Of a stretch of 64,000 nucleotides of DNA, positions 1 through 64,000 are shown piece by piece. Numbering within the stretch: position 1 is the stretch's first letter; every line of letters begins with the position of its first letter. This stretch comes from a virus. Lineage: Duplodnaviria; Caudoviricetes. The notes beneath the pieces were generated by a model. It was not told where the DNA came from. It saw only the letters and a program-made list of their open reading frames with translations, and searched no databases. Location: positions 47,500 through 111,499 of IMG/VR virus record IMGVR_UViG_3300028797_000007; one strand, given 5' to 3'. Position numbers and translations under genes: made by a program.

Positions 1-2818
1 CTGCAGTTTTCGCTATTTTATTACTTAATTTATCATAACGGTCTAATAAACTTTCAGCTGCCCTTATTCCTACATTTAAAGCTTCGAAACCTTCAGCTAA
101 ATCTCCTACAGCTTCATTACATTCCTCTAAAGCTTTTTTATTCTTACCAAATTCAGAAATCATAGATTTAACAAGAGCTGTTACTGCAGTTACTGCTAAA
201 GCTATTGCTTGTAATATAAGTCCTATAGGGGTTGCTTCTATAGCAGCATTAGCAGCCTGTATAGCGACAACTATGGCAGCTAGTGCAGCAGTTATACCAA
301 TAACCGCTTGACCCATACTATCATCTAAAGCATCAAAAGCTCCTACAATAGTAATTACTATTCCTACTACACCAGTAGCTAACTGAGCAGTAGCTTGAGC
401 TGATTCCATAGCTAATTTTTTCTCTTCTGCTGTAACCTGTCTTACTCCCTTAGCATATTGTTCATGAGCTTGCTCTGCTTGAGCTAATTCTATTTTATAT
501 TGTTCAAGTTGCGCCCTGCTTTCCGCTATAGCTGCAGTTAATTGTTGTTGTGTAGATACGTCTTCAGGTTTTGCTGCAGCCAATTTAGCTGTATTACTTG
601 CTATAGAATCTTCTGTAGCAGAAATTTTTGATTTTAAATCTTTAATTTTAGAAGCTTGCTTAGTCATTTTTAAATATTGACTATATGCTTTGATATTATC
701 TTTAAAAGCTAAAGTAGAACTTTTTAAAGTCTTTATACTATTCTTCCATTTATCAGTTTGAGCCATTAAAGCAGACCCTAAATTTGCTATCTTATCTTTT
801 AACTTAATAACTACAGCGGCCAAAGCTCCAACTACTAGAATTGCCCTAGCCCCATCGTCACTAAGAGTGTCCATAACTTTTGTTAAAGTATTTAAAATAC
901 CAATAAACATATCTGAATTAGTTAATGTCGCTAAGAATTTTTGCCAACTATTAACTAATTTTTGGATAGAAGCATCCAAACTATTCATAGCTTTGGCGTG
1001 CATTAATGTTTGCATTCCAGCACTGTCTTGAGATACTTTAGATAATTCTAGCGCTCTGTCCCAGTTTTGCATTAATGAAATAAAACGAGATTGTTGACGA
1101 GTACCAGCAATAACTGTTCCTAGGTATGCTTGGGTATTTCTATCTAATGAATTCCACTTAGGTCCCAATTCTTCTAATACTTCTTCCAAATCTCTTAATT
1201 GGTTATTATCATCTCTTAAAGCAATACCAACAGATTTTAATGCTTTTTCTACAGCGTTTACATCTGCATCTCCATCTTCACTAGTACCAGCTTCTTTTAT
1301 TTGTTGGAATCTAGCCATGATTGTTTTCATTGAAGTACCTATGTTTTCTGGGGCTTCACGTGTTACTTCTATCATTGTTGCTAAATACCCTAAATAATTA
1401 TCCATACTAATACCAGCTTGATTAGCTTGAGAAGCACCTTTTTCAAATGCTGTTGATAATTCATTAATACTAGCAGCTGATTTTGCAGCTACGGCATTAA
1501 ATTTATCGGCTACGTCTATAGCTCCTTCTACACCTACACGATATCCATTAACAGCTGCGGTTAACTTATCTGCAGCATCTGCAACGGTAATACCAGCTAC
1601 TTTGGCAAATTGGGCTGTAACTTCAGTCATTTCTAATACTTCTTCTTTTCCTAAACCTTGTTGGAAGAAAATAACCGATGCTTGAGCTATATCATCTATT
1701 GCCATACCAGTTTGTCTAGATAATCGAATAAAGTCACTTGTCAAATTTTGAGTTTGTTTTCTACTTAAATTAGATACTACAGAAATTTCAGTTAAGGCTT
1801 TATCTAAAGACTTATAGAAATTAAATGATGCTGTTGCTAATTGTTTTAACTCACGGACAACCCATCCCGCACTAAATACAACACCAAATTCCGCTAATAC
1901 TTCTTTAAAAGAACGTGAAGCATCTTCTAATGCTTTCATATTATTATCTTGCTCATTTAAACTTTCTTCTGCCGCAGTTTCCATAGCTTTGTATGCGCTT
2001 GTAATTTCTTTTAAAACTTCTAATAAAGAAGTGGCGTTTATAGTAGATTCTTTGAATTCATCTGGACCAATAACATTAGTTTGAACCTTTTGTATATTGG
2101 CATTAATTTCGCTCATCGCTGCTGCAATTTCTTCTTTAGTACCCTTCTGTAAACCAGCTTTACTTATTTTTTTACTTAATGCTGCATCTATCGCATCAAT
2201 TTGTTTTTGAAGTTGTGCCAATTGCTCTATCTTAGGAGCCATACTAGCTAACCAACTAACATCTCTGCTATTTAATTTATTGCCATCATTTTTTTGCTTA
2301 CTTAAACGTCCATAACGTTGAAGAGTATCTCCCAAATCATTACTACTAGTTCTTTTGCCCATAATACCAGAAACTTGTTGTAATACATTGGCTCTATTAT
2401 CTTTTAAAGCGCTGATATCATTAGCCGCTTTTTTTAGTCTATTTAATTCTCTAGTTAAATTAGCTAATCCCTCTATACCATCTTGATTTGCCTTAGAGCT
2501 AAAGCTATTACGCATACTAGTTTTAAAATTATTAATTTGTTGCTGTGTAGCTTTTAACTCAGATTCGAATCCTCCTAAAACTGATTTAATTTGTTTAGAA
2601 GAAGTACCTGGCTGAGATATGGTTTTTATCATGTCTTTGTAATTATTAATGAAAGTCTTTAATCCTTTTTCTAAATCATTAATATATGACATGCTTTTAG
2701 AGTTAGACCCACCAAAATCTAATTTTAATTTAGATAAATTAGACTGCATTTGTTTTACCAAAGAGTCTACATTTGATGTAAAATTAATATTATACGTTAT
2801 TTTTTTGTCTCCTCGCAT
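1..2818 (-). CDS. Tail tape measure protein (TP901-like core), runs off the window edge
   Basis: ATG at 2818 after an AGAGGTGA RBS, open to position 1. Translation includes LDKALTEISVVS...DKFNAVAAKSAASINELSTAFEK...ENIGTSMKTIMARF...GTRQQSRFISLMQNW. Confidence 0.9.
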   Translation of the reverse strand, partial: MRGDKKITYNINFTSNVDSLVKQMQSNLSKLKLDFGGSNSKSMSYINDLEKGLKTFINNYKDMIKTISQPGTSSKQIKSVLGGFESELKATQQQINNFKTSMRNSFSSKANQDGIEGLANLTRELNRLKKAANDISALKDNRANVLQQVSGIMGKRTSSNDLGDTLQRYGRLSKQKNDGNKLNSRDVSWLASMAPKIEQLAQLQKQIDAIDAALSKKISKAGLQKGTKEEIAAAMSEINANIQKVQTNVIGPDEFKESTINATSLLEVLKEITSAYKAMETAAEESLNEQDNNMKALEDASRSFKEVLAEFGVVFSAGWVVRELKQLATASFNFYKSLDKALTEISVVSNLSRKQTQNLTSDFIRLSRQTGMAIDDIAQASVIFFQQGLGKEEVLEMTEVTAQFAKVAGITVADAADKLTAAVNGYRVGVEGAIDVADKFNAVAAKSAASINELSTAFEKGASQANQAGISMDNYLGYLATMIEVTREAPENIGTSMKTIMARFQQIKEAGTSEDGDADVNAVEKALKSVGIALRDDNNQLRDLEEVLEELGPKWNSLDRNTQAYLGTVIAGTRQQSRFISLMQNWDRALELSKVSQDSAGMQTLMHAKAMNSLDASIQKLVNSWQKFLATLTNSDMFIGILNTLTKVMDTLSDDGARAILVVGALAAVVIKLKDKIANLGSALMAQTDKWKNSIKTLKSSTLAFKDNIKAYSQYLKMTKQASKIKDLKSKISATEDSIASNTAKLAAAKPEDVSTQQQLTAAIAESRAQLEQYKIELAQAEQAHEQYAKGVRQVTAEEKKLAMESAQATAQLATGVVGIVITIVGAFDALDDSMGQAVIGITAALAAIVVAIQAANAAIEATPIGLILQAIALAVTAVTALVKSMISEFGKNKKALEECNEAVGDLAEGFEALNVGIRAAESLLDRYDKLSNKIAKTA

Positions 2819-2855
2819 TCCCTATTCACCTCTCTCTTCAACAAAAAAAATCAGC

Positions 2856-3422
2856 CTAGGCTGATTTATCTTCTTTGTTATTATTGTTGTTATCTTTTAT
2901 AAACTTATTAACTAAATCTTGTAATTTATCATTTACCTCTGCTATTTGTTCTTGCTTAGCTTCTTCTGTAGCTGCAACTCTTTCTTTTGTAGCTGAATCT
3001 TTAAGAGCTGTTGCTGATAAAATTATATCTGATATTACATTAGTATCCATACTACCTAATTCTTTTAAAACTTTTTTAATAGCAAAAATAAATTTACCAG
3101 AAATTTCTATATCTCTTTCTTTATAATTATAGACATCTTCTACGATATCATATAAATATTCTTTATTATCTTTTAATAATTTATCTATAAAAGGTTCAAT
3201 AATATTCTTACTAAAATCTATACTAGACATTTCAGAGTTATTGTATAAATCTATAACATCTTCATTACAAGCATTAGATGCCACTGCTATCATCGCTATA
3301 GTTGTTATTCCTGCAGTTGTAAAATTTTCCTCTTCTCCTAATAAAGCAATTGTATCTAATACTATTTGATATTTTTGAGCATTAGAACTTAAATCATATC
3401 CTTCTTTTAATGTTAATTCCAT
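2856..3422 (-). CDS. Putative tail assembly chaperone
   Basis: 188-aa ORF directly upstream of the tape measure gene. Function is positional only. Confidence 0.45.
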   Translation of the reverse strand: MELTLKEGYDLSSNAQKYQIVLDTIALLGEEENFTTAGITTIAMIAVASNACNEDVIDLYNNSEMSSIDFSKNIIEPFIDKLLKDNKEYLYDIVEDVYNYKERDIEISGKFIFAIKKVLKELGSMDTNVISDIILSATALKDSATKERVAATEEAKQEQIAEVNDKLQDLVNKFIKDNNNNNKEDKSA

Positions 3423-3424
3423 AT

Positions 3425-4447
3425 CTATTTCCCTCCTTTGGTTTTATTGCCATATCACAGGCTATATTTATTTTCCCATAATCCTTGTATCAAACTAATC
3501 TTTTTACGCTCCCAACCTTTAGAACTTACTTCTTGTAAAAAAGCTCCATAGTCTTCAACTCCAGTAGATTCTAATTTAGTTGGCGTTAATATAGGATTAC
3601 TATAATTACGTAATTGCAATCACTTTTCTAGTCCATTCGTATCAGTAGTCTTCTCAGTAGTTTTCCTAATAAAATCACTAAATAACAAAATTTTTTCTCC
3701 GTCTTCTATAAAAGGGAAGAACTCTTTGTATTTATTTAATAAAAAATCATTACACTGTTGTTCCACAACCTCCTCAACAATATGAAAAACTATCTCTTTT
3801 TTATTTTTATCAACGCTAAACCAAATTGAATCTAAAATTGGTTTTATATATTGACTTTCTAACGTTCCTATTTTAAAAATTTCGATATAGTTCTTAACTT
3901 CTGAACGTACTTGTCTTCTGTTATTAACAGAAGGTAACTTAATTGCTATATCTAATTTTCCTTCAGAATAAGCACCTCTGTTAAATTCATGTGTATTAAT
4001 TGTTACAGAATCTGGGTCCAATTTTTTAGCTCAAGCATGTCTTCTAATTGTTACTAATAGTTCTTTCTTTAAACCCTCAATCTGATTAGGAGAAAGTACT
4101 TTTTTATTATTAGAAAATTGCCCTGTGCTTAATGTTTCAATTAAGGATTGTATACCCAAATCCTCCATTATTTCTAAACCATATCCTTTTTTATAAATTA
4201 CATCTTTCAAAGAATTAGTTAAATCTTGCCAATCTATGTCATCAGGCTCCAATTGGTATCCTTGAAGCGAAAGCATTTGCCTTAACTCTTCCTTCCAATT
4301 TTCATTATTTTGAGTAATCTTAGTTTTAGGTAATTTATTTAACTCTCTTAATTCATGATATATATCTTTTTCATGTTGTTCTACTCTAGGCAAAATGGTA
4401 GTTAAAATATATGGTGCATATTCATGAACAATTTCATATCCATTCAT
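3425..4447 (-). CDS. Hypothetical tail-region protein (340 aa with TGA=Trp)
   Basis: ORFs 4031-4447 and 3620-4021 are in frame. TGAs at 4031, 3620 and 3455. TAG at 3425 abuts the next start. Confidence 0.75.
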
Positions 4448-4743
4448 TAATCAACCACCACCTTAATTACATAATCTTCTGGACGAATCTGCATTTTTTT
4501 TAATTGGTAATAATTAAAATATCTTTTATCTCCTACTGGTTGATATTGACCTGGTCGTTTACCATTCATATATTCTTCAGATTTTTTAACAGATTTAACG
4601 TTTATCGCCTCTTCATAATAATTCATTGGATTGGCTCCATACGGTAATTCATATTCATATAATATACCATTGGCCCCCAATCTTCTAACACTTAATGTTC
4701 TATCTATTTTAGCATTTCAATCATTTATAGTTCATTTACCCAT
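4447..4743 (-). CDS. Hypothetical protein (98 aa with TGA=Trp)
   Basis: ATG GGT AAA TGA ACT ATA AAT GAT TGA AAT... is in frame with the listed ORF 4447-4680. Confidence 0.7.
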
Positions 4744-4744
4744 A

Positions 4745-5578
4745 TTAAATCACCACTATGGTTGCTATATCTTTATTTAATTCTTCACCCGTAGCTATAG
4801 ATTTTACACGTATAGGTGTAAATGATGCTTTACTACTATCATTAATTGATAATACCATGTCAGTATCAATCTGAACTTTATCACAATGAATATAAACCGT
4901 ATGTTTATCATCATTTTTTAAATCTACAGCATCTATGTAAATATCCATAGCAGCAAATATATTATTATGAACTTGCTTTACTTTTGTAATAGAAGAAGCC
5001 TCTATTAAATAATTATAAGTAACAAAATATTTGTCACCTTCTTTAGCATTAAAAACATGTAAGAACCATTGTCTTGGTTCATTATCAGAAACACATAATT
5101 CATATTCATCTACATTTAATAAAGTGTTTTCATTATCCTCAACTTTATAAACATAAAACTTATCATTACCTGGAGATAATTCAGGTTTGGCTGTAAGTTT
5201 AGAATATCCTTGTTTATCAGTTTCTAAATACTCATTTCCTCTTATTTTAGTATTTCCTGGCTCCTCATCATTTAACCCGTATATATAACTTCATAAAGCA
5301 TATAATACAGAGCCTTCATTAATTATAAAATCTATATGATTTGTTATCCCAGCCGTGCCAATATGACCTTGAGCATCTTGTGCTGTTACAGGTTTAGAAA
5401 CAAATGATAAATTAGATAACGCTGGATTGTTTATAATCATTATAGGCTCTCCAACCTCAAAATCACCATACTCTATACCTTTTTCTTGAGGATTAACTCT
5501 ATTTTGTCTTATAACAGCCCCCTCAGGTTTACTTAAAATAATTTGAGAAACTTCTTGCATTCTTAATTGTTCTAACAT
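4745..5578 (-). CDS. Tail-tube-related structural protein (277 aa with TGA=Trp)
   Basis: A single TGA at 5291 joins 5291-5578 to an open frame ending at TAA 4745. Confidence 0.7.
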
Positions 5579-5731
5579 ATCATCGTCCCTCCTCTAAAAT
5601 TATAGTAGTAGAAAAGTTCCTTTTCTTCACTTTCCATTCTACTAACACTATATTATCATAAAATAGTACTTTTGTCAAGTAAAAATTGCAAAAAAAATAA
5701 GAGAGAAGATTTCTCTTCTCTCTAGTTATTA

Positions 5732-6706
5732 TTACATACTAGCTGGGTCAACTGGGTCGTAGTTTTCATCTAATGGATAAACTTTTCCAGTGTCAGTTAA
5801 ATGTCCATCAACAGAGTCAACTGTAACTTCTTTAGCTGGTACACGTTTAAATGAACCATCATATTGTCCGTAAGTTTCGTCTCCAGATTTTCCTTCTTGA
5901 CGTAATTGTCTGAATTTAATCATTTGTCCTTCGTCATCTCTTAAAGCTTTTCCTTTGAATGAGAATACTACAGCTTCTGTAGCAGCATTTAAGTTAAATG
6001 AGAATGAACTGTCAAGTTTTAATTTAGGAATTTCAATTTGGAAGATGTCATTTAATCCAGTATATTGGTTAAATAATAATGTATCACCAATAAATTTGTA
6101 TGTTCCAGCAAATTTATCAGCTAAAACTGTGATTTCAGTTAATTCTTCAGTTTTTGTTGGGAATCCCATTTCATATTCATAGAATACTCTGAAAGTAGCA
6201 TCTCCAACGATGCTGTCTTCTTTGTAGTTATGGAAATCACTAAATGAAATAGTATCAGTTTCTTCTTCTAGAGCATTTTCAGTTCTAGTAGCAGTTGATA
6301 AAATACCATTTATCATTTCAGCAATATAAACATAAGAACCTTTACGAGCTTTTCTACCTAATACGATAGTTTGTGCACCATCAGCTACGTGTACTAATTC
6401 ACTTTCCATCATAACGATTTTTTCTTCATTAGTACCTTCTCTTAATTCACCACCAGTTAATACTGCTAATGAACTCATAGTCATAATAGCGTCATCAAAT
6501 TGAACATTGATAGCTTTAGAGTGAGATACAGAAGCTAATGTTGGGTTACCTTTACCACCTTGGATATCAGTAACTTCAGCAGTACCTTCAAGAGTAGTAA
6601 CTTTTAATGTATCGAAATACATTACTGGATATTTAGTAACTAAATCGTATAATGTAACATCACAAACAGTAACTGAAGCATATTTTCTTCCTTGAATATC
6701 TAACAT
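5732..6706 (-). CDS. Major tail protein
   Basis: 324 aa, GGAGG RBS, high-expression codon bias, GGKGNPTL motif. Terminator hairpin at ~5700-5722. Confidence 0.7.
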   Translation of the reverse strand: MLDIQGRKYASVTVCDVTLYDLVTKYPVMYFDTLKVTTLEGTAEVTDIQGGKGNPTLASVSHSKAINVQFDDAIMTMSSLAVLTGGELREGTNEEKIVMMESELVHVADGAQTIVLGRKARKGSYVYIAEMINGILSTATRTENALEEETDTISFSDFHNYKEDSIVGDATFRVFYEYEMGFPTKTEELTEITVLADKFAGTYKFIGDTLLFNQYTGLNDIFQIEIPKLKLDSSFSFNLNAATEAVVFSFKGKALRDDEGQMIKFRQLRQEGKSGDETYGQYDGSFKRVPAKEVTVDSVDGHLTDTGKVYPLDENYDPVDPASM

Positions 6707-6729
6707 CTTATATACCTCCTAAGTTATTG

Positions 6730-7461
6730 TTAATCTAGCCAAAATTTATTAGTATCTTGGCCATCTTCAGAACTTATGTATGGACTTAATTGAGTCCTTA
6801 ATTCAAAAGATTGAATATCTACATATTTCTGTAGGAGCATATTAAATTGTAGCATGGTCATATTATACACTTGCTCAAATGTATAGCCTCCGACAGCAAC
6901 CAAGCCTAGAATCTTATTACCTAAATAATCTTCAGGTTTTTTATTAGGATTCTTTGTTTCTTCTATTTTCTGCTCGCTCATTTTCATCTTGCGAATCATT
7001 TCGCGCTCGCGCTCAGACATATGTTCATTTTCATGATATTGTCCGCCTTCTTCTGAAGCACTTGAATCAGGCAATGAACGTTCACATATCTCTTTCATAA
7101 GAAAATAGAAAGTATTGTCTAGAATTATTCCAGACTCCCTCTCCCCTATATATATAGTGCCACTAACATCAAAAAACTCTACTTTTGACTTTAAAAAAGT
7201 TTCACATGATAATTTTAATTGTTTTTTTAATATAGGACTTGACATAATATAAAGTTTTCATACTTCATAATCATCTAAGGTCTTACTCATATCTGTTTCT
7301 TGATTAATTATATCGCTTCTTTTTAGAAGTCATAAATTAATCAATGCCCAATATGTGTATTCCCCCATATCCACAATTTCTTGCAATGTGGGTTGATAAT
7401 AATATATATCTTGTGTAATTAGTATTGGTTTACCACTTAAAACTTTTGCTAAACTAATCAT
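6730..7461 (-). CDS. Hypothetical virion/tail protein (243 aa with TGA=Trp)
   Basis: ATG at 7461 overlaps the end of the previous gene. Two in-frame TGAs precede the listed ORF 6730-7245. Confidence 0.7.
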
Positions 7462-7951
7462 CTATTACAGCTTCATATATCATTCTATATCCTAGTAAAA
7501 TGTCTGATAATTGAGCATTTACTATACTAACACAACGATATTTTACTCCTCCAGTTTGAGTTAATTCATATTTCATTAAATTACTAATTACATGAGCTAT
7601 ATTTAAAGGTCTAATACCTTCATTTATAATCCATTGATTTCCTGGAGTAAAAATATCTATTGCTATACTTGGATGAAGGGTATCTGTTTTTGCAGATTCC
7701 TCAGCTGATATCAAAGATATAACAACTATACTTCCTTCATCTTCATCAAAAGGTAGAAGAGGCACTCTTGATATTTGAGTATCTCTTAAATCTTTTGTAA
7801 CGTCTTCTTTTCTTTCTAAAGGTTTTTTATCAGTATATACCAATAATTTCTTTAATTCTTGGCAATTATTAAATACTGTAATCATACGATAGATATCATT
7901 ATTGACATCTAAGAAGCTATCTGTTTCCATGACGTTCTTATTTAATATCAT
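7454..7951 (-). CDS. Putative tail completion/terminator protein
   Basis: 165 aa, located between head-tail genes and the major tail gene. Confidence 0.5.
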   Translation of the reverse strand: MILNKNVMETDSFLDVNNDIYRMITVFNNCQELKKLLVYTDKKPLERKEDVTKDLRDTQISRVPLLPFDEDEGSIVVISLISAEESAKTDTLHPSIAIDIFTPGNQWIINEGIRPLNIAHVISNLMKYELTQTGGVKYRCVSIVNAQLSDILLGYRMIYEAVIDD

Positions 7952-7960
7952 AAGTACCTC

Positions 7961-9166
7961 CTATACTGTTCTTATATAAACTGTCTTTTCAATTATTCCT
8001 TGAGGAGTTTCTGCCGTAATAACAAAAGTACCCGAATACTTATCTTTAATACTAATAGTAACATTAGTATCTGTAATATCGATAGTTTTTCTTATCTTAG
8101 AGAATGTCTCTACACCAAATACGGCTGCACTTCCATCTGATAATTGATAAGTTTGTGATGTATTCCATTCAATATAATCATCACCAGTTATATATAATTT
8201 AATTTCTTGTTGAGTATGTTCTCCTGATACTTCTATAGGAATATTTATAAAAATTGTTTCATTACGAGCTAGGGCAACTGTTATAATAGCAGTTCCTAAT
8301 CCTCTACCTATCAATCTTCCTCCATCTACTTGGATTATATTTTCATCAGAAGATGATAAAATTACGTCTTCTTCTACTTCTATTCCATCTTTTAATACTA
8401 ATACAGGTAATTCCATAACATCTCCTGCATATAGTTTTGTATCATCAGTTAATTTATTCTTAATTACATATTCATATACATCATCATATGCTATTCCATT
8501 TACTATATCATCAGTATCTAATAATTTATCATCAACAAATGATAAAATAGATACATTATCAATAGAAACATTATCCACATTTGTAACTCTATAAGCTTGT
8601 CCATTTATAATGAATCTCATTTCTGGATGTAACTCTAAATTTTGTTGAGTAGCAGCCATCATATTCCAATCAGTATCATGTAAAATAATGTTATCAAATT
8701 TTCTATTTACATCAGGAGTGACTCCTAAAGCATTTGTAATACGACCAGAACGGATATAAGCTGGTTGAATATGTAATTCTCTTGTATCTTTATCTATCCA
8801 TTTTAAATAACCTGTACAACGGTAAGCGATTCCATTGAAGCCAGGTTGGTCAGGACGAAACATCTTTTTAAGTAATATCCAATCGTTATCGTCCCATTTG
8901 AATAATACTCCTTTCTCTAAACCAACTTCTAACGGAGCAATAACATTTGCTGCTTCATATTCTTGAGTTGTTTTAGTAGAAAGAATTGCCACTTCGTGGT
9001 CTTTATAAGTTTTATCATTTTTATTATAAACAGAAATGGTAAAACCATATTGGCTATCTTCTATTAATGAACTAATACTTTCTTTTACTTTAGTTTTAAC
9101 GTATTCTCTCTTAGTGTTCCCTTTAAAATGAACTCTATCCTTGTATTCCTCGTAAAGAGTCAACAT
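7961..9166 (-). CDS. Head-tail joining/neck protein with C-terminal Ig-like domain
   Basis: 401 aa. SSSDENIIQVDG..GLGTAIITV resembles a Big_2 domain. Confidence 0.55.
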   Translation of the reverse strand: MLTLYEEYKDRVHFKGNTKREYVKTKVKESISSLIEDSQYGFTISVYNKNDKTYKDHEVAILSTKTTQEYEAANVIAPLEVGLEKGVLFKWDDNDWILLKKMFRPDQPGFNGIAYRCTGYLKWIDKDTRELHIQPAYIRSGRITNALGVTPDVNRKFDNIILHDTDWNMMAATQQNLELHPEMRFIINGQAYRVTNVDNVSIDNVSILSFVDDKLLDTDDIVNGIAYDDVYEYVIKNKLTDDTKLYAGDVMELPVLVLKDGIEVEEDVILSSSDENIIQVDGGRLIGRGLGTAIITVALARNETIFINIPIEVSGEHTQQEIKLYITGDDYIEWNTSQTYQLSDGSAAVFGVETFSKIRKTIDITDTNVTISIKDKYSGTFVITAETPQGIIEKTVYIRTV

Positions 9167-9395
9167 AATTAATTACCTCAAATATAGTTTGTCTAAAATT
9201 AGTGTAATCTATATATTTTAAAGTTATAATCTTTAAAACTATAGTTCCTTTTACGTCTTCAGGCATAAAAGTATTAAAAGTAATTTCGCTTAATAATTCA
9301 TCATATATAGTATGCCAATGTTTGCCTTCTTCTCTCCAACATAACATTTTATATAGGCTTGAAATGATATGTTTATAGATAACACTTGTATCCAT
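9135..9395 (-). CDS. Hypothetical protein
   Basis: 86 aa with RBS, inside the operon. Confidence 0.7.
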   Translation of the reverse strand: MDTSVIYKHIISSLYKMLCWREEGKHWHTIYDELLSEITFNTFMPEDVKGTIVLKIITLKYIDYTNFRQTIFEVINYVDSLRGIQG

Positions 9396-9413
9396 ATGCT
9401 TCCCTCCTAATTA

Positions 9414-9944
9414 TTAGTCTCTGTTATTTGGAATAGGGTCATTATCGTCCCCATTATGAATTGTTGGTCCTGGTTGATAATCCTGATTATTAGGATATTT
9501 TTCTAGACCACCAAAATTTCCAACAATACTTACTCTTTTATAAGTATATTCATGTAATGCTTTACGCATATCAGCTAAGTATTGTTGATATAAAACTGTT
9601 AAATTTCTCAAATTTTCATTTGGTGAATAAGTTTTAATACCCGCATCATAATATTGTTGTTCAATTTTTCTACTACTGTTTATATAACGTTCTAACCATA
9701 CAGGTTTCATACAAATGGCTAAAACCTCTATCTCATCATCAGTTAAAGTCTCGTAAAATACATGTGCTCTTTCATCTCTCTTTCTTAAATTATGTTCTGA
9801 AATACGAGCAAAAGAATTAATAGCACTTAATAAAACAGGATAAAGTGCTATGTGCAATTTATCCTCGTCTAATGATGCCAAATACTCGTCTTCTATTTTA
9901 GCTAGAAAACGCATATATACATCATAATATTCTGTTATTTTCAT
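9414..9944 (-). CDS. Putative head-tail adaptor
   Basis: 176 aa, downstream of the capsid gene. Confidence 0.5.
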   Translation of the reverse strand: MKITEYYDVYMRFLAKIEDEYLASLDEDKLHIALYPVLLSAINSFARISEHNLRKRDERAHVFYETLTDDEIEVLAICMKPVWLERYINSSRKIEQQYYDAGIKTYSPNENLRNLTVLYQQYLADMRKALHEYTYKRVSIVGNFGGLEKYPNNQDYQPGPTIHNGDDNDPIPNNRD

Positions 9945-10360
9945 TATTTTGTTTTCTTAGATGATGTTTTCTTTGTAGTAGTTGTTTTTTTAGTTGCAGT
10001 CTTTGCGGCAGGAGCTACAGCCTTAGGTTCTTCAATAGTGATAATTTCTTCTTCTTCAGGTTCTTCTTCAATTTCTTCTGTTATTACAACAGCTGAGTAA
10101 TCTTCTCCTAAAAATTTAGCGATTTCTTCTTCAGTTAAACCCATTTCATATAGTTTATTTGCATCTATATTACTAATTCTAATCATTCCTTCATTAAAAA
10201 TAATTTTGCTAGCAGGATAATCTAAAATATCTTGTAAACTTGTCTCACTAATTCTAATTCTTCCCCCAAGACCAAAACGATAAGTTCTGTTTTGTGTGTC
10301 TTTTAAACCTACAGGTTGTCCTGAAATGTTTTCTAAAACAACTGTTCTCTCATTATTCAT
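9944..10360 (-). CDS. Hypothetical protein, acidic then Lys/Thr-rich tail
   Basis: 138 aa with GGAGG RBS. Confidence 0.7.
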   Translation of the reverse strand: MNNERTVVLENISGQPVGLKDTQNRTYRFGLGGRIRISETSLQDILDYPASKIIFNEGMIRISNIDANKLYEMGLTEEEIAKFLGEDYSAVVITEEIEEEPEEEEIITIEEPKAVAPAAKTATKKTTTTKKTSSKKTK

Positions 10361-10445
10361 TTGTCATTCCTCCTAAAAAATTGTAAAAAAATTAAAGAGA
10401 AGGGACTTTCGGAAAAGTCCGTTCTCGTTTTATTACTAAGAAATA

Positions 10446-11471
10446 TTACATAGATGGATTGTCATCTAATTCAGTATTTCTGTAGATACCCCAGTAGTTA
10501 TTAGCTACTACTGCTACGTCAAACATATGTTGAGCAGATACTTCGATAGAACCATCTTGTAATCTTTGTTCATCGATTAAAGTTCCACCTTCAATACCAA
10601 TCTTAACTGGTTTTTCTTTACCAGCTGGCATAATATATGCATATTGGTCATCAATAGCTTTGATAGTATTACCTTCATCTTCAAAAGATTGAGTTAATAA
10701 TACTACGTTAGTTCCTTTATAACGTCCAACATATCCTTGTTCTCTAACATCATCATAATCTCTTAATGATGTAACAGGATTAGCATCTCCAACCCATCCT
10801 GGTTGATTGAATAAGTATGAAGCGAATGCTTTAGTACAATAAATTGTAACACTGTCTCCATAAGCTTCTACAGTAGTGATAATTTTGTCGAATTCTTTTG
10901 CGTCAAATCCAGCAACTACAGCTTTGTTAGCAGCAGGTCTGTCTTCAGCGTTGATAGCAGCTTTTAAAGCTCCTTGAACTGTTTTATAGATACTGTCTGA
11001 TAATCCTTCGATTATGATATCCATTAATTCAGCCATATCAACACGTCCAGCTAAGAAATCTCCTAATTCTAAGATAGCTGCACCAGCGTATACTCTAGGA
11101 CTCATAGTGATGTCTCTAGTATCTACGTTGAATGTACGGTAAGTTCCGTATTCTCCAGCAACAGTAACGAATCTTTTACCACGTGTAACACCTGTTCTTT
11201 GTTTGAAAACTATTTTTTCTCCAACATTTACATGTTGTACTTCAGCGAATGAACCAAATTGAGCGATTACTTTTTTAGGAACAACAACGTTAGCGATTTC
11301 TTCGATTAATTGGAATAAAATATTTTTGTTAGCTCTATAATAACTATAGTTATTGAAAGCTTTTAATTCTTCTCTTAAAGTTTCGTTAACGTCAGCTAGA
11401 CTGTATTCTGCTGGAATGTTTTCTTTAGTAGCAGCAGCTACACCTAATTCAACTAATTTTTCTAATTCCAT
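10446..11471 (-). CDS. Major capsid protein
   Basis: 341 aa, strongest codon bias, follows the protease/scaffold and decoration genes. Terminator at ~10395-10430. Confidence 0.85.
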   Translation of the reverse strand: MELEKLVELGVAAATKENIPAEYSLADVNETLREELKAFNNYSYYRANKNILFQLIEEIANVVVPKKVIAQFGSFAEVQHVNVGEKIVFKQRTGVTRGKRFVTVAGEYGTYRTFNVDTRDITMSPRVYAGAAILELGDFLAGRVDMAELMDIIIEGLSDSIYKTVQGALKAAINAEDRPAANKAVVAGFDAKEFDKIITTVEAYGDSVTIYCTKAFASYLFNQPGWVGDANPVTSLRDYDDVREQGYVGRYKGTNVVLLTQSFEDEGNTIKAIDDQYAYIMPAGKEKPVKIGIEGGTLIDEQRLQDGSIEVSAQHMFDVAVVANNYWGIYRNTELDDNPSM

Positions 11472-11489
11472 AGTCTTGTCCCTCCTTTA

Positions 11490-11993
11490 TTATGCGATAA
11501 CTCTATAAGTAGCACCGATTGTACCAGCTGGTACTGTTTCTAATGCACTACTTTCTATAACCATGATTTTATGAGAACCGAAAGTGAAAGTTGTTCCTTT
11601 AGCTAATTTGCTAGTGATAATTCCTTTTCCAGCGTTAAAATCAAAGTTAGTAGTAAAGATATCTCCTATTGTTAATTTGTATAATCTTGGTAAATAAGCT
11701 TCACCAAAAATTTCGTAATCGTCGTTTACTTGGTAAATAAAGTTTTCCATTCCACTTTTTCCATCTTCGTATCTACGAGGATTAGAGAAATGTAAGTACA
11801 TAGCGTCAACACATTTATTAGCTGTATATGATTTAACAATTGTATTGTCTTCAGCATTTATGAAAACGATTGCACCATTTTCTAATGAGTATCCGTCAGC
11901 AGCGAATGCTTCTCCTAATTTGCATTGAGCTTCGATTTCACCAGTTTTTCTACTAGCTACTTTGTTTAACTCAGCAACTGCGTATTTTGCCAT
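11490..11993 (-). CDS. Putative capsid decoration/minor head protein
   Basis: 167 aa between scaffold and major capsid gene, high-expression codons. Confidence 0.55.
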   Translation of the reverse strand: MAKYAVAELNKVASRKTGEIEAQCKLGEAFAADGYSLENGAIVFINAEDNTIVKSYTANKCVDAMYLHFSNPRRYEDGKSGMENFIYQVNDDYEIFGEAYLPRLYKLTIGDIFTTNFDFNAGKGIITSKLAKGTTFTFGSHKIMVIESSALETVPAGTIGATYRVIA

Positions 11994-12011
11994 ATAAATG
12001 TACCTCCTTAA

Positions 12012-13319
12012 TTATTTATTTGCCTTGTGGCGTTTTACTAAATCCCAAGCACCATTTCCTAAACTATTGTCTGCAATATTAATATTTAGACTAAAGTTAG
12101 CATCAGTATCTGTAGATTCAGTTTCTTCAGCAGATAATTGTTCAACTAAAGCTTGACCTAGTTCATTCTTAATTTCGTCAAGTGAACGTTCATCTACTTC
12201 GTTTGTTAATTTTTCAATTAACTCATCGTTCTCTAACTTAGTAGAGAATTTGTTTATAATTTCTAATTTTTCTTTTTTTGTGTATTTATTTAATGAACTT
12301 AAAGCGTCATTAAGCTTGTTTTCTAATGATTCGTATTTTGCTTTATAATCAGCTAATTCTGCTTCTAAAGCTGAATAATCTTTTTCCTTATTGCAAGCAT
12401 TTTCGCATACACAAGGATTTTTACCGCATTCTGGACATTCTTCTTCGTCTTCTTCTTCATCTTCGTCTTCCTTAGATGCAAATTCAGATTCTTCAGTAAC
12501 GTCCTCTACAGTCTCTACAACTTCAGTTTCTTCAGCAGATTCTTCTTCAGCTTCAACCTCAACTTCTTCAGTTGATTCAGTTTCAGTTTCAACTTCAGTT
12601 TCTACTGTTTCAGTAGCTTCTACTTCTGTTTCAACAACTTCAGTAGCTTCTTCTTCAACTGGATTAGTAGTAACTTCTGGTTCTACAATTTCAGTAATAT
12701 CTTCCATAATATTTTTACCTCCTTCATTATTTTTCTGTGTGTTCTCAACAAACATGGCGTAAGCACTTACCATGTTACTAAATGCTGTAATGAATTGAGC
12801 ATCTTCAAAGCAAGGTTCTACATCATCACCTAAAACTGTAATACCTGCAAATTCTGCATAAGTTACCCTGTAATAAGTAATAGAGCCTCTTCTTTCAAAT
12901 GTTCCTTTCATTGTATTAGGATTTAATTCCATAGATAAATGTTTTTCATTCTTAAGAATGTCTTGAGCTTCTTCAAAACGTCCATCCCAAATAACAACAT
13001 CTACTTCTAGATATTCTTTATCAGAACCGTCTTGTTTAACTCAAACCGCATGTGGTTCTAGTGGAATAAAACCAAAAGCACTTGGATTACTCTCATGCCC
13101 TTCGAAATCGTTAGTCTCATAATTGAATGTTCCAATTACTGGAGTACCAGGAATTGTAGATGCTAATTGCTCAGCAACTTCACCTTCAATGATAGAACGG
13201 TTTCTATTTATTCCTTTGTAAAAAATACGAGCTCTTCCCATTGAGAATACACTATTGATTTTGTTAGGAGTACCTAATAAATCAACTGAAAAGGTTGCAT
13301 ACTTATGTAATTCATTCAT
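12012..13319 (-). CDS. Prohead protease/scaffold (435 aa with TGA=Trp)
   Basis: TGA at 13041 joins the two ORFs (HAV-W-VKQDG...VVIWDGRF...HLSMEL). Acidic coiled-coil C-terminus. Confidence 0.8.
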
Positions 13320-13331
13320 TGTAGCTCCCTC

Positions 13332-14921
13332 CTATAAACTCGCTTCCTTCGTTATAGTTGAATCTTTCTTCTCATTATCGTCCAATTCTGGGCGTCCATT
13401 CTTCTTGTCACTGGCTTCTTGTGCTTCAATGTTACCAGTTTTAGTTTGACCATTTGCTTTAATGTCGGATTTATTGCTCATGGTATGTGAACTTTGTAGG
13501 GGAACAAGTTTACTATCCAAGTCAAGAATGTCGTTCTCAAAAGCAGTAAGTGATTCTATATAACGTTGTTTAACTCCCAAAGCTACTTGAGGTACAATTT
13601 TGGAGAATCCATATTGAGCTCCTTCAAGATAACTTTTCATCATTTCCTCTCTATCCTTATAGGAAGTATCTAAAAATGAAAATACAAATTTGCTATTTTT
13701 TATGATTTTCTTTTGGCAAACTGCGCCTAAATAGAAATTAAACCAAATAGCAATTTGTTCACGAAGTTTCCACATGAATATAGCATCTCTACGTTGAGAC
13801 TCTTTCAATGTACCTGCTGATGTAGAATTAAATAATTCAGCAGATACCCCAGCATCATCGTAAAATTGGTCGTAATAAGTTTCCAAGAATTCATAATTTT
13901 TTGTAGCATCTCCTGTTTCACCTAACGATAAAACATCAATTTCTTTAGCCAATGTAGTAATAGCGTCAACATTATTCTTTTTAGCAGCAACGGCTTTTAA
14001 ATTCTTATGGAATTCAGCAGCTAACTCTAAATCTATTTCTGGGTTTCCTTCTTTGTCTATATCAATTAATTGAACTAATAATTTAGTTAAATTGGTAGAA
14101 ATATAATCATCTTTTAATGGTTCTAACATTTGTATACGAGCTATTTCTTTAATTAGAAAAGCAAAAGGTGGACGTCCATCTGATGTCGTAAATGCTATAC
14201 CATTTTCTACCGGTACAATAAACCATTGATTTATTGATTTACCATTTTTATATTCTTTATAAGCTGAACGAATTGCTTTAGGATATTGCTTTAATACTTC
14301 GTCCATTGTTAATAAATTATCTTTAGTCATTTCAGCCATAGCTACATCAATGAAAGTTAGGTCTACTGCAAATATATTAATTGATGGAGTTCCTGCAGTA
14401 CCAATTATTTTACAATAATCTGTAGGTAATTTTATCGTTTTAAAATACGAATTGGCCCCTTTTTTATATTCTTCATTATAATAATAAGTCTCACCTTCAA
14501 TTAACATATCTAATAAAGCATGACTAGTAAAGTTTTCTACTTCAATATCCTCATCTAATGTTCTTAAGGCTGCATTATAATCTTTCATTAACTTTTTCTT
14601 GTTTACTTTTTTATCGTCTAATATCGGAGATATAATATATGAATTATAATATATATAAGCAAAATATTCTAATAGTCTACGATATAATGGATGAGCAAAG
14701 TAAACTCTAGAAAATTTTCTTCAAGCTTTTACATCACTATAAGGTGTTTTTAAAACATCTTCTGGTTTAATAGGAATTTCCACTCTACGACCTTTAGTTA
14801 AAGCAGAGCCTTGAGGAATTTCTATAGTACCATTTTTAACAGCTGTACCCATTGCTTGAATAGATTTTCTAAATTCGGTTAAATATTCTTTTGTATAACT
14901 AGTAAATTTTTCTTTATCCAT
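13332..14921 (-). CDS. Portal protein (529 aa with TGA=Trp)
   Basis: TGA at 14721 is in frame with 13332-14588. Lies between terminase and protease. Confidence 0.8.
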
Positions 14922-14938
14922 TTGCTACTTTTCACCTC

Positions 14939-16696
14939 CTAATTTAAAAAACTATATTGACCTTTACTCCAATCTCGATTTTTCTTTTCTCTTTCTGTTT
15001 CTTCTACTTGATTTATATAATATAAACCATATACAAAAGCAGAAACCAAGTCTTTTCGAGTATGGCTATTGATACGAGTTAGCACTATAGTACTATTTGT
15101 ATCTAAATTGGCTTTTAAATTAGATAACTGGTCTTGTAACTTAGTCGTTTGAGCATATGGAATAAGTTTATTTGCTTGTTGAACTGGGTTCATCTTATTC
15201 CAAGTTTTATATTGACTGAAATATCTACGTGCTTGTCGTTCATTTAATAGTAGAGAAACACGTTTTAGACTCAAAATAATGTGAGCATTTGTATAAATTT
15301 CACTATTTAAGCCTCGATTTGCTTCAATTCCGAACAATTTTCGCACATTTTCACGTTTTTCTGTACTAGAATACTTAGTTTTATTTAAAAAACCATAAGG
15401 ACTATAATAAATACCGTTTAATTCTTGTTCATCAATCATATAATCGGCAAGTCCAGCACCATTACCATTAATATCCATTACGATTGCTTTAAAGTCAAAC
15501 TCTAAATCTAATTGTTTAAGCATTGCAGCCTGGTCTCTGAAGTGAGTCCCATTTAAAATCTTGATATTTACTAGGTGAATCTTATAACGTTCACCATCAG
15601 TATAAACCTTAAATACCATCGCAACAGTTTGGTCGCCTTCAAATCTTGCAACGTCGACAGCACATACATAAAAACCTTTAAAGTCTTTTTCTCTTTTAAA
15701 CTCAGGTCTTACAAGATTACGACATTTACTAATTTGAGTATAGGAATAATAACTATCTTCGCTACCGCCAGTCCATACAGACATATATTCACGTAAAAAT
15801 GATTCAAGCTTATATGAAGATGCCTGTAATTTATCTTTTACTTTATCTACAGATAATAATCCGTGCATTACAGGTATTCTATAATCTCCACCAAAACAAA
15901 ATGCTTTGTCTGGTTCTAATGCCATATCAACTAATGTCTCTAATGTTCTATCATGAGCATAGGTTCCTTTATACCCCGCTGTAGTAATCATAGTTTGTGC
16001 AGCATGTGGTTCTGTCGGATTTAATAATCCAGCAACAGTTCTACGGTCAACATTCATCAATGGAATGATTACTTCGTTAACTGCATCACCATCCATCATG
16101 GCAAACTCTTCAAGTGTACCCCAATGTCTACGACCACCACGTCCAGCGTTACCAGTATTAACGATATCTATTTGACTATCATTACGGAATTTAAGTTCAG
16201 CATAATCTGAACCCATATTACCATATTTCTTTTTCATCTTATCAATATCACTTATATTAAGTTCATTAACTAAAAAAGGAAATAAACGATAAATTTCATT
16301 AGTCTTTTCTTCTACGATTTGTGCCGCTTGCTTTTTTGTATCAGCACAAGTGAATCCTTTACTTCGCGGTTGCATAATTCCACGAATATTCATATCCAAG
16401 AAATCTAGAAATGACTTTGAATACGCACGAGGAAATGTTCCAGAAACCTCTCTAAAACGCATACATACTCTTAAAAATATTCTTTGATAAAAATATAATT
16501 TAAAGAATGAGTCAGCTGGAGTAATAACATCAATTAAATAATCAGGATATAAAGTAAATAATGTTACCATATCCTCGAATCATTCTCTATTATCTTCAAC
16601 ATACTGAGGTGTTATAACTATTTGCGCCATATCATTTCTTTCTTGGAAAGTATTATAATACTTGTCTAATATTTCGTCAATACTATTTGAATTCAT
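14939..16696 (-). CDS. terL: Terminase large subunit (585 aa with TGA=Trp)
   Basis: FPRAYSKS Walker A, TLEEFA Walker B, VDVAR nuclease motif. N-terminal extension through TGA at ~16580 to ATG 16696. Confidence 0.9.
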
Positions 16697-17678
16697 TTTC
16701 TACTTGTTGGAACATATTTTCTAATTCTAATTCATTCATAGGGTCTTCTAATTCCATACCTTCTTCTTCGGATTCTGAGTATAATTGTTCTATATCTTCA
16801 TCAGTTATATCTGTACCCGCCTCTGAATTTAGTGCTTTAGCATTATACATCTCATTAACAGTCTCGCTAGAGTCCGTAAATAATCTACGAACATATTGTT
16901 GCATATTTTCTATTGTTTTATCAACTATATCTCTATTTTCAGATATTTTGTAATTTAATAAAAAGCCTGTTTTTTCTAAATATGCGACTAATTCACTTAA
17001 ACTTTCTATTGTATTTTCATTAGAAGATGTTTGAGTACTTATACCCAACTCTTTCATAAGTGCATTATAACTTTGAAGAACTGTAGTAGCTTCTTTGTTA
17101 TCTCCATTTGCAATACAATGGTCTGATATAGCAGAGAGCTTAGCTAGTTTTCTTACCATATCTCTTCTAGCTTCATCTTTAAATGGATAATGACTTAATG
17201 TATGTCTTTCATATTCTTCCATTCTCATGTATTCTTCAAGAGTAAAACCATCTATGTGTCCTCATTTTTTTCTTAAGTACATAAGTAAATCTGAATGAAT
17301 AGCAGTTAATTCATCTAATACACTATTGTACTCTCTACATTTTTCCCACATCTTATTGTATTGAAACCAATTATTATCAGCATATTTACCATTAGTCATT
17401 TCCTGACAATAATCTATAAGTAATGGGCCTAACTTCTCATACTTCTTTTCCATTTCTATTCATTTATTAGCATCATATGGTAAATCTAGGAATTGACATA
17501 ACTTATCAATTGAAGCTAAATCTTTTCTATCTATTTTTTGAGCTATGCATTCAATACAAGTATAACTTATTCCTTTTATTCCATAAAGAGATGAATTAGA
17601 AGTTGGAAGATACATGTCCAGTTTCTGTTTTTTACCACATTCTGGACAAATTCTATATTGTTCATTCATAAAATCCAT
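16683..17678 (-). CDS. Zn-finger protein, terminase small subunit candidate (331 aa with TGA=Trp)
   Basis: Three listed ORFs joined by TGAs at 17460 and 17262. Two CxxC pairs. Directly upstream of terL. Confidence 0.65.
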
Positions 17679-17683
17679 TCCTC

Positions 17684-18847
17684 CTATAGTTTAGTTGCTT
17701 TCTTAGATGCTTTTCTCAATTCTCTCTCTTTTCTTCTCTCCTCTTTAGCCATTTTATTTTCATAAACGCAATCTTTACAAATTTCCTTAAATGTCCCATC
17801 TTGATATTTGCCAAAATTTAATTCATGTGCGTATAGTTGTCTTCCACATTGTGGACATATTTTCCATTTAGTCATGTTTTCTAATGTACCATTAGGTCTA
17901 TGTGTTCTTTCTTCCCATCATAAATATGCTTGCTTAGCAATTTGTTTTGTAATATGTTGTTTCCATATTGTGCTGATATAATTAACACTATATGTTTTAC
18001 CACCCATTTTTTCTAAATCACTAACAATTTGTTCATTTGGTACATGATTAATTTTTTCTTCTAAAATTAATTTATGTTCAGGTGAAAATCTAGTTCTTTC
18101 AATTAATTCATCTAAGAAATTATACATTTCTCACCATGGATGGAATGGATTATCTGTAGTCTTAGCTTTCATTCCTGAATAATATTTCAACATGGCATGT
18201 ATATGTTTCCAATTACCATAATCTACTTGCATCTCATAATCACATAAAACATGTGGTCCTATACACATTCCTATATAGTCTGGTTTTTCTGTATGAGAAG
18301 GAAGAACTCCAGTATTTCCTACTGGTGGTCTATAACTATCTTTAAGTAAGAATTGTTCTCTTCTTAAATCTATCATTCATTCTCTTAAAAAATATTTAGT
18401 TTGATATGTTGGAACTAATTTTCTATTAGGGTCCATATCTCTTTTACCTTCTAATACTTCACGACAATATTGATATTGCTCAGATATTAAATCTATAGCT
18501 TCCCATAAATCTTTCATAAAAGGTATATCTGCATCTTTTTCTCTATCTATTGTTGGTCTAGGAACTCTATATATTGATACTTCTTGACTTTTTTGTACAG
18601 TAGCTTCTCCTAATGCAGTTTCTATTAATGTCTCATAACTTACTTTCTTTTTACTCCCTTCTTTCAATTCTACTTCTGCATCTACATCTTCTGCATATAA
18701 AAGATAATTTGCTACTTTGTCTAATTCAGAAGGAGGACATAAAGATAATAATCCTTGCTCATCTAAAAAATTAACTAATCCTAATCTTTCTTGATAAGCT
18801 TGTAAGTTAAAGTCTAAATAACTTGCAATCTTCATTTTTACCTCCAT
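17684..18847 (-). CDS. Hypothetical protein with C-terminal Zn finger (387 aa with TGA=Trp)
   Basis: Four listed ORFs are in one frame, joined by TGAs at 18377, 18131 and 17918. Confidence 0.8.
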
Positions 18848-19084
18848 ATTTCATTTATCTATATGTATTATATCATGAATTTACTAGTTTGTCAATAGGA
18901 AAGTTAAATTTTTTTAATTTTTTTATCTTTACAAAAAATAATATAATATATATAATATAATTAATATAATTTATAAATATATTAGATAGTCGTCGACGGA
19001 GCCAAAAAATAAAAAAGTTTTAGTTTTAAGTTGACAAACGCTTTCATTGAATGATAAACTGTATTCAGAAAAGGAGAGAGACCC

Positions 19085-19543
19085 ATGAAAATAATGATTT
19101 CCACATTCCACAATATTAGAAACTTTACACCAAACATGATTCCGGTTAGTACGGCAATATGGGACCCTAAATGGTTTCATGACTTTAGTCACCCCACCCA
19201 TGTGTTCAAAGATAAAAAGGGTGTATACAATGGGTTAAGGTATTTAAGTCTTGCGCCAGGTCTTACTTGTGAAGGATTGTGTAGAGGTCCGGAAGATTGT
19301 GGCAATAAACCACCACATTGTCCTTTCCTTACAGCATATAGAAAACAATTGGATAATATAAACTTTACTACCATGGTTAATGAGTTAGAGGCCATGGGAA
19401 CTGCAATTAAAAAACATGAGGGGTTCAAGGAAGACCCAATAATAGTTTTACTAGTTTATGAGAAACCAGATAATCCATGTAGTGAACGCTGGCCATTAAA
19501 AGATTGGTTCACAGAGCATGGTTTAGAATTAGAGGAGGTATAA
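19085..19543 (+). CDS. DUF488-like protein
   Basis: IVLLVYEKPDNPCSER motif, with promoter and RBS upstream. Confidence 0.55.
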   Translation: MKIMISTFHNIRNFTPNMIPVSTAIWDPKWFHDFSHPTHVFKDKKGVYNGLRYLSLAPGLTCEGLCRGPEDCGNKPPHCPFLTAYRKQLDNINFTTMVNELEAMGTAIKKHEGFKEDPIIVLLVYEKPDNPCSERWPLKDWFTEHGLELEEV

Positions 19544-19544
19544 A

Positions 19545-19898
19545 ATGATTTGAGTAATAGGTATAGTTTGTTTCTTTTTCGGTTTTGTGTTTGGAATACT
19601 AATGACTTTTAATAGTTTTAAGGAAAGATATAGTAATTGGAAGCCAATTTCAATGAGAGTAATATCAAAATCTACTGAATTAGAATATCATGCAGATAGA
19701 TATAAATTTTCTATGGAAGATAATACTCCATATTTAAGAATATATAACATTGATAGATTTGAATGGTTCCCAATATGGCATTTTAAGAACCCATATTTAA
19801 TAATGATGGCAGTAGACCCAGATTATGCTAAAAATAATATGATGAGTTTATTTAGCATGGGAACTATTGAAAAGTTGACAGACTCTAATAAAAAATAA
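19545..19898 (+). CDS. Membrane-anchored hypothetical protein (TGA at codon 3)
   Basis: GAGGAGGT RBS then ATG ATT TGA GTA ATA..., in frame with 19587-19898. Confidence 0.65.
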
Positions 19899-19934
19899 TA
19901 TAATATAATTGTAAATAAAGAAAGAAGGTATAAT

Positions 19935-20264
19935 ATGATAGAGATATTGGCTTTTTTAGAGAATAATCCACAATACACAAACATTGATATATTATATTCA
20001 TATAAATTACCTGAAAATACAAAAGAAATTTCGCACATCTATTTTAATCGCGGTAACTGGTCATTATGTGTCACTGCACCACATAGCGGCAACGGCGGAA
20101 GGTTTCTCCTTCGCGCCAATCCCACTGCTACGCTAGATAGATGGTCCACTGCTGTCTATGAGATACTGCTAGATAGCTGGGAAGATGTGTGCAGGGACTT
20201 AGATTATGAAAATTATCAATATGATGTGGCCGGAATGGAAGTAGAAGAAGATTTTTGAAATTAA
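19935..20264 (+). CDS. Hypothetical protein
   Basis: 107-aa ORF. The TGA at 20256 is followed by AAT TAA. Confidence 0.65.
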
Positions 20265-20360
20265 AATGTGTTTTAAAAGTTTACAAACGCTTAAAATTTT
20301 GATATAATTAAATTGTAAAAAATAAAAAAGAAAAATTATTTTTTACGGGAGGGACAGTCT

Positions 20361-20555
20361 ATGATAACAAAATCTATCGTAACTAAAACAATAGAAATGT
20401 TGGAAGATTATATGGACGCTATGACGGCTAAGGTTAAATTCTTAGCAAATGCCGACCGCCCAGAGATGGATAAACAAATCGCTGAGGCGCAAAGTCTATT
20501 AAACTTCTGGAGATTGTACTCAAACTTTTTACCAGAGGAGGACGATGTATGTTAG
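20361..20555 (+). CDS. Hypothetical protein
   Basis: GGGAGG RBS and its own promoter. Confidence 0.6.
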   Translation: MITKSIVTKTIEMLEDYMDAMTAKVKFLANADRPEMDKQIAEAQSLLNFWRLYSNFLPEEDDVC

Positions 20556-20875
20556 CAGGTCTAGCGCATGGATTTGGTTTTATGTTCGGCGCGTTAATTT
20601 GTTACACAATTTACGATATTATATTCACCCTTATCGCCAGACACGCCGAAAAGACTGCAGCCGCTAAACGCAAAAAGCGTCGTAGAAATTAATTTTTCGC
20701 GTACGCTCTTTCGCGTAAATTGTTTACAGAAGGTCCAAAAATATTTTATAATTAATTTGTAAAAATAAAAAAAAGAAAAAAAATATTTTTACGAATGGCG
20801 CGCAATGTATACTGCATTCGCCTTTCACCCTTTGAGTGCAGTATATGCGACGCAGCAATAGGAGGAACAAAAATT

Positions 20876-21094
20876 ATGACACCAAAATATGTAGTTTATG
20901 AATGCGAAGAATGTGGAAAATTATTCTACAGAGAAGTAGCAGAAGTTTTAGTTGACGACGCAGAACATTGTGAAGTTAATGTTCGTTTAATCAACGACGC
21001 AAATGGCGAATTAGAAGAATTCCCAATGTGCGATTGCTTAGGGGGAGCAGAAGTTCATATGACAGATTTAATTCCCTCAAACTACGAAAAATAA
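20876..21094 (+). CDS. Small Cys-containing acidic protein
   Basis: AGGAGG RBS favours the ATG at 20876 over 20795. Confidence 0.6.
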   Translation: MTPKYVVYECEECGKLFYREVAEVLVDDAEHCEVNVRLINDANGELEEFPMCDCLGGAEVHMTDLIPSNYEK

Positions 21095-21402
21095 TACTGA
21101 CAGAGATGTCATATACATAGATGCGACGCAATATGTGGGCATAGTAGCTAATTCCCCCCTTCACCCTGGGGAGTTGGCGAACATGCTCATAGACCCCGCA
21201 TCTGTAACATCCGCACAGCTTTTGGGATACGGAGACTTGGACGGAACCAAGTGCCCAGTTGTGCGTCTATTTTATAATAACGGTTTAGCCGAAGATGTTT
21301 ATGATGTTAGACATACTTGGGCGAAGTAAGCACTCAACACCGCGCACCTTTCACCCTTTGTGCGGCGCAGTGCTTATTTTTTTGAAAAAAGCGAGGTGCA
21401 AA

Positions 21403-21663
21403 ATGAACACAGAAAAATTAGATAAATGAATAAAAATATTGCTAGCTATCCTTGGCGGCCAAATCGTTTTAATATTATGGGTATTTGCAATATTACTAGC
21501 TGGCCATGATTGCGCACTAATGTATGAATATGTGAAGCAAGACGGCACAACAGGTATGGCAAATATGTGCTATAATACAGAACGTGGTAAAGTATGCCGT
21601 GAAGATAATCGTAGTTTTATAGTTGTAGAGTATAAACAAGGAGACGTATGCAAAAATGACTGA
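21403..21663 (+). CDS. Small membrane protein (in-frame TGA at codon 9, stop may lie further 3')
   Basis: GAGGTG RBS, ATG AAC ACA GAA AAA TTA GAT AAA TGA ATA... Confidence 0.55.
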
Positions 21664-22112
21664 AGAAGAGAAACGCTTAAAAGAGATTAAACATCTCTTA
21701 TGGCTTAAAAGTGAATTGATAAAACAAACTAAAAAAGAGATGGTGGCATTGCGCGAAGAGCGTGATTCCATTGAGGGGCAAAAGAGGCTAGTGCGCAAGG
21801 CACAGAAAAACAAAAAATAATTTTGTAAATTCGGATTTTAGCTTTGTAAATTCGGGTAGGTGCTCTATGTTATATACGAAAATTTGTTCGGTATTTTACT
21901 AAACCCACCCCCCACCTTTGCGAACATTTGTTCGTGGGTATGGGTAGGGTGTCCCTAGTCCACTTGTCAAGTTAAAATGTAAAGTGTAAAAAAGTTATTA
22001 AAAAGTATTTACAATAAAAAAATTGTATGTTATAATTAGTATGTAAGATAAAGGAAGGGTATAACCTTTTATAAGTCTTATATAGTGTTATTAAAAGAAA
22101 GGTTGTGATATT

Positions 22113-22367
22113 ATGAATAACACAAAACAAAAAAAGAATATAGGAAAGGTTTTAAAGTCAATTAAGTGGGAAAACATTTATTGCCTTATTAGTTTAATAC
22201 TTGACTTTGTAGGTATTATAAAACACATTCAATTAAATGGTTTCTATGCTATGTTAGGTTTTGAATTGATATTCTACTTTGGTTCTACTTTTATGGTAAG
22301 ATACTTAATAAAAGATATTAGAACTAACCCAAAAAATTGGTCAATGCTATTCTATGACTATGAATAA
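22113..22367 (+). CDS. Small two-TM membrane protein
   Basis: AGAAAGGTTGTGA RBS and two hydrophobic segments. Confidence 0.65.
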   Translation: MNNTKQKKNIGKVLKSIKWENIYCLISLILDFVGIIKHIQLNGFYAMLGFELIFYFGSTFMVRYLIKDIRTNPKNWSMLFYDYE

Positions 22368-22757
22368 AAGACTTAAAAAAAGTCTTTTTTCTTTTAGTAT
22401 TAAATACGAACATATGTTTGTATAAAAAAATGTATTTTTTGTTAAAAAGTTATTGACTTGTTAGGTCATATATGATACAATTATAATGTAATAAGTTAAG
22501 AGTAGGCACTTAATAAAAATATCAAAAAAACTTTAAAAAAAGTATTGACTTTATAAAGGTTATATGATACAATATAAGTGTAATAAGAAAAAGAGTAAAA
22601 GACTTATTACAAAACAATGTTCTTTGAAAAAGTAGTTATAATATCATTACTTACTTAAAGTTATTTAGTCAAGTAATTAAATGATTTTAAGTAGGTAATA
22701 AAACCTACATAGTAGTAGTTTACTTATAAGAGTAAATAAAAGAAAGGTTGTGATATT

Positions 22758-23042
22758 ATGGTAAAACTATCTACTGATAAAGCAAAGGTTGTCGTTAAAT
22801 GCCTTGCTAATGAAACTGACTACATTTGTAGTGATAAGTTCTTTGATAAGTACAAAGAAGAACTTGAAAAAGTTAGCATTAAGAAAGGAAATAGTTGTAG
22901 TTCTTGCTTATCAATGGCAACTCTAAAAGAGATTATTACAAAAACTCCAAAAAGTGTTGTAATTGATGGCAAAGAAAAACTTTTACAACATTACAAGTTA
23001 ATTGATAACTACAAAGACTTTATCGAAGAAGAAAGCAACTAG
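22758..23042 (+). CDS. Hypothetical protein
   Basis: Same RBS motif as the gene at 22113. Confidence 0.65.
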   Translation: MVKLSTDKAKVVVKCLANETDYICSDKFFDKYKEELEKVSIKKGNSCSSCLSMATLKEIITKTPKSVVIDGKEKLLQHYKLIDNYKDFIEEESN

Positions 23043-23205
23043 TTTTCTTCTTGTATAAGGTATTGACTTAATAGGTCAATGCTTTATACAAGTAGAAAAT
23101 TGAAAAAATGGACTACTTGAAAAAATGTTCTTTGAAAACTCGGTTATTGATTTTATACACTTTAAAAGCAAAATGATATATTAGAAAAGGTGTGTGTATA
23201 ATTAA

Positions 23206-24036
23206 ATGATAACTATAAATGAAAAAAATAATATTGTTTTAGGTGAACCTAAGATTTTAAATAGGTCTAGGTGTGGGTATGGTGTTTGGTTAGACACTGA
23301 AACTTGCAACAATGACAAAATGATTTTTGATTTTAGTATTAAGTTAGTAAACTTAAAAAATGGCAGTGTAAAAGAAGAACATTCGTTCGTTATTGAAGAC
23401 ACTTACAAAACTAAAAAAATAATCATGGGTCAATATAGCAAGTTAAAAAGAAAGCAATACAAAACACTTTTAAAAAGTGGGTATTATAAAATGATAACTA
23501 GAAAAGAGTTAATAAACTTTTTAAATGAGTTATTCGAAACTTATAATATTTCATGTGTTTGTGCTTTTAATATTGAGTTTGATATTCAAGCATTATATAA
23601 TACTTTGACTTATACGAATAGTCGTATGAAATACTTTAAAGAACCTTTAATCAATGACTTACACGAATTAAAGTTCTTTGAAACTGATATGCTTGATTTG
23701 TGGGCATATGCTAGTATAATATTTGCAAGTAATGACTATAAAAAATGGTATACAAGCAAAGGTTATAAAATGACTAAAAAAGGTTTTCTTAAAACTGGGG
23801 TTGAAATGCTAACTAGATACCTAAAAGAAAACGGAAAGTTCGTTGAGGCACATAGGGGACAAGAAGACTTGGATAACGAGTATAACATATTTGTTTCAAG
23901 TGCTTTATTAAGAAACGATAAAAAACTTTTAGTCAATGTTAGTGGTCTAAAAGCATTATCACTTGCAAAACCTAAAAAGACTGATAGAAAGTCAAAACAA
24001 TATTCTATGTTTATAAAACAAATATTAGAAAATTAA
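23206..24036 (+). CDS. DEDDh 3'-5' exonuclease family protein
   Basis: WLDTET, AFNIEFD, EAHRGQED motifs. Confidence 0.8.
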   Translation: MITINEKNNIVLGEPKILNRSRCGYGVWLDTETCNNDKMIFDFSIKLVNLKNGSVKEEHSFVIEDTYKTKKIIMGQYSKLKRKQYKTLLKSGYYKMITRKELINFLNELFETYNISCVCAFNIEFDIQALYNTLTYTNSRMKYFKEPLINDLHELKFFETDMLDLWAYASIIFASNDYKKWYTSKGYKMTKKGFLKTGVEMLTRYLKENGKFVEAHRGQEDLDNEYNIFVSSALLRNDKKLLVNVSGLKALSLAKPKKTDRKSKQYSMFIKQILEN

Positions 24037-24707
24037 TATAGGGGGTTTATAAATAGGGGGTTATCGATTAAAAAGAGTATAAGTCAATAACGAGTTAATA
24101 AGGACATAAAATCACAACCTTATTATATAAATAGGTTGCAACCATGGGGCATAAAATTGCCCCTTAATTTTTTTGTAAAAAAGTGAAAAAAAGTATTGAC
24201 AAATAAAAAAAATATGGTATAATATAGGTGCTTTTAAAGAAGAAAGACACACATAAAAGCAAATAATATATCATGAGTAATAACTTATTTTTACACAACC
24301 TTTAGAGTTATTACAAAATAAATAGGGGGTTGAGAACCCTATTTTTTTGTGCTATTTTTTATATAGAGATATTTTTCTTATAGAGAAAATATAGGAGCGA
24401 ACAAATGTTCGGTCTTTTTTTGTGCCTCGAAATAGGTAGTTCCCCAAAAGGTTAGGTTAGGTATTGGAACCAACCTATTAGGCCGCCACCAAAGGAGCTG
24501 GGAGCTGGAAAAAGGTAGCGCTGCGCGCTTGCTGCGCAACGCACCCGGGTGTATCGCATTAAGGAGCTGCGTCGGAGCTGGGCGAAGCCCTGCGACCAAG
24601 ATAAAAAAAAAAAAAAAAAAATATTTCCCCTTTTTTTATACCATATTTCCGTCCCCATTGTCAAGTTTTTTAACTAAATTTTTTTTAAAAAATTTTCAAA
24701 AAATTTC

Positions 24708-25110
24708 TTGACTTCATAGGCGTTTTGTAGTATAATTATATTAGAAAAGAAAGAAAAGGGCAAAACTTAAAAAAGGGTACGGGCGGACGCCAGTCCCCCC
24801 TAACCCCCCATTCTTATATTATATCATAAGGAGCTGCATCTTGTCAAGAGTTTTTTAGAAAAAAAATTAAAAAAAATTAAGCAAAAACTATTGACTTTAA
24901 CAGAAAAATTTGATATAATATATATAGAAAAGATGAGAAAAGAATAAACAAAAAAATTCTAAAGCAAAATTAAAAAAAATAGTTGACTTCTTCTTCTGAA
25001 TATGATATAATATATATAGAAAAGAAAAAGAAAGAAACTAAACAAAAAAGTTTTGCAAAAATCTTTTCAAAAAGTGTTGACTTTCACTTAGAGTTGTGAT
25101 ATAATATATA
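24708..25110 (+). promoter_or_regulatory. Four tandem sigma70-type promoters
   Basis: TTGACT-17-TATAAT at ~24708, 24891, 24983 and 25077, three with an extended -10 TG. Confidence 0.8.
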
Positions 25111-25181
25111 TGACAATGAAAAAAGTCAAAATTAAAAGGAAAGGGCATTTACATTAGTCGGTAAATGTTAGGGTGATTAAA

Positions 25182-25466
25182 ATGGCTAAAATGGTTGGAA
25201 TGAACAAAAACTACAGAGAAGTTGGAGCAGTATTAAGAACATTTGAAAACGGTGCTGCATTCGCTAGAGAAGTATTAAATAAAATGGAAGGTAGAACTTT
25301 CAACTCAGTTAACGCTACTTTAGCAGCAATGGCTACTAAAGGCTATGTATCAAAAGCAAAAGCAGTATTTGAAGACAAAATGTTAACAAAATACACTTTA
25401 ACTGAAGCAGGTATCGCTGAATTAGATAAACCTGAAGAAGTTCCTGCTGATGAAGATGCTGAATAG
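25182..25466 (+). CDS. Winged-helix DNA-binding protein (paralogue family)
   Basis: AFAREVL...TFNSVNATLAAMATKG...KMLTKYTLT. Confidence 0.7.
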   Translation: MAKMVGMNKNYREVGAVLRTFENGAAFAREVLNKMEGRTFNSVNATLAAMATKGYVSKAKAVFEDKMLTKYTLTEAGIAELDKPEEVPADEDAE

Positions 25467-26049
25467 CATCTTTTTTTTAAAGTCTTTTTTTTATAAAAAA
25501 AACTCTCCCATTATATATATATTATACCATGAAATACAAGTACTTGTCAACTATTTTTAAAAATTTTTTTAGCGAAATTTTGCCAGGTTTCTGGCATATT
25601 TTTTTCTGGCATATTTTTTGCCCGCCCCCTATATTTTGGTGACGGAGCTGCACCCCGTATTTTGCCTCCGCCCAAAAGGAGCTGCTCCCTTATTAAATGT
25701 ATTAGGGGGCCGCCCCCCGAACATATGTTTGGTAAAAGGAGCTGGACCTGAAGCAGAGCAGATGATGGAACAAAGGAGCTGCGGAGCAGCGACCAAAGGA
25801 ATATATATATAATAATAATACTCTCCCATTCTAATATAATTATACACCATCGCGCCAGTGTTTGTCAACTATTTAAAGCAAGATTTAGGATATTTTTTTA
25901 GGGCATAAAAAAAAGAGATAGCGAACACGCGCTACCTCTGTATAGCCCTTAAACTTGACAGGAGCTACCTCTGTTGAGGTACCTCATACCCCACCGCTTT
26001 ATCCCACATATTACCACACATAAAAAAAATAGGTATGTGTAAAATAGGT

Positions 26050-26330
26050 AGAGTATATAATTACTATATATATTACTTATATATAACCTACATATATATT
26101 ATACTTATACTACCTATTATATTATTATTATACCTATTATTATATTACTACTTATTATTACTACATAATATATACTTATACTATATATTATTACTATATA
26201 CTTATTATTACTATATACTAAATACTACTATATACTATATATTACTATATATATATTACTACTTATATTATACTATATATTATATATATATTATACTTAT
26301 TTTTACTAGATAGTATTTAACTACTTCGTA
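26050..26330. repeat. Low-complexity (TA/TAC/TAT)n tract almost devoid of G on the + strand
   Basis: Direct reading. Sits at a convergent transcription boundary. Confidence 0.85.
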
Positions 26331-26400
26331 AACTACAATTTTAGTATATATTTAATTTGGTAGGGTAGTATATTTTATTATATTATACTACCCGCTAATG

Positions 26401-26670
26401 CTAACGCACTTTTTGTTTTGGTATGCCCCCTTTTAAGCCTCCCTCTAATGAGTAGTTAAGGAATTTAACCATTTCTGTGCCTCTTAGGATTAGAGCTGCC
26501 TTGGTCTTATCTACTACCCCTTTTCTGGCTAATGTTAATACCATTGATTGTGCCTTAAATTCAGTGTAGCCTTTTCCTAGCATATCTGCTATTTGTTTTG
26601 GTGTTGCCATACCTTCGTTTAATACTCTTACGATTTTTTCCTCGTTATGTGTCAACATCATAATGCTCAC
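26401..26670 (-). CDS. Winged-helix protein
   Basis: LTHNEEKIVRVL...TPKQIAD...LARKGVV. Confidence 0.65.
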   Translation of the reverse strand: MSIMMLTHNEEKIVRVLNEGMATPKQIADMLGKGYTEFKAQSMVLTLARKGVVDKTKAALILRGTEMVKFLNYSLEGGLKGGIPKQKVR

Positions 26671-27272
26671 GCTCCTTTCCTTTTTTCCTTAGCATTATTT
26701 CTTTATTACAATTATATTATACTACGACTTGGTGCCGTTTTTCAAGTATTTATTTCATATTTCTAGCATATTTTTTGTAGGTGTGCACTCCTTGCCTTGT
26801 TCCCCCATATTTGGAGGAGGTATCCCTGTACCAGCATATTTGCTGTACGGCACTGGACTGTGTCCGTAAAGGTTTGACAGGACTTGACTACCCGTCCACT
26901 AATCCCCAAGGACCTACTATATGCAGCCGTTCCTAACGTGTTAGGCCATAACTCGCCTCTTCTTTTAAAGTCAAACGAGGAGAAAACTCGGCTCTGCCTT
27001 GCCTGCCAGGCTTATCCATCGCCCTGATAAGTGGGAACGCTAACCCCACGACCTAGCGTTTAGTCGGCTCGTGTATTTAACCACCCTCAACGAGTCATTG
27101 GAAAGGGAATCACCCCTATTGGTTGTTTGCAAACTAGTGTTTTTTACCTATCCTAATACGCAGTCCCGAAGGCACTGGGATACAAGGTTCGCTTCCTTGG
27201 TCCGCGGTCAAGGATTTAAGATAGCCTACAAAACTTAAATCCCTCAACGCGAACTAAGCAAGTGCTTAGTTA

Positions 27273-27428
27273 TTAGATAGCATACTTTGCTGCTCTTGGA
27301 TTAGCGTTTCTGCCGTGTAACTTTTTGTTAGTCTTGCCTTTTCTAGCTAGGTTTGCTGCTGTTCTCATGAATTGAGCAGAATTTTTGTCTACTACAATTT
27401 TGCTTACAGTTGGTTTTCTTTTAGCCAT
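27273..27428 (-). CDS. Small basic protein (51 aa), paralogue of 33913-34140
   Basis: MAKRKPTVSKIVVDKNSAQFMRTAANLARKGKTNKKLHGRNANPRAAKYAI, AAGGGTGA RBS. Confidence 0.75.
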   Translation of the reverse strand: MAKRKPTVSKIVVDKNSAQFMRTAANLARKGKTNKKLHGRNANPRAAKYAI

Positions 27429-27646
27429 TTCGTTCACCCTTCACAGCATTTCTGCCGTGCCTTTCCATTTTATTTTTTCTTTTGTTTTTCTATATATATT
27501 ATATCACTTTTTGAACCTTTGTTCAAGTGATTTTTTAATTTTTTGCAACTTATTTTTTTAGGTAGTTGCCAAACCTTTTTGAAATGTATTTCTTTTTCAT
27601 TTCTATAATAATTATATCATTATCAGGTGGCTTTGTTCAAGTCTTT

Positions 27647-27865
27647 TTATTCAAAATTGCTTAAAATTTTGAACTTAGGATTTGGGTCGCCATCTTTGCA
27701 AGTGCAGTTATATAAGTAGATTTCGTGGTTTACAATATTAGCTACGCTATGTAAACTATCATAACTGCCGATTGAATACCAAGTAAACGCAGGATAAATG
27801 ATGTGTCCCTCTTCATCTACTATATCTTTTTCAGCATATCTAAATACTTCCCACATAACTATCAC
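27647..27865 (-). CDS. Hypothetical protein
   Basis: Own promoter and GAAAGGA RBS. Confidence 0.6.
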   Translation of the reverse strand: MIVMWEVFRYAEKDIVDEEGHIIYPAFTWYSIGSYDSLHSVANIVNHEIYLYNCTCKDGDPNPKFKILSNFE

Positions 27866-28369
27866 TTTCCTTTCTTTATTACAATTATATTATATCATTT
27901 TTAGGTGGCTCTGTTCAAGTTTTTTAAAAACTTTTTTGTTAAGCCTCCTCGCCAAATATTGACCTCTTTTGTGCACGCGACCTCTCGACAGTGACCATAC
28001 TCACCTACCCGACTTACATAGCGAACTGCGTTGGACTCTTGTATGGTATATAGGAGCAGGTCAATCAGTTCCACCACAGCCATTTATCTTTTTCGCCCAT
28101 AATCATTGGACTGACGATAGTTAGGCTTCACTCCCTTTTCCCGAGTATAAAAATCAATATCTGGCGGCGAGGTTTAACTCTCACCTTTTAAGGAATAAAT
28201 ACCTCAATGACAGAAACTATTAGTAGTATTACGGCAATCAATAAGCAAACTCCCATCATTTTAATATAATGTAATTTATTGCTATTCATAATACCACCTC
28301 TTTCCTTTTTTTCTTTTTCTTTTTACAATTTAATTATACAATAAAAAGGTAGTTCTGTTCAAGTATTTT

Positions 28370-28645
28370 TTAGTTTAATTTTGCTTTAATTATATAATAC
28401 ATTTCTACTGTGCCAGTTTCATAAGTTACTTCTAAAGTACCCCTTTCCCTATCTAAATTATAAGTAAACTGATAATCCATTTCCACAGCATCGGCTCTAA
28501 TTTCATCTAAAATATTCATTATTTCAGTTTCTGCCTTTGCTCTAGAGCTATGTAAAGCGTGGTTTTCATTACATATTAAAGTAACTAAACCTTGGTCATC
28601 GTGTTCAAAACCTGTAACAATGTAATAATATCTATCTTTAATCAT
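28370..28645 (-). CDS. Hypothetical protein
   Basis: AGGAGAGGGG RBS before MIKDRYY. Confidence 0.6.
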   Translation of the reverse strand: MIKDRYYYIVTGFEHDDQGLVTLICNENHALHSSRAKAETEIMNILDEIRADAVEMDYQFTYNLDRERGTLEVTYETGTVEMYYIIKAKLN

Positions 28646-28949
28646 ACTATCCCCTCTCCTTTCTATATTTTCTTTCTTTTTTCTAAATATATTATAATAT
28701 AAAATGCTACCTCTGTTCAAGTCTTTTTTACCCTAAAATTTACATATCATTTTTAAAGCGATTTAAGGCACCGTAGAGCGACGAAATAGTTTTAATGATA
28801 AATTATATTAAAAAAATATTAAAAGCTGTTTATACTAGCTCATTTCGCTTTATATGAGGTATTTATACTTCATTTAAAAAAAATATTTTTTAAAACATAA
28901 AAAAAGATAGGTCGGTCCTATCTTTCTATATCAATCTATCCCCCTACTA

Positions 28950-29204
28950 TTATTCAGCGTCTACTGAAACAGTATATTGAGTTAACATCTTGTCGCCTGA
29001 AACAGCTTTAGCTTTAGTAGCTAATCCTTTTCCAGCACAAGCAGCTAGAGTAGCATTTACAGCATTGAAAGTTTTTAATTCAGTTCTATCTGCATAATTT
29101 TCGTCTAAGTATTCTAATACTTCACGAGCAAATGCTTTTCCTCCTAATTCTTTTACTGCATTGATAGCAGTTTCCATTTTACCTGTAACTTTTACTTCGT
29201 TCAT
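28950..29204 (-). CDS. Winged-helix protein (paralogue family)
   Basis: AFAREVL...TFNAVNATLAACAGKG...KMLTQY. Confidence 0.7.
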   Translation of the reverse strand: MNEVKVTGKMETAINAVKELGGKAFAREVLEYLDENYADRTELKTFNAVNATLAACAGKGLATKAKAVSGDKMLTQYTVSVDAE

Positions 29205-30810
29205 TGTTTTCACCCTTAACAATTAACTTGTCCCTTTCTTTTAATTTTTACATATATATTATAACACTTTTTTAACCGACTTTCAAGTGTTTTAATCATT
29301 TTTTTTAAGGTCAACTTTCGTTAGTTTCATCTCGCAACATCAGGTAGGGAATCACTCCATGCCCTTAGCTAAAAGAGCCGCCCACAGGTAAACCTTAATG
29401 GGGGGTCGCTATATCCCCAATGAAGACCTCGTAAATTAAGCAATATATACTTGCTTATTACGAGATTTTAAGTAAAAAACCTAAAACCCCCTAATAAATA
29501 AGTATATAAACGCCTAGTTGAGTGACTTGGTTGCCCGTCTGCTCAACTAGACGGAGGGAAGTATTAAGACTATTCCTAATCAGTGAGTAGCTTAAGTATC
29601 TGCACCTTTCGCCGTAGTCAACGGATACTCACACTTTCGCTAGCAGTGAGCTGCGTTGGTATGAAAGATTTAGATTTATAACACTGGTGCTCTTCATACA
29701 AGGTTCGCTACAGTCGTAACTCGGACACCTCCTTATGTGAAATTTACTAGGTAAAGTACACATCTGCCCTTTGTTTTGTATTTCGCACTCTGGTTCACTT
29801 TTCTCTTTCATTTTCTATATATATTATAACATTGTTTAATAGCATTCGTCAACTATTTTTTTAATGTTATTTCCAAAAAATAGATGTCCGCCCAAGGACT
29901 TTCACCAAGGGACGCCAACTCGAGGTTCAAAACAAATTACTGCTAGATGACCTGTTCGATTACCCTCTATATGAGCTGACCTTTATTTTCTTTCGTGTGT
30001 CTATATTCCACCACGGACAATAATTATGAAAGGTTGTGATGCCACCCCAATTTTAACCACAGTCTCTGGCACTAGGTGAACTTAATCTCCTAGGAGGGTT
30101 CGGGCCCCCGTGCGTCTTCCTTATTTCAAAGCTACGCGGTGGCATGTATAAACTAATTAAATGAGAACCTTTCGCATTTACCTTAAACCGATTAAATCGG
30201 GTGTAGAAATGGTAGCCTCGTCACTATACTTGGTATAGTAATTCTCACAAACTATTTTTCTTTCTTTCTAAAATAATTATATCATTTAACACTGCCTCAA
30301 ATCAAGTTTAAAACTTAAATTTGACTACTTAAATTTCGTTCGGTGTGTTAGAGAGGTTTTTGTTAACCATATTTATCAAACATCTCATAAAACTATGGTG
30401 TATTCTTTTAAGTAAGGATTTTTCTCTTATGGTTATGACTCAAGGTCTACCAGCCTTACTATGGCTCACTTTCCAAATATTTCTTTTTCATTTGATATAT
30501 ATATTATATCAAATATTTAAGATAATTTCAAGTTTTTTATAACCCATTTTTATCAAAACTTTTAAAATCTATGGGGCATTCTTTTTGATACTTTATTTCA
30601 CCGAAGTTACTGCATATCGGGCTCGCTTTCCAATTTCCTTTTTTTCTTTTTCTATATATATTATATAATATTTTGAATGCTTTTTTCAAGTCTTTTTTTC
30701 AAAATATTTTTCACAAAACGGTTACCCCGTTTTATTTTTTTCTTTTTCTTTTTTATTACAATTTAATTATATTATATTTCGCTACCTTTTGACAAGTATA
30801 TTTTTTAATT

Positions 30811-31415
30811 TTATGCTCTTTGAAAAATAAAAGTATATGGTAGTCTTCCTACTAAGGTATTACATAAGATGAACTTCAGTCACCAGAGAGTTAAATGCCT
30901 CATAAAGGAGCTACCTTTATTTCTACTTAACCCACACAAATGTGCCGGAGCTGGATGGGATTGGTACCCATTACTTTCACTTGTAATTTAGGCAATTTTG
31001 ATACCGCAATCAACGCCCTTGTCGCAGTCTTAAGCTACTCGCACTATCTTCCGTGTCTTATACCCATATTACTATGGTTCAGCTGCGACACTCGCTTATT
31101 GGTAATTCAGCTTCCCCTCTTGCCCACCACAGGCAGTGGTTCCACAGTCTCTCTCTTAAATATGGGGCTACCCATACCTAAGCCGTCAAGATGACGAGCG
31201 ACTGGAAGATATACTTTATCCACAATATATAATCCCCACAATCTACTTTCTTTTCAACCTATTAAAGTCGTCTTGTTATTTAGTTGCCTAAATAACCGTC
31301 TCCATCCATTGCTAAGTCTCCCAAGCAACTAAGAAGGGGCTGTAGATTTCCACCCCCTGACTACAATCAGGGTTTTTCAAGTGGTTCATACAATTTTATT
31401 TTTCAAAGAGCATAA
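30811..31415 (-). ncRNA. Large structured RNA ~600 nt (ROOL-like candidate)
   Basis: 22-bp terminal inverted repeat TTATGCTCTTTGAAAAATAAAA, GC-enriched, no credible ORF, next to the tRNA cluster. Family call is from size and context only. Confidence 0.55.
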
Positions 31416-32164
31416 ATATTGTCTTGGTGGCGGCCACGCCGTTAATGTATTAAATCAATTAACATTGTGGTGGCTTCGCCTCGTCAAGACTATATATATT
31501 TAAAAAGGTTGTGAACTTGGAGATATAATCTCCTATGAATATTTTAGTGCCTCCGAGACTTACGCTGGGGCTGAGAATCACCTCTTATCCAAATGCTTCT
31601 GGGACTTATATAAAATATTCATAGCAAACTATATTTCCTACAACGCAGACCCAAACTCACTCCTACGGACTGCTGGGAGACCTCGTACTGTAAGAGCTGT
31701 AAAACAACTCCGCATCTCCGTTTCCACACCTTAATACTCCGATAGAAAATTGAGCATTCAACACGAATTACGGGCTAGCGGCCAATGCTGGGTAATCAAT
31801 CCTCGGGCGGCAATTTCCGGCTGACGGTCTGTAGTCTCAATTCCCTATCGCAGCACTAAGGCTGCTTAGAAAAAATGGAATACTTAATCGGGGATTAAAA
31901 CCCCTGTGAGAACAACGCCTGACTCGGGTAGGAGCCGTAAATATCCCCTGCACTTACCGGGTAACCGTTGTATTGTTCTCACAGCGATTTTAATCACTTT
32001 TCTTTCTTTTTTTCTAAATATATTATAATATAAATTATAACCTTTTTTCAAGTATTTTTAACATAATTTTTATTTGGTTGCTTGTTACCTATTCTTTTTA
32101 ATCCTACTCCGAATAATCACTCCGATAGAAGGAAGAAACCTGTTCCCTGTTATCCAAATAAAAA

Positions 32165-32241
32165 TGGCGCCCCAAGTAGGACTCGAACCTACGACCTAAC
32201 GGTTAACAGCCGTTCGCTACTACCAACTGAGCTACTGAGGC
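32165..32241 (-). tRNA. tRNA-Asn(GTT)
   Basis: Cloverleaf, CCA encoded. Confidence 0.95.
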
Positions 32242-32246
32242 AAAAC

Positions 32247-32322
<76 letters not shown>

Positions 32323-32548
32323 ATGTATAGCGTCGGTTTTATAGGTAAACCGACAAACTTAATGGAGATAAAAAACTGGTGAAGTATGTCTAGCATACTC
32401 CTATCAAAATATTATCAGGTGGAGCGGTCCTATCTCCACGCTTTAACACGGCGTCGCCTTCCCACATTAGGTAATCAACCCTTGCTTGCAGCCTGCTCTA
32501 GTTCCCCGGCAAACAGATAATATCTTGATAGCAATATGCTAACACATA

Positions 32549-32842
32549 TTACTTATTTGCTCTATATTTCTCCCAGAAATCAGAAGTAACAATGAAGTCA
32601 TTCATTTCTACCCATATTTTATTAAAGGTATATATTGCGAATGCTGTTTCCCAAGGCACAATTCTATTTCTTTCAGGTTGTTCTTTATCACATAACTCAT
32701 ACATATAATACATTATGCCATCTCCACGACCTTTTTGTATTTGACGGGCATAAAATCTATCCCCGAATACATCTTCAAATAGTTGCTTGTTTAATCTTTT
32801 TATATTACGATTAACCAATCTATCGTCCTTGGTCTTGCTCAT
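32549..32842 (-). CDS. Hypothetical protein
   Basis: AGGAGTGA RBS. Confidence 0.65.
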   Translation of the reverse strand: MSKTKDDRLVNRNIKRLNKQLFEDVFGDRFYARQIQKGRGDGIMYYMYELCDKEQPERNRIVPWETAFAIYTFNKIWVEMNDFIVTSDFWEKYRANK

Positions 32843-32918
32843 TATAATCACTCCTATTCTTTCTTTTTCTAAATATATTATAATATATTTCTCTAGGAGA
32901 TTTCAAGTTTTAATAGAC

Positions 32919-33134
32919 TTATTTTTTAATTATTTTATTAGCGTCCAATGTTACGCTGTTATGAAACGCATGGATAACATTCTTTAATAGTCCAACAGCT
33001 GCGAATATGAAGTAATATCCTGTTATAGTTAGTTCAGGACCTCCTAATTGAGCAACTCCTTTTATAAAGAAATTACCAAAACCAAATAAGTTTAAAAACC
33101 ACGCTACAAATAGCATCCAAATAATACTTAACAT
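32919..33134 (-). CDS. Small membrane protein
   Basis: Two hydrophobic segments, GAGGAGG RBS. Confidence 0.65.
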   Translation of the reverse strand: MLSIIWMLFVAWFLNLFGFGNFFIKGVAQLGGPELTITGYYFIFAAVGLLKNVIHAFHNSVTLDANKIIKK

Positions 33135-33248
33135 TATTCTTCCTCCTCATTATCTTTCTTTTTTATTTTACATATATATTATATCATAAAAAAATAAGAG
33201 AAATCAAGTCTTTTAATAAATATTATCTAACTTAATTTCTCTTTAGGA

Positions 33249-33671
33249 TTAGTCTAGTAAATTTAGTACTTCTTCAATGATTTCTCCTCTATAAAGACCT
33301 GTGTTTACAACAGTATCAAGGCTATAAAGATTATTACTAATATCACTAGCAATACTGCGTGCGATATCTTTTTCTTCTTGAGAAAGTTTACTGGGAATTT
33401 TTTCTTCCCTGTCATCTTCATCGTCCCAATCTTCCTCGTCTTCCTCATCATCGTCCCAACTATCATCATCATAGTCGTCGTCTTCCTCGTAATCATCGTC
33501 GCTGTCATAATCATCATCTTCGTAGTCTTCGGATTCAATCCAACCATTTTCTACTAAAAATGTTTTGAAATCAATATCAGCGTCTTCATGAGCTAGCATC
33601 TCACGAATATCTCCAATAGATTTTTCTAATAGTTCTTCTAAACTATCTTCTGTCCAGTTAATATTAGCCAT
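33249..33671 (-). CDS. Highly acidic protein
   Basis: About 40-residue D/E tract. Confidence 0.7.
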   Translation of the reverse strand: MANINWTEDSLEELLEKSIGDIREMLAHEDADIDFKTFLVENGWIESEDYEDDDYDSDDDYEEDDDYDDDSWDDDEEDEEDWDDEDDREEKIPSKLSQEEKDIARSIASDISNNLYSLDTVVNTGLYRGEIIEEVLNLLD

Positions 33672-33673
33672 AA

Positions 33674-33898
33674 TTATTCTCCCTTCATCTTAAATTTTTC
33701 TATTTCTTTTTTGGCTATCTTATCTTTAGCCTTGTTTTTATAGGTTCTATTATCTAAACACCATTGGCATTCCCATTGATGTCTGCGTCCACCATGATTT
33801 CTACAATGTCTGTCTACTGCTTTTGCAAAAGATTGTCCTTTTGTCCCATATTCAGTTCGGTGTTCTTTACCACTTTTTATTGCTTTGCTAAGAGACAT
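33674..33898 (-). CDS. Small basic Cys/His protein
   Basis: CRNHG...CQWC motif. Confidence 0.7.
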   Translation of the reverse strand: MSLSKAIKSGKEHRTEYGTKGQSFAKAVDRHCRNHGGRRHQWECQWCLDNRTYKNKAKDKIAKKEIEKFKMKGE

Positions 33899-33912
33899 AG
33901 TCTCACCTCCTA

Positions 33913-34140
33913 TTATGAGGCTGCTACTTCACTCTTTCTATATTTTTTACCAGAACCTTTTGGATGAGCCTTGGCATATTCAGCTGCTGCGTCCTTAAGT
34001 TCTTTACCTTTAACTGATAAATACTTAGATGCCATAGGGTTGCTTTTTAATTTCTTATTAGTCTTACCCTTTTTATCTAAATTAAATTGAGTAACAGAGA
34101 ATTGTGCTTCTCCACTTTTACTTGCTTTTCTCTTTGCCAT
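33913..34140 (-). CDS. Small basic protein
   Basis: MAKRK...AQF...NLDKKGKTNKKL. Confidence 0.7.
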   Translation of the reverse strand: MAKRKASKSGEAQFSVTQFNLDKKGKTNKKLKSNPMASKYLSVKGKELKDAAAEYAKAHPKGSGKKYRKSEVAAS

Positions 34141-34210
34141 TTTAATCACCTTTCTTAATAATATTATATTATATATTTATACCTTTTGAAAAGTATTTAA
34201 CTCAAATTTA

Positions 34211-34297
34211 TGGTGGGAAACAGAGGATTCGAACCTCCTCAACCAAATGGTATTTGATTTACAGTCAAACGCGACTCGCCATCTTCGCCGATTTCCC
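34211..34297 (-). tRNA. tRNA-Tyr(GTA)
   Basis: Cloverleaf with variable arm. Confidence 0.9.
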
Positions 34298-34414
34298 ATA
34301 AAAATAATGGCTGGATTTATCCACTTTCCTATGACCCCCGAAGGCGCCACCCGGATTCGAACCGGGGATTGTTAACTTTCTACCTCTCCTATTTCAAGCA
34401 GGTTCCCATCATTT

Positions 34415-34771
34415 TTAATACTTCGCATTTGGACAATCTCTCTTGTATTTATCTTCAAATGCTTGTGTTTTAAAAGCACCCGTATTCATACAAACTAATT
34501 CAAAAGACATATAATAGCAATCGTTATCATTCATATAAGAATATACTGATTGACCTGGCTGTAATTGTTGCTCAGGTAATCTAACATTTTGCTCTATTCT
34601 ATCTTCTGCGACATTCTCGTCCAAAAAGTCCCTTTGTTTTATATATTCAATTAACTTGATGTATCTATTAAGAGCAGCCTTATAATTAGTACCAATATAT
34701 TCTATTATACTCTCGTAGCCATCATATTCCCTTGTATACATAACTATATAAAACGGTCTTGTTCCTTTCAT
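34415..34771 (-). CDS. Hypothetical protein
   Basis: MKGTRPFY start, downstream of tRNA-Leu. Confidence 0.6.
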   Translation of the reverse strand: MKGTRPFYIVMYTREYDGYESIIEYIGTNYKAALNRYIKLIEYIKQRDFLDENVAEDRIEQNVRLPEQQLQPGQSVYSYMNDNDCYYMSFELVCMNTGAFKTQAFEDKYKRDCPNAKY

Positions 34772-34797
34772 TTTATACACCAACTTTCTCTTTAATT

Positions 34798-34885
34798 TGG
34801 TACCGGCCGTGGGACTTGAACCCACACACCCATTGCTGGATAACGGATTTTAAGTCCGTTGCGTCTACCATTCCGCCACACCGGC
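34798..34885 (-). tRNA. tRNA-Leu(TAA)
   Basis: Cloverleaf. Confidence 0.95.
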
Positions 34886-35105
34886 ATATATTTCCCCCTG
34901 TATTGTTTGTATCCCCAGGAGCTGAGCCACTCCCCTAGTTTCGAACCTAGAGTATTCTAGCTGGGAACCTTCTTCTCTCATCTTATAGAAGTCAAGCACC
35001 ATATATGAGAAGTGAAAATCTCTTTTTCATTTCTAAATATATTATATAATAAAACCCCGCCTATTTTCAAGTATTTTAGCATAATTGACGGGGATAAATT
35101 TCGAA

Positions 35106-35180
35106 TGGCTGCCGGAGCTGGATTCGAACCAGCGCATCCATGAGTCAAAGTCATGTGTCTTACCGCTTGACTACCCGGCA
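35106..35180 (-). tRNA. tRNA-Gln(TTG)
   Basis: Cloverleaf. Confidence 0.95.
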
Positions 35181-35185
35181 ATAAA

Positions 35186-35265
35186 TGGTCGGATTGGCAG
35201 GATTCGAACCTGCGAGTTCTCCTGCTCCCAAAGCAGGCGGGGTAACCAAACTCCCCAACAATCCG
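35186..35265 (-). tRNA. tRNA-Pro(TGG)
   Basis: Cloverleaf. Confidence 0.9.
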
Positions 35266-35573
35266 ATAATGTTGAGAAATTCACCATCTCTGTTTTGTTT
35301 CCTCACAGCCACATCCAAGCTACGACTTTCACGTAGCACTTCATCCCCTAACATACCCGTCCTCATAATAATCAATTATAGGCAATTATAGGAGCTAACT
35401 CCCTTAGGCGTCTTTTTACACCGGCATTATCCTCGTGGATAGGGTCTAGAATTTCTCTATATAATAAGTGCGAACTGTGGCTTCTTGTCCTTTAGGTCAG
35501 TCTTTATCCTAGTCCTCACACTCCCCAAGGTCGACTGGGCTGACTTGGATGCTAGGTTACACTTATAAACTAA

Positions 35574-35649
35574 TGGTGGCTTCAGGTGGAATCGAACCAC
35601 CGACACAAGGATTTTCAGTCCTTTGCTCTACCAACTGAGCTATAAAGCC
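35574..35649 (-). tRNA. tRNA-Phe(GAA)
   Basis: Cloverleaf. Confidence 0.95.
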
Positions 35650-35893
35650 ATATATAAAAACGGCATTTTGAATAGTAATATTGTATCTTAGGTCAAGTAG
35701 ATTTTCTCCGTGAATTACAGTCCGTTACCAGAGCTGCGCTTTCGCTTCAAAATTACGACATGGGGTCACCCCTCATATAACTTGATTACCACTTAGTATA
35801 CACTTTAATCTATCAAAATTAACGCTCCGGACTGTTTCAGTAGTTAGCTAAACCGAGTTTCCTCACCGGAATGACGCGCCGTTACTATCAAAA

Positions 35894-35970
35894 TGGTGAC
35901 GAGTATGGGATTCGAACCCATGAATGCTGCCGTGAAAGGGCAGTGTGTTAACCAATTTCACCAACTCGCC
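35894..35970 (-). tRNA. tRNA-Glu(TTC)
   Basis: Cloverleaf. Confidence 0.95.
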
Positions 35971-36261
35971 AATTTTAGTAGTTTTTCATGAGTTTACATG
36001 GAGCTCTCTAGCACTACAAACTCCTTTCGCCTGAAACATATTACTCCCGTCACGGTATCATCGCTTCTTTATATTATAGACGCTTCGCTCGCCGTGTGTT
36101 TTCAGGTAGGGATATGCCAATATACCAATTTGCTCGGGCGTCGGAGTTCAAATAACAAGTCACCGCTCTAGCCTTTACCTTCCCCGTAAGATTTTCAGTT
36201 ATTTGCTAATTGTATATCCTTCGGGTATCAAATTGGCATATTGCCATATCTCTACAAATAA

Positions 36262-36339
36262 TGGTCCTCGCTCTAGGACTCGAACCTAGGACCCCTTGCT
36301 TGTAAGGCAAGTGCTCGTAACCAACTGAGCTAAGCGAGG
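36262..36339 (-). tRNA. tRNA-Val(TAC)
   Basis: Cloverleaf. Confidence 0.9.
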
Positions 36340-36458
36340 ATGGCTCCCGAACTCTTCCATTCGGGCTCTACTCTTAGGGCATAACTTCTTCTGTTTCCTA
36401 AGGTTAATCGCTCTTAAGTTGCGACGCACTATCTATATTAAATTATATTATTATCAAA

Positions 36459-36534
36459 TGGTGGAGAATAGGAGATTCGAACTCCTGACATCTACCTTGC
36501 AAGGGTAGCGCTCTACCAACTGAGCTAATTCCCC
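36459..36534 (-). tRNA. tRNA-Ala(TGC)
   Basis: Cloverleaf, G3:U70. Confidence 0.95.
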
Positions 36535-36728
36535 AAATGGAGCCGGATGGGCAGGAGTCTCACCTGCTTAGTAGCCTAGGACTATTATTCTCACCGACAT
36601 ATATAATAAAGGTAAAGCATGCCGTTGGAGTCCCGCCCATCAGTGCTTTTTTACAATATAAGAGTTCTACTTTATACCCGAGGGCATTCAGTATAACATA
36701 CCTCTTTCTTAAACCTTAATAAACAAAA

Positions 36729-36804
36729 TGGTGCCGGCTTCAGGACTTGAACCCGAAACCTACTGATTACAGGTCAGTTGCTCTACCGATTGAGCTAAGC
36801 CGGC
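36729..36804 (-). tRNA. tRNA-Thr(TGT)
   Basis: Cloverleaf, loop CCTGTAA (C33). Confidence 0.9.
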
Positions 36805-36807
36805 AAC

Positions 36808-36882
36808 TGGCGGTTCCAGGGGGAATCGAACCCCCATCTCCTGCGTGACAGGCAGACGTCATAACCACTGGACCATGGAACC
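36808..36882 (-). tRNA. tRNA-Asp(GTC)
   Basis: Cloverleaf. Confidence 0.95.
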
Positions 36883-36883
36883 A

Positions 36884-36957
36884 TGGAGCGGATAGAGGGA
36901 ATCGAACCCTCGTCAATAGCTTGGAAGGCTATAGTTCTACCATTAAACTACACCCGC
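36884..36957 (-). tRNA. tRNA-Gly(TCC)
   Basis: Cloverleaf. Confidence 0.95.
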
Positions 36958-37234
36958 ATATAATGTGAGGCCACGGTCCTCACGCGTGCTTTTTCCTGTT
37001 AACTCAGCGGTTAGCCTTTAATCTAAGCAAATCACACTTAGCAAACCTGTGCCGTTTTATTTATATCAACAGCTTAAGCTGTTAATAATAAAGTTCATTG
37101 CCTTTCTCACTGTCGCTACGCGGTGGTCGAGCTTTCACGGGCAGTCCGAAAACCTCCGAGGGCGCTTATCTATTTAGTATTTTTCTTAATTGATAAATCA
37201 ATTATAGCATATTTTTTAGCCTAAAATCAAGTAT

Positions 37235-37510
37235 TTATTTATCTAAAATGCCATAAATTGCATATGGGGTAACAGTATATTTATTTAATACTCTTCCCTT
37301 GTAAAGAACTTTTTGACTCTCAACCAATGAGTTATCTCTTAGTCTTAACATTGCCCAAGTGATTTCATTGATTGTTAGTTTCTTTAGGTCTTCGTTTTCA
37401 CAATCAGCTAGGAGCTGAGGTCCAAAAGCTGAACCAGCAAACTCGTCAGCTAAAACCTTTAATACTAAATCTTGTTTATAACTTAATTTAATTGGTTCAA
37501 ACTTCTTCAT
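37235..37510 (-). CDS. Winged-helix protein
   Basis: KLSYKQDLVLKVL...AF...LTINEITWAMLRL...KYTVT. Confidence 0.6.
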   Translation of the reverse strand: MKKFEPIKLSYKQDLVLKVLADEFAGSAFGPQLLADCENEDLKKLTINEITWAMLRLRDNSLVESQKVLYKGRVLNKYTVTPYAIYGILDK

Positions 37511-37578
37511 AATCTCACACTCTTTTCTTTTTTATCTATAATAATTATAATATAAAAAGGTATAAGATTTCAAGTATT

Positions 37579-37923
37579 TTATCCAATATAAGTGCTTAAA
37601 ATATCATTTTCAGCATAGCGATGATTACCCAATATATGAGGACGCTCTACAGTGAGAATACTACCATCTCCCCTGTTATAGAAAAACCATTGTATTTCCC
37701 TAATATTAGGATATAATCCTTGCCCTATTTGTTCTATAACGGCATAATTATAATAACCATCTTCAAATATATCTCCACGATTTCGTGAGATACAATCAAA
37801 TGCTTCATCTAATTTACGGAAGTACCCAGGAGCTCTGTCATGAGGTATCACATCGTGTATCTCAAATAATTCTCCATCAGGAACTTCATTTATTTTTAAT
37901 GTGCGAACTAAAAACATAATCAC
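37579..37923 (-). CDS. Hypothetical protein
   Basis: 114-aa ORF with RBS. Confidence 0.6.
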   Translation of the reverse strand: MIMFLVRTLKINEVPDGELFEIHDVIPHDRAPGYFRKLDEAFDCISRNRGDIFEDGYYNYAVIEQIGQGLYPNIREIQWFFYNRGDGSILTVERPHILGNHRYAENDILSTYIG

Positions 37924-37938
37924 ACCTCATTTCAATTT

Positions 37939-38024
37939 TGGTGCCCCCTACAAGACTTGAACTTGTACGCCCAAAGGACACGTGCTTCTAAGGCACGGGT
38001 GTCTACCAATTCCACCAAAGGGGC
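37939..38024 (-). tRNA. tRNA-Leu(TAG)
   Basis: Cloverleaf. Confidence 0.95.
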
Positions 38025-38025
38025 A

Positions 38026-38487
38026 TTATTTAAGCATATTTAATGCTTTTTGGTAGTCATAGATAGTGAAACCAAGCTGACTGTCACATCTTACTAAAAA
38101 TGGTAACAAATGACACATATCGCTATCATCATCTATGATAACAAATTTCCCTTTAAACTGATTTTCATCTATCCATCGTTGTATTTCTACACCTCTTTGT
38201 AGATATAGTTTTGGAGTTTTTCCAATAACTTCTATTTCAGGATTAAAACCTGACTTAATTAACAGTTCTTGGAGCTGTGCTATATCCATACTATAACGCC
38301 AAGTACTTGTTATAACTATCTTATAAGGAACTTTTTTATAAAGTTCATTTAACCAACCAATGGCTTGTTTATTATTTAATTCTTCGTGACCAAATTTATG
38401 CACATTGTATGACCAAGTACCATCTTCGGCTTTTTCCCAATAAATGGTTTCGACCACACCGTCAAAGTCTAAAAAAACTATATTCAT
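38026..38487 (-). CDS. HAD-family phosphatase (Swiss-army-knife RNA-repair type)
   Basis: FLDFDGV, ITSTWR, IIDDDSDM motifs. Confidence 0.8.
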   Translation of the reverse strand: MNIVFLDFDGVVETIYWEKAEDGTWSYNVHKFGHEELNNKQAIGWLNELYKKVPYKIVITSTWRYSMDIAQLQELLIKSGFNPEIEVIGKTPKLYLQRGVEIQRWIDENQFKGKFVIIDDDSDMCHLLPFLVRCDSQLGFTIYDYQKALNMLK

Positions 38488-38509
38488 AAACTCACCACCT
38501 ATTTTAAAA

Positions 38510-38586
38510 TGGTGCAGGAGGTAGGACTTGAACCCACGACCAGAGAGATATAAGCTCCCCACTCTAACCAACTGAGTTACTCCTGC
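38510..38586 (-). tRNA. tRNA-Ile(TAT)
   Basis: Loop CTTATAT. Body resembles the adjacent Ile(GAT). Confidence 0.85.
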
Positions 38587-38591
38587 AAAAA

Positions 38592-38668
38592 TGGTGCAGG
38601 TAGATGGACTCGAACCATCGGCAGCTCGCGTATCAGACGAGTACTCTAACCAACTGAGTTACACCTGC
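38592..38668 (-). tRNA. tRNA-Ile(GAT)
   Basis: Cloverleaf. Confidence 0.9.
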
Positions 38669-38797
38669 AAGTGACGGAGGGTATAAAGTAGCCCTCCCCT
38701 CTACATATTTTTTTCGGCTTTACCTATATGTCGGGTTCCTAAAAGTAATCAACTTTCTCCGACAGGAGGTAACATTTGTTCTAAACCCTATATATAA

Positions 38798-39019
38798 TTA
38801 TCTTATTTTTCTTAATGTTTTTGGCTTTTCCTCTGGTTTTGTATAACCAAATTCACTTGCTATTTGTTCCAATGTTATTTTATTATTTGGAACCCAAATT
38901 CTACTAGCCAACTCATATGCAACAATATTAACTAAATCTTGTTGCGAAGTCCCTGCTGCTAGATTTAGTATATTTATAAGTTGATAAGTTGGAGTTGTTT
39001 TTAATTCTTTTTCTGTCAT
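38798..39019 (-). CDS. Hypothetical protein
   Basis: AAGGAGAG RBS. Confidence 0.6.
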   Translation of the reverse strand: MTEKELKTTPTYQLINILNLAAGTSQQDLVNIVAYELASRIWVPNNKITLEQIASEFGYTKPEEKPKTLRKIR

Positions 39020-39040
39020 TAGTATCTCTCCTTATAAATA

Positions 39041-39117
39041 TGGCGTCCTGTCAGGGACTCGAACCCCAAACCGATGCCTTAGAAGGGCATTGCTCTATCC
39101 AGTTGAGCTAACAGGAC
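39041..39117 (-). tRNA. tRNA-Arg(TCT)
   Basis: Cloverleaf. Confidence 0.95.
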
Positions 39118-39119
39118 AA

Positions 39120-39344
39120 TTATTTTTTCTTTTTTGCTTTTGTATATACTTTTGGTTGTTCTTTAACTTGTCCAATTATATTAAAATCTTCTCTTGCAAT
39201 AACTTCATCGCCCTGTCCATCATTTTTTATAACTAAATAACCAGCATAATGTGGTGCAAAATCTTGTAATTTACCCCAATCATTTTCTCCAAATGGATAA
39301 GGACCTTCGTATACATAATCAAAATTTTTTAAATATAACCTCAT
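39120..39344 (-). CDS. Hypothetical protein
   Basis: GGAGG RBS before MRLYLK. Confidence 0.6.
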   Translation of the reverse strand: MRLYLKNFDYVYEGPYPFGENDWGKLQDFAPHYAGYLVIKNDGQGDEVIAREDFNIIGQVKEQPKVYTKAKKKK

Positions 39345-39367
39345 AATTATGTCCTCCAAAAAATTAC

Positions 39368-39454
39368 TGGCGCCCAGTAGAGGACTCGAACCTCTAAGCC
39401 GTTTCCGACCAACGGTTTTCAAGACCGCCCGACTACCAATTATCACAACTGGGC
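39368..39454 (-). tRNA. tRNA-Ser(TGA)
   Basis: Long variable arm, loop CTTGAAA. Confidence 0.85.
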
Positions 39455-39458
39455 ATAA

Positions 39459-39534
39459 TGGTGGGAACACAGGGACTTGAACCCTGGACTCCAAAATTAA
39501 AAGTTTTGTACTCTACCTACTGAGTTATGTTCCC
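39459..39534 (-). tRNA. tRNA-Lys(TTT)
   Basis: Cloverleaf. Confidence 0.9.
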
Positions 39535-39897
39535 ATTTCTTAATTTTTCATGCTCCTCGGCATGACAATTACTACAAAGTAACTGGCATTTGTCTACTTC
39601 TTTTTCATAATCTTTCAAAGAATGAAAAGTAGCTGCTATACCAAATTCCTTATTTGAGTTTGGGTGATGAAAATGTAAGGCATCTATACATTTATTATAC
39701 CCACATATTTCACATTTACCCCCTTTATAATTTACAAGGTATTTTTTGATATTCCTGTGTTTAACATTCATGGCTCTTTGTTGCTGTTCTCTATTACCAA
39801 GTTCATATTGTGGTACACACTCAAAACAATATTTTCGTGTATGACCATATTTTATAGTTTCAAACTCATTGCCACAAAGTACACATATCTTTTTCAT
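39517..39897 (-). CDS. HNH endonuclease
   Basis: CEICG...LHFHH...LLCSNCH. The 3' end overlaps tRNA-Lys. Confidence 0.85.
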   Translation of the reverse strand: MKKICVLCGNEFETIKYGHTRKYCFECVPQYELGNREQQQRAMNVKHRNIKKYLVNYKGGKCEICGYNKCIDALHFHHPNSNKEFGIAATFHSLKDYEKEVDKCQLLCSNCHAEEHEKLRNGNITQ

Positions 39898-39918
39898 AAT
39901 TCACCTCTTTTAATCTTT

Positions 39919-40014
39919 TGGCAGGGGCTATAGGATTCGAACCCATACCCCGGGCTTTGGAGACCCGTCTTTACGGTTTTGAAGACCGCTGTGCTACCAT
40001 TACACTAAGCCCCT
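39919..40014 (-). tRNA. tRNA-Trp/opal suppressor (TCA) with a second CCA anticodon arm
   Basis: AGGGGCT TA GTGT AATGGTA GCAC A GCGGT CTTCAAA ACCGT AAAGA CGGGT CTCCAAA GCCCG GGGT ATGGG TTCGAAT CCTAT AGCCCCT G CCA. Confidence 0.9.
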
Positions 40015-40022
40015 ATATAAAA

Positions 40023-40098
40023 TGGGGTAAGATAAGAGACTTGAACTCCTCCCTGCAGTGCCACAAACTGCCGTACTAACCTCTATACTAATCTCACC
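40023..40098 (-). tRNA. tRNA-His(GTG)
   Basis: G-1:C73, cloverleaf. Confidence 0.9.
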
Positions 40099-40131
40099 AT
40101 ATAAAATGGGGCCTAGAAGCCCCTTGTACAA

Positions 40132-40941
40132 CTAGTTACCTATTCCAAATAGAACATTTGAACTATCCCCCAACATAGTAGTAGGATATTTTCCGTCCCA
40201 TTTATTTATAAGTGCTTCTTTGATTTCTAATTCTTTTAACTTTAATGTTTTGTCAGTAATTTCTTTATTTTGTAATTTCATAACCTCAGCTTCAGCTTTA
40301 GCGTTTTCAACTTTCTTTTCGTTTTCAACTCTTGCTTTTTCTAACTCATATTGAGCCTTTTGAGCATTTTGTTGAGCGACTTGTTTTTGTTCTATTGCTT
40401 GATTATAAGCATCACTAAATGCTAAGTCTGTAATAGAAAGGTCTACAATAGTAAACCCCCTGTTTTGTAGTTTGTTAGTTAATGTTTCATACATTAAAGC
40501 TGATACTTCTTGTCTTTTAGTAATAAGTTCTTCAGCTGTATATTTAGCAGTAACTGATTTTATACTTTCTAATATAGCTGGGTTAACCACAACAGCTTCA
40601 TAATCTACACCTACAGTTTGATATAATTTATTAGCATAATCCTTGTTAACACTATAATTAACAGCAACTTTTAGATTAACATCTTGTAGGTCTTTAGAAG
40701 CTGCACCGTTATCAACTTCAACTTTTTTAGTTCTACAATCCATCAACACAATTTTTTCAATGTAAGGAATTTTAAAGTTAATACCTTCGTTTAGCATATC
40801 GCCTTGAACCTTACCAAATTGTGTCTTAACTCCTACATAACCTGTAGGGACTGATTTAAAACTAGCAAATAAAGTTATAATAACAAAAAGAATAATAGCA
40901 CCTATAATAGAATATTTAACCACCTTAGTTTCATCAACCAT
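40132..40941 (-). CDS. SPFH/Band 7 (prohibitin-like) protein
   Basis: N-terminal TM, VPTGYVGV...FGKV, AIEQKQVAQQ coiled coil, KWDGKYP. Confidence 0.9.
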   Translation of the reverse strand: MVDETKVVKYSIIGAIILFVIITLFASFKSVPTGYVGVKTQFGKVQGDMLNEGINFKIPYIEKIVLMDCRTKKVEVDNGAASKDLQDVNLKVAVNYSVNKDYANKLYQTVGVDYEAVVVNPAILESIKSVTAKYTAEELITKRQEVSALMYETLTNKLQNRGFTIVDLSITDLAFSDAYNQAIEQKQVAQQNAQKAQYELEKARVENEKKVENAKAEAEVMKLQNKEITDKTLKLKELEIKEALINKWDGKYPTTMLGDSSNVLFGIGN

Positions 40942-40980
40942 GGTTAACTCCTTCCTATATAAGATTATTATTATCAAAAA

Positions 40981-41071
40981 TGGCGCCTGCTATAGGACTC
41001 GAACCTATGCGTCGATTACTCGACCTAGCTGTTTAGTAGACAGCCCCCTTAACCAACTTGGGTAAACAGGC
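40981..41071 (-). tRNA. tRNA-Ser(ACT)
   Basis: Long variable arm, loop CTACTAA. Confidence 0.85.
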
Positions 41072-41387
41072 AAAAATTAAACAACGGGGGTTACGGCCCC
41101 CCGTTGGGGATTTCATGTATCTCCTACAGAGAGTTTCTGGGGTTATATATATAGTAATATTATAACATTACTATTAAAATTATATAATATATATATCCTT
41201 ACTCACAACCTCGGTTATGTCCACCGTGGACAAAGACTGTCCTAACCCAACAATCTTTATAATGGGGTGGAATTACGATTGCCACGCATGCTTACGATGA
41301 GTATTTTTATCTTGGCCCAAGAACTCATACTAAACTTGCTTATAAAGGCCCTGGACTTATATAGCTTGTAATACTAATGCCATTAAA

Positions 41388-41609
41388 TTATTCAGTTACT
41401 ATTGCAGTAAACTTAGTTTTCATCTTGCCATCAAATTCAGCTTTTTCTTTAGATGCTAAACCTTTAGTTGCTAAAGAACTTAAAGTTGCTCTAACTGATT
41501 GAATAGTTAAACCTTCAACTTCATTGATAACTTCTTCGGCAAAAGCACCATCAGCGAATTTTTCTTTTAAGATGTTTAAAATGTTTTCTTGTTTTTCAGT
41601 TAATTTCAT
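41388..41609 (-). CDS. Winged-helix protein (paralogue family)
   Basis: KLTEKQENIL...AFAEEV...SVRATLSSLATKG...KMKTKF. Confidence 0.7.
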   Translation of the reverse strand: MKLTEKQENILNILKEKFADGAFAEEVINEVEGLTIQSVRATLSSLATKGLASKEKAEFDGKMKTKFTAIVTE

Positions 41610-41825
41610 TTTTTTCACCCTTAAAAACTATTTGTTTTTCCTTTCTTTAATTTTTACAATTTAATTATATCAAATATCAGAGCTAATTTCAAGTATTTTT
41701 TGAAAATTTCTGCTCTTCTATAAGAACATATCGTCTGAAACCAACATAGCCATCATTGGTCCGCACGATGCTCTGGCCTCCGGATGTTGAAGATATATCC
41801 TTATAGAAAAGCAGAATTCTTCTTT

Positions 41826-42143
41826 TTAATCTTGACTACTTATTATTAAATCATACAACTCTGATGCATTAGATAATGGTATTGGTGTGCCATCTTCTTT
41901 AGTTATACAACCTTCTTTATATTCTTTACCAAAATCAATTTCCCACATATAATAACTTATGTTATCATATTTATCATTCATTAACTTAGATAACAATTCT
42001 TCAACCAAGAATATAGTTTTATTATGAACATAACCTCCTCCAAATTCAGGGTCTATTTCTCTAAGAGCATCATTGAACTTTTCTTGTTCTTCACTTAATT
42101 CTTGTAATTTATTTATTGTTTCTACAAAAAGTTGTTTGTCCAT
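41826..42143 (-). CDS. Hypothetical protein
   Basis: 105 aa with RBS and promoter. Confidence 0.65.
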   Translation of the reverse strand: MDKQLFVETINKLQELSEEQEKFNDALREIDPEFGGGYVHNKTIFLVEELLSKLMNDKYDNISYYMWEIDFGKEYKEGCITKEDGTPIPLSNASELYDLIISSQD

Positions 42144-42211
42144 ATGAATACTTATCCTTTCTTTATTTCTAAAATAATTATAATATATTTATTAGTCATT
42201 TTTCAAGTATT

Positions 42212-42502
42212 TTAAATAAAATCTAATACTTCGTCATCGCCCCATCTTATTTGGTTTTCATCTACATATATTTGTAAATAATAGAATATATGACCATTTT
42301 TATGAATAACAACTAAATTAGTCTTTTCATAATCATAATAGCTTTGTTCCAAAGTAGTATTAAAATCTGTAATATCTGGTATTGGGACATATCTATATAC
42401 TTTATGAACTTCTTTTTCTTCTATTACATTATTTTGTACTAGAGTACTTCTATTTTTTGTTAGATTTTTTCCCAATACATATCCCATTGTAAAGTCCATC
42501 AT
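42212..42502 (-). CDS. Hypothetical protein
   Basis: 96 aa with RBS. Confidence 0.6.
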   Translation of the reverse strand: MMDFTMGYVLGKNLTKNRSTLVQNNVIEEKEVHKVYRYVPIPDITDFNTTLEQSYYDYEKTNLVVIHKNGHIFYYLQIYVDENQIRWGDDEVLDFI

Positions 42503-43550
42503 AATTATCTCTCCTTTCCATATATTTTTTTCTTTTTCTTGATTATATTATATCAAATCTAAAACATAATGACAACTATATTAAACTATTTTCTTGGTAA
42601 AAATATTTTTTACTTATTAAATTATATATATTATATATATTGATTAAATAAATAATATATTATAGTATCTATTGTCAAGTCATTTTTAAAATTTTCTCTA
42701 CTTAATATATTATATCTCTACTATAATATTATGTCAAGTAGTATTTATTGCTATCTATATTATTTGACAAAAGGAGCTGTGAAATTTTACTAATATTAAA
42801 AAACAGCAAAATAATTTATCCTGAGTAAAATATATCTTCCCCTTTTTTATTAAAAGAGTTTACAAATGGAATTATATAATTATATAATCTATTTGTAATT
42901 ATTAAAAAGCAAAAAAGAAAAAGGAGTACGATGTTATGACAAAATTAAAGCAATTTTTCAAAAAAATATTAAAGAAAAAGAGGAAATGTCCTAACAAAAA
43001 ATGTAATTATAATACAGGCAAATGTAAATGTACATTAGATGTTTGCCACTATAAAAATAGACAAAATTAATAAAAAAACTTGAATTTAGCAAGTTTAATA
43101 TTATATAATTATTTTAATGATTTGAAGAAATAGTTTTTCAAATCAATTGGGGGAAGCGCTGGCGCTTGAGAATTGTGATACATACCCTACTATATGAAAA
43201 CTTATGGATTGATATATTATATGTGGAAACCAAGGAATGATTAGACCGTTAGGTGCTATGAAATTCCAGTAGAAACTTATAGTAATTAGATAGACATAAA
43301 CTTAAGTGACGGGTAGCCTACTAGGACTTATAAGACTATTAGGTGAATCTCACAATAAACTCAAATTAAGACGCTCCCAGAGACTCGGGATGAGTTGGGT
43401 CAGTAGGTGGGAGACTCGAAGCACCGGGGGGCAGTCTAGATGCTCGCGAGGTGTGGGCAAGAATCTACGCAGAATTCCTTTATGGTAAGAGTAAGCCGTA
43501 GTTATAAAATCTTGCCCGTCAGCAAATTGAAAATTAAAGGAGGATGCTTT

Positions 43551-43757
43551 ATGGACAATAAAATGTTTTTTTATTATATTAAAGAGTTAAATGATTTACT
43601 TAAGCAACCCAATACTTTTAGAAATAGATTACAAATAAGAAAAATTAAAAAGATTATAAATAGAATGATAAAAGAAGCTGCTAAAGCTCAAGCAAATATT
43701 GTTTACAACCAAACAGTAGAACTTTATCAAAATATTATGAACTCAAATTTAGATTAA
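43551..43757 (+). CDS. Hypothetical protein
   Basis: AGGAGG RBS before MDNKMFF. Confidence 0.6.
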   Translation: MDNKMFFYYIKELNDLLKQPNTFRNRLQIRKIKKIINRMIKEAAKAQANIVYNQTVELYQNIMNSNLD

Positions 43758-43845
43758 ATACTTGAAATTATGAGAAAAAATATAATATAATTTTTATAGA
43801 AAAACAAAAAAACTTTTGAAATATAAAGTGGAAAGGTGGGTTTCT

Positions 43846-44058
43846 ATGAAGAAATATTATGCAGATATAAACTTATATTTTGATAATATGAAATATAGTA
43901 TAGCAGGGGATATTTCTACTAATCGCAAAGAAATGATTGAATTACTTAAAGATTTTGGTAAAAAATTAAACTTAGAATGTAATACTAAAAGTAAAAAGTT
44001 TGTTAATAAACAAGGTAAAGAAGTAGGTAGTTACACTCTTACTTCTATAATAATATAG
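43846..44058 (+). CDS. Hypothetical protein
   Basis: GAAAGGTGG RBS. Confidence 0.55.
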   Translation: MKKYYADINLYFDNMKYSIAGDISTNRKEMIELLKDFGKKLNLECNTKSKKFVNKQGKEVGSYTLTSIII

Positions 44059-44074
44059 GAAAGGAGAATATACT

Positions 44075-44389
44075 ATGGATAATTTAAGTGATAAAGCAAA
44101 AATAGTATATGCTACTCTAAAGATGTTAGGAGCTGAAGGGTTAGAAAATAAAGTGACTTCTTATGCAATTCTAGATTTTATAAGTGAAAATGAAGATTTA
44201 CAAGAACATGAATTGCTAAAAGATGTTAATGAAACTGACTTTGTAGACATTATAATGGAATTAAACATCAAGAGTGTAAATACTATTATTGCTTCTCTAT
44301 GTCGTAAAGGCTTGGTAGAAAAAACAGAACCAACTTCTATGACTATTGATGGTCAAAGAAGAAATTTAAGACAATATTTCATAAAATAA
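44075..44389 (+). CDS. Winged-helix protein
   Basis: LSDKAKIVY...KSVNTIIASLCRKGLVEK. Confidence 0.65.
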   Translation: MDNLSDKAKIVYATLKMLGAEGLENKVTSYAILDFISENEDLQEHELLKDVNETDFVDIIMELNIKSVNTIIASLCRKGLVEKTEPTSMTIDGQRRNLRQYFIK

Positions 44390-45059
44390 TTGACAAATGG
44401 TATTTAGAAATATTATAATAATAATGTAAAATGAATTTGACGATTATGTCGAGGAAATGCGATGTAACCGTTGTATAAAATGACAAAGTTTCAATTAAGG
44501 AGCTATAGGAATATTTTAGGACAAATGTATACAGCTCAAGGGCCGAGGTACTATGGAATAAAGGACGCCTTTAGAAGAATTTGAGAAATTAAAACATTTA
44601 GGTTTTTAGAAAAAAGTCGTCAGGTCTAATCAGCCTTAAACGATTTAAGGAGATTAACCAATAAACTTATTATGTATAAATGAATAATATGGTGTATATT
44701 TATAGTAATATAAATAAGGCATTTATATTCCCTGCGAAGTTAGTAGGGCACATTTCTGATAAAACATAACGCTTAATAAGTTTAAATAATCTAACGGGAG
44801 AAAGAAACTTCCAAGAAAAATATCACGCATTTAGTAGATATGTAAATTAAATATGGCCTGACATATTTAAAGGACATACCATCGGCTGTGAAACTTATGG
44901 CTTGCGTTTTGAGTTAAATTGAGACAGACTGTCTCGACTATAAGTGCCAGCTCGGTTGATAGTTTAATAGGAAAAACATTAATATGTAGGTTCGAATCCT
45001 ACTCATCCTAAATGTCTTTTTGTTTTAATAGGGAGACTTTAGTTTCCCCTTTTATTTAT

Positions 45060-45136
45060 GGCGGTGTAGCTCAGATGGCTAGAGCAGTGGATTCATACCC
45101 CACAGGTCATAGGTTCAAATCCTATCGCCGCTACCA
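45060..45136 (+). tRNA. tRNA-Met(CAT), elongator
   Basis: GGCGGTG acceptor, cloverleaf. Confidence 0.9.
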
Positions 45137-45641
45137 AATTTAGCTATATACACAGACGTGTGTGATATAAGGTTACAACTGGGACCAAACTACCAGTGAT
45201 GCCCTGATGCAGGCTAAATTGAATGCATCGGCCTATTATGGGGATGTTTCGGTTTCGACAGGAACTAACGAACACTCATGAAACAAGTCGCAGGTATGCG
45301 TTAAATCCAAACCTAAAAAAATAAATGGAAACATTTTTTCTAAAATCGCTAACAGAGTAAAATCTGTTTTCACTGCAAATGCAGTTGCTTTAGCATAGTC
45401 TAAGGCGTAGGCGACTTTCATATGAGTAGTCAGGAAGTGGACAGACAAAAATATGAATGTATTAACTTAGCAAGGTCCACCAATATTGAGATTTCCTAAA
45501 ACAATTTCTCTATTGATTTACTAAAAGTTTTAGGCTACCCCCAAGATTTGTTAATTGGGTAGGGTAAGTAGATAGAACGAAATTAACTAAGCTTGTAAGA
45601 AAGTAATGACTAGTAAATTGGTTTTTGGACACGAGTTCGAT

Positions 45642-46315
45642 TAACTATAGTCGACCTAATAAGTAATTATTAGTGGAAAAGTAAACTCAAGACGGTGAAG
45701 GCTAAGTCGTAAGATATGCTAACGCTGCGCTAAACCTATTGGAAACAATGGGGGAACGCCCAGAGACTCAGAGAACACCTAAGGATTTAATCTATGGTGT
45801 CGCTCGGATGGAAAAAACGATATTCAAAATCTCTTTTATGTGCTTTCATTTCATCGGTATATTTACCATTTCTTGGTGTTAAGTTATTATATTCATTAAC
45901 AAGAAGATTTGCTCGATATACTTTTGAAGGTTCAAGCATAAAAGGAAGCACTTTAGGTAAAAGATTTAAAACCTTATTACCAACTAAAGTCCAGTGCCAA
46001 CTTTGTTTATGATTTTCTTTGTAAACTTTGTTGGATACTATGGTTCCTCCAAAGTGAGATTTTAAATATTCTAAAAAAGAATAAGTTGTGCTAGTTACTG
46101 ACAATGTTGGATAACGGAATTCATTATAACTATGTATTTTAGTTAAGGTAATTGTCCCTTCTCCATCAATTATTCCAGCTGTGTAAGCATACATTATTTG
46201 ATTTTCCATAAATGTTTACCTCCTATATTTGGAATAGGGTTATATATCCCTCTATTCTAATAGTATATAGGATGAAGGAATAGTCCAAACTTTTATGAAA
46301 ATAGAAGATTATTTG
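45642..46315 (+). mobile_element. Group I intron in the tmRNA T-loop
   Basis: P1 TCGATT/AGTCGA with U:G, core R CAGAGACT and S ATAGTCC, terminal G. Removal restores ACGAG-TTCGATT-CTCGT. Confidence 0.88.
45787..46209 (-). CDS. LAGLIDADG homing endonuclease (single motif), antisense within the intron
   Basis: AYTAGIIDGEG motif, AGGAGGT RBS. Confidence 0.9.
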   Translation of the reverse strand: MENQIMYAYTAGIIDGEGTITLTKIHSYNEFRYPTLSVTSTTYSFLEYLKSHFGGTIVSNKVYKENHKQSWHWTLVGNKVLNLLPKVLPFMLEPSKVYRANLLVNEYNNLTPRNGKYTDEMKAHKRDFEYRFFHPSDTID

Positions 46316-46533
46316 TCTCGTCATCTCCACCATATGCCCTGAGCAGTTTTTAGAGTTGAATGGGGGCAGAACCCATAGGGGCACCTAATAAGAAAGGCTC
46401 TGACAGTGTGAGTGAATTACGCTGTCTCACTTAAATGGAAAGCTTTCAACCTGATTTGGTCAGGCTGGGGTTGTTATGAAACAATGCTGTTAGAGCTTAA
46501 CTTTTTAGACAGCGTAAAGAAAGAGGCGATATT

Positions 46534-47520
46534 ATGAGAACTTTATATAAGTATTTTGTATTTAGCGATGTACATGGCGAATATGATGCTCTTATAAGAA
46601 GTTTGGAAGAAGCAGGTTATGAAAGAAATAATCCTACTCATAAATTAGTTAGTTTAGGAGATGAATTTGATAGAGGACCTGATAGTCGTAAAATATATAA
46701 TTTTTTAATACAAAATCATGCCATATGTGTTAAAGGTAATCATGATGTTATGTTTCAAGAGTATCTAGAAAAAGGTATGGATGGAGAATTTGTATTATTT
46801 AATATATTACATAACGGATTAGGTGAAACAATTAAAAGTTTTACTGGTTTGCTGGACAAACAATTTAGTATAGAAACTTTACAAAAGGCAAGAGTAAGTG
46901 TACAAAGTAGAGATAGCGTTCTTCGTTGGCTACAAAATAAACCTTTGTTTTATGAAACAGATACATTTATCTTTGTCCATGCTGGTATTAATCCAAAATT
47001 AAGAGATTGGAAAGATACTGATGAACACTATGCACTTTGGGATATAGAAGATAGCCATAAGAGCTGTCCTAATGTAGGTAACAAAGTTGTTGTTATAGGG
47101 CATCATCATGCTTTTAGAGTAAGACAAAATGGTCTAGAAAATGGGAATGGTGACCCAGATTTAAGCCAAATAGATATGCATACGAATAGTCGTGATGAAA
47201 ATGGTAATTATCACTATTTCAAATTACATTCTTATGGTAACACTGATGAAAATCGTCCTTATGTAGGAGGAAATAAAATAGCTATCGATGGCTGTACTAA
47301 TTTAACTAAAAAGGTAAATGTTTTAGTTGTAGAAGATTATGAAAAAGAAGACCCTAAACCAGAAAAAGAGCCATCACCTGAGCAAGGCCCTAATGAACCT
47401 CATATAACAGTAACACAAAATGGATACACAATAAACATGGAACCTCAATGGTATAACTATGTAGATATGGGAACTACAGCAGCAGGTGGAGTATATACTA
47501 CTACAACTGGTAGAATATAG
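46534..47520 (+). CDS. Calcineurin-like metallophosphoesterase (Ser/Thr phosphatase type)
   Basis: SDVHG, LGDEFDRG, KGNHD, VHAG, IGHHH motifs. Confidence 0.9.
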   Translation: MRTLYKYFVFSDVHGEYDALIRSLEEAGYERNNPTHKLVSLGDEFDRGPDSRKIYNFLIQNHAICVKGNHDVMFQEYLEKGMDGEFVLFNILHNGLGETIKSFTGLLDKQFSIETLQKARVSVQSRDSVLRWLQNKPLFYETDTFIFVHAGINPKLRDWKDTDEHYALWDIEDSHKSCPNVGNKVVVIGHHHAFRVRQNGLENGNGDPDLSQIDMHTNSRDENGNYHYFKLHSYGNTDENRPYVGGNKIAIDGCTNLTKKVNVLVVEDYEKEDPKPEKEPSPEQGPNEPHITVTQNGYTINMEPQWYNYVDMGTTAAGGVYTTTTGRI

Positions 47521-47530
47521 GAGGATAAAT

Positions 47531-47863
47531 ATGAGAAAACAAATCATAAGTAAAGATGAAGAAAAACTTAATATAGTAATTCTTTCAAACGAAGATTTAG
47601 GTATAATAGTTAAAGGGATAGCTCGCTGTCATGCTGAAGATGAGTATAATAAAGAATTTGGTATATCATTAGCAAATACAAGAGCTTGGCTAAAATATTA
47701 TGAAAAATTATCTAAGTCTACTGTAAAAAAATTACAATGGGCTGAAGAAATAAGAAAAATCTATGAAGAAGAAATATCTCGTTTAACTACTACTAAAAAA
47801 TTAGCAGATACTAAACTTATTGAAATTAAAGAAGAATATAATAAAATGATAGAAACTATTTAG
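47531..47863 (+). CDS. Hypothetical phage protein
   Basis: GIARCHAEDEYNKEFG motif, GGAGG RBS. Confidence 0.65.
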   Translation: MRKQIISKDEEKLNIVILSNEDLGIIVKGIARCHAEDEYNKEFGISLANTRAWLKYYEKLSKSTVKKLQWAEEIRKIYEEEISRLTTTKKLADTKLIEIKEEYNKMIETI

Positions 47864-47930
47864 TTCCCCTCTATTTGGTAGAAGATTTGAATATATATTC
47901 AAGTTTTCTACTATATGATGGAGGTGTCAT

Positions 47931-48404
47931 ATGAAAAAAAGTAGAATAAGAGAATTAAGCGACCAAGATTTCTGTGCTTTAGTAGCATCTAGTTATTCAT
48001 ATAGTGATATCCTTAGGGCCTTAAAATTAGGGACAAAAGGAGGTTCATCTACGGATATACTTAAAGCTCGCATAAAAGAATTAGGATGTTCAATAGAGCA
48101 TTTTAATAGACGCAAGAGTGAAAATGTAAAAAATATAACTCAACCTTTAAGTACCATATTAGTAGAGAACTCGTCATATCATAACATTTCTCGTCTAAAA
48201 GAAAGACTTATTAGAGAAAAGAAATTAGAATATAAATGTGCTATATGTGGCAATCCTGGAACTTGGCAAGGTAAAAAGCTATGTTTACAATTAGACCATA
48301 TTAATGGTATTAATGATGACCATAGATTAAATAACCTAAGATTTTTATGTCCTAACTGTCATTCTCAAACAGATAATTACAGTGGGAAAAATAATAGGGG
48401 GTAG
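47931..48404 (+). CDS. HNH endonuclease
   Basis: CAICG...LDHING...NLRFLCPNCH. The 3' end overlaps tRNA-Trp(CCA). Confidence 0.9.
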   Translation: MKKSRIRELSDQDFCALVASSYSYSDILRALKLGTKGGSSTDILKARIKELGCSIEHFNRRKSENVKNITQPLSTILVENSSYHNISRLKERLIREKKLEYKCAICGNPGTWQGKKLCLQLDHINGINDDHRLNNLRFLCPNCHSQTDNYSGKNNRG

Positions 48405-48469
48405 GCGACGGTTGCCGACGAGTCTCCAAAACTTGTGTCGAGTGGGTTCAACTCCTACATCCCCTGCCA
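48396..48469 (+). tRNA. tRNA-Trp(CCA), atypical D arm
   Basis: AGGGGGT/ATCCCCT acceptor, loop CTCCAAA, G73. Confidence 0.8.
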
Positions 48470-48675
48470 TTTTTTTTGTAATGGAGGAATAATTGTGAAC
48501 AATAATAAAAAAGAATATTAGGAAGTCGGGGCAAATAGGAAAGTCCGCTTCCTATATTAGCAGTAATGCTTAAGCATAGGCATAGGCCAATGTGTTGTAT
48601 CCTGGAACAGGCGGCCCAGGGCCCCGTCCTATAATTCTTCATTTTCTCGCAGGGGGTATTTTCCCCCGATTTTAT

Positions 48676-48752
48676 GTCCCCATAGCTCAACTGGATAGAG
48701 CGTTGGTCTACGGAACCAAAGGTTGAGAGTTCAATTCTTTCTGGGGACGCCA
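48676..48752 (+). tRNA. tRNA-Arg(ACG)
   Basis: Cloverleaf. Confidence 0.95.
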
Positions 48753-48778
48753 TGAAAAAAATAAGGAGATATGATATT

Positions 48779-49081
48779 ATGCCAAAATTTATAGGCTGAA
48801 TTCCATTCAGAGAAATTAGCAAAGAAGCTCCATATGATAATATTCATAGAGAAATTATCATACGGCATTTAATAGATAATAATTATATTATTTGTGGAGA
48901 TACTCATCAATCTAAATATATTCCATTATTTGATGATGGAGATATGATGTTAACCATGAGGAGCTGAGGAGATTTAATGGCTGAGGCGTTAAACCGCAAA
49001 GATGCTAATAATCATTATAGATATTTAGATTTTTATATGGCATACACTTGTCCTATTAAAGAAAATTTACCTAAAACTTAG
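48779..49081 (+). CDS. Hypothetical protein (100 aa, two TGA=Trp), missed by the ORF track
   Basis: AAGGAG RBS. MPKFIG-W-IPF...TMRS-W-GDLMAEA..., ends in TAG. Confidence 0.75.
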
Positions 49082-49152
49082 AAAAATTATTGACAAGTGG
49101 TATTATCATTTGATATAATATATATAGATAAAATTAATAAGGAGGAAACAAT

Positions 49153-49665
49153 ATGGGAAAGATATATGTAACAAGTGATACGCACTTTAATCATAAAAAT
49201 ATAATAGAGTATTGTAACCGTCCTTATTCTTCAGTAGAAGAAATGAATAAAGCTCTTATAGATAACTGGAATTCAGTGGTTACTGATGATGATACGGTTT
49301 TCTTTTTAGGAGACTTTTGTTTAGGTAATAGAGATGAGGTAATTAAGTTTGGTTCTCAATTAAAAGGTAATAAAATCTTAGTAATTGGCAACCATGACAA
49401 AGTCACGACAACAGCTTATACTGAAGCTGGCTTCAAAACTATTTATAAAAAACCTACAATTATAAGGTTTGATGAGTTTGATATAACTATCGAATTTTCA
49501 CATGCTCCTCAATATCATGAGGATAATCAATATCCTAATATACACGGGCATGTACATGACCAAGTAGTAAATAACGCGAAACATTATTGTGCTTGTGTAG
49601 AAGGCAATGATTATAAACCCGTTTTATTAGATAATATAGTAAAATACTTCAAGGAACATGAATAG
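49153..49665 (+). CDS. Calcineurin-like phosphoesterase
   Basis: SDTHFNH, LGDF, GNHD, HGHVH motifs. Confidence 0.9.
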   Translation: MGKIYVTSDTHFNHKNIIEYCNRPYSSVEEMNKALIDNWNSVVTDDDTVFFLGDFCLGNRDEVIKFGSQLKGNKILVIGNHDKVTTTAYTEAGFKTIYKKPTIIRFDEFDITIEFSHAPQYHEDNQYPNIHGHVHDQVVNNAKHYCACVEGNDYKPVLLDNIVKYFKEHE

Positions 49666-49674
49666 TTCCTATAT

Positions 49675-49751
49675 GCCATGGTACCCAAGGGGTCTAAGGG
49701 GCTGGTCTGCAACACCAGTATACATTGGTTCAAATCCAATCCATGGCTCCA
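49675..49751 (+). tRNA. tRNA-Cys(GCA)
   Basis: Cloverleaf, U73. Confidence 0.9.
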
Positions 49752-49769
49752 TTTAATAAGAGGTGTATT

Positions 49770-50129
49770 ATGAAACAATGCAACACTTGTAAAAAAGTTA
49801 AACCAGAAAGTGAGTTTTATTGGAAAGACAAAGCTCATACAAAATTAAATGGTAATTGCAAATTGTGTTCTAATAGAAGAATGGCTGAACTTAGACGAGA
49901 ACGATACGATAAAATCGCTGAGTACAAAGCATTCAAGAAATGTAAGATATGTGGTGAAGATAGACCCTGGTGTTTAGATTTACACCATGTAAATGGTGAT
50001 GATAAGGAAAGAGCAATATCAGATATGCTACGCAAAAATGTGTCTTGGGTTAAAATATTAACCGAATTAGCAAAATGCGAAGTACTATGTGCTAATTGCC
50101 ATAGAGATTATCATTACCAACATAAATAA
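49770..50129 (+). CDS. HNH endonuclease
   Basis: CKICG...LDLHH...VLCANCH. Confidence 0.85.
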   Translation: MKQCNTCKKVKPESEFYWKDKAHTKLNGNCKLCSNRRMAELRRERYDKIAEYKAFKKCKICGEDRPWCLDLHHVNGDDKERAISDMLRKNVSWVKILTELAKCEVLCANCHRDYHYQHK

Positions 50130-50213
50130 TTTTGTTAAAAAATATTTTATCAAAGACTTGAAAATTGGTAAAATATTTGATATAATATATATATAATTTG
50201 AAAAGACAAATTA

Positions 50214-51049
50214 TAGTGCTCTTTGAAAATAGAATTATTTGTTACTCGAACAAGGATAGGTTTCGTCCTAAGAGTAGGCTCTCACACGATGCCAAAAGCT
50301 ACGTCAAGAGTTCGGAAGAACGAGGGAGAGTTGTTGTCGAGTTAACAAGTGTAAGGTATCACTGATTCCGTGGGACAAGGTTATGTGCGAGTTGGCGTCG
50401 CAAACAGACCGAGGCACTTCCCTCTGCGGTTGAAATAAGGAAGCAGTGAGTAGCAGGCATAAATCCGTATAGTTACTGAAAAAAGAAGAACCTTGTGTGT
50501 TAGGGGTAAGCAATCCCCTCTATACATTATGACAAAACTCCGGCCAGAGTGGAGTCGTATAGTAGCTTTATACTTATTCATTATGTTATTGATATACGCT
50601 GGAAGATGTATATCCAACTTAAGTTGTAATCTAATAACGGTGAACGCTGTAGGATGCTGTGGCCATAACCTATGAAAAAAGGTCAGGAGCCTGATAAGGC
50701 GAAGTGGGCAGGCGAAGGCATAATGAGCATAAGGAAAGTCAATAAGCGTACTGGTCCATGTCTTAGCATTACCAAGCCGGGGGTGCGAAAGAAAGTGAAG
50801 GATAACGGTTGAAACGTGTTAAAGCGTGTATAACAGTCGTGCTTATGGGCATACAAGAAATCCGTTTAGAAGAAAAACAATGGTTTGTTTACAAAATCAT
50901 AGGCAAATAGTGATTTTGACTTTACTCCAGTTCATGCCGAGCTTATAGAGTATTGACCTCTATCTTGTGACTGAATACGCGGTTAGCTTGAAAAAGACTT
51001 GAGGGTATGCGATAGTCCCTCCAAATAGTTCTATTTTCAAGGAGCATTA
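50214..51049 (+). ncRNA. Large structured RNA ~840 nt (GOLLD-like candidate)
   Basis: Own promoter at 50158-50186, ~28-bp terminal stalk TAGTGCTCTTTGAAAATAGAATTATTTG / CAAATAGTTCTATTTTCAAGGAGCATTA, GC-enriched, no credible ORF. Confidence 0.6.
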
Positions 51050-51161
51050 GCTCCTAAAGAAAACTTATTTTAAAAGTTTTCACAAGGTTATATTTTATAT
51101 TATAATATTATTGTAATATGAAATAAGTTTTATATTATAATATAAAGGAAGGAGAAACAAT

Positions 51162-52313
51162 ATGGCAATGTCAAATTATCGTGATGCTTATGCTGTTTTC
51201 CATTTGCTTGACAATAATGCTCGACCATATTTCAAGGACGCGGTAACATTCTGCTTTGATGATGTCTATAATAAAGATGACCATCTAATTGGTGCAATGT
51301 TTAATTATGTAGACGATTGCACTGAATTAGTAGAAACTATTAGCAAATTGAGAGAAGACGAGTTAATACCAGTATCTGTTAATAGACCTGCGTTTGTAAA
51401 CTCAGGGCTTATGGATAAATTAGGTTTAGACTCAGGCGTAGTTGTAGCAGCTAAAGATGATTTAGTAGCAGTATATTTAGGAGTAGTAGAATTAACTGAT
51501 GATATTGAGACAGCTTATGTAGAAGATTTCTCTTATAATGACGACTGCGATTTACTTCAAGAAACAGAGTATTATCGTCTAACTGAAAAAGGTCTTAAGT
51601 ACCTAGCAGAACTAGAAGAAGCAATGCGAAATGAAGATGAGCACGCATGTGTTTGTCCTGAAGAAAGAGAGGAAAATAGTACTATGGATAATTTATTTGG
51701 AAACTTAGGTTTCGGTAAGTTAAGAGACTACCGTTTCAAATTATCAATGAATGGTATTGCTGTTGAACAACCTAACGGTAAATATGTTGTATACAACAAA
51801 GACAACAATGAATTCGTTGATGTAACAAATACATTATTTGATATCAAAGACGCTCTATTCTTATTACCAGCAGTAGAAGTAAATGCTGGAGACACAGTAT
51901 TACACGAAGGAAAAGCTTACTTCATAGTTGATACAACTAATGAAATTAAAGCAGTTTCTTACGAAGACTGTACTCAAACAGTTTTAATACCTAAATCAAC
52001 AATGTTTGGTATTAAATACTTCCAAAAAGTTTTCTCTATGTTTGGAGATAACTTTGCTGCAACTGGAGATTTATTCTCTAACCCAATGATGCTAATGGCA
52101 TTAATGGATGGTAAGGATAGCGACTTAACTCAACTAATGTTATTAAGTTCTTTAAACAAAGGTGAATTAGGAAGTAATCCTATGGCTTTAGCAATGTTAT
52201 TAAAAGGAGATAAAAGCAACGACAGTTTATCAACTATCGCCTTAATGTCAATGTTTAATAACGGAACTAATCCATTTGCACCAAAGAAAACTAAAGTAAA
52301 CAAAGAAAACTAA
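51162..52313 (+). CDS. Hypothetical protein with Met/Leu-rich NPM repeats
   Basis: 383 aa with promoter and RBS. Confidence 0.75.
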   Translation: MAMSNYRDAYAVFHLLDNNARPYFKDAVTFCFDDVYNKDDHLIGAMFNYVDDCTELVETISKLREDELIPVSVNRPAFVNSGLMDKLGLDSGVVVAAKDDLVAVYLGVVELTDDIETAYVEDFSYNDDCDLLQETEYYRLTEKGLKYLAELEEAMRNEDEHACVCPEEREENSTMDNLFGNLGFGKLRDYRFKLSMNGIAVEQPNGKYVVYNKDNNEFVDVTNTLFDIKDALFLLPAVEVNAGDTVLHEGKAYFIVDTTNEIKAVSYEDCTQTVLIPKSTMFGIKYFQKVFSMFGDNFAATGDLFSNPMMLMALMDGKDSDLTQLMLLSSLNKGELGSNPMALAMLLKGDKSNDSLSTIALMSMFNNGTNPFAPKKTKVNKEN

Positions 52314-52774
52314 TATCTTAGGGAATATTATTCCCTGAGATGAGAGTACCTATACCCTACCTTTCCTTTTAGGTACTTTCATCTCAAGGAACAATATTTA
52401 TTACATAATAATACCGGTTAATTTCGCATTGTTTCCTTGTGTTTTATATAGTACCAACTTAATCTATTAGCTATTATGATTATCCAGTTAACGGTTGGTT
52501 GGAGTGATGACCTACCTCCGGATAGCGATTCATCAATAACGATAACATAATAGACGGTTAAGTCCATTTGGTTTTCTCGTGTTACAGGAACCTGGGGGAT
52601 AGAGGATACGCGAGTATCCTCTTTTTCTTTTTTAACCTAGTATATTTTGTTATTTAGGTTTATATAATATAAATATATTAAAAAATATAAAACAAAGCGG
52701 AAATCGGTGTTTTTAAAGCCAATAAAGGTATATTTAATTATAATTTAATTATAATTTTAAAAAGAGGTGTTAAT

Positions 52775-53014
52775 ATGGATTTACTATTAGCAATAAAAAA
52801 ATATTGCAACAAATTAATTGAATATGGATATTATCCTAAAGACAAAAAACCAAGTATAGGAAAGTTAGAAAAAATGGCGGACTTATGTATGGCAAATAAA
52901 TTCCGTAAATTAAGTCGTTATGTGCCAAAAGATGCTAATGATGAAATTAAAGCAGAATTTGAAGAATTAATGGATAAGATAAAGGAGATAGTAAAGAATG
53001 AAAAAAACATTTAA
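52775..53014 (+). CDS. Hypothetical protein
   Basis: GAGGTG RBS. Confidence 0.6.
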   Translation: MDLLLAIKKYCNKLIEYGYYPKDKKPSIGKLEKMADLCMANKFRKLSRYVPKDANDEIKAEFEELMDKIKEIVKNEKNI

Positions 53015-53578
53015 AGTAATGTTAACTATAGGTATATCATTATTAGTAATTAGCTCTATAATATTTAATAGTGTAATCATTAGTAAAGATTTAAAGCTAC
53101 ATAAAAAAATAGCTGTCATTACAGAAGAAAAAAATATTTTAGAGGAAGAAAAAGTTCAACTTGAAGAAAAAGTAATGGTACTTGAAGGAGAAATAATTAA
53201 TAAGGATAACGAAATTATTGAATTGAAAGAACAAATTACAGACTTAAAAAAAAAGTAATATCTTGGGATGGTTCAAAATTAACAAAAAGTAAAGGAGTTA
53301 ATTATGGACCAAGCGGTAAAGAAACTTATTATAATCTTCCTATGGGGGGCGTAATAAAAATTATGCGTAACCTAGGTTATAATGAAACTGATTATCCATA
53401 TTGGGTTAGAGATGACGGAGCCAAGATGTTTGGTAACTATATTATGATAGCAGCGAACCTAGAGCTAAGACCTAGGGGTACCATTGTAAATACCTCTCTA
53501 GGTAAAGGTATTGTTTGTGATACGGGAGGTTTTGCTAAAGACAATCCTACACAAATAGATATTGCTGTTAATTGGTAG
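52998..53578 (+). CDS. TM-anchored coiled-coil plus 3D-like cell-wall domain, joined by a -1 shift
   Basis: A AAA AAG TAA at 53249-53258. The -1 frame is open to 53578 (VCDTGG...IDI). Confidence 0.6.
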
Positions 53579-53688
53579 AGCTGATTTTTGTCAGCTCTTT
53601 TTTCTTTTTATACTTTTCACAAGACAGCTAATTATTATATAATATATTTAGATAAATAAATAAAAGTTGAAAGAAAGGAGCAATCATT

Positions 53689-54387
53689 ATGCAACAGAAT
53701 TTATTTGAATATCCAAGATGGACAATTTTATTAAGTACAGAAAATGCCGAAGATTTTAAGGAAGATGAGTTTAAAATAATATCTAAGCAAAAAAATCAAT
53801 TTGATGAAGAATTCACAATATTAGAGATAGAGGCTTTAACTGTAGATTGCCCATATACAGCCGACGAAATATTAGATATTATAACAGATGCAATAGCAAT
53901 TCATGAAGAATTTACTAATGCTATAGTTATTAGAGAAAATGATTTGTATGATTTAGGAGAAGACTTATATACTTGGGATGGGTCTGGAGAAGTGTTTTTA
54001 AGTGACATGCTAACTGACATAGAAAGACTTAATTTTCTTATGAATTATTTATATGAAGAATACAAAACATTGGTAACAGTAGATAAAATAAAAATTAAAT
54101 TAACTAAAGATGGTGAGCCCGTCTCTTTAACAGACAATATGGAAAAGTTATTTACTAATGATGTATATTCTTCAATATATGAAAACCAAGAAGACATCTT
54201 ATGGTGGCCTGAAATAACTAGACATGTAGGATTGTTTTTAGTTGTCTTGAATGAGGAATCAGATGATGATGAAAGAAAATTATTACCTATTCCTAGATAT
54301 GCTGATAGATATGATGATTGGGATTATGATGATTATAGTTATGATTATGGTTATGATTATGATGACAGATATTATAGAAGGACATAA
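53689..54387 (+). CDS. Acidic hypothetical protein
   Basis: 232 aa. Confidence 0.7.
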   Translation: MQQNLFEYPRWTILLSTENAEDFKEDEFKIISKQKNQFDEEFTILEIEALTVDCPYTADEILDIITDAIAIHEEFTNAIVIRENDLYDLGEDLYTWDGSGEVFLSDMLTDIERLNFLMNYLYEEYKTLVTVDKIKIKLTKDGEPVSLTDNMEKLFTNDVYSSIYENQEDILWWPEITRHVGLFLVVLNEESDDDERKLLPIPRYADRYDDWDYDDYSYDYGYDYDDRYYRRT

Positions 54388-54390
54388 ATT

Positions 54391-54981
54391 ATGATTAAAA
54401 ATATAGGATATAGTGAATTTGTTTTATTAATTGATGATGCATCTAAAGAAGAATTTGACCAAAAAGTTGAAAAATTCCAAATGATAGCTGACATAGTATC
54501 TGAGTATGATATTAAAACTAAAAAAAATCACTACTGGGTTGTCCAGTTAGTTGTATTACTTGAAAACCGAAGTTTAGAAGAGCTATGCAAATTTGTATAT
54601 AAATATTTCCCATTTATAGCTATGCGTCAAAATAATAGTACATATATATTAGCATCTGATAAAAAAACTTTCAAAGATATGGTTAATGATATTTATAGCA
54701 AAGAAAAGAAAAAATATTTTCTTTATGATATGTTAAGTATAGATGAAAGATATAAAGCATCTTGTAATACAGGAATCGAAATCGACCCCCTTTCAAGAAA
54801 CAGATTGTTACATAATGAATCTGGTTCTATATATTCGTTAATATATAATGAAGAATGTATATTTTTATTTACAAATGAACCAGAGATAACAATAATGGAT
54901 GAAAGCTCTGGAGAAGTAAAAGAGCTGGATATTACTGATGGGTTGGGAATTTTTGATTTTCATGTAGCAGTTTTAAAATAA
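54391..54981 (+). CDS. Hypothetical protein
   Basis: 196 aa. Confidence 0.7.
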   Translation: MIKNIGYSEFVLLIDDASKEEFDQKVEKFQMIADIVSEYDIKTKKNHYWVVQLVVLLENRSLEELCKFVYKYFPFIAMRQNNSTYILASDKKTFKDMVNDIYSKEKKKYFLYDMLSIDERYKASCNTGIEIDPLSRNRLLHNESGSIYSLIYNEECIFLFTNEPEITIMDESSGEVKELDITDGLGIFDFHVAVLK

Positions 54982-55037
54982 AAATCTTGAAAAAGACTAG
55001 TAAAAAATGATATAATTTTTATATAAAGAAAAAGAAA

Positions 55038-55625
55038 GTGAGTGATAAGAAAATGACAGATTTAAAAGTACCCGCAAATATTAGTCATACAGTATTGGTA
55101 CATGCAGGGTCATATAAAAGTTTCTTATCTCAGTTAACAATAAAATTTCCTCAACTAAAACCTAAATTTATAAAAAAAGTAGCAATACATTATTTTATAA
55201 TTCAGTTAGAGGATGTTGGAGAGAAAGCTATATCAAAAAAAGATATATATAGTTTACCTCTTATGGCAATGAGAGAAGAATTTAGCAGTTATATATTTTT
55301 TAAAAATGTTAGAAGTTATAATAATGTTTTAAAAAGAATGTGTGACGGTAATAATAATAAAAATGCAGCATATGATTTATTACAACACATGATGACACCA
55401 TTTGAAAAAAGTAGAATATTAAACTTGTGTGATGCAAAAACTCTAACTATTGAAGAAGAGGAAGATAAAGAAACTATAATAACAAGTTATAGTGGTGAAG
55501 CATTAAAAAGTATGGAAGTATTGAATAAGTTATTTTCTTTAAATAAAGTAGAAGTAGATAATGTTGATTTGGCATTTAATGAGTTAATAAAAAAAGAAAC
55601 TTGGTATATAGGAATACATAAATAA
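55038..55625 (+). CDS. Hypothetical protein
   Basis: 195 aa. Confidence 0.7.
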   Translation: MSDKKMTDLKVPANISHTVLVHAGSYKSFLSQLTIKFPQLKPKFIKKVAIHYFIIQLEDVGEKAISKKDIYSLPLMAMREEFSSYIFFKNVRSYNNVLKRMCDGNNNKNAAYDLLQHMMTPFEKSRILNLCDAKTLTIEEEEDKETIITSYSGEALKSMEVLNKLFSLNKVEVDNVDLAFNELIKKETWYIGIHK

Positions 55626-56035
55626 TGACTCCAAATTTAAGGTTCAATAAAAAATTAACTCGTAAACTCATTAAAGCAATTCCTAAAAATGATTATAAGC
55701 CAACGTTATTAAATATTGAATGGAACATGGACCATGGAAATAATGTTTATGGGCTAATTGACGATTCAGGCTTATTTAACAATACTGTATTCTTCTTACA
55801 AAGAGTTGAACCAAATAGATATAGATTAGTTGTATCAGATGGTTCTCCAGTTTGTAGTTTTTATCTTATAGACGATATAGAAAAGTTCTTAGATATAATA
55901 GGAGTAGAAGTATTAGAATTAGATAATCCTGAAGAAATCCGTCAAGCATTAGAAGAAACAATTCTTATACCTAACACTGGTATTTTAATGATAGATGGAG
56001 AGGAAATATATTTATATGAGCACCGTAACTACTAG
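55625..56035 (+). CDS. Hypothetical protein
   Basis: 136 aa. Confidence 0.7.
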   Translation: MTPNLRFNKKLTRKLIKAIPKNDYKPTLLNIEWNMDHGNNVYGLIDDSGLFNNTVFFLQRVEPNRYRLVVSDGSPVCSFYLIDDIEKFLDIIGVEVLELDNPEEIRQALEETILIPNTGILMIDGEEIYLYEHRNY

Positions 56036-56294
56036 AGTGCCTAGAATTGGGGATATATGGTTAGTCCATTATCCCTACCTTACTCCAGGCAATATGGAAA
56101 AAATTAGACCCGGAATTATAATCGGTTTTAAGAATAATGATGAAGTAATAATTCAAAAACTTACTACTAAAAAAAAGAAATATAATAAAGAATTTGTACA
56201 TCCCAAATTAAAAAGAAAAACTTATCTTTCTCCAGAAAAAATGAGTATACAAGATTATAACCTAATTAGATATATAGGAAAGGCGAAAATATAG
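56016..56294 (+). CDS. PemK/MazF-like protein
   Basis: GDIWLVHYPY...KIRPGIII...LTT pattern. Confidence 0.6.
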   Translation: MSTVTTRVPRIGDIWLVHYPYLTPGNMEKIRPGIIIGFKNNDEVIIQKLTTKKKKYNKEFVHPKLKRKTYLSPEKMSIQDYNLIRYIGKAKI

Positions 56295-56306
56295 GAAGGT
56301 GAAATT

Positions 56307-58070
56307 ATGATTACAATAGAAACTAAAATCAAATTAAATGAATTAGAAAGTCTTAGTGGGATAAATGGGTTATATTTAATTAGATTAGCAACTAAAACAC
56401 CTATGACATCAGAAGTTGCTAAAGACGCAATTATTAATCACTTAATGAGTGAAGTAGAAATAAAATATCGTGATGTCAACAATACTAGTGTTTTTAGAAA
56501 AAATACTTATTTAGCAGATTTAGAAGTATTAAAAAAATCACTAATAGTATTTGATAAAATAGATAATTATAATGGAGATTATGGTACAATAGAATATCAC
56601 CAAATGATTTTAAAGATAAATGATGAAGATAAAGAAAGAGCAAAAACAAGAACTACTAACTTAAATAAGTTTACTTATAAATTTATGCAAGATATATATG
56701 GCATGTATGGAGAGAATTGGAAAATGCCAGCATGTCCTATGCCTTTTATATATACTATATCATATATCTTTCCTGACAGAGGAACTTGCGCTTTAATGAT
56801 ATGTAATAATAATGATGCATCCTTAAGCAAATTTATAAGTCAAGAGTATAAATCTAGTAAACATATAGCAATTAGTTTTGATACTAATGTAAATAAATGC
56901 TATAATAGAAGTTCTATTATTAAAATAAATTGTAGAATATATAATACTTTGCAAGAAGCATTTGATAATAAGACAAACGAAACATTAGGAATAGACCAAT
57001 ATGACGGTTTATTTGGAAGGTTCAGTTTCTTCACTTATAAAAATGACATGCACGGTGGTATAAGAATAAACATATTATATAAAAATAAACCAAAATTATT
57101 ATGGTATAAAGATATGGCAATATTTTATGACGGAGAAAAGGCATTAGGAGATGCACAAGAATATTTCGATACCTGGGAAAAAAGAGGAATAAAACAAATA
57201 GATATTCTTCAATTTTGTCATAATAAAGATTTCTTTTATCAAGATTCTGCAGGTACTATTAATCTAGCAAATAAAATGGTATTATTATTTTTAAGACAAG
57301 ATAAAATTGATTTACCAAGAACTGAAATTACTTTGCGTAATAATAGAGGTTTTAAAGGAATGGTTGTTTATAATCTTGGCAAGAATCAAAAGAGAACTTA
57401 TTTAGAAATAGGCTTTGGTAATAGAACTCCTAGTGTATCTCAATATTTTGGTTCAGTTGTTGTCCCAGTAAATGATAAAGATATACAAAAAGATGCCTTA
57501 AGAATGATAAGTGAAATGATAAAATTTGCTTTACCAACTGATATATTAGAAGAAAATATAGATTTTCCTAGTTGTTTTGAAGCTTATAGAAAATATTTAT
57601 TAGACATTGTAGAAAAATCTGCTCCAGATACTTTATCTGAATGGTTTGAATACTGTACTCGCGCATCTAGACAAAATGACAATAATATCGTTAGTGCATA
57701 TGAGAAAATGAAACAAAGTTTAGAAAGTGAATATAAAAAACTAAGTTTTTATCTAAATCACTACGATTTTTCTAAATGTATGCCAGTCCCTCGTATAACA
57801 ACTGATGAAAAACTAATACAAAATTGTTATAAATGTTTACACATAGAACCAAAAACTGTTATAATTAAATCAATAAATAATAGAAATATTAAAGCAATAG
57901 AAGAAATTCAACCAACAATAAGTTTTATGGTTATAGACAAAAAAGGAAAAATCCTTAAAAATGATTATTCTATTAATAAGTTTTATAATGGTAAGACGAA
58001 TGAAGTTGAATTGCTATATAATAAATTGAAAGGAGAGGTAATTCGTGATAAAGTTAAAAATAGGAGATAA
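56307..58070 (+). CDS. Large hypothetical protein upstream of the Ubl cassette
   Basis: 587 aa, overlaps the next gene. Confidence 0.75.
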   Translation: MITIETKIKLNELESLSGINGLYLIRLATKTPMTSEVAKDAIINHLMSEVEIKYRDVNNTSVFRKNTYLADLEVLKKSLIVFDKIDNYNGDYGTIEYHQMILKINDEDKERAKTRTTNLNKFTYKFMQDIYGMYGENWKMPACPMPFIYTISYIFPDRGTCALMICNNNDASLSKFISQEYKSSKHIAISFDTNVNKCYNRSSIIKINCRIYNTLQEAFDNKTNETLGIDQYDGLFGRFSFFTYKNDMHGGIRINILYKNKPKLLWYKDMAIFYDGEKALGDAQEYFDTWEKRGIKQIDILQFCHNKDFFYQDSAGTINLANKMVLLFLRQDKIDLPRTEITLRNNRGFKGMVVYNLGKNQKRTYLEIGFGNRTPSVSQYFGSVVVPVNDKDIQKDALRMISEMIKFALPTDILEENIDFPSCFEAYRKYLLDIVEKSAPDTLSEWFEYCTRASRQNDNNIVSAYEKMKQSLESEYKKLSFYLNHYDFSKCMPVPRITTDEKLIQNCYKCLHIEPKTVIIKSINNRNIKAIEEIQPTISFMVIDKKGKILKNDYSINKFYNGKTNEVELLYNKLKGEVIRDKVKNRR

Positions 58071-59346
58071 CTTTTTAATAACAACACATGAAGATTATAT
58101 GATGAAAGACTTCATCATTTATACTATGAGTTGTTTTAAAGGTCATAATAAACTTCTTTTAGGATTTGACCCAACTTTCCGTGAAGACAATTATTCGGAT
58201 TACCTTAAAACCCTAAGAGAAGAACAACCTAAAGAATTATTCATTTTAATAGATACATCATTAAGACCTACATATAATAAAGAGCAAATAAAAATTGTAC
58301 ACATGATAGGGTTAAAAACTCTTATACCTCAATTAAAAGAGATTTTACCTAATACAAAAATAGCGATAGTTAAAGTTCATAATAAAAAAGATAGTAGAGA
58401 ATATAAAATAGGCAAAGATGTATATGAAGCATTAGAAATAAATGACAAAAGTATATTAAAATATTTAGATAAATTAGATGAATATAAACTTTTTGCTAAT
58501 AGATATAAAGCAATCCCAGGAGAGCTTAAAGTTATTAACGAAAATATAAAACAATTATCTAAGGAAAAGAAAATAAGCGACAGAATGGTTACATTAGAAG
58601 ATTTAAAATATCTTAATTTAATAGATACGGCAGAGCTTCATAATGATAGTTTAATTATAACAATTAAACCTGTCCCTATTTATCCATCTGAGCCTTTAGG
58701 ATTAAGTTTTACAAAATCAAGCTTTGAAAAAAATAAGTATTTAGCTAAAGCGGCTGAATATATATATAAAGGTTGTCATTTTGGAATGGTAGGAACAAGA
58801 ATAGCTATTCGCCCAAACTTTACTCCTGAGTTTATTGAAACTCTTGACCATAAGTTTGATGATATGTTTGCTCGTAACAATTGGTCTAATATAGGATATT
58901 TACATTTCGGAAAAGGACATCTATGTGGTGGAGAATTCAATGATGTAATAGCTCATACTGCAGAGCATGGCCTTGAATATTATTTTATGTGCTTAAAGCA
59001 ATATATTACAACAGCAAATATGAGAGATTATGCAGGTAAAAAAGTATGGTGGTACCCTATATATGATAATAACAATAATTTAGTTTATTGTGCTGGTCTT
59101 GATATATTAAGAGATAATTTATTATCTCAATCATTGCCAGCTGAATATAAAGAGGAAATAAAAAGCTTGGATTGGGAAGGATTCTTAAAATGGAAAGAAA
59201 AACATGGAGTAAGTTTTAATAATTTACAAACTCCATACAATTCCGATAGCGTAAGCGGATATTCAGGAAGAGAAGATACATTCTTAGAGTATTGTAAAGA
59301 ACATAACCTTGAATTATATGAAGAATTAAAGAAAGGAGCTAAATAA
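58045..59346 (+). CDS. Putative prokaryotic E2-like protein
   Basis: YLHFGKGHLCGGEF...LKQYITTANMRDYAG resembles the E2 H-x(5)-C core. Adjacent to JAB, E1 and Ubl genes. Confidence 0.5.
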   Translation: MIKLKIGDNFLITTHEDYMMKDFIIYTMSCFKGHNKLLLGFDPTFREDNYSDYLKTLREEQPKELFILIDTSLRPTYNKEQIKIVHMIGLKTLIPQLKEILPNTKIAIVKVHNKKDSREYKIGKDVYEALEINDKSILKYLDKLDEYKLFANRYKAIPGELKVINENIKQLSKEKKISDRMVTLEDLKYLNLIDTAELHNDSLIITIKPVPIYPSEPLGLSFTKSSFEKNKYLAKAAEYIYKGCHFGMVGTRIAIRPNFTPEFIETLDHKFDDMFARNNWSNIGYLHFGKGHLCGGEFNDVIAHTAEHGLEYYFMCLKQYITTANMRDYAGKKVWWYPIYDNNNNLVYCAGLDILRDNLLSQSLPAEYKEEIKSLDWEGFLKWKEKHGVSFNNLQTPYNSDSVSGYSGREDTFLEYCKEHNLELYEELKKGAK

Positions 59347-59347
59347 A

Positions 59348-60064
59348 ATGGCTAAAACGGTTACATTTTTAGATAATAGATACGAACTTTATATTTTACC
59401 TTTAGCAAGACAAAAAATGGAAATGTATTGCGATTTATCAGAAGGAGAAATAGGATGGCTAGCTTATGTAGAACAATTTGATAAGAACGGCTTCTTAATA
59501 ACTGACTGTGCTTTATTAAAACAAGAAGTTCATGCAACAACAACTGAAATAACAGCGGAAGGACTATTAGAATTTTGGAATAATACAGCACCTGAACAAC
59601 AAGGTAAAATAAAATTATGGGGACATTCTCATGTAAATATGAGTCCTTCTCCATCTGGTCAAGATGATAGTCAAATGGAGTATTTTAAAGATGGTAATCC
59701 TTGGTTTATTAGACTTATCACAAATAAAAAAAGAGAGTATCATATTGATATATACGATTATGAACATGGCATTAAAGTTCATATGGACCAAGCCGATTTA
59801 AAAACTTATAATCCTGAAGCAAGTGAACTTCGTAAAACAATAGAAGAAGAAATAAAAGATAAGGTAAGTAAGAAAGAATATAAGCCTGCTACTACTTCTA
59901 CAAATACTGGTTCAGCTTATAAAGGTTATAATTATAATAGAGGCTCATCAAAAAAAAGCGAAAAAAAAGATGCGCCTATACTAAAAGACATCGACGTTAA
60001 GTATGTTAACTCATTCGACGAAGTATTAAATGACCCTAATTATTGGCAAAATATTTTAGATTAA
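59348..60064 (+). CDS. JAB/MPN+ metallopeptidase
   Basis: EIGW...WGHSHVNMSPSPSGQD (E-HxH-x7-S-x2-D). Confidence 0.85.
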   Translation: MAKTVTFLDNRYELYILPLARQKMEMYCDLSEGEIGWLAYVEQFDKNGFLITDCALLKQEVHATTTEITAEGLLEFWNNTAPEQQGKIKLWGHSHVNMSPSPSGQDDSQMEYFKDGNPWFIRLITNKKREYHIDIYDYEHGIKVHMDQADLKTYNPEASELRKTIEEEIKDKVSKKEYKPATTSTNTGSAYKGYNYNRGSSKKSEKKDAPILKDIDVKYVNSFDEVLNDPNYWQNILD

Positions 60065-60168
60065 TTTTTAAAAAAAACTTCACAAACGGTTATAAAATAT
60101 TATATAATATTATTGTAATATAAAAAAGATATTATATTATATTATATTTTAAGAAAGGGGAATATAAT

Positions 60169-60906
60169 ATGGACTTAAGTAGACACATAAGTGTGTTCTC
60201 ACCAGATAATGTTAAATATCCTATACATATAATAGGTGTAGGAGCAACAGGTTCGTTTGTTGCGATGGAATTGGCGAGAATGGGTTGTCCTGTATTAAAC
60301 TTATATGATTTTGATGATGTAGAAATACACAACATCCCAAATCAATATTATGATACAGAAGATTTAGGTAAATTAAAAGCTGAAGCATTAGCTGATAAAC
60401 TTAAAGCAATTAACCCTAATATTGTTGTAAATGTAAATACAACAGCTGTTCTACCAACACATGATGATGAACACAGAGGCATAGACGAAATGTCTGGGTA
60501 TGTATTCTTATTAGTTGACAGTATGAAAGTTCGTAAAGAACTTTGGACAGCAATTAAAGAAAATAAGAATATCGTTCATTGTTGGGAAAGCCGTTTAGGT
60601 TCAGACCAAGCAAGAGTTTATTCTCTTGATATGAGCGTAAAAGATTTTAGTAAGTATGAGGTAGACTTCTATGATGATGACAATGCAGAAGTATCAGCTT
60701 GCGGAACATCAATCACAGTATTACCAATAGTACTTCAAACAGCTTCTCTAATGATAGTTCAATTTATTGATTTAGTTATGGAGAAGAGTGGAACTTATTT
60801 CTTCAAAACAATCTTCGATAACCATTATAATAAATATGAAGAAAGTTTTGATGAACCAGAAGTATTAGAAGAAGTTCCAGTTGCAACTCAAGAAGATATA
60901 TTTTAA
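60169..60906 (+). CDS. ThiF/MoeB/E1-like adenylyltransferase
   Basis: IIGVGATGS, DFDDVEIHNIPNQ, GKLKAEA, LLVDS, SACG. Confidence 0.92.
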   Translation: MDLSRHISVFSPDNVKYPIHIIGVGATGSFVAMELARMGCPVLNLYDFDDVEIHNIPNQYYDTEDLGKLKAEALADKLKAINPNIVVNVNTTAVLPTHDDEHRGIDEMSGYVFLLVDSMKVRKELWTAIKENKNIVHCWESRLGSDQARVYSLDMSVKDFSKYEVDFYDDDNAEVSACGTSITVLPIVLQTASLMIVQFIDLVMEKSGTYFFKTIFDNHYNKYEESFDEPEVLEEVPVATQEDIF

Positions 60907-61027
60907 AAAATTGCAAAAACTTACAAAAAATACTTCACAAAATCTAATATAATTTGATATAATTATATTGTAAATGATTAAAGAATAAATCATTTAAAAT
61001 AAGTAAAGAAAGAGAGGAAATTTTCAT

Positions 61028-61249
61028 ATGGAAAACATTTATTCAGTAATAATCACAAAAGTACCAGGAGGAGCTAATCCAGTTATCAGTCACGGAACTG
61101 AAACAGTAGCTGAATTATTCGCAACTGCATTCAATGGAGAAAGCATCAACGGTTACCAAATCACAGTTGGAGGACAAGCAAGAGAAGCTTCTTATGTTCC
61201 TAGAGCTGGTGAAAATATCACTGTAGCAAAAATGATTAAAGGTAACTAA
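61028..61249 (+). CDS. Ubiquitin-like (beta-grasp) protein ending -KGN
   Basis: 73 aa, TVAELF...ITVGG...PRAGENITV..KMIKGN, own promoter, high-expression codons. Confidence 0.8.
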   Translation: MENIYSVIITKVPGGANPVISHGTETVAELFATAFNGESINGYQITVGGQAREASYVPRAGENITVAKMIKGN

Positions 61250-61732
61250 TCCTTTAATAACTCTTTAGATATATAAGTGGGGAGATTAAGTTCTCCCCCG
61301 GATATCCGAATATGAGTTACTATAAAACCTTGGAGCGACAGAACAATATTATAATTTAAAATCATATAGAACTGACTTCAAGGGATATAAGAAACAAAAT
61401 TAGCAGATTGAGGAGGATAGTTTGATGGCTTGAGTAAAGCCGTCGCTCCATTCTTTTAATATAGTATCGAAGGGTGTCAGTAATGACTACCCTTCTTTTT
61501 TGTATGAAGCTATCAAACCATTTTAGCAAAATAAACTAGCGTAAAACGATTAAAATCTTTTTATAATATAATTTATTTATTAAAATATAAAAAGCGATAT
61601 ACGCCACAAAAATTCGTTAAATTTTAAGAAAAAAAGCCTTTTTAAAAAATTAAAAAATTAAAAAAGTTTTCCATTTAGACTTCACAGAAGGTTTCAATAT
61701 ATGATATGATATGGAAAACAAGGAGGAAAATA

Positions 61733-61999
61733 ATGAAGATAGAAGACAAAGATACTCAATCAGTTAATTATGATAGCCATATGGCCGACATAAAAGACAT
61801 AGTAGCTGGGGTAAGCTCTCTAATAGACGAGCATCCTAAATTAAAAGATATGAACTTCGGTTTATTCTATCAACATGGACGTTTAGGTTTCGTAGATTTA
61901 GATGCGTTTGCAAATTCCACTAAAGCAAGATTAAATGTGGACGGCGAAGAAAAAAGTTTAACAGAATTAAAAAAAGATATTGACAAAAATGAAGAATAA
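61733..61999 (+). CDS. Hypothetical protein
   Basis: AGGAGG RBS. Confidence 0.65.
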   Translation: MKIEDKDTQSVNYDSHMADIKDIVAGVSSLIDEHPKLKDMNFGLFYQHGRLGFVDLDAFANSTKARLNVDGEEKSLTELKKDIDKNEE

Positions 62000-62036
62000 C
62001 GATATAATAGACTTGTCTTAAATTAAGGAGGAAAAT

Positions 62037-62909
62037 ATGGCAAAAGAAGATTTAAAACAAATGTTAAACAGAGTAACCATTCAAGGTACTCTAATGGACA
62101 ATTCCATTGAAAACAAAGTGGATAAGAAAGGTCGTAAATATTTATCAGGAGAATTAGAAGTAATGACTGATAACGATTATATTATCCCAATCTCTGTATT
62201 CGCTTATGAATTAAAGAACTCAGGCGAAAAGAATACAATCTATGAAAGATTAGCCAAAATGATAGACTATCCTTCAGCTAGAACTGTAGGTGTGCAAAAG
62301 GCCCCTAAGATAGCAGTAAGCAATGCTCGTATCGAAGATAACAGCTTCTATTCAGAAAAAGATAATAGAATTGTTAATAACTGGAGAATAGGTGGTTCAT
62401 TCGTTAGAGCTGCAGCAAGTGATGCTATTAATCAAAATAGTTTTGAAGTTCAAGGTGTAATCAGTTCAATTAAAGAAGTTATCGATAAAGAAGGTAACGA
62501 TACTGGAACTTATGACTTAAAATTATTAAATGTAGCATTTGGTAATAGAGTTAATGAATTAACATTAAGATTTGATGACCCAGCAGCAGTTAAATATATC
62601 AACGATAATTATAACACAGGTGATTTAGTAACATTATGTGGCGAAATCGTTTATGAACAACACGAAAGAGTTGTAGAAAAGGAATTAGGTTTTGGAGAAC
62701 CAATTAAACAAACTTATACTAATACAATTAGATTATTAAAAATCACAGCAGGTACTCCAGCAGTTGACCCAGAAGAAAGTGGTTATAGCCTAAAAGACTT
62801 ACAAGCAATTGTTACAACTCAAAATAATGAAATAACTGAAAAATATAATGCAAGAGCACAAGTAACAGCAGCTACAAATAAAGCAGCTGGAGCAAACTTA
62901 TTATTCTAG
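62037..62909 (+). CDS. Putative single-stranded DNA-binding protein (two OB-like halves)
   Basis: NRVTIQGTL...NSFEVQGVI, ends LF, next to the annealase. Confidence 0.65.
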   Translation: MAKEDLKQMLNRVTIQGTLMDNSIENKVDKKGRKYLSGELEVMTDNDYIIPISVFAYELKNSGEKNTIYERLAKMIDYPSARTVGVQKAPKIAVSNARIEDNSFYSEKDNRIVNNWRIGGSFVRAAASDAINQNSFEVQGVISSIKEVIDKEGNDTGTYDLKLLNVAFGNRVNELTLRFDDPAAVKYINDNYNTGDLVTLCGEIVYEQHERVVEKELGFGEPIKQTYTNTIRLLKITAGTPAVDPEESGYSLKDLQAIVTTQNNEITEKYNARAQVTAATNKAAGANLLF

Positions 62910-62919
62910 GAGGTAAATC

Positions 62920-63936
62920 GTGGCAAGATTAGATTTATTAACTGTCCAAGAACACAAAGTTAAGTCTGGTGTTCAAGGCAAAATGTTCTTCATCTATGGT
63001 GGAGCTAAAACAGGTAAAACTACTACAGCCTGCCAATTCGAAAAACCTTTACTTTTAGCATTCGAACCAGGGTATAATTTAATTGATGGCATTAAAGCCG
63101 TTCCAGTTACATCTTGGTTAGATATGAAAGATTATGTAAAGCAATTACGCAAAGATGAAGTAAGAGCAATATATGATACAATTATATTAGACACAGCCCC
63201 TCTAATGTGGGGTCTATGTGAAAAGTTTATTAAGGCACAAAAAGATATTGAAGACTTAACTGACCTTGGTTTCGGAAAAGGGTACAGAGCTGTACGTGAC
63301 GAATTCCAAGATGTTATCAATAGTTTAGGTCAAATGGGTTATACACTTATCTTTATTTCTCACGCAGAGAAGAAAGATTATGTAGACACATTAGGCGTAT
63401 CTCATAGTGGTATCACGCCAGCCTTAGATAAGCGTCCAAAAGAAATCATCTCAGGATTGGTTGACGTATTTATGTTCGTTTGCCAAGAAGCAGATGGTAA
63501 TGGTGGAAATCACCCAGTAGCATATTTCCGTGGTGGAGTATATGGAGACACTGAAATTGAAGCAGGTTCTCGTTATGGGGAAGGTTTACCAGTTAAAATT
63601 AACTTTAGCTATGATGAATTAGTTAAAGCAATTCAAAGTGCTGATGAAGCAATGGTATCATCTGGTGTCCAAATCTCAGCTGAAAATAAAACTATCTTAG
63701 AAGCTGAAAAGGACAAAGAACCTGAAAAGAAAAAATCTTTCTCAGCAGTCTATAAAGATGTTACAACAACTATCAATAAATTAAAAGAAAGAATTGTTGG
63801 TGGTGAAGAAGACTTAGCAGAAAAAATGACAAGTATTATTGAACAATACCTTGGAGCTGGTAAGAAAATCACTGAAGCAACTCCAGCACAACAAGATTTA
63901 GTTGAAGCAGCTTTAGCAGAACTTAAAGAATTATAA
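62920..63936 (+). CDS. AAA_24/Sak4-like ATPase
   Basis: YGGAKTGKTT, IILDT, IFISH motifs. Confidence 0.8.
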   Translation: MARLDLLTVQEHKVKSGVQGKMFFIYGGAKTGKTTTACQFEKPLLLAFEPGYNLIDGIKAVPVTSWLDMKDYVKQLRKDEVRAIYDTIILDTAPLMWGLCEKFIKAQKDIEDLTDLGFGKGYRAVRDEFQDVINSLGQMGYTLIFISHAEKKDYVDTLGVSHSGITPALDKRPKEIISGLVDVFMFVCQEADGNGGNHPVAYFRGGVYGDTEIEAGSRYGEGLPVKINFSYDELVKAIQSADEAMVSSGVQISAENKTILEAEKDKEPEKKKSFSAVYKDVTTTINKLKERIVGGEEDLAEKMTSIIEQYLGAGKKITEATPAQQDLVEAALAELKEL

Positions 63937-64000
63937 GATGGCGAATAAAAAGGTCATATGTAAGTATTGTGGTGAGGCATTCGACAGAGAGCGTGAAGAG

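Follow-up and report, generated by a model that had tools for sequence, protein, structure and literature searches.

TGA read as tryptophan in the replication and virion genes of a cattle-gut phage, and an anticodon-like extra hairpin in its tRNA(UCA)

The in-frame TGA codons of a tailed phage from the cattle gut (rumen) are best explained by reassignment of TGA from stop to tryptophan within a standard-code host, using a phage-encoded tRNA(UCA) that is charged by the host TrpRS. We hold this reading with high confidence. The phage genome is complete (111,499 bp), AT-rich with a GC content of 32%, and has an SPbeta-like virion module. The window, i.e. the whole stretch of 64,000 nucleotides that was analyzed, covers 57% of it, and the distribution of TGA was counted over the whole genome. 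The recoding is a further case of a published phenomenon, and a well-resolved one, with a complete genome and four complete standard-code sisters. The tRNA(UCA) is the more important part.

Positions 3425-18847 of the window contain 16 in-frame TGA codons in nine minus-strand genes, exactly as counted and placed in an earlier sequence-only reading, and all nine genes end in TAA or TAG. The genes of this late block that concern us are as follows.

3425..4447, minus strand: 340-aa virion-module gene of a family without assignment (genome 50924-51946); three TGAs (4033, 3622, 3457), stop TAG
4447..4743, minus strand: 98-aa gene; two TGAs (4734, 4719), no TGG
4745..5578, minus strand: 277-aa gene; one TGA (5293), TGG in 9 relatives and 4/4 sisters
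5732..6706, minus strand: likely tail tube, virion structural protein (phrog_2729); zero Trp codons of either kind
6730..7461, minus strand: 243-aa tail-module gene (phrog_4051); two TGAs (7332, 7260), stop TAA
10446..11471, minus strand: major capsid protein candidate (phrog_4088; YonB capsid family, ESM Atlas); no TGA, two TGG
12012..13319, minus strand: 435-aa head-module gene (phrog_3313, a PHROG of unknown function); one TGA (13043)
13332..14921, minus strand: portal protein (phrog_2739); one TGA (14723), relatives TGG 20, TGA 1
14939..16696, minus strand: large terminase subunit; one TGA (16582), in a variable column
16683..17678, minus strand: 331-aa gene (phrog_3314); two TGAs (17462, 17264)
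17684..18847, minus strand: 387-aa gene heading the late block (phrog_5767); three TGAs (18379, 18133, 17920)

PHROG profile matches run across the TGA codons of the portal, the large terminase and the phrog_3313, 3314, 4051 and 5767 genes. Not all the proposed functions were borne out. The name 'protease' for 12012..13319 is unsupported, with no Pfam match in addition to the PHROG of unknown function, and the annotation of 17684..18847 as a sigma factor found no support in Pfam or PDB sequence searches. The capsid candidate does lack TGA as proposed; a PDB profile search with it gave no match, and its AlphaFold model (pLDDT 55) is too poor to use. The tail gene 5732..6706 is likewise free of TGA, but this carries no information because the gene has no Trp codon at all. 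For the eight-gene head/tail block the TGA share is 0/11, and the difference from the other virion genes is not significant (p = 0.07).

The meaning of TGA was examined by alignment with homologues, as the sequence-only reading had suggested, and the codons found there are mostly TGG, or W in protein alignments. In 24 close IMG/VR relatives the codons aligned to the TGAs of the window are TGG in 124 cases and TGA in 31. Conversely, the TGAs of the relatives themselves align in the window to TGG 31 times, TAT twice and TTT once. Four complete sister phages with the standard code (G001-G004) have terminases 80-91% identical to that of the phage, and genome-wide they have TGG at 127 of the phage TGA positions and Tyr or Phe codons at 27. 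The spectrum of substitution at TGA equals that at the phage's own TGG codons when both are compared with the four sisters. TGA is therefore read as tryptophan, the aligned codons being overwhelmingly TGG and then Tyr or Phe. Two local contexts held to be Trp-like can be followed individually. KK-W-G (16683..17678) has TGG in 4/4 sisters, and both TGA columns of this gene are W in Geobacillus virus E3; RS-W-G (48752..49081) has W in two sisters. The distant homologues (Geobacillus E3, Enterococcus VRE9_4 and Lactococcus 949) are informative at two TGA columns only, the others being variable.

Single genes follow the same course to different extents. The TGA sites of 4447..4743 have TGG in 2/2 sisters at one and TGG in two and TAT in one at the other, while the TGA of 12012..13319 is TGG in 19 relatives. 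The terminase column (16582) has TGA in 5 relatives, TGG in 1 and other codons in 18. The alignments with sisters and relatives leave the three TGA codons of 3425..4447 uncovered, so that for these the Trp reading is drawn from the remainder of the genome. In contigs from other metagenomes these sites hold either TGA or TGG, and the TGA/TGG polymorphism recurs across independent bovine-gut runs; codon 13043, for example, is TGG in independent bovine-gut DNA and RNA contigs (place 13041 T>C). These independent contigs show that the TGAs are not assembly errors. The base at +4 after the in-frame TGAs has no bias toward weak termination contexts (p = 0.14).

Coding density was 0.81 under code 11 and 0.88 under code 4, and reading through TAA gave 0.905. 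The gain is small because ORF fragments cover the DNA anyway, and in an AT-rich genome coding density is a poor test of recoding. There is no case of TGA as a clear stop in the phage genome. Three TGAs lie one or two codons from a TAA or TAG stop in small ORFs (e.g. 19935-20264), and from these some use of TGA as a stop may remain.

The sequence-only reading had TGA concentrated in the packaging and morphogenesis genes, and inside the window this holds. Over the whole genome it does not. There are about 64 in-frame TGAs spread over many genes. Of the 45 genes with 100 aa or more in the replication and virion blocks, 26 carry TGA, 62 in all, and in these two blocks TGA makes up about 24% of the Trp codons (62/252). 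In the replication block, with primase, RecJ-like nuclease, DNA polymerase III alpha and glycosyltransferases, TGA is 17/65 Trp codons (26%), and in the virion genes 45/187 (24%), which do not differ (p = 0.74). A plus-strand block of about 19.6 kb across the genome ends has TGA at only 2/44 Trp codons (4.5%; p = 0.0014 vs the other two). Thus we see no late-gene bias with avoidance of replication genes; the sole depleted block is the one across the genome ends. It had been proposed that virion assembly would need read-through of UGA. The virion genes are indeed recoded, but the equal rates of TGA mean that replication, not virion assembly alone, depends on it. The part of the plus-strand block within the window comprises:

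48752..49081, plus strand: 109-aa gene; two TGAs, both W in sisters
49153..63936, plus strand: long-gene block free of TGA; ThiF-like gene, a weak JAB-like match, a Sak4-like annealing protein and unknowns

The long-gene block runs on across the end of the genome, where it takes in a DnaB-like helicase. Its Trp codons are all TGG, in agreement with what had been seen for the long genes at 51-64 kb, and 48752..49081 is the only gene of the plus-strand block to carry TGA. This small gene, located earlier near 48779, is real. Two other small genes had been listed; the TGA at 19545 falls on codon 3 and its status is ambiguous, and for the gene around 21403 no homologue was found. Small TGA-bearing ORFs in the tRNA region (27798-28124, 29491-29811, 35549-35851 and 41377-41664, for example) were rejected as genes, the sisters having stops or TGA in frame. 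The depleted block has a mean identity to the sisters of 65%, compared with 71% and 67% in the other blocks. As it does not resemble the sisters more than those blocks do, its depletion is not accounted for by a recent import from a phage with the standard code.

No release factor domain or gene and no TrpRS gene is encoded anywhere in the phage genome; because it has no TrpRS, the phage must use that of the host. It does have the tRNA(UCA) that had been reported, the only decoder of UGA found, together with an ordinary tRNA-Trp.

39919..40014, minus strand: tRNA(UCA), 96 nt, with an encoded CCA end
48396..48469, plus strand: tRNA-Trp(CCA), ordinary, with an atypical D arm

The tRNA(UCA) folds into five arms, with a 7-bp acceptor, a 4-bp D stem and a 5-bp T stem. 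The acceptor is Trp-type (A1-U72, G2-C71, G3-C70, G4-C69, G5-C68 and G73) and matches the full Bacillus subtilis Trp identity set there (set from PMC9976931). C34, C35 and A36 are absent, the anticodon being UCA, and CCA is found only in the loop of an additional hairpin. The anticodon arm GCGGU-CUUCAAA-ACCGU is followed by the extra hairpin CGGGU-CUCCAAA-GCCCG, the loop of which is a copy of the normal tRNA-Trp anticodon loop. The sequence-only reading had missed this arm. We found no description in the literature of a five-arm tRNA(UCA) with a spare anticodon-like hairpin, and such an anticodon-copying hairpin is apparently undescribed so far.

Two alternatives would change the meaning of the recoding. 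The tRNA might be charged by SerRS or be a selenocysteine tRNA, so that TGA would specify Ser or Sec; ARAGORN labels it tRNA-SeC, and its 96-nt length, long variable region and G73 are in keeping with this. Yet serine codons are rare at the TGA sites (TCT once in the relatives; TCT once and AGT once in the sisters), where TGG and then Tyr/Phe prevail, and the spread of about 64 TGAs across many genes also speaks against it. The best Rfam match is the general tRNA model (61 bits), not tRNA-Sec. Bacterial tRNA-Sec has an 8/5 arrangement of acceptor and T stem and a 6-bp D stem, unlike the arms seen here, and the first pair is A1-U72 instead of G1-C72. We regard this alternative as exceedingly improbable. 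The other is that the host is itself a code-4 cell of the Mycoplasma type that the phage merely follows, and the recoding would then have no role in timing or dependency. The AT-rich genome would fit, and some NrdD relatives (about 61-68% identity) are in assemblies labeled Mollicutes, Mycoplasmatota or Tenericutes. But the sisters use TGA as a stop in 0-7 of about 90 ORFs (0-8%), have 0-5 TGAs in ORFs of 200 aa or more compared with 67 in the phage, and G001-G004 lack the tRNA(UCA); the tail-module gene 6730..7461 has orthologues in G001 and G004 that end in TGA. In the phage TGA is a minority Trp codon (24-26%) rather than the major one, and it is nearly missing from one block. A phage tRNA(UCA) with Bacillus-type identity and a CCA loop would be needless if the host decoded UGA and its TrpRS accepted UCA. 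Moreover, among cultured phages, those closest in terminase have Geobacillus, Bacillus, Enterococcus, Lactococcus and Clostridium as hosts. A code-4 host is accordingly unlikely; the sisters make a standard-code host probable, as had been proposed. The closest cellular NrdD relatives are in mixed ruminant-gut Bacillota assemblies (67-71%). NrdD similarity was rejected as a means of naming the host, the best matches (79-89%) being on mixed or doubtfully binned contigs, some of about 129 kb and possibly phage.

The role of the extra hairpin is a separate question. The chances are roughly even that it supplies the C34-C35-A36 identity signal lost by the decoding anticodon, so uncoupling charging from decoding. 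Over 22 distinct sequences, which are related and in part retrieved by a pattern fixing the CUCCAAA loop, the extra helix is 95.5% paired and three of its five pairs vary on both sides, i.e. they covary. A scan in which nothing but the UCA anticodon loop and the T loop was fixed gave 18 long tRNA(UCA), 10 of them with UCCAA in the extra loop; on reading their sequences and folds the remaining eight are selenocysteine-like or doubtful. In 18 of 25 long amber tRNA(CUA) the extra loop contains U-YUG-A, which is a glutamine anticodon, and on reading their sequences the remaining seven also contain YUGA. The extra loop thus tracks the inserted amino acid, as would be expected of an identity element. 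Alternatively the recoding is real and the hairpin is something else: it may be left over from a duplication, bind a modification enzyme or some phage factor, mark the tRNA for processing, or read UGG as a second decoding head. The two hairpins look like a tandem duplication, with 11/17 positions identical as read from the sequence, and each has a canonical setting on one side, with the D arm and A26 before the first and a normal 4-nt variable loop and then the T arm after the second. In addition, opal suppressors derived from E. coli tRNA-Trp suggest that TrpRS accepts U34 at least in part. Against this, in a neutral relic the 7-nt loop would not stay invariant while the stem undergoes compensating changes across phages with terminases only about 35% identical to that of ours, and the UCCAA loop is also carried on unrelated tRNA backbones. 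Amber suppressors place the glutamine anticodon there, and the combination of CUA with CCA was not found; a single candidate of that kind was a chance match and not a tRNA. We therefore consider a function other than identity possible but less likely than not. The variable-arm hairpin sits away from where TrpRS normally meets the anticodon, so that to act as a surrogate it would have to be flexible, or the two hairpins would have to stack in another way.

Reassignment in a standard-code host can be put as a sequence of events. The host would terminate at UGA, and the TGA-poor block would be translated first if the assumed order of expression is correct. The tRNA arrays would be transcribed early, and once charged by the host TrpRS the tRNA(UCA) would outcompete RF2 at UGA, permitting full translation of the replication and virion genes. 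The tRNA(UCA) gene was probably acquired horizontally by a lineage already low in TGA stops, after which TGG to TGA changes would build up where translation follows expression of the tRNA. The tRNA(UCA) is 97% identical to that of phage L066, while the terminases are 35% identical and the adjoining tRNA-His only 80%. At least three changes of code state are needed among 22 close relatives. More generally, the extra hairpin may be a surrogate anticodon (CCA for Trp; CUG/UUG for Gln in amber suppressors) and the gene of about 96 nt a portable code-switch module, transfer of which repeatedly flips the code of lineages poor in TGA stops; for this wider proposal we judge the case evenly balanced.

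The replicative polymerase and primase can thus depend on a suppressor tRNA as much as the virion genes, and for this phage lineage a purely 'late-gene or lysis timer' reading is weakened. If the surrogate arm acts as proposed, it would explain why the reassignments seen are only to Trp and Gln. It would also be a natural design that uncouples tRNA identity from decoding, of direct interest for genetic code expansion.

Among known systems, code 4 of the Mycoplasmatales also reads UGA as Trp by tRNA-Trp(UCA). In that group the code belongs to the cell itself, which lacks RF2 and uses TGA as its principal Trp codon, and the decoding tRNA has the usual 75-nt cloverleaf form. Our phage matches the published Agate kind (Borges et al., bioRxiv 10.1101/2021.08.26.457843), as compared by the description in that paper. 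Both read TGA as Trp, come from the cattle gut, exceed 100 kb and are low in GC; both have standard-code relatives (those of Agate at >80-90% nucleotide identity) with few TGA stops (2.7% for Agate vs 0-8% here), have gained a suppressor tRNA and have recoded structural genes. In Agate the replication machinery has no build-up of TGA, whereas here primase, RecJ-like nuclease and Pol III alpha show the same degree of recoding as the virion genes; the same authors describe replication-gene recoding as 'variable' among clades. They do not give the tRNA structure and note that such tRNAs may be non-canonical. If the spare arm keeps the suppressor chargeable, it would answer their question of how the host TrpRS or Gln-charging system accepts suppressor tRNAs. 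The Jade phages of the same study, with a code-change operon, also read TGA as Trp and infect Firmicutes, but they encode their own TrpRS and RF1, of which our phage has neither. The phAss-1 phages of the human gut (PMC10607447) are likewise large gut phages with stop-codon recoding and a related terminase (35% identity), but recode TAG rather than TGA. The nearest parallels to the hairpin itself are the anticodon-arm mimics (PMC9976931) of the E. coli thrS operator and viral tRNA-like structures, where a synthetase reads a hairpin with its cognate anticodon loop. Those mimics are in mRNAs or at the ends of viral genomes, whereas here the hairpin is inside a tRNA, beside a different decoding anticodon.

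The phage genome from which the window derives (bases 47500-111499) is a complete IMG/VR record of 111,499 bp, with 127-bp direct terminal repeats and 32% GC. It is present in public bovine gut metagenome runs, produced by several studies. At window 3425-18847 the minus-strand genes split into 20 pieces when read with code 11. When TGA is read through, the same stretch becomes nine abutting genes, all ending in TAA or TAG, and PHROG profiles (portal, large terminase, phrog_3313, 3314, 4051 and 5767) span the TGAs. The sequence-only reading had reported 16 in-frame TGAs in nine genes with such ends, and our codon count gives exactly that number.

We compared these codons with those of 24 close relatives from an IMG/VR terminase scan (73-96% identical). 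At the TGA codons of the window the codon in the relatives is TGG in 124 cases and TGA in 31, and nearly all other codons fall at one variable terminase column. The TGAs of the relatives themselves correspond to TGG in the window 31 times, to TAT twice and to TTT once. Four complete standard-code sister genomes (G001-G004) were assembled for genome-wide codon comparison. Over the whole genome these have TGG at the TGAs of the phage 127 times, followed by codons for Tyr and Phe, and the spectrum is the same as that at the phage's own TGG codons. In Geobacillus virus E3 the residue at each of the two TGA columns of gene 16683-17678 is W, and the TGA of gene 12012-13319 is TGG in two contigs, one of DNA and one from an RNA library, both in runs from other studies. 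Ser codons are near-absent at the TGA columns of the aligned relatives and sisters, and features of the selenocysteine type are absent. Because TGG dominates the aligned codons and these other signs are lacking, the comparison indicates that TGA is tryptophan, bearing out the assignment proposed earlier.

The phage has a UGA-decoding tRNA with an additional hairpin:

Window 39919-40014 (-): tRNA(UCA), 96 nt

By Rfam score this is an ordinary tRNA, and its ARAGORN label of tRNA-SeC rests only on the anticodon. The acceptor stem has A1-U72, G2-C71, G3-C70, G4-C69, G5-C68 and G73, which is the identity set of Bacillus subtilis tRNA-Trp (PMC9976931). A normal anticodon arm with the loop CUUCAAA is followed by a 5-nt linker and then by a second hairpin of 5 bp, whose loop CUCCAAA is the anticodon loop of tRNA-Trp. 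On the 3' side of this hairpin the tRNA continues with a normal variable loop of 4 nt and then the T arm. The phage also has an ordinary tRNA-Trp(CCA) at window 48396-48469 (+), with an atypical D arm (GGCGACGGUUGCC) unlike that of the sisters' tRNA-Trp.

A pattern scan matched the tRNA(UCA) design in 21 further IMG/VR contigs. The extra helix is 95.5% paired over 22 distinct sequences, with changes on both sides in three of its five pairs. The first pattern fixed the extra loop, making loop conservation in this set uninformative, and further scans were therefore run with constraints on the T loop and the decoding anticodon loop alone. Long tRNA(UCA) then had UCCAA in the extra loop in 10 of 18 distinct calls, on several unrelated backbones; on manual reading of sequences and folds the remaining eight were selenocysteine-type or doubtful. 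Long tRNA(CUA) had U-YUG-A in the extra loop in 18 of 25 distinct sequences, and manual reading of the other seven found YUGA in these also. YUG is the glutamine anticodon. The combination of a CUA anticodon with a CCA extra loop was not found in the pattern scans. Since UCCAA goes with UCA and YUG with CUA, and the mixed combination was not found, the extra loop appears to track the amino acid that recoded phages are known to insert (Trp for TGA, Gln for TAG). The simplest interpretation is that the loop would serve as an anticodon identity signal read by the host synthetase. We found no description of a five-arm suppressor tRNA design in the literature, though Borges et al. (10.1101/2021.08.26.457843) remark that suppressor tRNAs may be non-canonical. 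The five-arm tRNA that enacts recoding here is a variant that our literature search did not find described, and its proposed role is directly testable.

tRNA(UCA) has no match in the sisters, although matches to its neighbouring genes and to tRNA-His are found there. The best matches are in two database contigs, L066 (97%) and L061 (95%), yet the L066 phage has a terminase only 35% identical to that of our phage, and its tRNA-His is 80% identical. Given this absence from the sisters and near-identity in a distant phage, the gene was most likely acquired horizontally.

The window encodes other structured RNAs. A full-length ROOL RNA at 30820-31408 (-) (Rfam RF03087, 186.8 bits) gives no blastn hit in any of the four sisters. 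At 35665-35819 (-), between tRNA-Phe and tRNA-Glu, there is a match to the 3' part only of the OLE RNA model (RF01071, positions 437-594 of 616, 102.5 bits), 76-88% conserved in three sisters. A phage tmRNA at 45248-45643 (+) scores 47.6 bits against an Rfam threshold of 47, and ARAGORN gives tmRNA tag peptides in three of the four sisters, such as GNIFSKIANRVKSLFTANAVALA. A tRNA-Ser at 40981-41071 (-) has the unusual anticodon ACU (loop CUACUAA) and no sister match by blastn; tRNA-Ser(GCU) is present in the tRNA arrays of two sisters.

The sisters have terminases 80-91% identical to that of the phage. Among ORFs of 200 aa or longer they have 0-5 TGAs, compared with 67 in the phage, and ARAGORN found no tRNA(UCA) in them. 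Each has roughly 90 ORFs of 100 aa or more, of which 0-7 end in TGA; one of these TGA-terminated ORFs is orthologous to window gene 6730-7461, and the phage's own copy ends in TAA. Neither a release-factor domain nor TrpRS was found in the phage. Since the sisters lack recoding and tRNA(UCA) and have few TGA stops, and the phage lacks these two proteins, the genomes are consistent with UGA termination in the host and with a lineage that had few TGA stops to begin with. Similarity of NrdD narrows the host no further than Bacillota of the ruminant gut, and the binning of the contigs concerned is uncertain. Segment identity is highest (89%) for the NrdD homologues on L253 and L254; these take up about 3 kb to encode 700 residues, suggesting an insertion (intein or intron). 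These contigs are binned as Clostridia or Bacilli, and one, of 129 kb, may be phage.

Recoded and standard-code members are intermixed among the 24 close relatives. L004, an IMG/VR contig of 5.7 kb with a terminase 95% identical, has no TGA and 16 TGG over 1890 aligned residues, and the terminase tree places it amid recoded relatives; TGA counts in L005-L008 and L016 are 6-9. With Trp codons masked, a terminase DNA tree requires four changes of code state, at least three of them forced by well-supported branches, mosaic genomes and short contigs being caveats for this count.

We measured TGA as a share of Trp codons in genes of at least 100 aa over the complete genome, in three blocks:

Genome 2151-21848 (+): replication block, TGA 17/65
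Genome 21865-66346 (-): virion genes, TGA 45/187
Window 46534-63936 plus genome 65-2149 (+): block across the genome ends, TGA 2/44

The replication block contains primase, a RecJ-like nuclease, DNA polymerase III alpha (1280 aa, with three TGAs, two inside Pfam domain matches), NrdD and glycosyltransferases. Its TGA share does not differ from that of the virion block (p=0.74), and the concentration in morphogenesis genes seen in the window does not hold genome-wide. The highest-TGA gene, an FN3-domain tail-fibre-like protein outside the window, has nine TGA and eight TGG. A CHAP-domain candidate lysin has one TGA, and in the adjoining 149-aa gene TGA is two of the three Trp codons. The best candidate for a TGA that may still act as a stop lies at window 19935-20264 (+), as codon 108 of 109, with AAT TAA directly after it.

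The block across the genome ends (phosphatase, ThiF-like, Sak4-like, DnaB-like and unknowns) is depleted in TGA relative to the other two (p=0.0014), and both its TGAs lie in one small gene (window 48752-49081). The block and the remainder of the genome were compared with the standard-code sisters, and the block proved no closer to them, so recent import does not explain the depletion. Constraint is the better reading. At window 59348-60906 (+), in the TGA-free part of this block, a gene with a weak JAB-like match (under the Pfam cutoff) lies beside a gene with a ThiF-like E1 domain; the two may be a ubiquitin-like conjugation or counter-defence pair.

TGA recoding itself is a known phenomenon, to which this phage adds one member. 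Borges et al. (10.1101/2021.08.26.457843) described TGA recoding in the Agate phages (about 127 kb, cattle being the source of some), with standard-code relatives of >90% nucleotide identity, in one of which 2.7% of genes end in TGA. They proposed a path from loss of TGA stops through tRNA acquisition to recoding. Our phage repeats this pattern. It differs in its replication genes, the recoding of which they called "variable" across clades; here these are recoded as heavily as the virion genes.

Follow-up and report, generated by a model that had tools for sequence, protein, structure and literature searches.

A phage tRNA(UCA) with a candidate mimic of the tryptophan anticodon loop in its variable arm

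Codon reassignment is hindered mainly by aminoacyl-tRNA synthetases that recognize the anticodon, because a change of the anticodon usually destroys charging. The determinants on which bacterial TrpRS depends are C34, C35, A36, G73 and the acceptor stem, and since it needs CCA, a plain tRNA with a UCA anticodon is expected to be poorly charged in a host using genetic code 11. Ser- and Leu-type synthetases disregard the anticodon. EF-Tu and the ribosome accept class II tRNAs and tRNA-Sec with their variable-region hairpin, which serves as an identity element for the synthetase; tRNA-Sec is characterized by a 13-bp acceptor/T branch (8/5) and by a 6-bp D stem with a 4-nt loop. Phage tRNAs, for their part, counter anticodon nucleases.

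Among phages with altered codes, recoding of TAG to Gln is established (PMC9523058; Borges et al. preprint, 10.1101/2021.08.26.457843), and in a TGA-to-Trp case the charging problem is solved by a dedicated phage TrpRS, AP1 (Seki et al., 10.1101/2025.10.30.685624). Hairpins carrying an anticodon loop are read by synthetases in the E. coli thrS mRNA operator and in viral tRNA-like structures, and swapping the triplet of the thrS operator switches the enzyme that is bound (PMC9976931). Allo-tRNAs and selC* were found via tRNA-Sec searches, and the acceptor/T branch of allo-tRNAs is 8/4 or 9/3 (PMC5389517).

Anatomy of the tRNA(UCA) and the genetic code of its phage

The window analyzed here is a 64-kb stretch corresponding to bases 47500-111499 of a 111,499-bp IMG/VR record, which has direct terminal repeats and is estimated to be complete; the GC content of the phage is 32%. 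ARAGORN predicted 26 tRNA genes in the window, including a 96-nt tRNA with anticodon UCA (Table 1) whose 'SeC' tag is due solely to its long arm. The Rfam tRNA model (RF00005) matched it over the full model length with 61.2 bits, against a cut-off of 29, and was the only Rfam match at the locus, with no intron match. In the Infernal alignment to this model, the first hairpin (arm 1, with UCA) occupies the canonical anticodon position, and a 23-nt insertion is placed in the variable region. An intron is made less likely by the nature of the insert, a hairpin of 17 nt whose loop is conserved (arm 2, with CCA). Arm 2 is a variable arm rather than a second anticodon arm: of the 'two anticodon arms in tandem' of an earlier sequence-only reading, the two hairpins stand and the tandem anticodon arm does not. 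Its account of the hairpins, of A1-U72, of G73 and of the arm sequences agrees in every detail with the sequence, ARAGORN and Rfam.

The two loops differ at one base, and both contain U33 and A36-A37-A38. As the sequence-only reading had pointed out, without arm 1 and its linker (22 nt) the remaining 74 nt would form a cloverleaf like that of tRNA-Trp(CCA), in which the variable loop has 4 nt. The acceptor stem and G73 match in full the identity set of B. subtilis tRNA-Trp, namely G73, A1-U72, G2-C71, G3-C70, G4-C69 and G5-C68 (PMC9976931). In place of the C34-C35-A36 of bacterial tRNA-Trp, the decoding loop has UCA, and CCA occurs only in the loop of the variable arm. The minimum free energy fold of the 96-nt RNA was not a cloverleaf (z = -1.07), a result of little weight for one tRNA sequence.

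Table 1. Features of the two-arm tRNA and of its surroundings, in window coordinates.
Feature	Position	Strand	Basis
Putative opal-suppressor tRNA-Trp(UCA), whole, 96 nt	39919-40014	-	ARAGORN, Rfam, sequence
Encoded CCA end	39919-39921	-	sequence
G73	39922	-	sequence
Acceptor stem AGGGGCU/AGCCCCU, A1-U72	within 39919-40014	-	sequence
D arm GUGU-AAUGGUA-GCAC, 4-bp stem, 7-nt loop		-	sequence
Arm 1, decoding anticodon arm GCGGU-CUUCAAA-ACCGU	39973-39989	-	canonical position in Infernal alignment
Anticodon UCA of arm 1	39980-39982	-	sequence
5' linker AAAGA, arm 1 to arm 2	39968-39972	-	sequence
Arm 2, variable-arm hairpin CGGGU-CUCCAAA-GCCCG, 5 bp/7 nt	39951-39967	-	sequence
CCA triplet in arm-2 loop	39958-39960	-	sequence
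3' linker GGGU, arm 2 to T stem	39947-39950	-	sequence
T arm AUGGG-UUCGAAU-CCUAU	39930-39946	-	sequence, Infernal alignment
tRNA-His(GUG), 8 nt upstream of the two-arm tRNA	40023-40097	-	ARAGORN
Terminator-like hairpin	40108-40123	-	
SPFH/Band-7 gene	40132-40977	-	
126-aa ORF between the two-arm tRNA and tRNA-Lys	39517-39897	-	
Ordinary tRNA-Trp(CCA), separate gene	48396-48469	+	ARAGORN
TGA-recoded gene block, window part (genome 47.5-67 kb)	1-19455	-	ORF merging under TGA=sense
Tail tape-measure-like ORF with in-frame TGA	ending at 2821	-	ORF merging
ORFs with in-frame TGA	12012-13331, 13332-14924, 17684-18880	-	ORF merging

Reading TGA as sense merged 27 pairs or sets of long ORFs, compared with 4 for TAG and 11 for TAA. 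The merged ORFs comprise a DnaE-type Pol III alpha subunit (1,283 aa, 3 TGA), RecJ, tail proteins and a tape-measure-like protein. Between 1 and 67 kb of the genome, 63 in-frame TGA codons were counted against 200 TGG, about one quarter of the tryptophans of the phage being written as UGA, and genome-wide TGA is almost never used to end an ORF. The meaning of the codon was examined in a codon-by-codon alignment of 12 DnaE orthologues of related phages (54-91% identity). The ten columns with any TGA contained as other codons TGG 86 times, ATG 11 times, TTT three times and ATT once (n=101), and no Ser codon among the 12 orthologues. Since these columns are filled mostly by TGG, TGA in this phage is to be read, on comparative grounds, as Trp and not as Ser, Cys or Sec. 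Close orthologues were used instead of the solved Pol III alpha structures, in a comparison with which the TGA positions fell in non-conserved columns. Pfam gave mostly no match for the recoded ORFs within the window, apart from a PhageMin_Tail match within the recoded block. Replication genes (DnaE, RecJ) and tail genes are both present in the recoded half of the genome, and recoding here is therefore not limited to late genes.

The tRNA array is located in the genome half that is poor in TGA codons. The tRNA(UCA) is the single one in a complete genome with direct terminal repeats, and so the sole UGA reader; UGG is already served by the separate tRNA-Trp(CCA). No gene of the TrpRS/TyrRS family was found in the phage genome by a search that was positive in 14 of 14 control genomes, and the suppressor would therefore have to be charged by the TrpRS of the host.

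On the minus strand, the order of genes is SPFH/Band-7 gene, hairpin, tRNA-His, two-arm tRNA, 126-aa ORF, tRNA-Lys and tRNA-Ser. The 126-aa ORF resembles, at the DNA level, HNH endonuclease genes of jumbo phages, and had no match in Pfam. Other features were observed in and around the array. A full-length ROOL RNA (RF03087, 186.8 bits) adjoins it at 30820-31408 (-). A match to OLE RNA (RF01071) of 155 nt at 35665-35819 (-), covering model positions 437-594 (the 3' part) with 102.5 bits, sits between tRNA-Phe and tRNA-Glu, an unexpected find in a phage tRNA array. A tmRNA at 45248-45643 (+) scored 47.6 bits, barely above the cut-off, and just upstream of it a 58-nt truncated tRNA-like match (44953-45010, +) lies beside tRNA-Met (45060-45136). 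A tRNA-Ser(ACU) is found at 40981-41071 (-).

Conservation and origin of the variable-arm loop

We scanned IMG/VR with the pattern CTTCAAA-N(25-45)-GGTTCGAATCC, which requires an anticodon loop of UCA type and, a long spacer further on, a T loop, and which is blind to arm 2. From independent contigs of IMG/VR the scan returned tRNA(UCA) sequences with long arms, 25 of them distinct and with at least two body types, and UCCAA was present in the loop of the variable-region hairpin in all 25; the sequences being related to one another, these counts are not counts of independent events. The arm-2 loop is mostly of 7 nt, with the form C/G-U-CCA-A-A. In an alignment of 24 sequences, U54, C55, C56, A57 and A58, all of arm 2, were the sole columns to be invariant without having been fixed by the pattern. 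With arm 2 added to the cloverleaf as a fifth helix, 94.6% of the cells pair, versus 67.9% after shuffling and 35-46% when the partners are slid, and in the same 24 sequences each of the five arm-2 pairs has changed on both sides, giving stems as different as CGGGU/GCCCG, CACAG/CUGUG, GGCCG/CGGCC and ACUGG/CCAGU. In controls pooled over all loci, UCCAA was found in none of 250 variable arms of Ser, Leu and Tyr tRNAs, in none of 33 CUA tRNAs and in none of 45 UAU tRNAs, compared with 23 of 25 UCA tRNAs, both exceptions being genuine bacterial tRNA-Sec from the genome scan.

Two body types can be told apart. Type A, which includes the window tRNA, has a tRNA-Trp-like D arm and linkers of 3-6 nt (5') and 2-4 nt (3') around arm 2. 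In type B (L006, L020, L104, L114, L089) the D arm resembles that of class II tRNAs, the stem of arm 2 is 6-7 bp long, and only 0-1 nt precede and 1-2 nt follow the arm. Over the whole two-arm family the 5' linker ranges from 0 to 9 nt, and because linker lengths vary between subgroups the orientation of arm 2 is not fixed. G73 is nearly universal in the tRNA(UCA) set, and A1-U72 or G1-U72 is the rule. Beside the two genuine tRNA-Sec and one 3' half, the scan of cellular genomes (120 stretches) gave a single intact two-arm tRNA, which lies on a MAG contig of 6.6 kb.

Two further observations came from these scans. A 301-kb contig of a Clostridia MAG from sheep rumen (L320) carries at about 2146-2197 the 3' half of a two-arm tRNA, in which the end of arm 1 is followed by arm 2, containing CUCCAAA, by the T arm and by the 3' strand of the acceptor stem, CCA included, and the 5' half is missing; it may be the remnant of an integration site, and thus a hint to the host. 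In addition, a recurrent tRNA-like gene with class-II-like ends was seen in L008, L014, L022, L058, L081 and relatives; its odd middle includes CTTCAAA followed by GTGTACATA, and it receives no normal ARAGORN call, bar one 94-nt 'Glu'.

The origin of the two arms can be approached through phages that carry both kinds of tRNA-Trp gene. In phage G011, an ordinary tRNA-Trp(CCA) follows the two-arm tRNA at a distance of 4 nt, and its anticodon stem, GCGGU/ACCGU, is identical to the arm-1 stem. Over seven loci with both genes, mismatches to the anticodon stem of the resident tRNA-Trp(CCA) amounted to 15 for arm 1 and 31 for arm 2. Being nearer to the resident stems, arm 1 is thus taken as the original: judged from these stems, it derives from the former anticodon arm by a C34-to-U change, and arm 2 was added.

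For the distribution of the gene among related phages, we relied on the pattern search instead of the covariance model R1, which matched every tRNA of the relatives. The CUUCAAA loop followed by a T loop was absent from five complete close relatives, whose DnaE is 54-85% identical and free of TGA; one of these, G002, checked over its whole genome and not recoded, has tRNA-Trp(CCA) only, no tRNA(UCA), and a background level of ORF merging. The two-arm tRNA is present in the recoded relative G007 (DnaE 85% identical, with 8 TGA) and in G011, which is TGA-recoded at 55-95 kb, so that its presence tracks recoding. In G007 it stands directly after tRNA-His, syntenic with the order in the window, and its acceptor, D and arm-2 (UAAGGU/ACCUUA) stems are unlike those of the window tRNA, the two loops being identical. 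The DnaE of G011 is only 43% identical to that of the window phage, and the two-arm tRNAs of these phages differ at 3 of 96 positions, two of which form a compensatory pair of the T stem; it is the most conserved of the tRNAs that they have in common (median identity about 0.78). Such near identity beside so divergent a DnaE suggests that the gene has been exchanged between phage lineages as a recoding module.

The sequence-only reading had proposed conservation of both loops in related tRNAs as a check on its view; the arm-2 loop is conserved in the blind scan, and both loops are in G007. It had also argued against a recent duplication or an assembly echo, and the 25 distinct sequences, with UCCAA invariant on a covarying stem, bear this out.

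Cognate triplets in other long-armed tRNAs, and the competing explanations

In order to look at amber suppressors, CTCTAAA was substituted for CTTCAAA in the pattern, and 33 distinct long-armed tRNA(CUA) genes were obtained. The variable-arm loop contained CUG or UUG, usually followed by A, in 31 of these, a mimic of the Gln anticodon loop; the typical loop reads YU-CUG-AR and is borne on short covarying stems. A scan for tRNA-Ile(UAU), again blind to the arm, gave 33 distinct long-armed genes, which have A73. A 7-nt loop with GAU, of the form N-A/U-GAU-N-N, was found in 30 of the 33 (31 when an alternative hairpin is allowed). In the UCA, CUA and UAU sets, the copied triplet is in every case that of the amino acid which the discriminator base leads one to expect. 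The long-armed cognate tRNAs for Trp (CCA), Asn, Met, His and Lys contained no copy of their own anticodon. Six long-armed tRNA(UUA) were also found, with class-II-like bodies and no common loop motif, a result that is neutral for the idea of a mimic because Ser- and Leu-type enzymes ignore the anticodon. From these comparisons, the mimic loop is found in the variable arm exactly where the decoding anticodon is one that the synthetase should refuse.

Some individual tRNAs deserve mention. L528 (IMGVR_UViG_3300021091_000193) has a long-armed tRNA(UAU) with A73 and the arm loop U-G-GAC-G-A, thus a Val-type triplet; if the arm sets identity, this phage might read AUA as Val. Long-armed Asn, Met, His, Lys, Thr, Pro and Trp(CCA) tRNAs without an anticodon copy occur in L002, L024, L196, L239 and others, and one tRNA(CAU) of L002 has CAUAA in its arm loop. 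The tRNA-Ile(UAU) of the window phage (38510-38586, -) is of normal length (77 nt) and without the GAU mimic.

We propose that the two hairpins of the tRNA(UCA) share the work, one providing decoding and the other identity. Arm 1, in the normal anticodon position, would decode UGA at the ribosome, the loop of arm 2 would present C34-C35-A36, U33 and A37-A38 to the host TrpRS, and the acceptor stem with G73 would supply the remaining Trp identity. We assign a probability of roughly 0.7 to this reading, that is, to a UGA-to-Trp suppressor in which arm 2 mimics the cognate anticodon loop and supplies the identity for TrpRS. The sequence-only reading had already suggested that the UCA arm decodes TGA and that the CCA arm recruits the host TrpRS; this fits all the comparative evidence, with support from the Trp meaning of TGA, the lack of a phage TrpRS, the invariant CCA loop and the Gln and Ile mimics. 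The physical recognition of arm 2 by TrpRS, and its geometry, we infer. The variable arm exits the tRNA core far from the true anticodon site, and the anticodon-binding domain would therefore need an unusual binding mode. Moreover, TrpRS, GlnRS (or GluRS/GatCAB) and IleRS approach the tRNA from different sides, so that a single geometric solution is not obvious. That phages have a general and modular 'second anticodon', in which the arm sets the amino acid (CCA for Trp, CUG/UUG for Gln, GAU for Ile), is a wider proposal that we hold with somewhat less confidence, while still favoring it.

The same architecture could belong to a two-state tRNA, in which refolding or removal of arm 1 toggles between a UGA suppressor and a UGG reader, for example for the timing of late genes, as the sequence-only reading had also considered. 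We judge this improbable. In the window subgroup, the near-canonical 74-nt Trp(CCA) cloverleaf left by the 22-nt deletion speaks for it, and linkers of 4-6 and 3-4 nt would permit an alternative junction there, but the linkers of type B (0-1/1-2 nt) and the 2-nt 3' linker of L076 give no usable variable loop. Furthermore, the phage already has an ordinary tRNA-Trp(CCA), arm 1 is by its match to resident stems the homologue of the ancestral anticodon arm, an intron signature is absent with Rfam finding a tRNA alone, and the Ile(UAU) tRNAs of the same design are unrelated to stop codons. Excision to a UGG reader was rejected on the type B linkers, the resident tRNA-Trp(CCA) and the ancestry of arm 1. 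No better chance is given to the possibility that arm 2 serves another partner, whether as a decoy or shield for anticodon nucleases (also raised by the sequence-only reading), as a recruiter of a MiaA-like modification enzyme or as a T-box ligand. A decoy leaves unexplained why the mimic is restricted to tRNAs with a deviant anticodon (UCA, CUA, UAU) and is missing from long-armed Trp(CCA), Asn, Met, His and Lys tRNAs, and the constant agreement of the copied triplet with the discriminator base is predicted by an identity element and not by a decoy; these points outweigh, in our view, the MiaA-type context of U33 and A36-A37-A38 in both loops and the role of phage tRNAs against anticodon nucleases.

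A purely structural arm of class II type, selected for stability or for competition with RF2 and with its loop kept by descent or tertiary contacts, is rated slightly lower again. Mimic-free long arms on other phage tRNAs at the same loci, and the long-armed UUA tRNAs without a common loop motif, are compatible with such an arm, but it does not account for the complete turnover of the stem against the invariant UCCAA, for the finding that each of three unrelated tRNA classes has its own cognate triplet as nucleotides 3-5 of a 7-nt loop, or for the 0 of 250 among Ser, Leu and Tyr variable arms. Much less credible is a tRNA-Sec or a Ser-accepting class II suppressor, with TGA as Sec or Ser, in spite of the UCA anticodon, the long variable arm and a G73 that is common to tRNA-Sec and tRNA-Ser. 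The 7/5 acceptor/T branch and the D arm with a 4-bp stem and a 7-nt loop are unlike tRNA-Sec, the codons aligned with TGA are TGG for the most part and none is a Ser or Cys codon, the 63 in-frame TGAs are scattered over ordinary phage genes, and the genuine bacterial tRNA-Sec recovered by the same pattern lack UCCAA. Both candidates were rejected, tRNA-Sec on its branch, D arm and the Trp meaning of TGA, and the Ser-inserting suppressor, which would suit the arm and G73, on TGA columns that are never Ser. Least credible of all is that the architecture is an artefact of assembly or that the anticodon arm has recently been duplicated in tandem: the loops differ at only one base, yet 25 distinct sequences from independent metagenomes have different compensated stems and a relative has a syntenic copy. 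The artefact was rejected on this conservation of the architecture across contigs.

Implications and comparison with known systems

If the tRNA(UCA) works as we propose, it would account for the recoding of UGA, and apparently of UAG and AUA, by phages that have no synthetase of their own in standard-code hosts; it would also be a new kind of identity element for tRNA biology, would make the amino acid of a suppressor readable from its sequence, and would offer a ready design for engineered orthogonal or suppressor tRNAs. Should the wider proposal of a second anticodon be true, the true anticodon arm would be free to read any codon, and reassignment in a standard-code host would take one portable tRNA gene and no new synthetase.

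In the full-text literature, with most subscription journals outside its scope, and including Mukai 2017, Krahn 2020, Giege and Eriani 2023, Seki 2025 and a 2026 PNAS paper on anticodon-like triplets, we found no tRNA described as having an anticodon-like loop in its variable arm; the remark of the sequence-only reading, that it knew of no tRNA of this architecture, is in line with this. The evidence from sequence comparison points to a phage-encoded suppressor tRNA whose identity element is of a new type. Class II tRNAs (Ser, Leu, bacterial Tyr) and tRNA-Sec likewise have a tolerated variable-region hairpin that is used by the synthetase, but there the size and orientation of the arm matter and not an anticodon-like loop, whereas the window tRNA has a Trp-type body and acceptor and, as the TGA columns suggest, Trp as its amino acid. 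The TGA-to-Trp recoded phages of Borges et al. (10.1101/2021.08.26.457843) and of Seki et al. (10.1101/2025.10.30.685624) resemble the window phage in having a phage tRNA(UCA), in-frame TGA read as Trp and a presumed standard-code host. The Seki and Borges texts make no mention of a long variable arm or of an anticodon-like second loop, and the window phage differs from the Seki phage in that it has no TrpRS of its own and a spare CCA loop instead.

The thrS operator and the viral mimics regulate translation or tag genomes, whereas the mimic proposed here would lie inside a tRNA, beside a different decoding anticodon. Allo-tRNAs and the selC* tRNA-Cys(UCA) are also unusual and long-armed, some of them with UCA, and in selC*, too, the identity problem that comes with a UCA anticodon is solved (Mukai et al., 2017; PMC5389517). 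The window tRNA differs from the allo-tRNAs in its acceptor/T branch, which is 7/5 and neither 8/4 nor 9/3, and in that the missing anticodon determinant would be provided in cis, by the loop of its own variable arm.

Follow-up and report, generated by a model that had tools for sequence, protein, structure and literature searches.

The stretch of phage DNA analysed here (the window; 64,000 nucleotides) contains, as the first-pass annotation had described, five co-oriented ORFs on the + strand. They encode a 587-aa protein, a 433-aa protein, a JAMM peptidase (JAB), an E1 and a 73-aa ThiS-like protein (Ubl; Table 1), and each is preceded by a Shine-Dalgarno-like site. All five stop with TAA and have no in-frame TGA; thus, the TGA recoding of this phage leaves them unaltered. 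The genes had been taken to be the phage's own, and this was upheld: the uncultured phage genome (111.5 kb) is complete, with terminal repeats, the members of its clade, phages of roughly 110-120 kb, have the cassette in common, and the module recurs widely among viral contigs, many other uncultured phages carrying such a kit.

Table 1. Features of the cassette, with positions counted from the first nucleotide of the window
Feature	Position	Strand	Basis or remark
587-aa accessory protein	56307..58070	+	ORF; overlaps start of E2-like gene by 26 nt
433-aa E2-like protein	58045..59346	+	No Pfam domain in homologs; model and fold matches
Predicted active-site loop H287-F-G-K-G-H-L-C294-G-G of E2-like protein	58903..58932	+	Invariant residues
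238-aa JAMM/MPN+ metallopeptidase (JAB)	59348..60064	+	Motif; weak Pfam/PADLOC matches
Promoter-like site before E1 gene	60079..60108	+	TTCACA-18-TATAAT, 11/12, in 104-nt gap; consensus match only
245-aa minimal E1 (ThiF-type adenylation domain only)	60169..60906	+	Pfam ThiF
Candidate catalytic Cys178 (S-A-C-G) of E1	60700-60702	+	Invariance
Promoter-like site before Ubl gene	60934..60963	+	TTCACA-18-TATAAT, extended TG, 11/12, in 121-nt gap
73-aa ubiquitin-like (ThiS/MoaD-type) protein	61028..61249	+	ThiS-like Atlas neighbours; conservation
K71-G72-N73 end of Ubl	61238-61246	+	
7-bp GC-rich hairpin	61279..61298	.	30 nt past Ubl stop codon, without T-run

The E1 was matched by Pfam ThiF over residues 19-222 (E 9.5e-23; 81 bits, cut-off 28.1). 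Among 100 distinct phage E1s, GxGxxGS, D47, D49, N55, N58, Q59, K70, D117, R142, S176 and C178 were invariant or nearly so; these include G23, G25, G28 and D117, which represent the GxGxxG loop and the Mg-binding Asp. C178 was present in all 99 of the sequences that have a residue at this column. The protein had been read as a ThiF/E1 with its Cys in SACG and no CxxC zinc pairs, and it is: C178 lies in S-A-C-G, and the sequence contains neither a CxxC pair nor a rhodanese domain. It begins directly at the adenylation domain, with no N-terminal peptide-clamp domain, and the Cys sits inside the adenylation domain rather than in a separate Cys domain. Among solved structures, TcdA, PaaA and UBA5 come nearest (E 3e-8 for UBA5). 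Two features count against conjugation: in sequence the E1 is closest to non-conjugating enzymes, for example ThiF and TcdA, and it has the invariant Asn58 in place of the Arg usual in N-x-x-R-Q. The NCBIfam ThiF and MoeB models scored far under their cut-offs.

The HxH-S-D motif of JAB, previously noted as intact, is conserved, since E34 and H93-x-H95-x7-S103-x-x-D106 were invariant in 12 orthologs, and the JAMM motif is kept in the 25%-identical copy in MT835544. In addition, JAB contains a variable linker and, at its C-terminal end, the conserved motif LNDPNYWQ. Family models matched weakly (Pfam Prok-JAB, 17.2 bits, below the gathering cut-off of 25; the PADLOC JAB match was also weak). 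The best PDB profile match was the archaeal desampylase PfJAMM1 (E 0.03), spanning the metal site.

The gene for the Ubl is the most conserved of the cassette (73-99% identity across the clade), and its ORF does end in K-G-N, as first read. Atlas placed the protein next to ThiS-like clusters (score 0.92-0.93) and Pfam Ub-Mut7C gave weak matches in 13 of 22 homologs; a search of PDB with the Ubl profile found no match. The C-terminus is almost always Gly-Asn plus zero to two residues, most genes stopping exactly after the Asn. In lineages L063, L064, L067, L080 and L092 the ending is G-A or G-S, so Gly is the constant residue. None of the homologs compared ends at Gly; one to three residues, and up to 25, lie beyond it, and tandem genes encoding poly-Ubl, with units joined as ...KGN/x, occur in L044 and L097 (three units each), L049, L059 and L062. 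These comparisons support the suggestion, made in the first-pass annotation, that JAB trims a capped Ubl. The strong codon bias attributed to the Ubl was also found, with a CAI of 0.78 compared to 0.41-0.65 for 13 neighbouring genes (reference, capsid and tail-tube genes); such capsid-like usage fits a stoichiometric reagent. A point against such trimming is that a simple removable cap does not explain the near-invariance of the Asn that follows the Gly.

The 433-aa protein consists of an N-terminal alpha/beta domain (aa 1-~121), a long helix, a UBC-like domain (aa ~173-346; C-domain) and a helical tail, and belongs to a family of 6,128 clusters. A Pfam domain was found in none of 122 metagenomic homologs, HMMER profiles (29 close or 25 distant members, genome) matched no E2 in PDB or Pfam (UQ_con, Prok-E2), and Foldseek with models of the 433-aa protein gave no significant match in PDB. 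Model pLDDT was 89.6 for the whole protein and 94.0 for the C-domain alone (pTM 0.90). An E2-like core had been proposed for this protein, and a search for the UBC fold did not contradict it: the C-domain matches almost only UBC/RWD/UEV structures, the 50 best VIA fold matches being nearly all E2/RWD/UEV. E2s align end to end with the C-domain over about 110 of 150 residues (rmsd 3.3-3.9). The best match was UBE2L6 (Z 6.5, 111 residues aligned), and other Z values were 6.0 for UbcH7, 5.9 for UBE2S and 4.2 for the Bil E2 8tyz_C; these are modest, as none reaches 8. UFC1, Atg3 and Atg10 were also among the matches, those to Atg3 and Atg10 being weaker than those to ordinary E2s.

H287, C294 and G296 of this protein did not vary across the 29 close and the 25 distant homologs compared; the spacing is H287-x6-C294 and not the H-x5-C originally given. 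The family signature is (H)-P-H-[VI]-x6-7-C-x-G. Among the 150 best representatives, the Cys was present in every one, P-H-[VIL]-x6-7-C-x-G in 145 and 'HPH' in 118. The classical E2 signature is HPN...C, with the HPN-type motif approximately 7-8 residues before the catalytic Cys, and the HPH...C motif of the family appears to be a close counterpart of this site. The C-domain is confidently modelled as a UBC/E2-like fold, a link that rests on fold and motif, and Cys294 is predicted to lie at the E2 active-site position by topological placement, not by atomic superposition. The carrier enzyme of this cassette would come from an E2-like family not previously catalogued.

No match to the 587-aa protein was found in Pfam, PHROG, PADLOC or NCBIfam, Atlas gave no fold or family, and the E2-like profile did not match it (E 0.13). 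Its orthologs are 23-40% identical, with conservation limited to the C-terminal third and no catalytic-looking invariant residues. The protein had been put forward as an adaptor or substrate, but it is confined to this phage clade and fast-evolving, and such a role found no support.

Linkage was analysed in 110 divergent loci (61 viral and 49 MAG). Examination of synteny in related phages, which had been proposed as a check, showed the cassette to be shared by the clade and JAB to adjoin E1 in 59 of 61 viral loci; the same holds for 48 of 49 MAG loci. The arrangement is far beyond chance, and the linkage, seen in four different gene orders, goes further than common descent within a single phage clade would explain. 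The E2-like protein flanks JAB in most loci (37 of 49 in the MAG set), and an iterative search set apart 35 E2-like members (E ≤ 4e-11), all other matches having E ≥ 0.42. The Ubl was detected in about three quarters of viral loci. Comparison of the loci shows that the four core genes, as predicted here (Ubl, JAMM peptidase, minimal E1 and E2-like), travel together across very divergent phages.

Judged from sequence and models, the cassette is probably a phage-encoded ubiquitin-like protein conjugation system (a probability of roughly 65%). A promoter of its own would drive abundant synthesis of the Ubl in a capped precursor form (...K-G/N), which the JAMM peptidase would cut after Gly72 in the manner of BilC on BilA or DUBs on polyubiquitin. 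An E1 dimer would adenylate the exposed Gly and load the Ubl onto Cys178 in the crossover-loop region, comparable to the minimal E1 UBA5. The Ubl would be handed on to Cys294 of the E2-like domain and ligated to a target amine, with the target chosen by the variable N-terminal half of the E2-like protein, perhaps together with the clade-specific 587-aa protein. JAB may also undo tagging. Because the cassette is part of the early/middle replication region, which keeps the standard code in this TGA-recoded phage, tagging should start ahead of virion gene translation. Its targets may be host defence or replication-associated proteins, although this is a guess. To our knowledge, research on such ubiquitin-style kits has until now dealt only with their use by bacteria against phages, and no description of a phage-encoded cassette of this kind was found in the literature searched.

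Among known systems, Bil (BilA Ubl, BilB E2, BilC JAB, BilD E1) reportedly corresponds to operon class 6d of Iyer et al. 2006. Like Bil, the phage cassette has separate genes for Ubl, E2, JAMM peptidase and E1 in one operon, and the Bil E2 is among the fold matches of the phage C-domain. BilC pre-processes BilA, removing its C-terminal extension to expose Gly (PMC10557695), as proposed here for JAB. However, Bil is a bacterial anti-phage defence that tags phage tail proteins, whereas this cassette is phage-owned. BilD has a separate mobile Cys domain, while the phage E1 is a 245-aa adenylation domain alone; the 433-aa E2-like protein carries an additional N-terminal domain and resembles no E2 in sequence, and the phage tag ends in G-N and forms tandem repeats in some phages. 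The E1-E2-JAB logic is also that of type II CBASS. The best PADLOC matches of the phage E1 were Cap2-type E1-E2 models (E about 1e-14) and JAB matched Cap3-type models weakly. In contrast to type II CBASS, the phage has no E2-E1 fusion, no SMODS/CD-NTase was found in its genome, and the substrate is a dedicated beta-grasp tag.

The UFM1 tag of eukaryotes starts out as a capped precursor. The UFM1/UBA5/UFC1 pathway resembles the cassette in that UBA5, likewise a minimal E1, lacks a Cys domain and carries its Cys in the crossover loop, and in that UFM1 ends in a single Gly after a non-Gly residue (PMC12355090); in addition, UFC1 was among the fold matches. The phage tag and E2 have no sequence relationship to theirs, however, trimming would fall to a JAMM peptidase instead of a Cys protease, and the phage E1 is smaller (245 aa versus about 400 aa for UBA5). 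The archaeal SAMP/UbaA/JAMM1 system and the bacterial sulfur-carrier sets QbsCDE, CysO-Mec+ and TtuBCD likewise combine a ThiF-type E1 and a JAMM peptidase with a small tag of the ThiS/MoaD kind. The phage JAB finds its best solved match in PfJAMM1, but these systems lack an E2, their tags end in G-G, and they are coupled to enzymes of sulfur transfer that are absent from the phage. Bub pathways (formerly 6E/DUF6527) are a diverged prokaryotic set of E1, E2, Ubl and peptidase (PMC11601596). Bub uses oxyester (Ser) intermediates and a JAB-E1 fusion without a catalytic Cys, whereas the phage E1 and E2-like protein each keep an invariant Cys and are encoded by separate genes.

Two assignments of the E1 were rejected. 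It is not a ThiF/MoeB proper (sulfur-carrier E1), as the two CxxC zinc pairs, a G-G partner and ThiG/MoaE/rhodanese are all missing in the phage. Nor is it an E1 of the MccB/microcin C type, given that there is no N-terminal peptide clamp, the substrate is a folded 73-aa protein and the terminal Asn is found in most, not all, lineages.

The terminal Asn might be the activated residue rather than a cap. The E1 would then adenylate the Asn carboxylate (leading to a thioester, or to an MccB-like succinimide or phosphoramidate), while JAB would only remove the optional one or two residues past Asn, cut poly-Ubl after Asn and deconjugate. Nearly all homologs, even at about 25% identity, have Asn after the Gly, and we know of no Ubl precursor whose cap is conserved in this way. 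Furthermore, MccB, an E1-like enzyme, acts on a C-terminal Asn, and the phage E1s have the invariant Asn58 where other E1s have the usual Arg of the N-x-x-R-Q motif. Activation of Asn is nevertheless rather unlikely, since it is the Gly that stays constant where G-A or G-S replaces G-N, the E1 has no peptide-clamp domain, and JAB is always present, even with nothing past the Asn, which fits an obligatory cut after Gly. It is quite improbable that the cassette is a sulfur-carrier pathway (cf. QbsCDE, CysO/Mec+, TtuB/TtuC), in which the JAB-exposed Gly would be adenylated, the thiocarboxylate would donate sulfur to tRNA, a DNA base or a metabolite, and the Cys of the 433-aa protein would be a persulfide relay. 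The best sequence matches of the E1 (ThiF, TcdA, MoeB), the resemblance of the Ubl to ThiS/MoaD, the JAMM trimming of sulfur carriers known for QbsD/QbsE and the 26 tRNA genes of the phage all suit it. However, the absence of thiamine and molybdopterin genes, first remarked on for the window, extends to the whole 111.5-kb genome, where no ThiG, MoaE, ThiS model, rhodanese, cysteine desulfurase or PP-loop/MnmA thiolase was found. The E1 lacks a rhodanese domain and CxxC pair, its partner combines a UBC-like fold with the E2-like motif HPH...C, the Ubl ends in G-N and not G-G, and tandem poly-Ubl and capsid-like codon usage suggest a reagent that is consumed, not a recycled carrier.

Conjugation to something other than protein, such as a lipid (as in Atg8-PE), a nucleotide, or DNA/RNA ends in the replication compartment, is very unlikely. 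In its favour, genes for DNA polymerase and for SbcC-like, Sak4 and RT-like proteins neighbour the module in unrelated phages, the module comes with neither an E3 nor a protein that is an obvious substrate, and Atg3 and Atg10 are among the fold matches. Those two are outscored by ordinary E2s, though, nothing specific favours such a target, and every prokaryotic E1-E2-JAB system characterised so far acts on proteins (PMC11601603). Finally, phage Ubl and JAB pairs without E1 are known from tail modules (PMC1779556), so Ubl and JAB could work as a pair in assembly or processing, a role suggested for proteins I and K of the lambda tail, with the E1 and the 433-aa protein doing unrelated jobs. As the E1 adjoins JAB in nearly every locus with its ATP site and Cys intact, and the module is in replication rather than tail regions and lacks an NlpC/P60 domain, an absence of any conjugation is extremely improbable.

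Beyond the protein conjugation system favoured here, phages may own a large and ancient ubiquitin branch, with poly-Ubl precursors, a minimal E1 and an unrecognised E2 family, whose Gly-Asn chemistry is unlike that of every known Ubl pathway, the Asn reacting rather than being disposable, and which is used early to tag host or replication proteins. We consider this broader picture unlikely.

The Ubl had been credited with a promoter of its own. An 11/12 site is indeed present in the gap before the gene, but promoter-like sites across the region overall were not above shuffled expectation. The hairpin after the Ubl gene is possibly a transcript-end or stabilising element.

All five co-oriented ORFs of the cassette, comprising a 587-aa protein, an E2-like protein of 433 aa, JAB (a JAMM metallopeptidase), E1 and a ubiquitin-like tag (Ubl), are present as described by the first-pass annotation, tightly packed and each preceded by a ribosome-binding site. 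Synteny in related phages, which had been proposed as a check, is perfect in 17 loci of the same clade (phages of ~110 to 120 kb). As shared ancestry alone could explain this, the wider survey carries the weight. The module is widespread: JABs of the subfamily with the motif GHSHVNM were found in 346 viral stretches, and more than 6,000 clusters make up the E2-like family. In 61 divergent viral loci JAB adjoins E1 in all but two (59/61), and in 46 a Ubl was found no more than a few kb away; gene order varies (E2-like-JAB-E1-Ubl; Ubl-E2-like-JAB-E1; JAB-E1-Ubl; Ubl-E1-JAB-E2-like). Loci from metagenome-assembled genomes (MAGs; 49 loci, every one on a metagenomic contig, with no isolate among them) show JAB-E1 in 48 and an E2-like gene flanking JAB in 37. 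That the four genes are kept together through rearrangement and divergence is strong comparative evidence that they function together. The 587-aa protein is outside this conserved core, and four family libraries, the Atlas of protein clusters and the E2-like profile were all blank for it.

Locations of the cassette genes and associated features (L-numbers are divergent viral or MAG loci carrying related modules)
Feature	Sequence	Positions	Strand	Remarks
Late (virion) genes	window	1-19000	minus	1 to 3 in-frame TGA each
tRNA genes (26)	window	32165-49751		22 in one minus-strand array; nearly all amino acids covered
tRNA, anticodon UCA	window	39919-40014		96 nt; within tRNA array; called tRNA-SeC by ARAGORN
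Three consecutive genes	window	53689-55625		232, 196 and 195 aa; no assigned function
99-aa protein	window	55995-56294		directly upstream of 587-aa gene
587-aa protein	window	56307-58070	plus	
E2-like protein	window	58045-59346	plus	433 aa
JAB	window	59348-60064	plus	238 aa
JAB end	window	59990-60064	plus	Ser/Lys-rich linker and LNDPNYWQ
E1	window	60169-60906	plus	245 aa
E1 end	window	60850-60906	plus	acidic tail, terminal Phe
Ubl	window	61028-61249	plus	73 aa
RT-like polymerase	L019	6888-8225		follows module
RT-like polymerase	L076	6857-7999		follows module
Second E2-like copy	L056	3569-4930		Val for invariant Cys
Tandem Ubl	L049	2502-3320		two units, then 136-aa domain

A DNA search of GenBank phages with the cassette gave no match, and protein searches with E1 and JAB found a single record there, the unannotated MT835544. 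Its module consists of a 78-aa ORF, an E2-like protein (491 aa), JAB, E1 and then an RT-like gene. Alignment of the 78-aa and 491-aa proteins with the window's Ubl and E2-like alignments by hhalign gave no match; iterated profiles joined the 491-aa protein to the E2-like family, whereas the 78-aa protein was assigned to no family.

JAB scores weakly against the Pfam and PADLOC JAB models. It carries the complete invariant JAMM motif (E34 and H93-x-H95-x7-S103-x-x-D106), in line with the intact HxH-S-D motif noted before, and the best solved match of its profile is the archaeal desampylase PfJAMM1 (E = 0.03), in an alignment that spans the metal site. E1 is a ThiF-family adenylation domain and nothing further (Pfam E = 9.5e-23). 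Among solved structures it is closest to TcdA, PaaA and UBA5, and the NCBIfam ThiF and MoeB models all score far below their cut-offs. Among 100 distinct phage homologues, the GxGxxGS loop, D47, D49, N55, Q59, K70, D117 and R142 are invariant or nearly so, as is C178 of S-[AP]-C-[GN], the Cys to which attention had been drawn, and N58 stands in place of Arg in the usual N-x-x-R-Q. E1 also has no CxxC pair, in agreement with the earlier reading that zinc-type Cys pairs are lacking. JAB ends in a variable Ser/Lys-rich linker followed by a conserved LNDPNYWQ motif. E1 has an acidic tail whose last residue is Phe (...[DE][DE][LIM]F), and this tail is kept throughout the clade. By analogy with the tail of UBA5, which binds UFC1, both ends may be docking peptides.

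Of the parts of the finding, the 433-aa protein was the least secure, as it is recognized by none of the family libraries. A Pfam domain is found in none of its 122 metagenomic homologues. Matches of the E2-like domain in a viral structure library are all 'uncharacterized protein'. The full-length model (pLDDT 89.6) has an N-terminal α/β domain, a long helix and a C-terminal domain, the last of which reaches pLDDT 94 and pTM 0.90 when modelled alone. The proposed check for a UBC fold was made by searching 48,161 representative solved chains with the C-terminal domain. The 50 best matches are almost only UBC, RWD and UEV folds, and include many E2s, the RWD domains of Knl1 and GCN2, FANCL, Atg10, the African swine fever virus E2 and the bacterial Bil E2 (8tyz_C). 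E2s rank first in a second comparison (UBE2L6, Z = 6.5; UbcH7, 6.0; UBE2S, 5.9), the alignments running end to end over about 110 of the 150 E2 residues. Foldseek searches of the PDB with the whole model and with the C-terminal domain gave no significant match, and HMMER profiles of the family found no E2 among PDB sequences or Pfam. With every Z below 8 and no significant Foldseek match, the E2 case depends on how uniform the match list is and not on any single score.

The family itself is sharply bounded. An iterated profile search of ORFs in the divergent loci gathered 35 proteins at E ≤ 4e-11 (the next ORF has E = 0.42), almost all encoded directly next to JAB, and a MAFFT alignment of 25 of them has His287, Cys294, Gly296, Asp328 and Gly331 as invariant residues. 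An exhaustive search of 1.84 billion representative proteins with the profile returned 6,128 clusters (defined at 50% identity) at E ≤ 1e-3 and 3,236 at E ≤ 1e-10. In the 150 best matches (median length 455 aa) the Cys is always present, P-H-[VIL]-x6-7-C-x-G is found in 145 and, within these, H-P-H in 118. The classical E2 active site is H-P-N-[IV]-x3-4-G-x-[IV]-C, with a gap of seven residues from Asn to Cys. The phage family has the same layout, with His replacing Asn. In the model the motif is in the loop that connects the sheet region to the long helices, which would be the position of the E2 active-site loop. The 433-aa protein is read as a divergent E2, whose N-terminal half might be the target-binding part. 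The N-terminal domain has many Rossmann/GTPase-like fold matches (Z = 5 to 6.7), with no nucleotide-binding motif conserved in it, and is assigned to none of these folds.

Two E2-like copies occur in each of L059 and L080. In L056 a Cys-bearing copy lies beside one with Val for the invariant Cys; in lacking the Cys this paralogue resembles UEV proteins, and the pair resembles an E2 with its UEV partner.

The Ubl has 73 aa and ends K-G-N, as originally read, and is the best-conserved gene of the cassette (73 to 99% identity, compared with 23 to 40% for the 587-aa protein). A beta-grasp fold is likely, as predicted: the nearest Atlas clusters are ThiS-like (score 0.92 to 0.93) and 13 of 22 homologues weakly match Ub-Mut7C, a beta-grasp family (best E = 0.0097). 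Its profile found nothing among PDB sequences, and the Pfam ThiS model has no match in the genome. The strong codon bias attributed to Ubl is borne out (CAI 0.78 against capsid and tail-tube genes, compared with 0.41 to 0.65 in its neighbours), and the gap before the gene contains, by sequence match, a good promoter-like site, consistent with the promoter postulated for it.

Every Ubl homologue examined ends in ...[K/R]-G-N plus zero to two residues, occasionally up to 24, apart from a few lineages with G-A or G-S instead of G-N; none ends at the Gly. In several phages Ubls occur in tandem, linked head to tail at ...K-G-N|x, with three units in L044 and L097 and two in L049, L059 and L062; a single extra Asn follows the last unit in L044 and L059, and some genes have an added C-terminal domain. 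The tag is made as a capped or tandem precursor, like polyubiquitin, and the tandem precursors have to be cut before single units are free; the JAMM peptidase, which is always present, is the obvious candidate. A precedent for processing by JAB is the removal of the C-terminal extension of BilA by BilC (PMC10557695). Since the Gly is constant and the cap universal, cleavage after the Gly is the favoured prediction from these alignments. It leaves the near-invariance of Asn unexplained, and activation of the Asn itself is kept as a rival. Intein-like self-cleavage at Asn in the tandem junctions was rejected because the following residue is often V, M or Q, not C, S or T.

The two-unit Ubl of L049, L050 and L051 is followed by an extra domain of 136 aa that could be cargo released by JAB or a built-in substrate. 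In L103, L104 and L106 a compact E2-like-JAB-E1 operon precedes a Ubl to which a second beta-grasp-like unit and a C-terminal extension are fused. As the L104 copy sits within a 1.2-Mb contig, binned as Saccharibacteria, it is read as a prophage or cellular copy.

The classical alternative for a ThiF-JAMM-ThiS trio is a sulfur carrier. However, the genome, which is complete, is without a PP-loop thiolase, MnmA, rhodanese, cysteine desulfurase, ThiG or MoaE, so the reported absence of thiamine and molybdopterin genes extends beyond the window. A rhodanese domain is missing from E1 too, and the partner protein is E2-like; poly-Ubl genes together with the high expression suggested by codon usage are more in keeping with a tag that is consumed than with a carrier that is recycled. 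An assembly role for Ubl and JAB of the lambda type leaves E1 unexplained. A CBASS-like role was excluded, as the genome has no CD-NTase and no E2-E1 fusion.

The window covers the final 64 kb of the virus record (111,499 bp with direct terminal repeats), with virion genes on the minus strand and a plus-strand early/middle region ending in a Sak4-type recombinase. The portal of the phage shares only ~27% identity with portals from Lactococcus, Enterococcus and Bacillus phages. L096, a 120-kb contig from a near relative (JAB 78% identical), was deposited within a MAG labelled 'Bacteroidaceae'. It is probably of phage origin and was caught up in the binning, and the label is unreliable as evidence of host, as MAG bin labels are for phage contigs. 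Read with code 4, the late genes join up into long ORFs that abut one another. The early region, cassette genes included, has no in-frame TGA, which rules out TGA recoding as altering cassette gene boundaries, and the cassette genes stop at TAA, so that they are translatable before any code switch. In unrelated phages the module adjoins genes for DNA polymerase, SbcC-like proteins, RT-like polymerase or Sak4, not virion genes. These neighbours and the standard-code location point to action early or midway through infection. One phage subgroup has the module followed by the RT-like polymerase (L019, L076, L090 and L094), which is recognized by a YADD motif and by matches to phrog_2825 and reverse transcriptases.

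To our knowledge, prokaryotic E1-E2-JAB-Ubl systems (CBASS type II, Bil and Bub) have been characterized only as bacterial weapons against phages. The cassette points the other way, to a version owned by a virus, and is built from families unnamed in Pfam, PHROGs and PADLOC. Bil is closest in working, likewise having separate Ubl, E2, JAB and E1 genes and pre-processing by JAB (deduced here from the genes). The E1 and the tag are most like those of the UFM1 pathway, with its minimal E1, Cys in the crossover-loop region and single-Gly tag (PMC12355090). The cassette is nevertheless not a member of Bil, CBASS or Bub: its E1 lacks a Cys domain, its E2-like family is unrelated in sequence and it is owned by a phage. 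Ser oxyesters and a JAB-E1 fusion, which are features of Bub (PMC11601596), further set it apart. Iyer et al. (2006) found phage Ubl-JAB pairs in tail modules only and E1-E2-JAB-Ubl operons in bacteria only (PMC1779556). In the full-text literature searched, whose coverage was not exhaustive, a phage-owned E1-E2-JAB-Ubl system, a Gly-Asn tag and phage poly-Ubl genes were not described. Were it to conjugate proteins, the cassette would represent a new class of phage tool for host takeover or counter-defence, would broaden the view of the evolution of ubiquitin-type signalling and would offer a compact, orthogonal four-gene kit for protein tagging. The conserved Gly-Asn end poses a clear biochemical question.

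Upstream of the cassette, the 99-aa protein has weak PemK/MazF-like matches (Pfam E = 1e-3; PHROG 'MazF-like growth inhibitor', 2.5e-6) and is well conserved within the clade (62 to 77% identity). Of the three genes before it, those encoding the 196- and 195-aa proteins are probably paralogues, since both cross-hit the same stretch of L014.
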